Source of the DNA: Tepidisphaeraceae bacterium
GTDB lineage: Bacteria; Planctomycetota; Phycisphaerae; Tepidisphaerales; Tepidisphaeraceae
Direction of reading: 5' to 3'
DNA length: 32,310 nt
NCBI GenBank assembly: GCA_049512115.1
Contig: JBEKXM010000001.1
Span: forward strand, 1-32,310
In this document: piece after piece, positions 1-32,310 of the stretch
Layout: every line of letters starts with the position of its first letter
Position numbering within the stretch: the stretch's first letter is position 1
Notes under the pieces: generated by a model
Databases searched by the model: none
What the model saw: only the letters and a program-made list of their open reading frames with translations
Told to the model about the DNA's origin: nothing
Made by a program: the position numbers and the translations under genes

Positions 1-1
1 G

Positions 2-394
2 CGATTCTTCCGCGCCCACGGCGCCGCCGACATCATTGGCATCGGCGGCAGCTTCAACGCTCAGGCTGTAGTACCCCGTGGACGGAAGCGATATCGATTG
101 GGAGAAGGTCCCATCGGCGCCGTTAAACTGGGAAGCATTGCGGTTGGTCTGGAGGAAGGCGACCTGCTTTCCATCCGGGGCGGCAGGCGCACCGAGACTG
201 CTCGGCGAGTTCACCACGCCGGACGTGGAGCTGAATGTCCACACCGATCCCGTGGGATCATAAGCGTAGCTGTTGGCAGGCTCGGTGGGAGATTCGCAGC
301 TGGCGTCGGCGACGATCGCCGCCAGCAATCGCCGCACTTCCAAACGCTCTAACGGCGCGGGCCACCGCCACGGCTGACCTACTTTGCGCTTCAT
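2..394 (-). CDS. secreted protein, N-terminal part (gene runs off the left edge)
   Basis: Absent from the ORF track, presumably because it is edge-truncated. My reverse-complement translation from ATG 394..392 gives MKRKVGQPWRWPAPLERLEVRRLLAAIVADASCESPTEPANSYAYDPTGSVWTFSS..., open to position 2. The LE-x-RRLL motif is typical of planctomycete-type extracellular proteins. It starts 23 nt after the pseudopilin stop on the same strand. Confidence 0.5.
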   Translation of the reverse strand, partial: MKRKVGQPWRWPAPLERLEVRRLLAAIVADASCESPTEPANSYAYDPTGSVWTFSSTSGVVNSPSSLGAPAAPDGKQVAFLQTNRNASQFNGADGTFSQSISLPSTGYYSLSVEAAADANDVGGAVGAEES

Positions 395-417
395 AAAGTA
401 CAACCTTGATTTTTGGA

Positions 418-1227
418 TCAGGGAGGCCCATATCCCTGTTTATAAAACTGGGTGTACTCTTCGATAGGGGCAGTGGATGTTGAGAATGACACACCAGAGG
501 GCAATTTCACGGTGGCAGGATATAGACCTGCCATGAACTCGGCATACGTGTGCGTCTCAACATGCCCATCGACATATCCAACGTTGACGCTGGCCTGCTT
601 CGTTCCCTGATAGTGAGGGTACTGGCCCGTCGTCCAATTGGAATAGATCTCGCAGTAATAGAGCATCGCAATTGCGGAAGAGGTAACGCGGCGGGTCCTA
701 TAGCCGCAGGCGTATGCCAAATTATAGCGATAATGCGTTGCTCCTGGTTGTTCCTCCAGCGACGACATTCCATAGTTCCCTGCCTGCAACGCAGGATCTC
801 GCCAGACGAGATTGACCGGGCCCTTATCATTCGGATTACCCGGACCGGCGCCGCTTGTATTTGGGTTGTAAGTGATCTGATAGGGCAGGTATGGGCCCAG
901 AAAGTCCTGAATGTAATCGTTGGTTGGATTAGTGTACGGATTGACGTTTGTAGCTGGATCCAGGTTCGGGTAGTCCTGCTGTATCTCCCAGTAGAAGTTG
1001 CGGGCGTTGGGAAAGGTCGTTCTGTTTTCGCCGACATACATCAGCGTGGCTTGAACAATCTGGCGGATGTTTGACTGACAGGCAACGAGTTGGCTTTGCG
1101 TGCGGGCTCGCTGGAGGGCCGGCAGCAAAATTGCGATGAGAATCGCGATGACCCCAATGACGACCAACAGCTCGACGAGCGTAAAACCCGCAACGGACTG
1201 TTGCCTCAGGCCAGCAGTTGGCTTCAT
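418..1227 (-). CDS. prepilin-type N-terminal cleavage/methylation domain protein (pseudopilin-like, H-X9-DG/DUF1559-like tail)
   Basis: ORF track 418..1344. I prefer the internal ATG at 1227: [38 protein letters not shown] is a classic G|FTLVELL prepilin signal plus hydrophobic helix. The C-terminal ...[14 protein letters not shown] is the tail seen in PVC pseudopilin-like families. Confidence 0.85.
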
Positions 1228-1483
1228 GACGATGTTCTCGCTTGCGGTAAAGGAAATGGCTATATCTACCGCGGTTTTAGCGTAACTCCGGCACGGAATG
1301 CCCGCCATTTCAATTAACGCCAATCCTTCTCCGTTTCGCGGCAATTAAGCGGGGCGGCAGGAAGCCAGAATTCCACCGAATCTTGCACCGAATCTCGCGC
1401 CTCCATCACCCCCACACCCATTAAATGCGTCAGATATTATCCTGAATGACATCCACCGGCGTCCAGCGGCGGCCCCGCGTATT

Positions 1484-1535
1484 CTGTCGCAAAACAGAGC
1501 AAGATTGCCGCGAAATGCTCATTGTGGATTTCCCG
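1484..1535 (+). promoter_or_regulatory. conserved upstream element, copy A (upstream of first PEP-CTERM paralog)
   Basis: ctgtcgcaaaacagagcaagattgccgcgaaatg...tggatttcccg aligns with 2644..2692 (ctgccgcaaaacggagcgagattggcgcaaaaag...tggattcaccgg). The surrounding intergenic DNA is much less similar. Confidence 0.35.
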
Positions 1536-1685
1536 TTCAAAGGTAACCTCCCGGCTGCGTCAGTTCATCAATGAGATTTGAGCCGTACCCCAGCGTTCGA
1601 AGGCGTTCGTGGCCATAACACGCCGCTGGGGCCGCGAATCAGAATCGAGGAACACACTAACTTGCGCGCAAGCGCCGGAGGGAAT

Positions 1686-2531
1686 ATGCGAGAAGATCGG
1701 AGAATGCTTCTGCTGGGAATCAACACCGCGCTATTAGGCGGCCTGGTTGGCGTCGCCCACGCATCATTGATTGCATCAGACGTCATAACGAATAATCCGC
1801 CTTACAGCGGCTACATCGATTTCAATGGACTCAACGGCGGTTTCGGGTTCGGACCGTGGAGCGCCACCAACGTCTCCGGCGCCACCGGCGGGGATTTCAC
1901 CTGGTTTAATACGCCCTTGACGAATCCAGGAAATGGAGGCGGTTTTGACATTTACGATAATGGAAGCCAAGGCGGCGGCTTAGTCACGGATGAGTTTGCG
2001 GCGATACGTCCGTTCACGGGCGCACTGGCCGCGAGTCAGGCTTTCTCGTTCAATGAACAGTTGAACAACGGCAGCAACCCAGGCAATGGCGGCCCATGCA
2101 ACCTTGGGTTTAGTCTCGAAGATTCAACCGGAAATGTACTTTTCGATTTTCATGTGCAGGGAGGCGGCCCCGGCTATCTTCTCACTGATGCGACCCAGAC
2201 CGCAGTGCCCGAAACGACCGTACCGTATAACTACCACGCAATCGATACCTTTAGCTTCGCTCTGAATAGCGTCGGCGCGACATCGGCGGCTTATACGTTT
2301 ACAGCCTCCGGCGGGAATGTGTCAGGCGGCTCGCAAACCTTTACAGGCACGATTTCCATGTTGACGGGCGGCATCACGCAGGCGGATATTTACAATAACA
2401 ACGGCGGCTACGGGAGCGATGTGCAGTTCGATAACCTGGCCATCACGAACGTGCCCGAGCCGGTTTCATTTGCCATGGTGGGTTTAGGCGCGCTAACGCT
2501 TCTAACTCGCCGTCGCGCCCGTTCGAGTTGA
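1686..2531 (+). CDS. PEP-CTERM sorting-domain protein, unnamed N-terminal domain (paralog 1)
   Basis: ORF track 1578..2531. ATG 1686 is preceded by GGAGG (1677-1681). Signal-like MREDRRMLLLGINTALLGGLVGVAHA. C-terminus NVPEPVSFAMVGLGALTLLTRRRARSS has the PEP motif, a TM helix and an Arg cluster. Confidence 0.85.
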   Translation: MREDRRMLLLGINTALLGGLVGVAHASLIASDVITNNPPYSGYIDFNGLNGGFGFGPWSATNVSGATGGDFTWFNTPLTNPGNGGGFDIYDNGSQGGGLVTDEFAAIRPFTGALAASQAFSFNEQLNNGSNPGNGGPCNLGFSLEDSTGNVLFDFHVQGGGPGYLLTDATQTAVPETTVPYNYHAIDTFSFALNSVGATSAAYTFTASGGNVSGGSQTFTGTISMLTGGITQADIYNNNGGYGSDVQFDNLAITNVPEPVSFAMVGLGALTLLTRRRARSS

Positions 2532-2562
2532 CCAAAGCGGGCGACATTACGCTCCCCTCGGT

Positions 2563-2604
2563 ACGTGCCGGTCGCCACCCGGCACGTGTTTATTTGTATG
2601 TTTT
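2563..2604 (+). terminator. rho-independent terminator after PEP-CTERM paralog 1
   Basis: Perfect 9-bp stem acgtgccgg (2563-2571) / ccggcacgt (2579-2587), 7-nt loop, then the T-rich run gtttatttgtatgtttt. It lies 32 nt after the stop codon. Confidence 0.6.
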
Positions 2605-2643
2605 CCCTCGAGACAAAGTGCGGTTTGGGGCGAATAAATCCTC

Positions 2644-2692
2644 CTGCCGCAAAACGGAGCGAGATTGGCGCAAAAAGACATGGATTCACCGG
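2644..2692 (+). promoter_or_regulatory. conserved upstream element, copy B (upstream of second PEP-CTERM paralog)
   Basis: See copy A at 1484..1535. Same orientation relative to the downstream gene. Confidence 0.35.
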
Positions 2693-2951
2693 TCTTCCGT
2701 AAGTTATCTTCTCCCTCGTTCAATTCAGTTCGCCCGACAAACAAAATTCGGGACCAAAGCCTTGGCTGCTGTTTCCGCCAAACGGGAATGGTTTCTGCGC
2801 GGCATGAGGAGCAGATTCGCGGAGGCTTGGTTGTGGTGCGGCGGAGAATGATACCCATTGGTTTTTTAACCTGACGTTTGGAGTGGAATTCTTGGCGCGC
2901 CAGTGTTCTGGCCACCGCATATCAGGATCCACGGCGGCAATCGGAGGATTT

Positions 2952-4904
2952 ATGCAACGGAAAATGAAGCGGTCGATGATCGTGAATGTTGCGGCGGTGA
3001 CCGTGGCATCTCTGGGGATTTCCACCTTGCACGCCGCGTCGAACGCGTCCGACAACGCATCCAATTCGCCCTATGTCGTCTTCAGCGCCTTTAGCGGTCA
3101 AAACGGCGGCACGGGTTTTGGACCTTGGACGGTCAACGTCACCGGCTCGGGCGGAGATTATATCAATAACGCGACTTATGATAATACTGGCGTAGTAACG
3201 ACCCCGAATTTCGACATCTGGAACGATACCAACGATGGCACCGGCGGCGGCACGTATGGAGTGGATGTGACCACGGCGATCCGTCCCTTCACGAGCGCAC
3301 TTTCGCCCGACCAGATCTTCAAGTTTTCCGACGTTCTGCATTACGCGAACCAAACGCAAGGCGGAGGCTCCGCCCTGGGATGGAGCCTGGAAGATTCCTC
3401 CGGCAACGCGCTCTTCGATTTCCATACCGCCGGCGGCGCCGCGGGCTATTTCCTTTCGGATGCCAACAACTCCGATACGCTGGAGACTACAGTTCCCTAC
3501 AACTACCAGGACGGCGACACATTCGCCTTTGAGCTAAATGACTCCTCGGGCGATTACACATTGACTGTCACCTGCGCGCCGACTGGAAATGTCACCGGCG
3601 GCTCGCAAACGTTCACGGGTCAGATTTCGATGGCCACCGGTGGCCCTTCCCAGGTTGCCATTTACAACAACAACGGCGAGGGAGGCAGTGACATCGAATT
3701 CAATACTCTCGCCATCACCAGCGTCGTGGCTCCTCAGCAGTGGATTTCGTCAAGCTCCGGCGATTGGAACAATGCATCGAACTGGAGCGGAGTGGTTCCC
3801 AACGCCGTGGGAGCTGAAGCCGATTTCTTCGCTGCAATCACTTCCAACCACACGGTGTTCACCGACCAGGCCGTCACCGTCGGAACGATTAATTTCAACA
3901 ACGCCAACACCTATGAAATCACCGGAACCGGTTCGCTGACGCTTCAGGCATCAAGCGGCAATGCCCAGGTGATCGTTCAGCAGGGAACACAAGAGATCAA
4001 TCTTCCAACCACCATCGCCAGCAACACGGTTTTCAATGTCGCCGCCGGCGCCAATCTGATCATTGGAAATCCATTGACGATCGATTCCGGGGATTCGCTG
4101 ACGCAAACCGGCTCGGGAACGGTGACCTATCAATCCATCATCACGGTGCAGAGTCTTGCCCTCATGACATTCGCGGATTTAACTCACGCGCATGAGCTGA
4201 ACCTGGCATCCAGCGCCACGGCGACGGTGTCAGCGCCCGTGCTGCAAGTGGATAGCCTCTCCAACCTCGGCACGGTGAATCTCCAGAATAATGAGATGAT
4301 CATCAATTACGGAAGCGGCTCCGACCCGATTTCGTCCATCAGGTCGCAAATCATCAGCGGCTACAACGGCGGGCACTGGAACGGACCGGGCATTATTTCC
4401 ACCACGGCGCAAACCAAGACTAATGGCTTGTCCTACGGCGTCGGCTATGCCGACGGGGCGGACAACAAGATCTCCGGCCTGTCGTCAGGCCAGATCGAAG
4501 TGGCCTACACGCTCCTTGGCGACGGCAATCTGGACGGCCTGGTCAACGCCGCCGACTTCACCATCCTGGCCGCGAACTTCAACCAGCCCGTCACCGGCTG
4601 GGACCAGGGCGATTTCAACTACGACGGCTTGGTCAACGCCGCCGACTTCACCGACCTGGCGGCGAACTTCAACCAGAGCGTCAGCGGCGCAACCGTGTCG
4701 GCCGGCGACGTGGCGGCATTGGACGCCTTCGCCGCCGCCAACGGATTGTCCTTGCTGGCGTCCAGCGTGCCCGAGCCAGCGAGCGCGGTGATGATGGCGA
4801 TGGCTGGATTGGGCATTCTGCGCCGGCGGCGACGATCATCGCGCCAAGCCAACGCGAAAGCCATGCGTGCCGGCGCCTTGCGATCGAGCGGCAGCACCAT
4901 CTGA
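2952..4904 (+). CDS. PEP-CTERM sorting-domain protein: paralogous N-terminal domain, beta-strand repeat region, two dockerin-like repeats (paralog 2)
   Basis: ORF track 2883..4904 (GTG). ATG 2952 is preceded by GGAGG (2943-2947). Signal MQRKMKRSMIVNVAAVTVASLGISTLHA. The N-terminal domain aligns with paralog 1 (GGxGFGPW, AIRPFTxAL, SLEDSxGNxLFDFH, ETTVPYNY, GGSQTFTGxISM, IYNNNG). Repeats GDGNLDGLVNAADFTILAANFNQ and GDFNYDGLVNAADFTDLAANFNQ. C-terminal SVPEPASAVMMAMAGLGILRRRRRSS plus an extra 20-aa tail. Confidence 0.85.
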   Translation: MQRKMKRSMIVNVAAVTVASLGISTLHAASNASDNASNSPYVVFSAFSGQNGGTGFGPWTVNVTGSGGDYINNATYDNTGVVTTPNFDIWNDTNDGTGGGTYGVDVTTAIRPFTSALSPDQIFKFSDVLHYANQTQGGGSALGWSLEDSSGNALFDFHTAGGAAGYFLSDANNSDTLETTVPYNYQDGDTFAFELNDSSGDYTLTVTCAPTGNVTGGSQTFTGQISMATGGPSQVAIYNNNGEGGSDIEFNTLAITSVVAPQQWISSSSGDWNNASNWSGVVPNAVGAEADFFAAITSNHTVFTDQAVTVGTINFNNANTYEITGTGSLTLQASSGNAQVIVQQGTQEINLPTTIASNTVFNVAAGANLIIGNPLTIDSGDSLTQTGSGTVTYQSIITVQSLALMTFADLTHAHELNLASSATATVSAPVLQVDSLSNLGTVNLQNNEMIINYGSGSDPISSIRSQIISGYNGGHWNGPGIISTTAQTKTNGLSYGVGYADGADNKISGLSSGQIEVAYTLLGDGNLDGLVNAADFTILAANFNQPVTGWDQGDFNYDGLVNAADFTDLAANFNQSVSGATVSAGDVAALDAFAAANGLSLLASSVPEPASAVMMAMAGLGILRRRRRSSRQANAKAMRAGALRSSGSTI

Positions 4905-4956
4905 CGTAACGTGGGGTGCGGTTCGTAAAGCGCTCACGTTTTGGGCAGTCGCGCGG
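4761..4956 (+). repeat. dispersed repeat copy 1 (PEP-CTERM-encoding 3' end plus 3' UTR of the 2952..4904 gene)
   Basis: About 190 bp aligns without indels through the coding part to 9721..9920, roughly 85-90% identical by eye. Confidence 0.8.
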
Positions 4957-5194
4957 CTCTTGAGGCAATTTTGGCGAGCGTTTTCCAACGCAAGAGTGCC
5001 CCGCGAATCGCTGTTTCCCCTAAATCAGGTGAAAATCACCATTCCTTTTTCAATACAATTCCTCTCTATTCATTGAACTTAGGCCAATATCTGCTATCGT
5101 CGCGTTCGTCATTTACGACATTTCAACTCCCATTTGCGGCTGACTGACGGTTTCTAAGCCAGCCGCAAGTGGATCGGGCTCGGGAGTGAGGGCG

Positions 5195-7321
5195 ATGGGA
5201 TTCAAAAAACGCCGATTGACCGCACCGCTGGCTTTGGCTTGCCTCGCCTATCCATCGTCACGTGCCCTCGCTGCCCCGTGGCAATGGACTGGGGCAGGAG
5301 CCAACAGCAATTGGAGCAACGCCCAGAACTGGTCCCCCGCCTCCGCCCCCGCCAACGACGGCAGCGCCGCCATCGTCATGACCGGCAACACCCGGACTTC
5401 CCCCAACGTTGACACTGCGTGGAGCATCAACTCGCTGACCTTCAACGCTCAATCCAGCAGCTTCACGCTGGGCGGCGCCACCCTCAGAGTCGGCTCCGGC
5501 GGCATCACCAATCTCGCCGGCGTCAATAGCGACCAGACGTTGAATCTCCCCGTCGTTCTCACGGCGAATCAAACCTGGGACACCGGAACCACATGGGCCA
5601 CGTACATCTCGGACCAGAGTACGCTGAACCTGAGCACCTTCGGCCTCACCATCACCGGCACCGGCGGCAGCAACCAGGAAGGCGGCTGCCTGCTCAACGG
5701 TGTTGTCTCGGGCTCGGGATCCATCACCGTCAACCTTACCAGCGGCGCGGCCCTGGCTATTTACGGCGCCAATACCTACACCGGCGGAACCGTCCTCGAC
5801 TCCGGTGAATTCTTCACCGATATGGATTCCAGCCTCGGCACCGCGACCAGCCCGATCACCTTTAACGGCGGTTTGCTCGAAGTGGGTGCTCCGTTCACCA
5901 TCCAGCAGCCCATTAGCGTGAACTCCGGCGGCGGGACCATCGACACCACACTGCCTCAAAATGAGTCTCTCACCATCTCTTCCAACATCCAGGGCTCCGG
6001 CACCTTGACCTTCGCCGGCAACGGCGGCGGAACGATCCAACTCACCGGCATTAACACCTACTCGGGCGGCACCATCAACAACCAAGCCACCCTCGTCGGA
6101 AACACCAGCTCCCTCCAGGGAAATATTTCCCTTAGAAACGTCTATTCCACCGTCGCCTTCGAGCAAAATGCGAACGGGACCTATGCCGGCAACATCAGCG
6201 GCGGCGGTGAGGTCACGATCAATGGATCGGCCATCATCGACTTCACGGGCAGCAATACCTACACCGGCGATACGCAGATGTACTCCGGTGTTCTTGAAGT
6301 GTCCCTCACCGGTTCGCAGCTTTCGCCAAACAGCCCAGTTGATTTCCTGGACGCCGCGAATAGTTCAGGTGGGCCGATTCTTCAAATCGTCGGCGGTGGA
6401 ACCTTCAACCGCCCCTTCTCGATGGTCGGTTTTGACGGCCCCGGCGGGTTTGCCGCTCGTAATGGCGAACTCTTCGTCAACCTCGGCGGCGCCGGTGGGC
6501 AATTCACCCTTAGCCCCCACAACAACCTCGTCTTCGGCTCACCCACCGCAAACTCCCCAACCGATTTTGAGAATGCCATCTATCTCGGCAGCGCGGAATC
6601 CAGCCCCGAGCCCGTCGTCGAAGTCGATTCCGGCGCCGGTGGCGATTACGCGATCATTTCCGGCGTCATCTCTGGCGCCAATTATTTCGCCAAAACCGGA
6701 ACCGGCCTGCTCGTCCTCTCCGCGTCCAACACCTACACCGGTCCCACTACCGTCGTCGCAGGAACTCTCGACGTCACCGGCTCGCTTGCCAAAACCTTCC
6801 TCTACGTCGACAACGGCGCATCCCTCGGCGGTTCCGGCTTCATCGCCGGCAGTGTCACCGTCCGCGGCAGCGCTACCAACGGCGGCTCCATCAACCTCGC
6901 CGACGCCTTCGCCGGCAATCTCACATTCTCCGATCCCAGCTCTTCCGACACCGTCCTGACAATCGGCGGCACAGCCGGAAACCCCTCGAACCTCGATTTC
7001 GAAGTCGGCTCCTCCTCCGACGCCATCGTCATCACCAACGGCAAGCTCACCATCAACCCTGGCGGCGCGATGATTTATGTCTTCCCCATGGCAAGCTTCG
7101 GCCCCGGCGTCTACGATCTCATCGATTTTCAACCCGGTCAGGCAACAGGACTCGCGAATCTATCCTTAGCCACCACAAGCTATGACGGATACACGATGAG
7201 CCTCGAACCAACTTCCACCGCCGAAGAACTCATCGTAATCCCAGAACCGACTACTCTCTGCATCATGACCATCGCCGCCTGCGGCCTGCTGGGGCGACGT
7301 AGAAAAAACGCTTCGGAATAA
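5195..7321 (+). CDS. autotransporter-associated beta-strand repeat protein with PEP-CTERM sorting signal
   Basis: ORF track 5186..7321 (GTG). ATG 5195 lies 8 nt after GGGAG. Signal MGFKKRRLTAPLALACLAYPSSRALA. Lead-in WQWTGAGANSNWSNAQNWS. Repeated G-x-NTYTGGT / GTLxV units (GANTYTGGTVLDSG, GINTYSGGTINN, GSNTYTGDTQMYSGVLEV, SNTYTGPTTVVAGTLDV). C-terminus VIPEPTTLCIMTIAACGLLGRRRKNASE. Confidence 0.85.
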   Translation: MGFKKRRLTAPLALACLAYPSSRALAAPWQWTGAGANSNWSNAQNWSPASAPANDGSAAIVMTGNTRTSPNVDTAWSINSLTFNAQSSSFTLGGATLRVGSGGITNLAGVNSDQTLNLPVVLTANQTWDTGTTWATYISDQSTLNLSTFGLTITGTGGSNQEGGCLLNGVVSGSGSITVNLTSGAALAIYGANTYTGGTVLDSGEFFTDMDSSLGTATSPITFNGGLLEVGAPFTIQQPISVNSGGGTIDTTLPQNESLTISSNIQGSGTLTFAGNGGGTIQLTGINTYSGGTINNQATLVGNTSSLQGNISLRNVYSTVAFEQNANGTYAGNISGGGEVTINGSAIIDFTGSNTYTGDTQMYSGVLEVSLTGSQLSPNSPVDFLDAANSSGGPILQIVGGGTFNRPFSMVGFDGPGGFAARNGELFVNLGGAGGQFTLSPHNNLVFGSPTANSPTDFENAIYLGSAESSPEPVVEVDSGAGGDYAIISGVISGANYFAKTGTGLLVLSASNTYTGPTTVVAGTLDVTGSLAKTFLYVDNGASLGGSGFIAGSVTVRGSATNGGSINLADAFAGNLTFSDPSSSDTVLTIGGTAGNPSNLDFEVGSSSDAIVITNGKLTINPGGAMIYVFPMASFGPGVYDLIDFQPGQATGLANLSLATTSYDGYTMSLEPTSTAEELIVIPEPTTLCIMTIAACGLLGRRRKNASE

Positions 7322-7905
7322 GATCCGAATGCGCCTTTTCAAAAACGATCCGCCGGCCGAAGGTCTTTTCGATATCCAGGAGCGTTGCGAGGGGCATTTT
7401 TGTAAGCGATAGACCTACCCTGACGCATCGCAACTCTGCTGTTTCCACACATCCGGCAGCCACCGCTCAATCTGGCTGATCGGCGTCACCGGCAGGTTTG
7501 TCAGCAACTGCGTCAGTAACGTTGAGGATCGATGTTGTGCCGGCGGCACGTGCTTGTCCGTCTGGAAGGGATCGCCGCAGTCTGGCGGACACGGTGTCCA
7601 CGGTCGCGCGTGATCCCAATAATGCCAATGGCGTCACTCGTGTCGTAAGCCCTCGACGCAGGCTTATGGACGATGACCACAAATACACCGGCAATTTCCA
7701 ACCCCCGACAAGTGGCGGCTGGGCGGACGAACCAGTCGAAACAGGCGCCCTTGGGTGATGACGCCCGCCAATGCTTTTGCCAAGCAGCCTTACGAACGCA
7801 GCCTCGGCGTTTCTCCACCGGGCCCAGGACGGAAGCCGGTAATAGATAGGAGTACAGTCGGCATATCGCTCGCCGAAATGGTCTCCTCTCGCGCACCCGC
7901 AATCC

Positions 7906-9483
7906 TCACGGCCGACCTCCTGGCCGAAAATTCGCGCTGGCGGCCAAAACCTCTTCACGAGTGACGGATTCGGGTGGCTTCTCATTCGGCGACGTCGCGA
8001 AATCCGCAAAGCTGACCACGTGCCCCGTGCGCAACCAAAGGTGGAACGTTTTCACCTGATCCATCGAAAGGTTTCGGAACGTTGCCGAGTCGGTCTTGGT
8101 GTTCACACCGTCATTCACAATCGGTCCCTCCCTCGATCCGACTTCGCTTCCGTCATTGCTGATGGCCGTCAGCGCCATAATGTCATTTTTCTCCGCGCTG
8201 CGCTTGTATAATACGTAGAAGTCGTTATCCCCCTGGGGTTCTTTCCGCGTGATCGTATACGTGATCCTGTCCACAACGAGCGGCTTGTCTGAATTGCATT
8301 CACCAATCTGTTTCCACGGCCCTATTCCGACATTCACCTTGATTTCCCCGGACGCCGGGACGCTCGACACGAAAAGGCTCGGACCCGAATGAAATGGCGC
8401 AAATTCTGAATTGGCCGGCACGGGCGTATCCGGCTCGGTCGTCGCGCCGTGAATCTCCATCCCATATCGAAGCGACGGAGTTCGGATGTTGCCGGGCAAT
8501 AAACCAATCTGCATCGGCGCATCGATCGGATCTCCCGCGCCGTCCCACCAGCAAAAATTGTATCGTTCCGGCCGACACAGCCCGAGCAACTTGACTGTCG
8601 CCCCGTTTTCCAGCGTCACAGAATACGCCACAGGCGGGTCATTCGCCGCGTGTTTCGCGCGTGAAGCCCACACAACCGCGATGTCCGCCAGCGTCCTCAT
8701 TTTCGCCGGACCGTTCCGAATCCACCAATCGCATGAAATTCCGGAAGATCCGCCCTGAAAGCTCCAAACCTCCCACTTCTCGGCTCGAAACGCTTCCCAC
8801 ACAACCAGATGGTGATAAAGAGTCCCGGATGCGCCAGTGAATGTGCCAATAAACGCGACGGCCTGCCCCGCCTTAATCTGCCCGTCGAAAATAATCGATT
8901 GCTCACCCTCGGGCGCATCTGCGTTCGGCGTGGGCGTCGATTCCGACAGTTTCAGTTTCAAGTCCGGATGCTTCAGTGTGATATGAATGCTGTCGCGATC
9001 CGGCGGATCGAACTCGTCAAACACCGGCGGCGAAGACGAATCACTCCTCAGCGTCACGCGCTTCGGATTCCTTGCCATCAGGTTGATAAAAAACGAAATC
9101 CCAATCTGTAAACTGCCGTCGCGAACAAACGGCTTGCCGAAATCCACCTGGAAGGATTTGGCCACCACATCCCCTTTCGCACTCGCCTGGGTCACAGCGC
9201 CCCGTAGCGCTGAGCCACTACAAACCATCGCCTGGTATAATTTGCTATCAGATTTCGCCTGTGTCCCGAGCGCCGCAATCGCCGAAGCAGCTTTGTCATT
9301 CAACAGCACATTCCAGCGTGCAACCAGAATCGATCCCGGACGCATCAATTCATCCTGATCCACATTCCCGCCCGGCTGCGTCGCGGCGGGAATATCATCG
9401 GCGATCGCGCAAGGCGTCACCGCAACCGCCGTCATGACGGCAATGATGATTGCCCGCCCGAATATCGATTCAGAACGGCCCAT
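7906..9483 (-). CDS. hypothetical secreted protein (no family recognised)
   Basis: 525-aa ORF with an ATG start and signal-like MGRSESIFGRAIIIAVMTAVAVTPCAIA. No competing ORF of comparable quality. The segment YSVTLENGATVKLLGLCRPERYNFCWWDGAGDPI resembles repeats I have seen in planctomycete envelope and anti-sigma-linked proteins, but I cannot name a domain. Confidence 0.7.
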   Translation of the reverse strand: MGRSESIFGRAIIIAVMTAVAVTPCAIADDIPAATQPGGNVDQDELMRPGSILVARWNVLLNDKAASAIAALGTQAKSDSKLYQAMVCSGSALRGAVTQASAKGDVVAKSFQVDFGKPFVRDGSLQIGISFFINLMARNPKRVTLRSDSSSPPVFDEFDPPDRDSIHITLKHPDLKLKLSESTPTPNADAPEGEQSIIFDGQIKAGQAVAFIGTFTGASGTLYHHLVVWEAFRAEKWEVWSFQGGSSGISCDWWIRNGPAKMRTLADIAVVWASRAKHAANDPPVAYSVTLENGATVKLLGLCRPERYNFCWWDGAGDPIDAPMQIGLLPGNIRTPSLRYGMEIHGATTEPDTPVPANSEFAPFHSGPSLFVSSVPASGEIKVNVGIGPWKQIGECNSDKPLVVDRITYTITRKEPQGDNDFYVLYKRSAEKNDIMALTAISNDGSEVGSREGPIVNDGVNTKTDSATFRNLSMDQVKTFHLWLRTGHVVSFADFATSPNEKPPESVTREEVLAASANFRPGGRP

Positions 9484-9663
9484 GCTGCCAATATGATACT
9501 ATTTCATCGGCTAAAGCAGAAGCAGGCCCACGTCATGCGGGGTAACCTTACCGCTATGATCCGTCGCAGTACCCGAGAGATCGCGATGCCCCCACACGTC
9601 CCGCACCGCGTCTAATGCGCCAAGTCCTCGACCGACAGGAGCGGACTGAAGACGCGTCTCATC

Positions 9664-9703
9664 GGTGAGCGATGTACGGAGTGCATTTCAGATACCGCTC
9701 ACC
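9664..9703. repeat. 40-bp palindromic element, copy A
   Basis: ggtgagcg...cgctcacc forms an 8-bp outer stem. 31 of 38 positions match copy B at 9927..9964. Confidence 0.6.
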
Positions 9704-9711
9704 TCTCACCC

Positions 9712-9864
9712 TTGCCGACGTCCAGTGTGCCCGAGCCGGCGAGCGCGGGGATGATGGTGATGGCTGGATTGGGAATTCTTTGCCGGCGGCGCAGATCTTC
9801 TCGCCAAGCCAACGCGAAAGCCATGCGTACCGCCGCCTTGGAATCGAGCGGCAGCACCGTCTGA
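9712..9864 (+). pseudogene. orphan PEP-CTERM C-terminal fragment (no gene body)
   Basis: The in-frame reading ...LPTSSVPEPASAGMMVMAGLGILCRRRRSSRQANAKAMRTAALESSGSTV* mirrors the last ~50 aa of the 2952..4904 gene. The frame is closed by TAA at 9613-9615, with no ATG before the PEP motif and no upstream domain. DNA homology continues into the 3' UTR to about 9920. Confidence 0.65.
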
Positions 9865-9925
9865 CGTAACGTGGGGTGCGGTTCGTACAGCGCTCACGGA
9901 CAGTGGGCAGCTACGCGCCGACCGC

Positions 9926-9966
9926 CGTGAGCGATATGCGGAGTGCACTCCGGGCACCGCTCACCC
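9926..9966. repeat. 40-bp nested palindromic element, copy B
   Basis: Outer stem gtgagcg (9927-9933) / cgctcac (9958-9964) encloses the perfect 14-bp palindrome cggagtgcactccg (9939-9952). Confidence 0.6.
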
Positions 9967-10126
9967 CCGGTAGCATGCCGTCGGCGAAGATCAGAAAAAC
10001 GTTGCTGTTCGTGTAGCGCTCACGCCCCGACACCATGCTGCGGCTGATGCGCCGGACTTCGCTGTCGGCCAGGGCGCCCATGTCGCCAGATTGATTCACC
10101 GCGCGGAGATGTGGTCGACCGAGCGA

Positions 10127-10840
10127 TTACGAACAGAAACGTGCCAGAACATCCCAAGCACCCTGCAAATCCAGTAAGCTCCGTCTATTTTTCTCGGCGA
10201 TCAGATCCTTGTCCAAAGCCCAGTCATACTTTGCAGCATTCGTCGGCGGCATCCTCTGAACGATTGCAGTCGCATCTTCTTTGACTGAACGGCGAGAACA
10301 AATCATGGATCGAACCTCATCAATCGGTCGTTTGAAGACAAGTGCGATACCCTTATCTTCTGGAGATTGATTTGCCTCATAGAGCAACGCCTGCAATGTT
10401 GCTTGAATTCGTGAGCCAGTCCATGTGAACCACGCGGTGCGCCGAGGTCCAAGCGGGAGAAGCGAATGCCGGCTTATTCCGGAGGCAGCGGAAACACTAC
10501 GAGCGTTCGCCAGCAAACCTTTTGCGGTTGAATCAAGATATTCATATTCGTCAATACTGAAAAACACCCGCTGCATTTTTCGCCTAATAGCCGGATGAAC
10601 ATCGCCGAAACATCCGTTGAACGAAAGCGTCCGTCGACCCATCGCGGGACGAACGTAAATTTGTAATTGCTCCTGCTCAATGGCGACAACCTGCCATCGC
10701 TTGCCGGCCAGCAGAAGAAAATCATTAACCTTGGGCACGGTGGGAATAGTTCCGATGCGCTGCGATTCGAAATATACTGCGTATTCATCCGGCGTAGGGA
10801 AAACTGCATAAAAGCCCTTGCTCTTGCGGATGATCGGCAA
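10127..10840 (-). pseudogene. Lhr-like DEXH helicase C-terminal (DEAD/H-associated) fragment
   Basis: 237-aa ORF beginning at TTG, with no helicase core. DFLLLAGKRWQVVAIEQEQLQIYVRPAMGRR...F.G, then later LLPLGPRRTAWFTWTGSRIQATLQALL, follows the order of C-terminal motifs in Lhr / ligase-associated DEXH helicases. About 50% GC by eye versus about 62% around it. It overlaps the end of the DUF932 frame by 56 nt. Confidence 0.45.
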
Positions 10841-11444
10841 ACTCCGTCGCCGCGTTCAGCGCTGCCCAGAGCGTTCCGCGCATCCCCGGCAACGTGTTCT
10901 GGTCGTCGGCGAAGTTGGCATGGAGCTGGTCCATTGCCCGCAGGCGGTTGGCCCGCTCCCGATCGGAAGGCTGGTTGCCCAACGGCGCCAGCAGGGCGTC
11001 GAAGTATCTCTGCAAACGCCCGTTGGCCATCTCCACCGACCGCAGCACGTCGATCTCCTGGCCGAACGTTTTCAGCCGCTTCTTCACCAGCCCCAGGGTC
11101 TGCTGGGCATCCTCGACGCGACCTTGCAAATCACCCCGGTGCCGGATGGTGACGCCTTCCTCCTTGCCGCCGGACAACGCCAGATTGAGGGTGTTCTGGC
11201 AGACAACCCTTACGCAGGTCAGGATCGCCCGCAGGCAGGAGGAACCGTCGAAGGTGTTGTAGACCAGTAAATAGGGTTGGATGGAATCGCCCCGGCCGGC
11301 TTTGAGCTGATCCGGCAACTTCAAGAGCATCCAGACGCGCTTGCCGCCGCGCAGTGCCCCGGCGGTCTCGTACTTGGCCAGCCCCTCGCCGACGACTGCA
11401 TCGGCGAACTGAAATGCCTCGGCGTTCTGGAAGGGCCGGTATCG
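10785..11444 (-). pseudogene. DUF932 (phage/plasmid-like protein, TIGR03299-type) internal fragment
   Basis: The frame is open from just after TGA (11445-11447): RYRPFQNAEAFQFADAVVGEGLAKYETAGALRGGKRVWMLLKLP...QPYLLVYNTFDGSSCLRAILTCVRVVCQNTL...IRHRG...TLWAALNAATEFADH. This matches the DUF932 core (Y.PvQN.eaf, HDGS-like, RVVC.NT). The N-terminal ~80-100 aa and the C-terminal end appear to be missing. Confidence 0.7.
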
Positions 11445-11627
11445 TCAAAACAGATCGGTTTCGATGGAATCGATGGCGGCTGTGATCGAAGCCTTCGCGA
11501 TCTCGCCCTGCGTGGCCCCGCCTTTTAGTAATGGCAGCACCAGGAGCCCCTTGATCTCGTTCAACTCGTCTACGACGACCTTTTGCGGATCGTCATCTTT
11601 GTCTTTCTTTTTGCTCATATCCTTCAC
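11445..11627 (-). CDS. small Lys/Asp-rich ORF with HTH-like segment, possibly a fragment
   Basis: 60-aa ORF (GTG start) MKDMSKKKDKDDDPQKVVVDELNEIKGLLVLPLLKGGATQGEIAKASITAAIDSIETDLF. GATQGEIAKA resembles the turn of an HTH. It sits in a gene-fragment context. Confidence 0.3.
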   Translation of the reverse strand: MKDMSKKKDKDDDPQKVVVDELNEIKGLLVLPLLKGGATQGEIAKASITAAIDSIETDLF

Positions 11628-11633
11628 CTTTGG

Positions 11634-11798
11634 TTATGCCTCGTCGCCAGCAAAGGGTTTCACGCAATGCGCAGCGCGCTTGAGTAGCCCCTTTGGAAAC
11701 ATCTTGGAGACGACACTGTTGCTTACGCCGAGCGTGGCGGCGATGTCCTTCTGCTGCCGAACCACGTTTTGGCCGGCCTGTAGGCTACAGGTTTGCAC
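11634..11798 (-). CDS. small HTH ORF or fragment
   Basis: Not in the track (54 aa, GTG start). My translation: (V)QTCSLQAGQNVVRQQKDIAATLGVSNSVVSKMFPKGLLKRAAHCVKPFAGDEA*. QKDIAATLGVSNSVVSK is a textbook helix-turn-helix. Confidence 0.3.
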   Translation of the reverse strand: MQTCSLQAGQNVVRQQKDIAATLGVSNSVVSKMFPKGLLKRAAHCVKPFAGDEA

Positions 11799-11849
11799 GT
11801 TGCCGATTACAGCGAAAGCCTGAAAAACCAGGCAAAGCCATGCGAAGGG

Positions 11850-11877
11850 TTGCGAAAGTGGCTTGACATATTAGAAT
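11850..11877 (+). promoter_or_regulatory. sigma70-like promoter candidate (TTGCGA-N16-TAGAAT)
   Basis: ttgcga at 11850-11855, a 16-nt spacer, tagaat at 11872-11877. It points toward the tRNA remnant and glnK. Promoter rules for this lineage are uncertain. Confidence 0.25.
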
Positions 11878-11923
11878 GCTTGGAAATTCTGGGTGTCTTC
11901 GAGCTTTTCGGCAGTCAAAAACG

Positions 11924-11970
11924 TCATTCTTACAAGGTGGAAGTCAGGGGTTCGAATCCCTTATCGCCCA
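11924..11970 (+). other. tRNA-Val(UAC) 3' half (anticodon arm to discriminator), with no canonical 5' half
   Basis: cttacaa (U33, anticodon UAC, A37), ggtgg (3' anticodon stem), aagtc (5-nt variable loop), agggg-ttcgaat-ccctt (T arm with the GTTCGAATC box), atcgccc (3' acceptor strand), a (discriminator). The upstream DNA lacks a D arm with GG and lacks the complementary gggcgat. Confidence 0.5.
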
Positions 11971-12055
11971 TTGTCGATGTCTTGGAAGCTCCAGTTGGCT
12001 AGTTTGGACGGCAAACCATACACTGGAGCCACTTGGCCAATTCGGAGGATTTCTA

Positions 12056-12394
12056 ATGCAGATGATTGAGGCGGTCATCAAGCCGCACAAGATCGACGAA
12101 GTCAAACAGGCGCTGGCGAAACTGGGCGTGCTGGGGGTCACGGCGATGGAATGCAAAGGGTTCGGCCGGCAAATGGGACACACCGAGCGGTATCGCGGGG
12201 CAAAGATGGACGTTGGATTCGTACCGAAGGTGTTGATCAAGGTTTGCGTGAAATCGGAGGACTTGGAGAAGGCGACGGCGGCAATCGTCGAGACGGCCCG
12301 CACCGGCGAGGTGGGTGATGGGAAAATCTTCGTCTATCCGGTCGCGCAGGTGATTCGCATCCGCACCGGCGAAACCAATGAACAGGCATTGTAG
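12056..12394 (+). CDS. glnK: P-II nitrogen regulatory protein
   Basis: ATG 12056 with GGAGG at 12044-12048. The 112-aa MQMIEAVIKPHKIDEVKQALAKLGVLGVTAMECKGFGRQMGHTERYRGAKMDVGFVPK...GDGKIFVYPVAQVIRIRTGE aligns residue-for-residue with E. coli GlnB/GlnK. It lies directly upstream of amtB. Confidence 0.95.
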   Translation: MQMIEAVIKPHKIDEVKQALAKLGVLGVTAMECKGFGRQMGHTERYRGAKMDVGFVPKVLIKVCVKSEDLEKATAAIVETARTGEVGDGKIFVYPVAQVIRIRTGETNEQAL

Positions 12395-12423
12395 GTCCGG
12401 TTTTTCATGGTTGGATTCGAGGA

Positions 12424-12449
12424 CCACCGGAATCCTTGTATTCCGGTGG
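12424..12449 (+). promoter_or_regulatory. perfect 10-bp hairpin in the glnK-amtB spacer
   Basis: ccaccggaat (12424-12433), loop ccttgt, attccggtgg (12440-12449). No U-tract follows. Confidence 0.4.
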
Positions 12450-12515
12450 AGTAATTCGGGCCCGGTCGAGTCATCGGAGGAAATGGCGTCGCCGGCCTGG
12501 TAGCGGAGGAAAAAC

Positions 12516-13976
12516 ATGAATCGGACTTTGGCTGGGCGACACTGCGCGCTGGCAGTTCTCGTATTGTCTGTATGGACGCCGACAGGCGCCTGGGCGGCCG
12601 AACCGGTGCGGCTGGGCGATCCCAAGAACATCAATGCCGGGGATACGGCCTGGGTGCTCGTCAGCACCGCCCTGGTGCTCATGATGACCGGGCCGGGACT
12701 GCTGCTGTTTTACGGCGGACTTCTGCGAAAGAAAAACGTCCTCTCCGCCATGATGCACTGTTTCGTCCTCATGGCGGTTGTGAGCCTCGTTTGGGGGATT
12801 GTCGGCTATTCGCTGGCCTTCGACGTGGGGACGCCGTTTTTCGGCGGATTGCGCTTTGCCATGCTGCGCGAGGTCGGCGCCGCTCCCGCGGAATATGCGC
12901 CCACCATTCCCCACACCGTGTGGATGGCTTTCCAGATGATGTTCGCCGTCATTACTCCAGCGCTCATGTGCGGGGCTTATGCCGAGCGAATTAAATTCTC
13001 CTCCATGTTGGTCTTTTCGACGGCGTGGCTATTGCTGGTGTACTGCCCGCTGGCCCACATGGTCTGGGGCAAAGGCGGCTTGTTGAGCGCTTCATTCGGT
13101 GGATTGATCCCCGCGATGGATTTTGCCGGTGGGATGGTGGTGCACCTCAGCGCCGGGATTTCCGCGCTGGTGGCCGCGCTGGTGCTGGGCCGGCGGCATG
13201 GATATCGCACGCACCCGATGCCGCCGCATAGCATGGTGCTTGCCGTTATCGGCGCCGCCATGCTGTGGGTTGGATGGTTCGGGTTCAACGCCGGAAGCGC
13301 CCTCTCCGCCGGCGCACTGGCGGGATACGCGCTGGTCAACACGCATTTCGCCGCCGCCGCCGGTGCGTTGGCCTGGATGTCCATCGAGTGGATCTGGACG
13401 GGCAAACCGACGGTTCTCGGCATCATATCCGGCGCCGTTGCGGGATTGGCAACAATCACTCCCGCCTCCGGGTTCACGCTGCCGATGTGGGCGATCGTCA
13501 TTGGCGCCTCGGCCGGAATCGTCTGTTATTTCGCCGCAACCACTCTCAAACAAATCCTGGGATACGACGACAGCCTGGACGTATTTGGCGTACACGGCGT
13601 TGGCGGAGCCCTGGGAACCATTCTCACCGGCGTCTTCGCCGTCGCCATGGTCAACACGCCCGCGGGCTTTGGAAACGTCACCAAACTCGGACTTGTCGAA
13701 GGATCGGCAACCGCCCTGGTTCACCAAATCATCGCCGTGGCGATTACCGGCGGCCTGGCGGTCGTCGGCTCTCTGGTGATCCTCGTGATCGTCCGGGCGG
13801 TCATGGGACTTCGAGTGCCCGCGCAAGACGAATATGCCGGCCTCGATCTCAGCCAGCACGGCGAAGCAGGCTACAACCTCGAGGATGAGTTCGGCGCGAC
13901 GTATGGCGGAGCCGAGTCGACCAATGGAGAGTTACAAAAGAAGCCGGACCGGATAACGGCTTCGGCGCGCATATAG
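12516..13976 (+). CDS. amtB: ammonium transporter
   Basis: 486-aa multi-pass membrane protein with a cleavable-looking signal (MNRTLAGRHCALAVLVLSVWTPTGAWA) and Amt signatures (DTAWVLVSTALVLMMTPG, FAGGMVVHLSAGISALV, GWFGFNAGSA, DDSLDVFGVHGVGG). GGAGG lies upstream. Confidence 0.95.
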   Translation: MNRTLAGRHCALAVLVLSVWTPTGAWAAEPVRLGDPKNINAGDTAWVLVSTALVLMMTGPGLLLFYGGLLRKKNVLSAMMHCFVLMAVVSLVWGIVGYSLAFDVGTPFFGGLRFAMLREVGAAPAEYAPTIPHTVWMAFQMMFAVITPALMCGAYAERIKFSSMLVFSTAWLLLVYCPLAHMVWGKGGLLSASFGGLIPAMDFAGGMVVHLSAGISALVAALVLGRRHGYRTHPMPPHSMVLAVIGAAMLWVGWFGFNAGSALSAGALAGYALVNTHFAAAAGALAWMSIEWIWTGKPTVLGIISGAVAGLATITPASGFTLPMWAIVIGASAGIVCYFAATTLKQILGYDDSLDVFGVHGVGGALGTILTGVFAVAMVNTPAGFGNVTKLGLVEGSATALVHQIIAVAITGGLAVVGSLVILVIVRAVMGLRVPAQDEYAGLDLSQHGEAGYNLEDEFGATYGGAESTNGELQKKPDRITASARI

Positions 13977-13996
13977 CGGCGGCACGATTGCCCCCC

Positions 13997-14992
13997 TCAT
14001 TCCGGCTTGGCCTGGCGCGTCATCAGCGTCGTCAGTGCGCGGATCACTTCCGTCCCCTCGAACAGCACCGAATGCACAGCCTCGGTGATCGGCATTTCAA
14101 CGTTGTGGCGGATCGACAACTCGCGCACGCTGCGCGTCGTCGGAACGCCTTCGGCGACGCTATCCATTGAAGAGAGAATGTCCTGAAGCTTGCGGCCTTT
14201 GCCGATCTGTTCGCCGACCGTGCGGTTGCGGCCTTCGGGGCTGACGCAAGTGGTGATGAGATCGCCCAACCCGGCCAGGCCCTGGAAGGTGGATTCCTGC
14301 GCTCCCATGGCCACGCCCAGGCGGGTGATCTCCACCAGGCCGCGGGTGACCAATGCGGCCTTGGCGTTGTTGCCGGCGGCCAGGCCGTCGAGGATACCCG
14401 CGGCGATGGCAATGACGTTTTTGGTGGCGCCGGCCAGTTCCGTGCCGATCACGTCGCAGTTCGTGTAGACGCGGAACCACTGGGTTGAAAAAACGCTTTG
14501 GACTCGGCGGGCCAGATCGGCGTCATCGGAGGCGGCCACGGCGGTCGCGGGGAGATATCGCGCCAGCTCCGCGGCGATGTTGGGTCCGGACATCGCCGCC
14601 AAACCGCGGCCGCGGCCGACAACGTCCATCACGATTTGCGTGGGACGAAACAAAGTTTGGTTTTCGATCCCCTTGGCAACCGAGACGATCGGCACACCCG
14701 CCGGCACGTGCGCCGCCAACCGCTTCCACACGCTGCGCATGTATTGCGTGGGGACGGCCGAGAGGATCAGCGTGCAACCGTCGAAGCATTCGGCGTCGTT
14801 GGCGGTGAGGCGGACGTCTCGGGGCAACCTCACGCCGGGCAGAAACCGCCGATTCTCGCGGTTCTGGGTCAGCCGGTTGATCGAATCCTCGAACACACCC
14901 CAAAGCGTCACGTCGTGCCCGCCCTGGCTCAGGAGCAGCGAACAGACCGTCGCCATCGCGCCGTCGCCGATGATTGTGACTCGCTCGGACAT
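13997..14992 (-). CDS. gpsA: NAD(P)H-dependent glycerol-3-phosphate dehydrogenase
   Basis: 331 aa. Rossmann motif VTIIGDGAMATVCSLLL and GpsA motifs NRRFLPGV, VSVAKGIE, GATKNVIAIAAGILDGL, GNNAKAALVTRGLVE. Confidence 0.9.
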   Translation of the reverse strand: MSERVTIIGDGAMATVCSLLLSQGGHDVTLWGVFEDSINRLTQNRENRRFLPGVRLPRDVRLTANDAECFDGCTLILSAVPTQYMRSVWKRLAAHVPAGVPIVSVAKGIENQTLFRPTQIVMDVVGRGRGLAAMSGPNIAAELARYLPATAVAASDDADLARRVQSVFSTQWFRVYTNCDVIGTELAGATKNVIAIAAGILDGLAAGNNAKAALVTRGLVEITRLGVAMGAQESTFQGLAGLGDLITTCVSPEGRNRTVGEQIGKGRKLQDILSSMDSVAEGVPTTRSVRELSIRHNVEMPITEAVHSVLFEGTEVIRALTTLMTRQAKPE

Positions 14993-15005
14993 GAGGGCAT
15001 CTTAC

Positions 15006-15051
15006 GAATGCCGAATGCCGATTGCCAATTGCCGATTGGAATGACGGAGCC
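15006..15051 (+). repeat. 5x heptad repeat element, copy A
   Basis: GAATGCC GAATGCC GATTGCC AATTGCC GATTGGA (15006-15040), then cggagcc. It fills the 64-bp spacer between the GH20 stop and the gpsA start. The 17-mer ccaattgccgattggaa is identical in copy B. Confidence 0.8.
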
Positions 15052-15056
15052 CGCCA

Positions 15057-16718
15057 TCAGGCGGTCAGCTTCCCCACGCTTTGGTCCAATCCATCCGGGC
15101 GATTCCGCGCCAGCCAGCATTGCCGATGCAGTTGGACAATCCGGTCCAATTCCTGGGGCGTCGCCTCGCCTCGCGCCTTGCGGCATGCGTAGCGCAGCAT
15201 CGCCGCCGCGTTGGCAAATTCGCCCTTTATCAGTTCCGCGCCCTCTGGCGACATCTTCGCCAAATGGACATTCCGCATGGCGGACTCGATCGCCGCTTGG
15301 GCCCGATCCAAACCTGGGCGCGTGATTCCCTCCATCGGATCGCCGTGCGCGGATGAAGGGACGAGAATGCTGAATAACGCTGAGCGGTTGGGGACGAGTT
15401 TTCCCACGGCCTTGTAGACGTTGCCCAGCTCGCACGCCGCCCGGCCCATGACGCCCGCTTCATCGGCAAAGGCGTGAAGATCGAGCGCCCGCCGAAGCGG
15501 CAAATCGCGATTGGATTGCAGGCACCAGCTTAGCGCCGCCCCCGTGGCCAAGCCGGCAAAACTCATCGGCAAATATTGCAAATGCCCGTGATCGCCCCAG
15601 TCCGTGTTGAGGTATCCAACGGCCCCGTGCTTCAAGCCCGCCTCGGCCGCGGCGCGCTGATTGGCGAGCATGTTGTCCGTCCGTCCGGCGATGCTGCACC
15701 AACTGCTGGTTCCCGGACAGACATAAAACTCCACGCCGCTTTCGCCGAACCGGCGCGCCTCGGCATCGAACGGATGATCGGCCTCGTAACCCCAATTCAG
15801 GGCAATCACGTTTTTGGGCAATTCTCCGATCAGTTGCGGGTCTTTGAGAATGACATCGCCCCAGAACATCATCCGCCGGCCGTGGCGGGCGACCAATTCG
15901 TTGACGCGAAGCAGAAAATCCAGATACACGCGATGCACGCCGCGCCGGCGGCATTCGTCTTTGCTCCTGCCCTGGCCGACGTCGAACGTCTCATCGCAGC
16001 CGACGTTGAACAGGCCGCTGGTGAAATTCGGCAGGAGCTGGGAATACAAATCGGCCAGCAATTCCAGGCTTGCCGGATCGGTCGGACAAAGGCTGAACGG
16101 CCCTTTCCAACGGTATCCCCACGGCGTATCCGAACCCCGGGCCGCCTCGGCCAACGGCAAATATCGCGGATGCTTCAGCCAACGCTCCATGTGTCCGAAA
16201 CTGTTTTGATTCGGCGCCAGCTCGATGAATCGCGATTTGCAATGCTGGTCGAGTTGACGGACCTCATCGCCAGTCATGGCTCCGGCGTCCTGCCAGACCC
16301 GTTCGTGGCCGCGATAGGCGAAGGTATGCTCGGTGTAAAGCTGAAGCTGATTGATCTTCCACCCGGCGAGCATATCGACAAGCGAAAACAGCGTCGGCAT
16401 CGTGGGAACCTTGTCCCGGCTGATGTCGAGCATCACGCCGCGCACCGGGAAATCCGGCCAATCCTCGATCTCGAGGCAGGGCAACGACGCTGGAAACTGC
16501 CTGCGAAGCTGCGCCAGCGTTTGCCGCCCATAAAAAACCCCCGCGGCATCGTGGCCGACGATTCGGCAGGCATCCGGCGTGATCGAAAGCAGATAGCCCC
16601 GCGCATGGGTTGCGCCTGGATCGAGCCGTTCCAGGAGGGGCGCATCGGAGCGCCCCGCAGTCCGCTCCGTTCGCCGCGGCGCGGGCAAAAGGTTGATGGA
16701 ATCCTGGTCGCTCGCCAT
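15057..16718 (-). CDS. glycoside hydrolase family 20-like protein (beta-N-acetylhexosaminidase-like), no signal peptide
   Basis: 553 aa. DWPDFPVRGVMLDISRDKVPTMPTLFSLVDMLAGWKINQLQLYTEHTF and FNVGCDE (D-E pair) fit a GH20 TIM-barrel. The N-terminus MASDQDSINLLPAPRR has no signal peptide. Confidence 0.75.
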   Translation of the reverse strand: MASDQDSINLLPAPRRTERTAGRSDAPLLERLDPGATHARGYLLSITPDACRIVGHDAAGVFYGRQTLAQLRRQFPASLPCLEIEDWPDFPVRGVMLDISRDKVPTMPTLFSLVDMLAGWKINQLQLYTEHTFAYRGHERVWQDAGAMTGDEVRQLDQHCKSRFIELAPNQNSFGHMERWLKHPRYLPLAEAARGSDTPWGYRWKGPFSLCPTDPASLELLADLYSQLLPNFTSGLFNVGCDETFDVGQGRSKDECRRRGVHRVYLDFLLRVNELVARHGRRMMFWGDVILKDPQLIGELPKNVIALNWGYEADHPFDAEARRFGESGVEFYVCPGTSSWCSIAGRTDNMLANQRAAAEAGLKHGAVGYLNTDWGDHGHLQYLPMSFAGLATGAALSWCLQSNRDLPLRRALDLHAFADEAGVMGRAACELGNVYKAVGKLVPNRSALFSILVPSSAHGDPMEGITRPGLDRAQAAIESAMRNVHLAKMSPEGAELIKGEFANAAAMLRYACRKARGEATPQELDRIVQLHRQCWLARNRPDGLDQSVGKLTA

Positions 16719-16805
16719 GAGCCTGAAGTGTAACTAAAAACGCGGCGCCGATCTTTCGAATCGGCGCCGCGGTTCGTCCATACCAGAATTGTTCGATCCA
16801 CGGCT

Positions 16806-19067
16806 TTACGCGGCTTGTCCGCCGTTGTTCTGGTACTCGTAGTAGGTTCGGATGTTGCGGCCGTAGTATCCGCCGCCCTGGGCGCGGACGGCGTTGAGGA
16901 CGACGCCGAGGTGTTCGGCCTTGACCTGCCGGAGCGTGTCGCGCATGCGCGAGAGAACGCCACGGGTGTTGGTGCGGGCGCGAACGACGCTGACGACGCC
17001 ATCGACGCGAGGCGCCAGGGCCACCGTTTCGGAAACGAACAACAGCGGGCCGCTGTCGAAGATCACATGGTCGAATTCCTCCAGGGCGCGTTCGATGAAA
17101 TCGACGAGCAACTGGCTTTCGACCAGTTCGGTGGCGTTGGTGGGCTTGTGGCCGCTGGGCAGGACGAACAGGTTGGGCACCTGCGTTTCCTGCACGGCGT
17201 GCTCGAATAAATCGAGACTGTTCAGGACGTCGGAAAATCCCTGCTCATTGGCGAGGTTGAAGACCCGATGCAGTTCGGGACGACGGAAATTGGCATCAAC
17301 CAGGAGGATTCGCCGGCCGTTGAGCGCCAGACCGGCGGCGAGGTTGCAGGCGATGGTGGATTTGCCGTCGCCGGGCGAGGGGCTGGTGATCAGGATGCTG
17401 CGCGTGGTATCCAGGGACGAGCTGTGCTGGAGGCGCGTTCGCACCTGTCGAAGCTGTTCGGCCATCATGGAGTGCGGCGCCTCAAAGATGACGACGGGCA
17501 GGCGAGCGCCGGCGGATTGCGGATCGTCGTCCTCGTGCGGGACCATTCCCAGAAGGTTCAAAGACCCGACGCGGCTGATGTCGCGAGGCGAGCGGATGGT
17601 GGTATCCAGCAGTTCGCGGAGGAAGGCGATCCCCAGCGCCAGGAGCAGGCCCAAGGCGATCGACACGGTCATCGTCGCGGCGAGTTTGGGGAAACTGGGA
17701 ATCTCCGGAAGCTCCGGTTGCGCTTCCCATTCCACGCCGCCGAGGTCGCGCCTGGCGTTGTAGCTGGTGATCAGCTCCAACCGATTCTCGATCCCCTTCA
17801 GCTTCTCCTCGTCCAAGGTGCGCTCCGCCTGCTTCTGAATCAACTGTTGCACGCGCTCGGTGAGCTGGGCCATCTGGCCGTTGAGGTCCTTGATACTCTT
17901 ATCCATCATGTCGGCGCGGGCTTGGGCGTCTCGCGCCTTTTGGTTGAGCTGTTGTTCGATCTGGCTCCTGTAGCGCACTCGGGCCCTGTCTTCCTCCGTT
18001 TTCTCCCGACGGTCGACCATCTCCTTCTTCTGCTCGAGGCTTCGAAGCATTGGACTGTCGGGGCCCATATTGCCGCCGCGGGCCCCACCCAGTTCCAAGT
18101 CGAAGGTGTTTTGCATTTGCCTGAGGTTGACAATTTCGGGGTCCTTGTTTACCAGCTCCTCGACCTGCGGGATGTTGGTCGGATCATTGGCGATCTGCCT
18201 CTCCAGCTCGCCGTATTGCTCCTTGGCGGTCTGCTCTTCGAGCCTGGCGACCTGGAGATTTTGCAGCCACGCCTGGAGGGTCATGTCCTTCTCGCTGATC
18301 TTGGTGACGGTGCCGGAAACACCGTCGGAACTCAGTTCCACCAGAAGGTCGGAAATGTCGCCGTCGTCCAGCTTCACCCGGCCCTCGGCGGCGATTCGTT
18401 GCTGTTCGAGGTCCTGGTTGAAGCTGTACTGGCGATCGCGGCTTTTTTCCTGCTGGTCCTTGATGTACTGATCGACAAAGGATTGGACGACGACCTGGCA
18501 GGATTTGGGATCGCTGTCGGTCATGCTGACAACGATCAAGGGCGAATCGGGCGCGGAGGTGACCTGCAATTCGCCGTCGGCGAGGTTGGCCTTGGCCTCC
18601 TGAATGGTCGGTTGGCGCTTAAACCACTGAGTGGTGCGGATTTCGTCGTTGGGATTTTGCAGCACCTTGGTGATCAGGGCCGGATCGTTCATCATGGTGG
18701 TATGCAGACGGATTTGCAGGGGAAGGGCTTGGACGTTGAAGTCGTTGGAGGTGCGGAGCGTGCCTTCCTCGTTGGGCTCGAACATGCCGGGAATAACCAC
18801 CTTTCCTTCGGCGGTGTAGTGCGGATGGTACTTGTTCAACCAGTAATTGATGCCATATCCGGCACCGGCGCTGACGACCAAAAATAGGATGATCAGCCAA
18901 AAATTGGAGCGAATGACGCGCCAGACGTCGGAGCCGGACATGGTGGCCGATGCCTGGGCCTGCGCATGGCCGATGGCGCCGCCGGCGGGAAAGCTGGTGG
19001 TAACCGGCAAAGAGGAAAAACCCGGTCGCGGCAATCGCACTGCCGCTGTCTGCGGTAACGTAGTCAT
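16806..19067 (-). CDS. polysaccharide chain-length determinant fused to BY-type tyrosine autokinase (Wzc/GumC-like)
   Basis: 753 aa. TM helix, long coiled-coil periplasmic region, second TM, then a P-loop kinase: ILITSPSPGDGKSTIACNLA (Walker A), ILLVDANFRRP (A'), VIFDSGP (B). Tyr-rich tail GGGYYGRNIRTYYEYQ. AGGAG lies ~10 nt upstream of ATG 19067. The alternative ATG 18941 would remove a 42-aa leader. Confidence 0.9.
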   Translation of the reverse strand: MTTLPQTAAVRLPRPGFSSLPVTTSFPAGGAIGHAQAQASATMSGSDVWRVIRSNFWLIILFLVVSAGAGYGINYWLNKYHPHYTAEGKVVIPGMFEPNEEGTLRTSNDFNVQALPLQIRLHTTMMNDPALITKVLQNPNDEIRTTQWFKRQPTIQEAKANLADGELQVTSAPDSPLIVVSMTDSDPKSCQVVVQSFVDQYIKDQQEKSRDRQYSFNQDLEQQRIAAEGRVKLDDGDISDLLVELSSDGVSGTVTKISEKDMTLQAWLQNLQVARLEEQTAKEQYGELERQIANDPTNIPQVEELVNKDPEIVNLRQMQNTFDLELGGARGGNMGPDSPMLRSLEQKKEMVDRREKTEEDRARVRYRSQIEQQLNQKARDAQARADMMDKSIKDLNGQMAQLTERVQQLIQKQAERTLDEEKLKGIENRLELITSYNARRDLGGVEWEAQPELPEIPSFPKLAATMTVSIALGLLLALGIAFLRELLDTTIRSPRDISRVGSLNLLGMVPHEDDDPQSAGARLPVVIFEAPHSMMAEQLRQVRTRLQHSSSLDTTRSILITSPSPGDGKSTIACNLAAGLALNGRRILLVDANFRRPELHRVFNLANEQGFSDVLNSLDLFEHAVQETQVPNLFVLPSGHKPTNATELVESQLLVDFIERALEEFDHVIFDSGPLLFVSETVALAPRVDGVVSVVRARTNTRGVLSRMRDTLRQVKAEHLGVVLNAVRAQGGGYYGRNIRTYYEYQNNGGQAA

Positions 19068-19247
19068 AACGACACATCTCCTGGGGAACCGCGCACACCC
19101 GTCCTAATCCGAGCTTTTGCGCCGCGCTCGCTCCGCACAACACGCGAAGAAACACGCCCCTGCAAATTCTCGATTATTTCACATGCTCTCATGTTACATC
19201 GACGCATTCAATCGCTCTTTCCACGGGAGGCAAACCGGCCCGATTGC

Positions 19248-22200
19248 TTATGGGACCGAAGCCTGCGGCTTGGCAAGCTTCTGTGCCTCTGATCGGTTGA
19301 CCAAATCCTGTAGCTTAGCGCGGAGAACGGCATCCTGGGCGCCAGCTTTTTGCTTGTTAATCATTTGCAGGCCAAGCTTTGCCTGCATCTCGGCCTGAAC
19401 CGGATCGGGCGTCTGCATCCGCAGATAGCCCTCGCCGAGATGCAAATACTCATCGGGAAACGGCGGGAAGTTATTCATTGCGGTGTTCAGTATATGTACG
19501 CCTTCGGCCGCCGAGCCGTTCAAAATCAGCAGCCAGGCCTGCGTGTCCTGTAGTCGCGGTTCCGTTCGGCCGAGCCGCGACATCTTGCTGATGGCGGCAT
19601 TGATGTATTGCAAACCCTCCTGGGCACGGGGGGGCGAATAGTCGTCGGCCAGCAGGCAGGCAAGATTGTTCAGCGACTCGAGATTGTCCGGTTCAAGCTG
19701 TAGCCAGCGCTTGTAGGCCGCATAGGCCTTGTCCACCAGGGGCGTCGGCTTGGCCAGTTGATACATGACGGCAGCGCCGGACAAGACGATGATCTGATCG
19801 CGTTTGGCGAGCTTGTCGAAATTAGTCATGATTCCGTCGACGATCGCCAGCGCGGCCGAATCATCTCCATGGGCCTGATAGAGTTGCACTAGGGCGATCT
19901 TGGCCCCTACATTGTCCTTGGCGATAGCTGAAACGTCTTTGACGGCCTCGTCGTAGCCAAATTCCTGGTTAATACTTCGCGCGATGCTACCGAGTTCAAG
20001 GGGATGGTCTCCCGCCATCGCGGCGGACAGGGCCCGTTTGAAGTCCGGCAGCGCCGCCTGGTCGTTGCCAAGGCGCTTTTCCGCCAGAGCCAGGTCCCAC
20101 AGGGCCCATGGGGTTGTCTTGAGCTTGTCGCTCATCGCGGCGTAGTGGTCAACGACGGCCTGGAAATTTTGGCTATTCTGCAATAGCTGCATGTTGGTCC
20201 GCACGACGGTTGGATTGTCCGGGGCAATCCGAAGCGCCATTTCGCTTTTGGCCAGAGCGTTGTCTTTGAGGCCCAGCTCGCTGTAGATCACCGCCTCGCT
20301 CTGGAAGATGTCCGGATCGTGGTCGAAGGGGGAGACGGTTTCGACCTCCTGTAGCAGCTTCAACGCCTCGGAGAGCCGCGGATGCGGGCCGCCGCTGAAC
20401 ATGCCCACGAGCCTCATCCGCACATCCTTGTTCTTCGGTTCGATCCGGAGTGCTGCCAGCAACTCGGTGGCGGCCTCATCCGGCTGGCCGAGCATGAGGT
20501 GCGCGTCCGACAGACACAGCCGGACGTCCACCTTGTTGGGACTGGACTGGCGAACCGCTTCGAGATCTTGCAGCGCCCCGGCGGCAGCCGGCGGCTGCAT
20601 ACGCAACCGCGCGCGCCCCCGGCAGAACAGCGCCGTGAGTTGCCTCGGATTGATCGCCAGCGCCTTTGTCGCACGGTCCGCGGCATCCTGGAATTGGCCA
20701 TGCTCAAACAACGCCAGCGACCAGATGGTCAGTAGTTGCTCGGCGTTCACCGGGTTGCGGCTCAGATCGGACTTCAGTTCCTTCTGGGCATCGTCGAATT
20801 TTCCTTGGACGAGCAGGACTTCGATCGTCTTCTCCTGAACGTCGGGATTGTCGGTGTTCACGTCACGCAACAAGTGAATCGCGTCGTCGTATTTGCGGTG
20901 CATCGCCAGCAGGCTCGCCATGCGGATTTGCATGTCGGGCCGATAGCCCGATCGCGCCATCGCATCGTGCATTTCATCTTCGGACTTGTCCTGCATTCCC
21001 GCCCGTTCGTAGAAATCGGACAGCGCCAGGTACGGATCGGGCTGTGTTTTCCATGCCGGCTGCGACGCCCAGCTTTCCAGCGTCTTCAGGGCATCGTTCG
21101 GCAGCTTGGCCGCCAACTGGCATCGTGACAACGCGATGTACAACTCCGATTCGTTGGGCCATTTCACCACCGTGTCCTTCAACGCCTTGACGGCCTCCAG
21201 GGCTTGCTTGACGGCATCGTCGGGTTGGTTGTTCTTGTAGAGCATGTCCACGTAACGAAGCACCACGTCGCCCATGGCGGCATAAAGCTCCGGCTGATTG
21301 GGCCGGGTTTGCAGTTCGTCCTGAATGTCCTTCAAGGCAACCTCGGGCTTGCCGTAGTTCAGTTCATGCGTCACCCTCATTCGGGTGAGGGTCTGGTCGT
21401 TCGGGAGGTACTTGAGTCCGTCTTCGATCGTGTGCAAGGCATCATCGGGCCGGTGCAGAGCATAGTAGCACCGCACCAGCCCGACGTAGGCATCCCACAG
21501 ATTCGTCTCCTTCTGCAAGGCAACGAGGAATTGGGGAACCGCCTGATCGTACTGCTCTTCGGCCTCCAACACGTTCCCCAGCGCAAGCCAGGAACGCGCG
21601 AACTCGGGTTTGTCCAGGGTCAGTTTCCGGGCTATCGCTTCGGCGGTCGCGTTATCCTTCTGTGCCATGGCCAGCGCCAAGCGGTACATATCGCCCCCCG
21701 CCTGATCGGAGTTGGCCTTGGCCAGCACGGGAATGCACGCGCGCGCCTCCGGGTACTGTCCCGTCTTCAGATAGTGATTGAAAAGCAGTTCCTGAACGTG
21801 AGGGGAATCGGGCGCCAGCGATTGAGCGTTCTTGAGATCCGCTGCCTCTTCAGTCTCATTGCCACTGCGCGCCGCCAGCGCCGCCAGCATCAACTGTCCC
21901 TGGACCTTGTCGGGATTCTCTTCGGCAATCTCCTTCTCCAGACTCTCGATTTTCTTGGGGTCTTCGCCCTTGAGCGCCGGGATCAGCAGACGAAGCCGGG
22001 GATTTTTCGGATTGGCCGCCAGCCCGCGATTGGCGGCAGCCAGGGCCTGGTCCTTTTTGTCCAGGTGATACAGAAGCTCCGACAGCATGATCCAATCGTC
22101 GGCGTTGGCGGGATTCCGGTCCGTGCTCAACGTCAGAAGCCGGGCGGCCTCGGGGTAATCCTTGACCACGACCGCGACTCTCGCTTTGGCGCTGGCCTGT

Positions 22201-23894
22201 CTGGCAGTCTGCTCACCGAGCGCCGAGTAGAGTTGTCTGATCTTGTCCTGGTTCTTCTCTGGGTTACTCAGCAGGAGCTGAATGCGAAAAACGTTCAACT
22301 CCGGATCCTTTGGGAGGAGGCGCTGGAGTTCGTCAAGGTGGGCGGGTACCTGGTCCGGGTGGCCGATCAGCAGCAGGCGGACCAGGTGCTTCCGCGTCTG
22401 CACGTCCCGGGGGAATTGCTGCACCACGTCCTTCAAAATAGTCAGGGCGTTGGCGGACTGATTGGTGTCCTCATATCCCTGCGCCAGCAGCGTCTGGAAA
22501 ACGTACCAATAGTAGTTCTTGGTCGCCGGAGGGTTGTCCGCCATCATCTTGCTGAGGCCCTGAACGGCGAGCACCTCCTCGCTGGTGCCCGAGCCAATCT
22601 GGAATCGGGCTTCCACCTCCTTGAGCGGTAGAATCAGTCTGAAACCGGCGGCCTGGTCCAGCTTGTCCAGGGAAGCGCGGATTTCATCGTGCAGCTTCGT
22701 CTTTTCGAGCGAGGCCGGCATCGGCAGGTAATGGAAAACCTGGACCTTGGCCATCTCCAACATGACCCTGAACCGCAAACCGCCGAGCGCGATGTGATTG
22801 GGATCGTCCGTCAGAGACCCCAGCGTGGATTTGAGCAATTGCAGCGCCTGTTCCTGGGTGCCGGGCGACCGGCCCATCAGCTCGGCCCGCGCCAGGCGAG
22901 CGTCGGGCGTATCGGGCATCTTGTCATATATCTTCATCGCGCCGGCCGGATCGCCCCGCCGCATGGCCATCTCCGCCGCAGTCTGGTTGATCTCCACGTA
23001 GTTCGGGTCGCTCTGCTTCACCAATTCAAGTGCTCTGGCAATCTCCGATTTCGCGCGGTCCTGGTCTTTCTGCATCACGTCGGGACTTGACTGATCCACT
23101 CCTGACAAGTGTTCCAGCACCCTTGCGAAGTAATAATGCATGGAGGCGTTTTGGTCCTGCGAGCCCCCGTGCGGACCCGTCAGCACCGTCTCAAACGTCG
23201 CCACGGCGTTGTGGTAATGTTCGGTGACCTCTTTCAACTGAACCGGCGAGGGGTTTTGGCCCGCCAAATTCATTCCCAACTCGATCTCGGCGCTGGCAAT
23301 GGCGTAGGGCAGATCGCCGTTTGCGGGGTTCTTCTTCCAGAGGTCCTTCATTTCTTTGGTGGCACTATCCACCTCTTTCTGATCCGCATCGACTCCGTTG
23401 GCCCAAGCCTCAATGACCAGCTTGTCCGCCAAGGCCTGCATCTGCTCGTCCTTCGGGTCGGCCTGATGGGCGCGTCGGGTGTAGTCGATCGCGTTGCGGA
23501 AAAGATCGGCTCGGGGCTGTTGCTCCGCATGGGTTCTATACCAGTCGCTCAGCGCCATGAGCGCCGGCAGGTAGTTGGGATCGATTTCCAGCGCCTGGGT
23601 ATATGCCGCAACCTCAAACTGGCTGGCTTGCGGATCGTCCTCGGCCATCTTGGCCAGCGCTCCGCCCAGCATCATCTGCGTCTGGGGGTCATGGGGATTG
23701 AGCTTGGCGGCCTTGGCGAAGTCGGTGACCGCGTCCCCCCAGCTGCGATCCTTCATCGCCTGCTGGCCGAGGGCGATATAGCGGTCGGGGTGCTCGCGGA
23801 TCAGAAATCTCTGCGCCAGGAGTCCCGCCGCCACCGCCCCGACCAAAACGAGGAGCAGGATTGTTAAAAACCGGGTGTTGAGCCGTCTTGCCAT
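19248..23894 (-). CDS. giant membrane-anchored TPR-repeat protein (PrsT-like role inferred)
   Basis: 1548 aa. N-terminal anchor FLTILLLVLVGAVAAGLLA. The rest reads as continuous TPR-like helical hairpins (recurrent A..Y..AL...P....A...LG patterns). It sits between EpsI and the Wzc-like gene. Confidence 0.85.
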   Translation of the reverse strand: MARRLNTRFLTILLLVLVGAVAAGLLAQRFLIREHPDRYIALGQQAMKDRSWGDAVTDFAKAAKLNPHDPQTQMMLGGALAKMAEDDPQASQFEVAAYTQALEIDPNYLPALMALSDWYRTHAEQQPRADLFRNAIDYTRRAHQADPKDEQMQALADKLVIEAWANGVDADQKEVDSATKEMKDLWKKNPANGDLPYAIASAEIELGMNLAGQNPSPVQLKEVTEHYHNAVATFETVLTGPHGGSQDQNASMHYYFARVLEHLSGVDQSSPDVMQKDQDRAKSEIARALELVKQSDPNYVEINQTAAEMAMRRGDPAGAMKIYDKMPDTPDARLARAELMGRSPGTQEQALQLLKSTLGSLTDDPNHIALGGLRFRVMLEMAKVQVFHYLPMPASLEKTKLHDEIRASLDKLDQAAGFRLILPLKEVEARFQIGSGTSEEVLAVQGLSKMMADNPPATKNYYWYVFQTLLAQGYEDTNQSANALTILKDVVQQFPRDVQTRKHLVRLLLIGHPDQVPAHLDELQRLLPKDPELNVFRIQLLLSNPEKNQDKIRQLYSALGEQTARQASAKARVAVVVKDYPEAARLLTLSTDRNPANADDWIMLSELLYHLDKKDQALAAANRGLAANPKNPRLRLLIPALKGEDPKKIESLEKEIAEENPDKVQGQLMLAALAARSGNETEEAADLKNAQSLAPDSPHVQELLFNHYLKTGQYPEARACIPVLAKANSDQAGGDMYRLALAMAQKDNATAEAIARKLTLDKPEFARSWLALGNVLEAEEQYDQAVPQFLVALQKETNLWDAYVGLVRCYYALHRPDDALHTIEDGLKYLPNDQTLTRMRVTHELNYGKPEVALKDIQDELQTRPNQPELYAAMGDVVLRYVDMLYKNNQPDDAVKQALEAVKALKDTVVKWPNESELYIALSRCQLAAKLPNDALKTLESWASQPAWKTQPDPYLALSDFYERAGMQDKSEDEMHDAMARSGYRPDMQIRMASLLAMHRKYDDAIHLLRDVNTDNPDVQEKTIEVLLVQGKFDDAQKELKSDLSRNPVNAEQLLTIWSLALFEHGQFQDAADRATKALAINPRQLTALFCRGRARLRMQPPAAAGALQDLEAVRQSSPNKVDVRLCLSDAHLMLGQPDEAATELLAALRIEPKNKDVRMRLVGMFSGGPHPRLSEALKLLQEVETVSPFDHDPDIFQSEAVIYSELGLKDNALAKSEMALRIAPDNPTVVRTNMQLLQNSQNFQAVVDHYAAMSDKLKTTPWALWDLALAEKRLGNDQAALPDFKRALSAAMAGDHPLELGSIARSINQEFGYDEAVKDVSAIAKDNVGAKIALVQLYQAHGDDSAALAIVDGIMTNFDKLAKRDQIIVLSGAAVMYQLAKPTPLVDKAYAAYKRWLQLEPDNLESLNNLACLLADDYSPPRAQEGLQYINAAISKMSRLGRTEPRLQDTQAWLLILNGSAAEGVHILNTAMNNFPPFPDEYLHLGEGYLRMQTPDPVQAEMQAKLGLQMINKQKAGAQDAVLRAKLQDLVNRSEAQKLAKPQASVP

Positions 23895-24016
23895 GAGTAA
23901 CCTTCAATCTCCGCCTGAACGCGATAAAGGAGATGGATATCTCCAATATGCCTCAGCGTGGTCGAAAGTTGCATCTTTCGACAGCGCCGCTGGCGCGGAT
24001 CGCCCCAAAAATCCTC

Positions 24017-25012
24017 CTACGGATGGGAATGCTTCACCTTAGTCCAGTCAGGGAAGCAAGTTTCGATCTGCGGCCGCGCCGCCGTCAGAAAGTCTGCCAT
24101 CGCCGCGCTGGCATTAGAAATATCGGTATCTTCAATGTTCGGCACAAGGGTCATCAGTTCAATTTTGGCGTAATAACCATAACGTTCGGTCAAATCCTCC
24201 AAGGTTGTCCGGACCCCCAGGGGATCGCTTTCATAATGACCATTGGTGTGGAAGACGTAGGCCACGCATTTGGACACCCGGTTATTCCCCGTCGAGTCCT
24301 GGAAGCTGATAAACCGAACCGACTGAGAAAAAGGCTTGCCCGAAGCATCCGTGCCAAGCTGCCAGACGGGCACGGTGTACGATGACGGCTCGTATCCGTC
24401 GGCGATGTAGCAGCGGTCGGGGATGTGCGCCACGGTATCCACAAGGCCCGTGTAATACGTCAACCCAAGGTGAATGACGTCGCCCCAATGGTTCTTCACC
24501 TCCAGCGCCGACACGATCGACTTGCGCTCGCCGGGGGTCTTGCCTTGCAGCGCGTCGTTGATCATCCGCACCTGCTGATCGAAGGAAGCGGAATTGAATT
24601 TCGTCGTGGCCGCCTCGGCGGCATGCTGAGCGGCCGCCTCCGGCAACGACGGCTGCGTCGCCGCGGAAGCCGGGCCCGCCTTGGTGGCCATCATTGCCAC
24701 CAGATCGGCGCCGGCGCGATCCACCTCAATGTAATCACGGTAAATGTAACTTTCCGTGCCCAGCACGTCCTCGGTCTCCTTGTCCAGCTTGTCGTCTTGC
24801 GACACTTGCAGCCAACGGCCCATGACCGGCGGCAACTCGCGGAACTCGCGCGGCTGGGCAACCGAGTCCTTCTTGAAATGCAGCTTGAGGTTCCACACAA
24901 ACCCGTTGAACGCGATCGCCGACACCAGCAGGATTCCCGAAACGATCACGAACGCCGGATGCGCCGCGCCTCGCGACTGACCGCGTGAAAATTTGGGACC
25001 ATTCCAACTCAT
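24017..25012 (-). CDS. exosortase-associated EpsI-family protein (DUF3485-like) with an Ala-rich insertion
   Basis: 331 aa. N-terminal TM (AFVIVSGILLVSAIAFNGFVW), LPPVMGRWLQ, VIHLGLTYYTG...HIPDRCYIADGYEP (EpsI-type H.P..C motif). Its ATG overlaps the exosortase TGA (ATGA at 25009-25012). Confidence 0.8.
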   Translation of the reverse strand: MSWNGPKFSRGQSRGAAHPAFVIVSGILLVSAIAFNGFVWNLKLHFKKDSVAQPREFRELPPVMGRWLQVSQDDKLDKETEDVLGTESYIYRDYIEVDRAGADLVAMMATKAGPASAATQPSLPEAAAQHAAEAATTKFNSASFDQQVRMINDALQGKTPGERKSIVSALEVKNHWGDVIHLGLTYYTGLVDTVAHIPDRCYIADGYEPSSYTVPVWQLGTDASGKPFSQSVRFISFQDSTGNNRVSKCVAYVFHTNGHYESDPLGVRTTLEDLTERYGYYAKIELMTLVPNIEDTDISNASAAMADFLTAARPQIETCFPDWTKVKHSHP

Positions 25013-26514
25013 CCGGCCTCCGACGGGGAATCCGCGTCTCCATTATTGTCGCGGCGCTTGCGCGGGGAGGGAGCGCGCGACGCCAGGCGAATCGAGGGCG
25101 GCGGCGGCACGATGGATCTCATGTCCCCGGCCTGTCTCCGCGGCCCGGCGGCGGGCTTGGGCGACGAAGGCCCCGGCTTTGCAGGTGCCGCCGCGGGCTT
25201 TGCCGGTTGAGCATCCGGTTGCGACGGTGCGCTGGCTCCGCGGATCGCCGCCAAGCTCCTTGGCGCCGCCCGTGGCGACAGTGCCGAGGCCACCGGCGCC
25301 GTCGAACGCGTGATAACCTTCGGCGCGATCGCCACAAAGCGGCGGTCAATTTGCTCCACGAATATCTGGTCCAGAATCCAACCCACCAGCAATATCATCA
25401 GAAACGCCGGAACCAGCATGATCAGCCCCACGAACTGGTGGGCGAAATTCTCGGAAAGGGAATGGCTGACGTAGCGATCCAAAAGTCCCTGGCCGGAGAC
25501 TCTCATCACGTTGCAGGAGATGGCGATGGGAACGGCGAACAGCACCACGATGATTTTCTGCCAGAGCGGCCTGCTCGACAAAAACGCCACCGCCGCCGCA
25601 ACGGATATGAACGTCATGAGCGAGCGCATTCCGGCGCAGGCCTCGGCGACGTTGAGGGTCCGCCAGTTCCCGTCGCCGCCGACCATCGAGATTTTCGTCC
25701 CCCCGACGGACGCCTCGACGCCGGTCAGTTGCAACGTCCAGACGGCGACGTTGGCGGCGAGTTGCTGAAGGGGTCCGGCGACTTTGCTGTAGACCAGTCC
25801 CGGCCATGGCAGCCCGCAAACCAGAAATGAGATGGGAAACCACGCCACCTTCATGACGCTCCACCCGCTCAGCGCCAGGACCACGCCGAACAGCGTGATC
25901 ACCATTCCCAAGTCCTTCATAAAATCGTTTTGGCCGGGGAAGATGGCGTACTGGAACACGGCGATGCCGAAAAGCACGATGAAGCCGCCGAACCAACCCG
26001 CGGAGTGCTCGTCGGCGCGCAGCGCGAGCGAATCCGAGTGGCTCAAGAGGCGCCACAGCAATGGTGCGGCGATGATCGCGGCGCTGACGGCGGCGACGTA
26101 CAGAAATACCCTGCGGGCCTCCTCGTAGACCAAACCAAGCGGCAACGCCGCGGCCAGGGCCAGCAGCGCCCATACCCGCAGCTCGATTTGACGTCGAGTG
26201 GGCTGCGCTGATGAGCCTCCATGCAGCAGCTTTTCACGATTCACGTACAGGTAATAAAGCCCGATCACCGGGATGCAGATTGCGTGTCCCCAATTCGCCT
26301 CCCCATAGAAGGGATTGGTCTTGTCCCAGAGCCGGCGGAGGTTCGGCCAGAACAATGCGCTGAACAGCGCGGTGATCACCGCGATCTGAATCCAGACCGA
26401 ACGCTTGAGTCCGCAAACAACCGGGTCGGCCAGGGAATCCAGCGCATCCGGGGGGACCTGGCCCGTCAGGACGGCATCACCGTTATCCACGTCGTTGATT
26501 TGCGTCTGGCTCAT
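25009..26514 (-). CDS. exosortase (EpsH/Xrt family) with a ~110-aa Pro/Ala-rich C-terminal tail
   Basis: ORF track 25009..26538 (GTG). I prefer ATG 26514. Polytopic membrane protein. NVAEACAGMRSLM carries the catalytic Cys (track residue 301, nt 25636-25638). CNVMRV supplies the conserved Arg, with His downstream. The tail runs from about residue 400: RSTAPVASALSPRAAPRS...AKPAAAPAKPGPSSPKPAAGP... Confidence 0.9.
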   Translation of the reverse strand: MSQTQINDVDNGDAVLTGQVPPDALDSLADPVVCGLKRSVWIQIAVITALFSALFWPNLRRLWDKTNPFYGEANWGHAICIPVIGLYYLYVNREKLLHGGSSAQPTRRQIELRVWALLALAAALPLGLVYEEARRVFLYVAAVSAAIIAAPLLWRLLSHSDSLALRADEHSAGWFGGFIVLFGIAVFQYAIFPGQNDFMKDLGMVITLFGVVLALSGWSVMKVAWFPISFLVCGLPWPGLVYSKVAGPLQQLAANVAVWTLQLTGVEASVGGTKISMVGGDGNWRTLNVAEACAGMRSLMTFISVAAAVAFLSSRPLWQKIIVVLFAVPIAISCNVMRVSGQGLLDRYVSHSLSENFAHQFVGLIMLVPAFLMILLVGWILDQIFVEQIDRRFVAIAPKVITRSTAPVASALSPRAAPRSLAAIRGASAPSQPDAQPAKPAAAPAKPGPSSPKPAAGPRRQAGDMRSIVPPPPSIRLASRAPSPRKRRDNNGDADSPSEAG

Positions 26515-26702
26515 GCGACAAGGCTGCCAAGGCGCCACGCCGGCGCCTTCTAAACATCGCCTGCCGGACTTTTACGCCCGGCTTGGGCGGCAGGTTCGAT
26601 CCACCATCCCCGAATCCAACTATTGCGGCATCGGAACTTTATGCTGCACGATTAAGGTTTTGATTAAACCTTCCGCAATATCGGACTAACCGCCATCCAT
26701 CC

Positions 26703-28130
26703 CTAGAAAGCATTGGGACCATTGTAAAAGTTTCTATCGTAAGCCCAACTCGCACCATAACTTATACGAAACGAGTTACGCACTGCCGCGAGAAACGGAG
26801 CAATAAAATGCGTGCCAACGTAAACAACGTCGTTGGGTTTCAAATAAATATCCGGCTCGTCAAGCGCCAGAATCTTGTCCAGGCGCACCCGAACGCAGAC
26901 TTCGCGATTGGTGCCGATCCGGCGAACGACCTCGGCTCTAAACGGCATGGCGTACTCGTCCGCCCCGCCGGCCGCCACCCACGCCTGCTTGAGCGTCACG
27001 TCCATGCCCGTCAGGCCGAAAACACCGGGACGGGCAACGTGGCCTCCCACGTAATAAACGCCCGTGACCGGCTCCGGCACAATGATCATGTCGCCGGGAC
27101 GGATCACGACGTTGTATTTCAGTTCCCCGTACTGCCTCAATTGATCGATCGGCACGCGGATGATCCGCATATCGGTCGGGGCTTCCACATCGTCGAACTT
27201 AAAGACCTGTGGCGACTGTGGAGGCATGGCCTTCCCCTGTGGAGGCACGACGTTGTCCATCGCGATCGTCCGCTGGGTCGGCGCGGGAGGATTGGCCCGG
27301 CCCTGCGGGCCGGCGGGATTCGTCGGCGGCGGAACAAGCAGGTTCCCGGGCGCCGTCGTCGGCGCCTCGGGAGTCGTCGGCGCCTCGTGAGTCGGCGGCG
27401 GAGCAAATATGTCCGCGGGCGCCGTCGTCGGCAGGTTCGGCTGCGGCGCCGGCGGCGAAATGACCCCGGGCTGCGTGCCCGGCTCCGCCGCCTTCCGAAT
27501 GATGTACGCATACGGCACGCCAATGGCCACCGCCGGAGAATGCGAAGTCACCATCGCATCGAGCATCCTGAAATCGGGCTTGGTGATCTGATACTCCCCC
27601 GCCGCGCCAACGTTGCCCTGAATGCTGAAGGTCCTCGCCCGCGCCTCGGCCACGGTCACCGAAACCCGCGCTTTGCGGATCAGGTTTGCCTCTTCGTAGG
27701 CCTTGGAAACCGCCTGCTCCAACTCCCGCTCGGTCAATCCAGCCGCCTTGACCGGCGAAACGAACGGGAGGCTGATCATCCCGGTCTCCGTCACCCGCAC
27801 CGTCTTGACCTGCTCGCCCGTTCCTTCGCCCAGCAAATCAAAAATCGACACGCTCACCAAGTCGTTGGGACCAAGCTTGTAATCCGAAATGTCGGGAACG
27901 AGATCGGCCGGCTCGATATCGGTCGCCGACGCGAAAGCCGTGGTCGGCTCTTCGATGCCGTTGGCCAGCGTGTCCAGCACCGGAACGATCAGTGGCTTCG
28001 ATTTGTCGTTATCGGGAGAGACTATTTTGGGTTCGCCGGGATTGAGGAAATCGTTTATGAAGGGCCCGTCGCAGCCGGTCAACAGCCCGCTCAGCGCCAC
28101 CCACGCCACCACCGTAAACGCCCGGCCCAT
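26703..28130 (-). CDS. Wza-like polysaccharide export lipoprotein (Poly_export + SLBB) with a Pro-rich insertion
   Basis: ORF track 26703..28163 (TTG). ATG 28130 gives MGRAFTVVAWVALSGLLTGC (lipobox LTGC). YKLGPNDLVSVSIFDL...TGMISLPFVSPVKAAGLTERELEQ is the Poly_export motif. VVIRPGDMIIVPE is SLBB-like. The ~95-aa insert is encoded at about 27207..27488. Confidence 0.85.
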   Translation of the reverse strand: MGRAFTVVAWVALSGLLTGCDGPFINDFLNPGEPKIVSPDNDKSKPLIVPVLDTLANGIEEPTTAFASATDIEPADLVPDISDYKLGPNDLVSVSIFDLLGEGTGEQVKTVRVTETGMISLPFVSPVKAAGLTERELEQAVSKAYEEANLIRKARVSVTVAEARARTFSIQGNVGAAGEYQITKPDFRMLDAMVTSHSPAVAIGVPYAYIIRKAAEPGTQPGVISPPAPQPNLPTTAPADIFAPPPTHEAPTTPEAPTTAPGNLLVPPPTNPAGPQGRANPPAPTQRTIAMDNVVPPQGKAMPPQSPQVFKFDDVEAPTDMRIIRVPIDQLRQYGELKYNVVIRPGDMIIVPEPVTGVYYVGGHVARPGVFGLTGMDVTLKQAWVAAGGADEYAMPFRAEVVRRIGTNREVCVRVRLDKILALDEPDIYLKPNDVVYVGTHFIAPFLAAVRNSFRISYGASWAYDRNFYNGPNAF

Positions 28131-28345
28131 GATTCTGCCGCCCGAGTTTGAAGACAAACGCAAGACGCGCTCCTTTCCAACTGTTCCCTATCGATGCCGT
28201 TCCCGCCCACTTTGGCGCTTCTCGCCATCCATCTGAGGCGGAGTCATCCAAAAGGTGGAGAGAATCTTGCAAGAAAAAAGGGCTTTTGGCAAGCATCCCG
28301 ACCGGCATTCGGCGACTCTTTTCTCGCATCACGTCTGTTTTCGCA

Positions 28346-29869
28346 TCATGCCAGCCGTCGAAACTGCCTTTTGACCGCGGGGGGAACGGCCCCCCGCCGT
28401 ACCTTCACGGCATCGGAAGGCAAATGTTTCAGCAAAAATCGCGGCCGATCGCTGCGTCCGCCGCGTTGATAGTCCCGCCAGACCGCCTCGGCCGTCCCCC
28501 TGGCGTCTTGCCCCAATTCCCCCGTGAGAAATTCGAATAGCAACTCCGCCAGATGGTGGAGGGAGATGCCATGATTCTTCCCGGCCCGGGAAAAAATCCA
28601 ATCACTGAAGCGCAAAAATCGCGCAAACGGCGCGGCGTCGCGCCAGATCAGCGGCGATGATTCCAGGAAATTGCCGCTGTTAGATACCAGGTCCCAATAC
28701 CGGGCGAACCGGCGCAGCCGCTGCATGGTCGCGAAGTCGATTGCCCCGGTCTGCAACACCTCATAGGGAGGCGAGGGGCTGTAGACCATTTTCCATTCCC
28801 GGTCGTGCCGGGCGATCGGCGTGCCCCGCAGCCGCTTCAGCAAACCGACTTGAATCTCCTGCGGACCCAATCCAACCAACCGGTCGAACCCCGCCGCGAA
28901 ACTTTCCAAATCCTCGCCCGGCAAGCCGACGATCAGGTCGGCATGAACGTGCACGCCGGTCTGTTCTCTCAGGAACGTCAGGTTCTCCTCGGCCCGGCGG
29001 GCGTCCTGCCGGCGGCTGATCCGCCGGCAAACGTCCGGATTGAAACTCTGGATCCCCACCTCGAACTGCAACGCTCCGGGGGGAAAAAGCCGAATCGCTT
29101 CCCGCAGCCCCTCCGGCAATCGATCCGGAATCATCTCGAAATGCAAAAATAGCCCCGGCTCATACCGCTTCCAGAAAAAATCCAGGATCGCCCGGCCGAT
29201 TTGAACGTTCAGATTGAACGTCCGATCGACGAACTTGAATCGCCGCAGCCCACGATCCAGCAATCGGCCCATCGCCGGCAGAAAATCCTCCAGCGGTACG
29301 TTGCGCACCGGAACGTCCAGCGACGACAAACAGAATTCGCACGAGAACGGACAGCCGCGCGACGCCTCGACGTACACCACGCGATGCGCCAAATCACGGT
29401 CGTCGTAAAGATCATAAGGCAACTTCAGGCGCGAGAAATCCGGCAATTCCGCGGGTAATACATGCGCCGGCGGCCGCAGGCCGGACAAAATCTCCTCGCA
29501 CATCCGGGCGAACGCCAGATCGGCTTCGCCCGTGATGACGTAATCCGCCAACCGGCAAATCTCCTGCTCATCCACTTCGTGACTCACCTCCGGCCCGCCA
29601 AGGATGACGACAACGTCCGGCCGCAAGCGCTTCAGTTCCGCGACGATCTGCGTCGCGGGGGTGACGTTCCAGATGTAAATCCCCATCCCGACGATCCGCG
29701 GATTCTCGGCCAGGATCGCCTCGACCAAGTCGGTCGGCTTTTGATTGATCTCGAACTCCAGGATGCCGGCGCGGTGGCGCAACGGACCAAGGTTGGCCAG
29801 GAGATACCGCAACCCGAACGCCGCATGGGCGTATTTGGCGTTGAGGGTGGAAAGAAGAATGTCCGGCAT
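28346..29869 (-). CDS. B12-binding-domain radical SAM protein (DUF4080-type C-terminus)
   Basis: ORF track 28346..29956. I prefer ATG 29869 ([27 protein letters not shown], the usual N-terminus of this family). The upstream 29 codons run through the heptad repeat. [14 protein letters not shown] is the CxxxCxxC radical-SAM cluster. Confidence 0.85.
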
Positions 29870-29903
29870 TCCGGCTGGGAAGTATAAGCGATCGGACGGG
29901 GGA

Positions 29904-29951
29904 GATTGCCGATTGCCGATTTCCAATTGCCGATTGGAAGAGGGCGGAGCC
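29904..29951 (+). repeat. 5x heptad repeat element, copy B
   Basis: GATTGCC GATTGCC GATTTCC AATTGCC GATTGGA (29904-29938), then cggagcc. It lies 35 nt upstream of the radical-SAM ATG, in the same orientation as copy A. Confidence 0.8.
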
Positions 29952-30437
29952 GGCAATTACGTCTACTCTCCCATGGATAAGCTGTTACGCGCGAATTTGA
30001 CACATTTTACACTTTTCAATGCGCAGTTGGCGCCCGGTAGCTCTTATCAATCAACATAACATCTTATTATAAATGCACTTATGAGTTCGAGCTATTGGGT
30101 TCATCGCGATTGGACAAGCTGAAAGCGCCAAATTTGATCAAATGTTGCGACGGCCGAGGCGATTCCTGGATTCAATCTTGTCCGCGATGTGGCGGCGGGC
30201 CGACGAGCCAGAGTTTGTCGCCTCCGACGAGGGCGGTGCCGTCGGGGAGGAGGTTGACGGTCCAAACGCCGGGCGCGGCCCCGCGTGAGCCGCCGACGGG
30301 GAACAACCCGCGCGTTTTCTTCCAAAGAGGCCCGAAACGCCAAAGGCGGCAGACCAAACCCATGGAAAAGAGCCACGTCCAACTTTAATCAATCCGGAGC
30401 ACTTTCCACATCAGGGGTGCGGCGTTAAGACAGCTAT

Positions 30438-31607
30438 ATGCCTATTCCCGGGGCTGGAGTATTTCGGCGGATGGGGACCTTCGTTTTGTCGCTGTTCTTA
30501 TTTTCAGCAGCCCAGGCTTCCTCGGGTGCGCCGGCCACACGGCCTGCCCTTGCAGAATTTAAGATCGAAGGTTCAAACCACATGATTACCATTCCCGTTG
30601 TTTGGAAGGGTAAACAGCAGTGCTTTTTATTGGATACCGGATTTATGTTCAGTGTTATGGACTCCACAGCATTTCCCGATTTGCAGGATACTGGGAATTC
30701 GATGGATGTGAAGACTCTCGCGGGGGGTACCACAACCTTTGAACTGTGTAATCCTCCCCATCTAGATATTAACCCCATACGAATAAGTGATGCGCTTGTG
30801 GGCCGGCAGGATTTGGCAAACCTTAGGGCTGCTTTGGATCGTCCGATTATCGGTATTCTTGGGGTAGTCGCATTACGCGATTTCGTTGTGCAAATAGACT
30901 TCGATGAAAACCGCCTGCGGTTTTTCCGGCCGGACTCTTTGCCCCATCCCGAGTGGGGCACGCAAATACCCATCGAGTCCAACGGTCTTACCCCGGCCAT
31001 TAATCTGGAAATCTTAGATCAGCATGTTGTATTTAACATAGACACCGGATGCAACGGTGGTGTGGAACTGCCCTCTGCCCTCTTCGATAGCGTGCAGCGG
31101 TCGGTCAACGCGGCCATTGATTCAGATCCGTTAACTGTGATCCAACGAACCATAAACTCACGGAAAATGCGGGTGCCGACATTTGAAATCGCCAACATGC
31201 GATATCGCGATATCTTGATTGACGAAACGAAAACCGATGTCGGCTCTCTGAGCTTGAACTTCCTTTCGCGCCACATGGTAACGATTGATTTCCCTAATCT
31301 GCGATTGTATTTGAAGCCCGGCAAGCAATTTTCTCGGCACGACGAGGACGGCATGAGCGGCCTGCACATTCTCCGTCCGACATCCCAAACCGTGGCGGAT
31401 ATTGTGGACAAGGATAGCCCCGCCTACGAGGCCGGAATTCGGGATGGCGACATCCTCCTTACAGTGAACCAGAGACCGGCCGGGGAGTACGATATTGAAG
31501 ACCTGCGCGATCTATTGCAATCGCAGGACGGCAAAGAGGTTACGGTTACATACCGCCGCGGTGATACGACCAAAACCGTGGCTTTCAAGCTCCGGCGTAA
31601 GATTTGA
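30438..31607 (+). CDS. secreted two-lobed retropepsin-like aspartic protease with C-terminal PDZ domain
   Basis: 389 aa. Signal MPIPGAGVFRRMGTFVLSLFLFSAAQA. Two D-T-G motifs: LLDTG (nt 30633-30641) and NIDTG (nt 31041-31049). C-terminal GLHILRPTSQTVADIVDKDSPAYEAGIRDGDILLTVNQRP is PDZ-like. GC is visibly lower (~50% by eye). Confidence 0.8.
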   Translation: MPIPGAGVFRRMGTFVLSLFLFSAAQASSGAPATRPALAEFKIEGSNHMITIPVVWKGKQQCFLLDTGFMFSVMDSTAFPDLQDTGNSMDVKTLAGGTTTFELCNPPHLDINPIRISDALVGRQDLANLRAALDRPIIGILGVVALRDFVVQIDFDENRLRFFRPDSLPHPEWGTQIPIESNGLTPAINLEILDQHVVFNIDTGCNGGVELPSALFDSVQRSVNAAIDSDPLTVIQRTINSRKMRVPTFEIANMRYRDILIDETKTDVGSLSLNFLSRHMVTIDFPNLRLYLKPGKQFSRHDEDGMSGLHILRPTSQTVADIVDKDSPAYEAGIRDGDILLTVNQRPAGEYDIEDLRDLLQSQDGKEVTVTYRRGDTTKTVAFKLRRKI

Positions 31608-31705
31608 CCCGAACAATAGGGCCGTTCAAGATTTCTGCCGCCGCGACCAAATGAATTGGACCGCGGATTGCCCAGCGCGGCGTACCCGCAACCAAAAAGA
31701 GATAT

Positions 31706-31797
31706 CGCGCGGAGGCGCAGTGGCGCGGAGAAGAGAAAAGATGGGTCAAATTGCCCCCCTCAATTCTCCGCGCCTCCGCGCGAACTTTTTCTTTTGG
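31706..31797. terminator. long bulged hairpin with flanking A- and T-tracts (bidirectional terminator candidate between convergent genes)
   Basis: cgcgcggaggcg (31706-31717) plus gcgcggagaa (31723-31732) pair with ttctccgcgc (31764-31773) plus ctccgcgcg (31774-31782). Followed by tttttctttt and preceded by accaaaaaga. Confidence 0.55.
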
Positions 31798-31865
31798 GAT
31801 TAGGTTGTGGGCAAAGCCAACTCCAGGCCTCTGCGCGAGCTTCGATTTCGATGTTGGCGGTCCTT

Positions 31866-32310
31866 TTATCGTCGGCGAAGCCAAGCAGCGCCGGCGGTGG
31901 CGGCGGCGCGACGATTCGGTAACTCCACCGGGTCGAGCGTGATCCAGCCGTGATAGGCGGCGGCTTCCAAATCGGATAGCAAGCGCGGCCAGTTCACGGA
32001 GCCGGTTCCAATCACGGCGGGCTTGGTGCGGTGGTCGGGGCCGGCGATGGCGTCGCGGGCTCGAACGTGGCGGATTTGCTGGCCGAGATGGGAAATGATT
32101 TCGTCGGTGCTCCAATCGTCTTTGAGGATGGCGACCGGATCGAGATCGAGGCCGAACCAGGGACAGGCGGCGATTTTTAGCGCGCGGTCGAGAGTGGCGA
32201 AGGCGGCCAATTCGCTGCGGAAAGCGATCGTCACGCCGTGGCGATCGGCGCGGCGGGCGAGTTCGGATAGGGCGGAATCCATCAGTTGATCGGTGGGAAT
32301 CGGGCCGAGG
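31866..32310 (-). CDS. sugar phosphate isomerase/epimerase (xylose isomerase-like TIM barrel), C-terminal part; gene runs off the right edge
   Basis: The track ORF 31866..32282 stays open upstream to the window edge (LGPIPTDQLMDSAL...). IRHVRARDAIAG...VIGTGSVNWPRLLSDLEAAAYHGWITLDPVE matches the HxKD...G.G.idw...L...gY.G.l.lE pattern of this fold. Confidence 0.7.
   Translation of the reverse strand, partial: LGPIPTDQLMDSALSELARRADRHGVTIAFRSELAAFATLDRALKIAACPWFGLDLDPVAILKDDWSTDEIISHLGQQIRHVRARDAIAGPDHRTKPAVIGTGSVNWPRLLSDLEAAAYHGWITLDPVELPNRRAAATAGAAWLRRR

Follow-up and report, generated by a model that had tools for sequence, protein, structure and literature searches.

A lean, unnamed XrtA-like exosortase system of five genes in the planctomycete class Phycisphaerae

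Results

The window, meaning the whole 32-kb stretch of Tepidisphaeraceae DNA that was analysed, carries a run of co-directional genes on the minus strand. Seven had been listed in an earlier sequence-only reading, which ran from a B12-binding radical SAM (rSAM) gene through genes for a Wza-like lipoprotein, an exosortase, an EpsI-like protein, a giant TPR protein and a Wzc-like protein to a GH20-like gene. All seven open reading frames were recovered at the positions and in the families given there. The five inner genes are referred to below as the cassette. An identical 11.5-kb metagenome contig carries an independent JGI gene call with the same starts.

The first core gene (26703..28163, minus strand) encodes a Wza-like outer-membrane polysaccharide export (OPX) lipoprotein matching PF02563 (59.1 against a threshold of 28) and PF22461 (SLBB_2; 37 against 27). 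The protein contains an LLTGC lipobox and a proline-rich insert at about residues 215–310, and a lipobox-like motif was present in 41 of 61 homologues. Its best NCBIfam match, TIGR03027 (pepcterm_export), scored 73 against a cut-off of 180. The gene itself agreed with the sequence-only reading, which had placed its start at 28130, an ATG; a TTG at 28163 is the more likely start, with the ATG as the alternative, because an invariant GGAG precedes the TTG and the stretch between the two codons is conserved in relatives.

The second core gene (25009..26514, minus strand) encodes the exosortase, which matched PF09721 (Exosortase_EpsH) with 168.2 bits against a gathering score of 25.7. About eight transmembrane (TM) segments and a Pro/Ala-rich C-terminal tail were identified. 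The generic model TIGR02602 (8TM_EpsH) was only just passed (109.6 against 105.55), and TIGR04178 was passed with 65.7 against 23. As the sequence-only reading had suggested it might, the protein fell outside every named NCBIfam exosortase subfamily. The highest scores were obtained with XrtD (143, cut-off 400), XrtA (112, cut-off 208), XrtW (106, cut-off 425), XrtV (102, cut-off 313) and XrtB (75, cut-off 275), and the rest of the set (XrtA, B, C, D, J, N, T, V, W, X and Z; CrtA, B and C) scored lower still, all below cut-off. Ten more distant exosortase relatives reached no named subfamily cut-off either. Residues C293, R297, R338 and H359 were invariant in an alignment of 17 exosortases extending down to 48% identity; from what is known of the family, the invariant Cys, Arg and His are presumed to be catalytic.

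The third core gene (24017..25012, minus strand) shares 4 bp with the end of the exosortase gene, an overlap that is also the median over 58 loci, and encodes an EpsI-like (DUF3485) protein with a single N-terminal TM segment. It matched PF11984 with 34.4 bits (gathering score 26.1); TIGR02914, the EpsI model (PMC1569441), and all other NCBIfam models gave no match at E<0.001. The AF2 model of the protein had a pLDDT of 87. In Phycisphaerales relatives the EpsI gene is fused with that of the exosortase, and the window protein aligns to the C-terminal halves of these Xrt::EpsI fusion proteins, with H196, P198 and C201 invariant.

The fourth core gene (19248..23894, minus strand) encodes a protein of 1548 residues that consists of TPR units (TPR Pfam families) and has one N-terminal TM anchor and no lipobox cysteine. 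The N-terminal motif MARRxNT+FL and the TM segment that follows it are conserved in relatives at an overall identity of only 25–40%. A protein of 1490–1700 residues occupies the same position in relatives. The best NCBIfam match was PrsT (TIGR02917), at 195.5 bits against a cut-off of 312.2, and may reflect generic TPR similarity.

The fifth core gene (16806..19067, minus strand) encodes a Wzc-like (PCP-2a) fusion of chain-length regulator and BY-kinase that passed TIGR01007 (133.7 against 108). The 753-residue protein has TM segments at about 48–77 and 459–488. Kinase motifs were assigned as Walker A (GDGKST, 566–571), A' (LLVDANFRRP, 588–597) and B (VIFDSGP, 668–674), and five tyrosines fall within residues 731–746; four to six tyrosines were present in the last 25 residues of 48 of 55 homologues. 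TIGR01005 (166 against 411), TIGR03018 (123 against 231) and TIGR03007 (46 against 279) remained below cut-off. No match to Pfam Wzz (PF02706) was obtained for the window protein; a faint one occurred in locus L088 alone.

The core genes present were colinear and on one strand in all 79 related Tepidisphaerales loci, with variable flanks. The complete five-gene set was found in 57 of these, and contig ends cut most of the rest. Wza was found by tblastn in 72 of the 79 and was not detected in L048, L053, L055 and L070 although upstream sequence is present. No flanking gene family recurred in more than seven loci. Neighbourhood tables showed that the lean state, without glycosyltransferases or PrsK/R, is the conserved one in this lineage. 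At 29–42% exosortase identity the same cassette was found in Mucisphaera calidilacus (CP036280.1) and on three other Phycisphaerae-type contigs; EpsI is often fused to the exosortase in these four more distant loci.

Two elements may bound the cassette transcript. The spacer from the Wzc stop codon to the GH20 start codon holds an intrinsic-terminator-like hairpin (16741..16771, minus strand) with a 13-bp stem of which 10 pairs are G-C, followed by TTTTT, and with a fold z of −3.45. Comparable hairpins, with a stem of at least 9 bp and no more than 200 nt past Wzc, were found in 28 of 52 loci as against 1.2% of random 200-nt windows, and the terminator between Wzc and GH20 is retained in L001, L003 and L007. 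The hairpin is likely the 3' end of the cassette transcript. At the other end, alignment of the rSAM–Wza spacers of six relatives revealed a conserved element, TTGCCA-N17-CAAGAT (28264..28292, minus strand), which may be the cassette promoter; its −10 match is weak, and a consensus promoter scan did not call it. The rSAM–Wza spacer showed no terminator-like hairpin, which makes read-through from the rSAM gene possible.

Candidate cargo is encoded on the plus strand, where three PEP-CTERM genes had been noted previously; their tails indeed consist of a VPEP or IPEP motif, a TM helix and an Arg cluster. The first (1578..2531) ends in VPEPVSFAMVGLGALTLLTRRRARSS, and its true start is probably internal. 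The second (2883..4904) has a dockerin-like repeat (PF00404), matched TIGR02595 with 21.2 against 16 and extends about 22 residues past the Arg cluster. The third (5186..7321) carries an autotransporter-type PATR repeat (PF12951) and the tail IPEPTTLCIMTIAACGLLGRRRK; its PF07589 score of 20.3 is slightly below the cut-off of 20.7. The claimed absence of glycosyltransferase, Wzx/Wzy, PrsK/PrsR and acyl-carrier/ligase genes held in family searches, which gave no match in the sizeable ORFs of the 32-kb window. Sigma-54-type sites (TGGCAC-N5-TTGC) were not in excess, with 27 matches against 37.7 expected.

The cassette is flanked upstream by the rSAM gene (28346..29869, minus strand), whose product combines B12-binding, radical SAM and DUF4080 domains (PF02310, 58.1 bits; PF04055, 60.1 bits; PF13311, 47.4 bits) and has the CxxxCxxC motif as CPFSCEFC at residues 173–180. 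It reached no named NCBIfam equivalog, and no mention of DUF4080 was found in the literature searched. Downstream lies a gene (15057..16718, minus strand) for a cytoplasmic GH20-family hexosaminidase-like protein (PF00728, 61.1 against 22.3; PF02838, 45.3 against 26.1) with no signal peptide and with an Asp-Glu pair in GCDE at residues 240–243; its PDB relatives are beta-N-acetylhexosaminidases (best E 7.5e-17). An eighth co-directional gene, which the seven-gene list had left out, follows 64 bp past GH20: gpsA, for glycerol-3-phosphate dehydrogenase (13997..14992, minus strand; NF000942, 400 against 257). It lies directly after Wzc in L034, L036, L063 and L064, whereas in L086 and L087 it is found upstream of Wza in divergent orientation.

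Discussion

Exosortases are widespread, and their loci are mostly embedded among 20 to 30 polysaccharide genes. The locus described here is a lean, unnamed XrtA-like exosortase system and represents a lineage of exosortases, likewise unnamed, within the class Phycisphaerae (Planctomycetota). It had earlier been proposed as a distinct exosortase subsystem. That proposal stands insofar as the exosortase fits no named subfamily and the lean neighbourhood is conserved, and is not supported in that the unit has five genes, not seven; it is qualified by the XrtA counterparts of the parts.

The XrtA/PEP-CTERM system comprises EpsH, EpsI, PrsT, a PEP-CTERM export protein, a chain-length determinant and a tyrosine autokinase (Haft et al. 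2006, PMC1569441). All five cassette proteins can be paired with a member of that system, whose models (TIGR03027, TIGR02917, TIGR03018 and TIGR03007) rank first or close to first among the NCBIfam matches of the exosortase's companions. The cargo encoded in the window has ordinary PEP-CTERM tails, and EpsI adjoins or is fused to the exosortase, as in PMC1569441. There are also differences. All XrtA-system models stayed below cut-off for the cassette proteins; chain-length and kinase functions reside in one Wzc-like protein instead of separate proteins; and the TPR protein has about 1550 residues as against 899 model positions and is TM-anchored, not a lipoprotein. The window is without PrsK/PrsR, and the cassette lacks neighbouring genes for glycosyltransferases, deacetylases, FemAB-like proteins or asparagine synthase. 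Since the TPR, Wza, EpsI and chain-length/kinase proteins have XrtA counterparts, the system is best regarded as a divergent, pared-down relative of XrtA and not as one built from different parts.

Other known systems are less similar. XrtD (VPLPA-CTERM-specific, TIGR04152) gave the top score among named exosortase models and has a fused EpsI-like region, like the Phycisphaerales relatives of the cassette exosortase, but the score is far under the cut-off, only profile positions 18–261 of 486 align, and the cargo tails in the window are VPEP/IPEP, not VPLPA. In the cyanoexosortase B locus of Nostoc punctiforme, as described in the available text of PMC12188702, the exosortase is likewise encoded alongside Wza- and Wzc-type export genes. 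The window exosortase, however, scored 39 bits with CrtB models against a 300-bit cut-off. The crtB locus further encodes a Wzy and the CrtB-associated protein TIGR04533, and the window gave no match to either; the genes described for crtB in that text do not include one for a giant TPR protein. Two features recall the Wza-Wzc (OPX/PCP-2a) export of capsule and exopolysaccharide in Gram-negative bacteria: the lipoprotein with Poly_export and SLBB domains, and the co-polymerase, which has two TM segments and, in the same chain, a BY-kinase bearing Walker A, A' and B motifs and tyrosines clustered at the C-terminus. Unlike that system, the cassette has no linked genes for a Wzb phosphatase, Wzx, Wzy or glycosyltransferases, and its Wza/Wzc pair flanks the exosortase, EpsI and TPR genes.

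The functional unit is probably the five-gene protein-sorting and export cassette at 16806–28163 (minus strand), encoding the Wza-like protein, exosortase, EpsI, giant TPR and Wzc-like proteins. From knowledge of exosortases and of Wza/Wzc systems we infer how it would act. Sec would carry PEP-CTERM proteins, among them the three encoded at 1.5–7.3 kb, over the inner membrane, where the C-terminal helix would keep them tethered. The exosortase would use its invariant Cys, Arg and His residues to cut at the PEP motif and would hand the protein to an acceptor. EpsI would be its obligate periplasmic partner, apparently translationally coupled to it here and fused in sister lineages, and the inner-membrane-anchored TPR protein of about 1500 residues would serve as a periplasmic scaffold. 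Wzc and Wza would form a phosphorylation-controlled conduit through the envelope for polysaccharide and possibly for the processed proteins too; the genes for synthesis of the sugar polymer would be sited elsewhere in the genome.

A stronger version, in which all five proteins form one trans-envelope machine, is rather doubtful. Here the exosortase/EpsI pair would cleave, the TPR protein would dock that pair to Wzc/Wza, and the cargo would exit by the channel, either free or joined to polymer. PMC12188702 treats the exosortase transfer acceptor and the outer-membrane crossing of PEP-CTERM proteins as open questions in every system, so that the putative coupling of sorting to Wza/Wzc is an argument from gene linkage.

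Rather improbable is an arrangement of two machines that are only co-regulated, in which Wza and Wzc, perhaps together with the TPR protein, would export a polysaccharide produced elsewhere and the exosortase and EpsI would work on proteins independently, with no hand-over and with cargo leaving by another route. In general, genes for exosortases are surrounded by those for exopolysaccharides without demonstrated contact (PMC1569441), which is consistent with separate machines. So are the long Wza–Xrt and TPR–Wzc gaps (medians 229 and 169 bp) as against the Xrt/EpsI overlap, and the epimerase and WecA-like transferase genes, typical polysaccharide genes, with which the Phycisphaerales cassette continues. 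The five genes, however, stay strictly colinear from 92% exosortase identity down to about 30%, amid flanks that all differ, which exceeds the linkage usual for co-regulation, and a Wza::Xrt domain fusion is known from one metagenomic protein (P0436).

It is improbable that all seven genes form one operon and one subsystem in this sub-clade, with the DUF4080 rSAM and the cytoplasmic GH20 supplying or remodelling the acceptor or cargo. The genes are all co-directional with gaps of 64–215 bp, the rSAM–Wza spacer has no terminator-like hairpin, and GH20 follows Wzc in six relatives. rSAM–Wza adjacency was seen in 13 genome loci and in L081 and L082, at 56–92% exosortase identity, with differing genes upstream of rSAM. 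Among the 54 assessable loci, however, rSAM adjoins the cassette in 11, belonging only to the sub-clade with at least about 56% exosortase identity, and is not beside it in the other 43, nor in L083 or any of the four outgroup loci. Orthologues of rSAM with 69% identity are unlinked in L084 and L085, the distance to the cassette in one genome being about 2.2 Mb within a single 5.04-Mb contig. The rSAM protein also has a far lower rate of evolution than the cassette and over 8000 homologues at E<1e-20, a pattern that fits a conserved gene independent of it. GH20 adjoins the cassette in five of 41 assessable loci; within the rSAM-positive sub-clade it is present in four of the eight loci having downstream sequence and missing from the other four, and the strong terminator separates it from Wzc. 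The adjacencies on which the sequence-only reading had based an rSAM head and a GH20 tail for the operon are thus largely absent from relatives, and both genes are lineage-specific neighbours outside the cassette.

Chance juxtaposition or mis-annotation, with unrelated neighbours or spurious ORFs, has in its favour the weak EpsI score (34 bits) and the sub-threshold companion NCBIfam matches and nothing more, and can be dismissed: every ORF has a family match above the Pfam gathering score, and the neighbourhood tables refute it with full-length homologues of all ORFs at matching positions in about 85 loci.

The five-gene reading thus retained, the same five genes occur together across a bacterial class in surroundings that are all different, and Wza, Wzc, EpsI and the giant TPR protein are therefore likely direct partners of the exosortase. 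Because the cultured Mucisphaera calidilacus, which has a complete genome, carries the cassette, this partnership is experimentally testable. The exosortase family, at present labelled only "exosortase/archaeosortase family protein", merits an annotation model of its own. Should the five proteins prove to be one machine, a minimal self-contained system for exosortase-dependent secretion, and with it the outer-membrane route of PEP-CTERM proteins, would have been identified.

Genes of the exosortase region

Open reading frame (ORF) listing and profile searches confirmed the seven co-directional minus-strand genes of the sequence-only reading, with their families and coordinates, apart from a revised start for the Wza-like gene and the addition of an eighth co-directional gene. 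The B12-binding radical-SAM gene (rSAM; 28346–29869) encodes B12-binding, Radical_SAM and DUF4080 domains and a CPFSCEFC motif. It is followed by genes for a Wza-like lipoprotein with Poly_export and SLBB_2 domains and the lipobox LLTGC (26703–28163), an exosortase (Xrt; PF09721, 168 bits; 25009–26514), an EpsI/DUF3485 protein whose gene overlaps that of the exosortase by 4 bp (24017–25012), a 1548-aa TPR protein (19248–23894) and a Wzc-like protein with two transmembrane (TM) segments, BY-kinase motifs and a C-terminal tyrosine cluster (16806–19067). These five genes, Wza to Wzc, are referred to below as the cassette. Past them lie a hexosaminidase-like GH20 gene, whose product has a GCDE catalytic pair and no signal peptide (15057–16718), and, 64 bp further on, the eighth gene, gpsA (glycerol-3-phosphate dehydrogenase; 13997–14992, minus strand). 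The same gene starts were obtained in independent gene calls on an identical 11.5-kb JGI metagenome contig, which is too short to extend the window. The Wza start was moved from 28130 to 28163 because an invariant GGAG stands before the TTG there and the stretch from this TTG to the ATG is conserved.

A tandem-repeat scan of the window returned only two repeats. An 18-bp unit (2.6 copies; 27355–27400, minus strand) lies in the gene of the Wza-like protein and codes for part of its Pro/Thr/Ala-rich linker; low-complexity inserts also occur in the exosortase tail (residues 400–501) and in EpsI (residues about 100–175). The heptamer GATTGCC (4.7 copies; GGCAATC on the coding strand; 29904–29936) lies 35–67 bp upstream of the rSAM ATG, within the 570-bp divergent spacer that separates rSAM from a PDZ/aspartyl-protease-like gene (30438–31607).

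Conservation of the neighbourhood in related genomes

Neighbourhoods were compared by tblastn and ORF clustering at 79 loci, one genome per species, nearly all labelled Tepidisphaerales or Phycisphaerae. At every locus (79/79) the core genes present were colinear on a single strand in the order Wza, Xrt, EpsI, TPR, Wzc. All five were found at 57 loci, the remainder being mostly cut by contig ends. The TPR protein measured about 1530–1700 aa and Wzc about 745 aa, and the giant TPR gene, one of three genes whose recurrence beside the exosortase was to be checked, had a constant position in the cassette.

For the other two, rSAM and GH20, the check was largely negative. Of the 54 loci whose upstream sequence was long enough, 11 had rSAM upstream of Wza, all 11 at about 56% exosortase identity or higher. 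GH20 came after Wzc in 5 of the 41 loci that could be assessed, and in only 4 of 8 within the rSAM-positive group. Pfam-annotated contigs concurred, two (L081 and L082, 57% identity) carrying rSAM without GH20 and a third (L083, 55%) carrying neither. ORF clustering of the 79 loci found no recurrent flanking gene family in more than seven of them. rSAM is slowly evolving and very widespread (> 8000 homologues at E < 1e-20). In the genome of locus L064, the cassette lies at 0.24 Mb and a 69%-identical rSAM orthologue at 2.42 Mb of the same 5.04-Mb contig, and the two are also unlinked in L085. rSAM and GH20 are sub-clade neighbours of the cassette. No mention of DUF4080 was found in the literature searched.

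gpsA, which lies past GH20 in the window, comes immediately after Wzc in four loci of Tepidisphaerales (L034, L036, L063 and L064); in the two Phycisphaerales loci that were examined (L086, 6903–7901; L087, 6880–7923) it is divergent and upstream of Wza. Its recurrence beside the cassette could reflect old synteny or a lipid-related link.

Boundaries of the cassette

A single seven-gene operon with rSAM at its head and GH20 at its tail had been claimed. A terminator hairpin on the coding (minus) strand (16771–16741), with a perfect 13-bp G+C-rich stem followed by TTTTT, separates the Wzc stop codon from the start of GH20. Of 52 related loci, 28 have a hairpin with a stem of at least 9 bp and a T-rich tail in the 200 nt that follow Wzc; among random 200-nt windows drawn at these loci the frequency is 1.2%. 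At three loci (L001, L003 and L007) the hairpin is kept though GH20 comes next. In the rSAM–Wza spacer, a TTGCCA-N17-CAAGAT/CAATAT element is conserved beside the invariant Shine-Dalgarno (SD) sequence and TTG. This element was not called by a consensus promoter scan, and its −10 match is weak; the spacer may plausibly contain a promoter. At many rSAM-negative loci, Wza is preceded by a divergent gene. Because of the hairpins after Wzc, the conserved spacer element with its SD and TTG, and the divergent upstream genes, the unit was delimited as Wza to Wzc. The seven-gene operon was therefore not upheld, GH20 lying beyond the terminator and both rSAM and GH20 being adjacent in only a minority of loci.

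Placement of the exosortase and wider occurrence of the cassette

The nearest homologues of the exosortase, at up to 92% identity, were found in Tepidisphaeraceae MAGs (Planctomycetota, class Phycisphaerae, order Tepidisphaerales). The protein scored above the cut-off of two generic models, TIGR02602 (score/cut-off 109.6/105.55) and TIGR04178 (65.7/23). When it was scored against the NCBIfam exosortase subfamily HMMs, a check put forward in the sequence-only reading, no named subfamily cut-off was reached, the best being XrtD (143/400) and XrtA (112/208). An exhaustive search of 1.84 billion representatives returned 195 relatives at E < 1e-30. Below about 45% identity the list drops to a second tier (35–42%), many of whose members are Xrt::EpsI fusions of 650–790 aa. 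Ten proteins sampled from the lower part of this list (about 32–46% identity) reached no named cut-off. Since the window protein and these ten relatives all miss the named cut-offs, the lineage is unnamed in the current curated library. Residues C293, R297, R338 and H359 are conserved, as is the N-terminal FWPNLRRLWDKTNPFYGEANWGH block.

Four long contigs were examined after a search for relatives of a second-tier exosortase: Mucisphaera calidilacus CP036280.1 (cultured, Phycisphaerales), JBCCBV01, CAZBST01 and CAYYMD01. All four share the arrangement of Wza, Xrt with EpsI fused or separate, TPR (1490–1635 aa) and a Wzc-like protein (730–850 aa). It follows that the cassette characterizes the class and is not peculiar to the window. 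Two of the four continue from the cassette into genes for an NAD-dependent epimerase and a Glycos_transf_4 (WecA/MraY-type) transferase (L086, 18858–21169; L087, 19499–21888). This position is taken in the window by GH20, behind the terminator.

Conserved features of the cassette proteins

The Xrt/EpsI overlap has a median of 4 bp over 58 loci. In EpsI, H196, P198 and C201 (HIPDRCY, residues 196–202) are invariant among 28 separate and exosortase-fused sequences at 26–35% identity. Its AF2 model is confident (pLDDT 87) and gave no Foldseek match in the PDB at E ≤ 0.001; the top hit, SciW, from an entry in which it is bound to the Rhs1 transmembrane domain, was rejected as too weak (E 0.013, TM 0.21/0.41). 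The TPR protein begins with MARRxNT+FL and a TM helix, kept even at about 25% overall identity, and has no lipobox cysteine; its 195-bit PrsT score could be additive generic TPR similarity. The last 25 residues of Wzc contain 4–6 tyrosines in 48 of 55 homologues. P0436, an 833-aa predicted metagenome protein, carries Poly_export/SLBB (Wza-type) and exosortase domains in one chain; either the fusion is genuine or one gene call has run across the Wza–Xrt junction.

Cargo and other genes of the window

The three expected PEP-CTERM cargo genes were recovered on the plus strand (1578–2531, 2883–4904 and 5186–7321). The second encodes a dockerin-type repeat and extends about 22 residues beyond its Arg cluster; the other two tails end within 6 residues of theirs. 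On the minus strand the cargo genes are flanked by a gene for a protein with a prepilin-type N-terminal methylation motif (418–1344) and by a fragment (2–403) in which a "Planctomycete extracellular" motif is faintly matched.

Pfam and NCBIfam scans of all sizeable window ORFs detected no glycosyltransferase, Wzx/Wzy, PrsK/PrsR or acyl-carrier/ligase gene, in agreement with the absences noted in the sequence-only reading. The sole large unannotated ORF (7906–9483) was ruled out as a polymerase or flippase because it shows a single signal-peptide-like segment and lacks further TM segments; its product is predicted to be secreted, not polytopic. Sigma-54/PrsR-type sites (TGGCAC-N5-TTGC) were not enriched (27 matches, 37.7 expected), and the window gave no hits in Rfam or tRNA scans. 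Overlapping minus-strand ORFs at 10127–11330, a region of lower G+C, include a truncated DUF932 (profile positions 47–210 of 227) as well as a faint match to an Lhr winged helix, and look like mobile-element remnants or decayed genes. A P-II gene (glnB/glnK) followed by the ammonium transporter gene amtB (11876–13976, plus strand) converges on gpsA; translation of the long P-II ORF probably begins at an internal Met.

Comparison with the XrtA system and proposed function

For every cassette protein the XrtA/PEP-CTERM system (PMC1569441) has a counterpart, and XrtA-system models were the best or near-best NCBIfam matches of the cassette proteins, yet all fell below cut-off. Unlike that system, chain-length and kinase functions are combined in one fused protein, the TPR protein has a TM anchor and is far larger, the window has neither a PrsK/PrsR pair nor a sigma-54 signal, and no synthesis genes are attached to its cassette. 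The cassette would work like the XrtA system; by curated tests it is not a member. The suggestion of a distinct exosortase subsystem is upheld in part, as to an unnamed lineage in a conserved lean context, with five genes rather than seven. Title and abstract searches found no description of the Phycisphaerae cassette.

From family knowledge, PEP-CTERM proteins would be exported by Sec, with the C-terminal helix anchoring them in the inner membrane. Acting together with EpsI, the exosortase would then cut them at the PEP motif for release to an acceptor. Wzc and Wza would export a polysaccharide whose synthesis genes would lie elsewhere in the genome, and the giant TPR protein may be a scaffold of the periplasmic assembly. 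For cyanoexosortase B, PMC12188702 raises the possible exit of PEP-CTERM proteins with polymer via a Wza-type channel and calls the route "currently unclear". The tightness of the linkage and the Wza::Xrt protein P0436 suggest that the five genes may encode a single envelope-spanning machine. The cassette singles out Wza, Wzc, EpsI and the TPR protein as the constant partners of this exosortase, and the cassette lineage has at least one cultured, fully sequenced representative.
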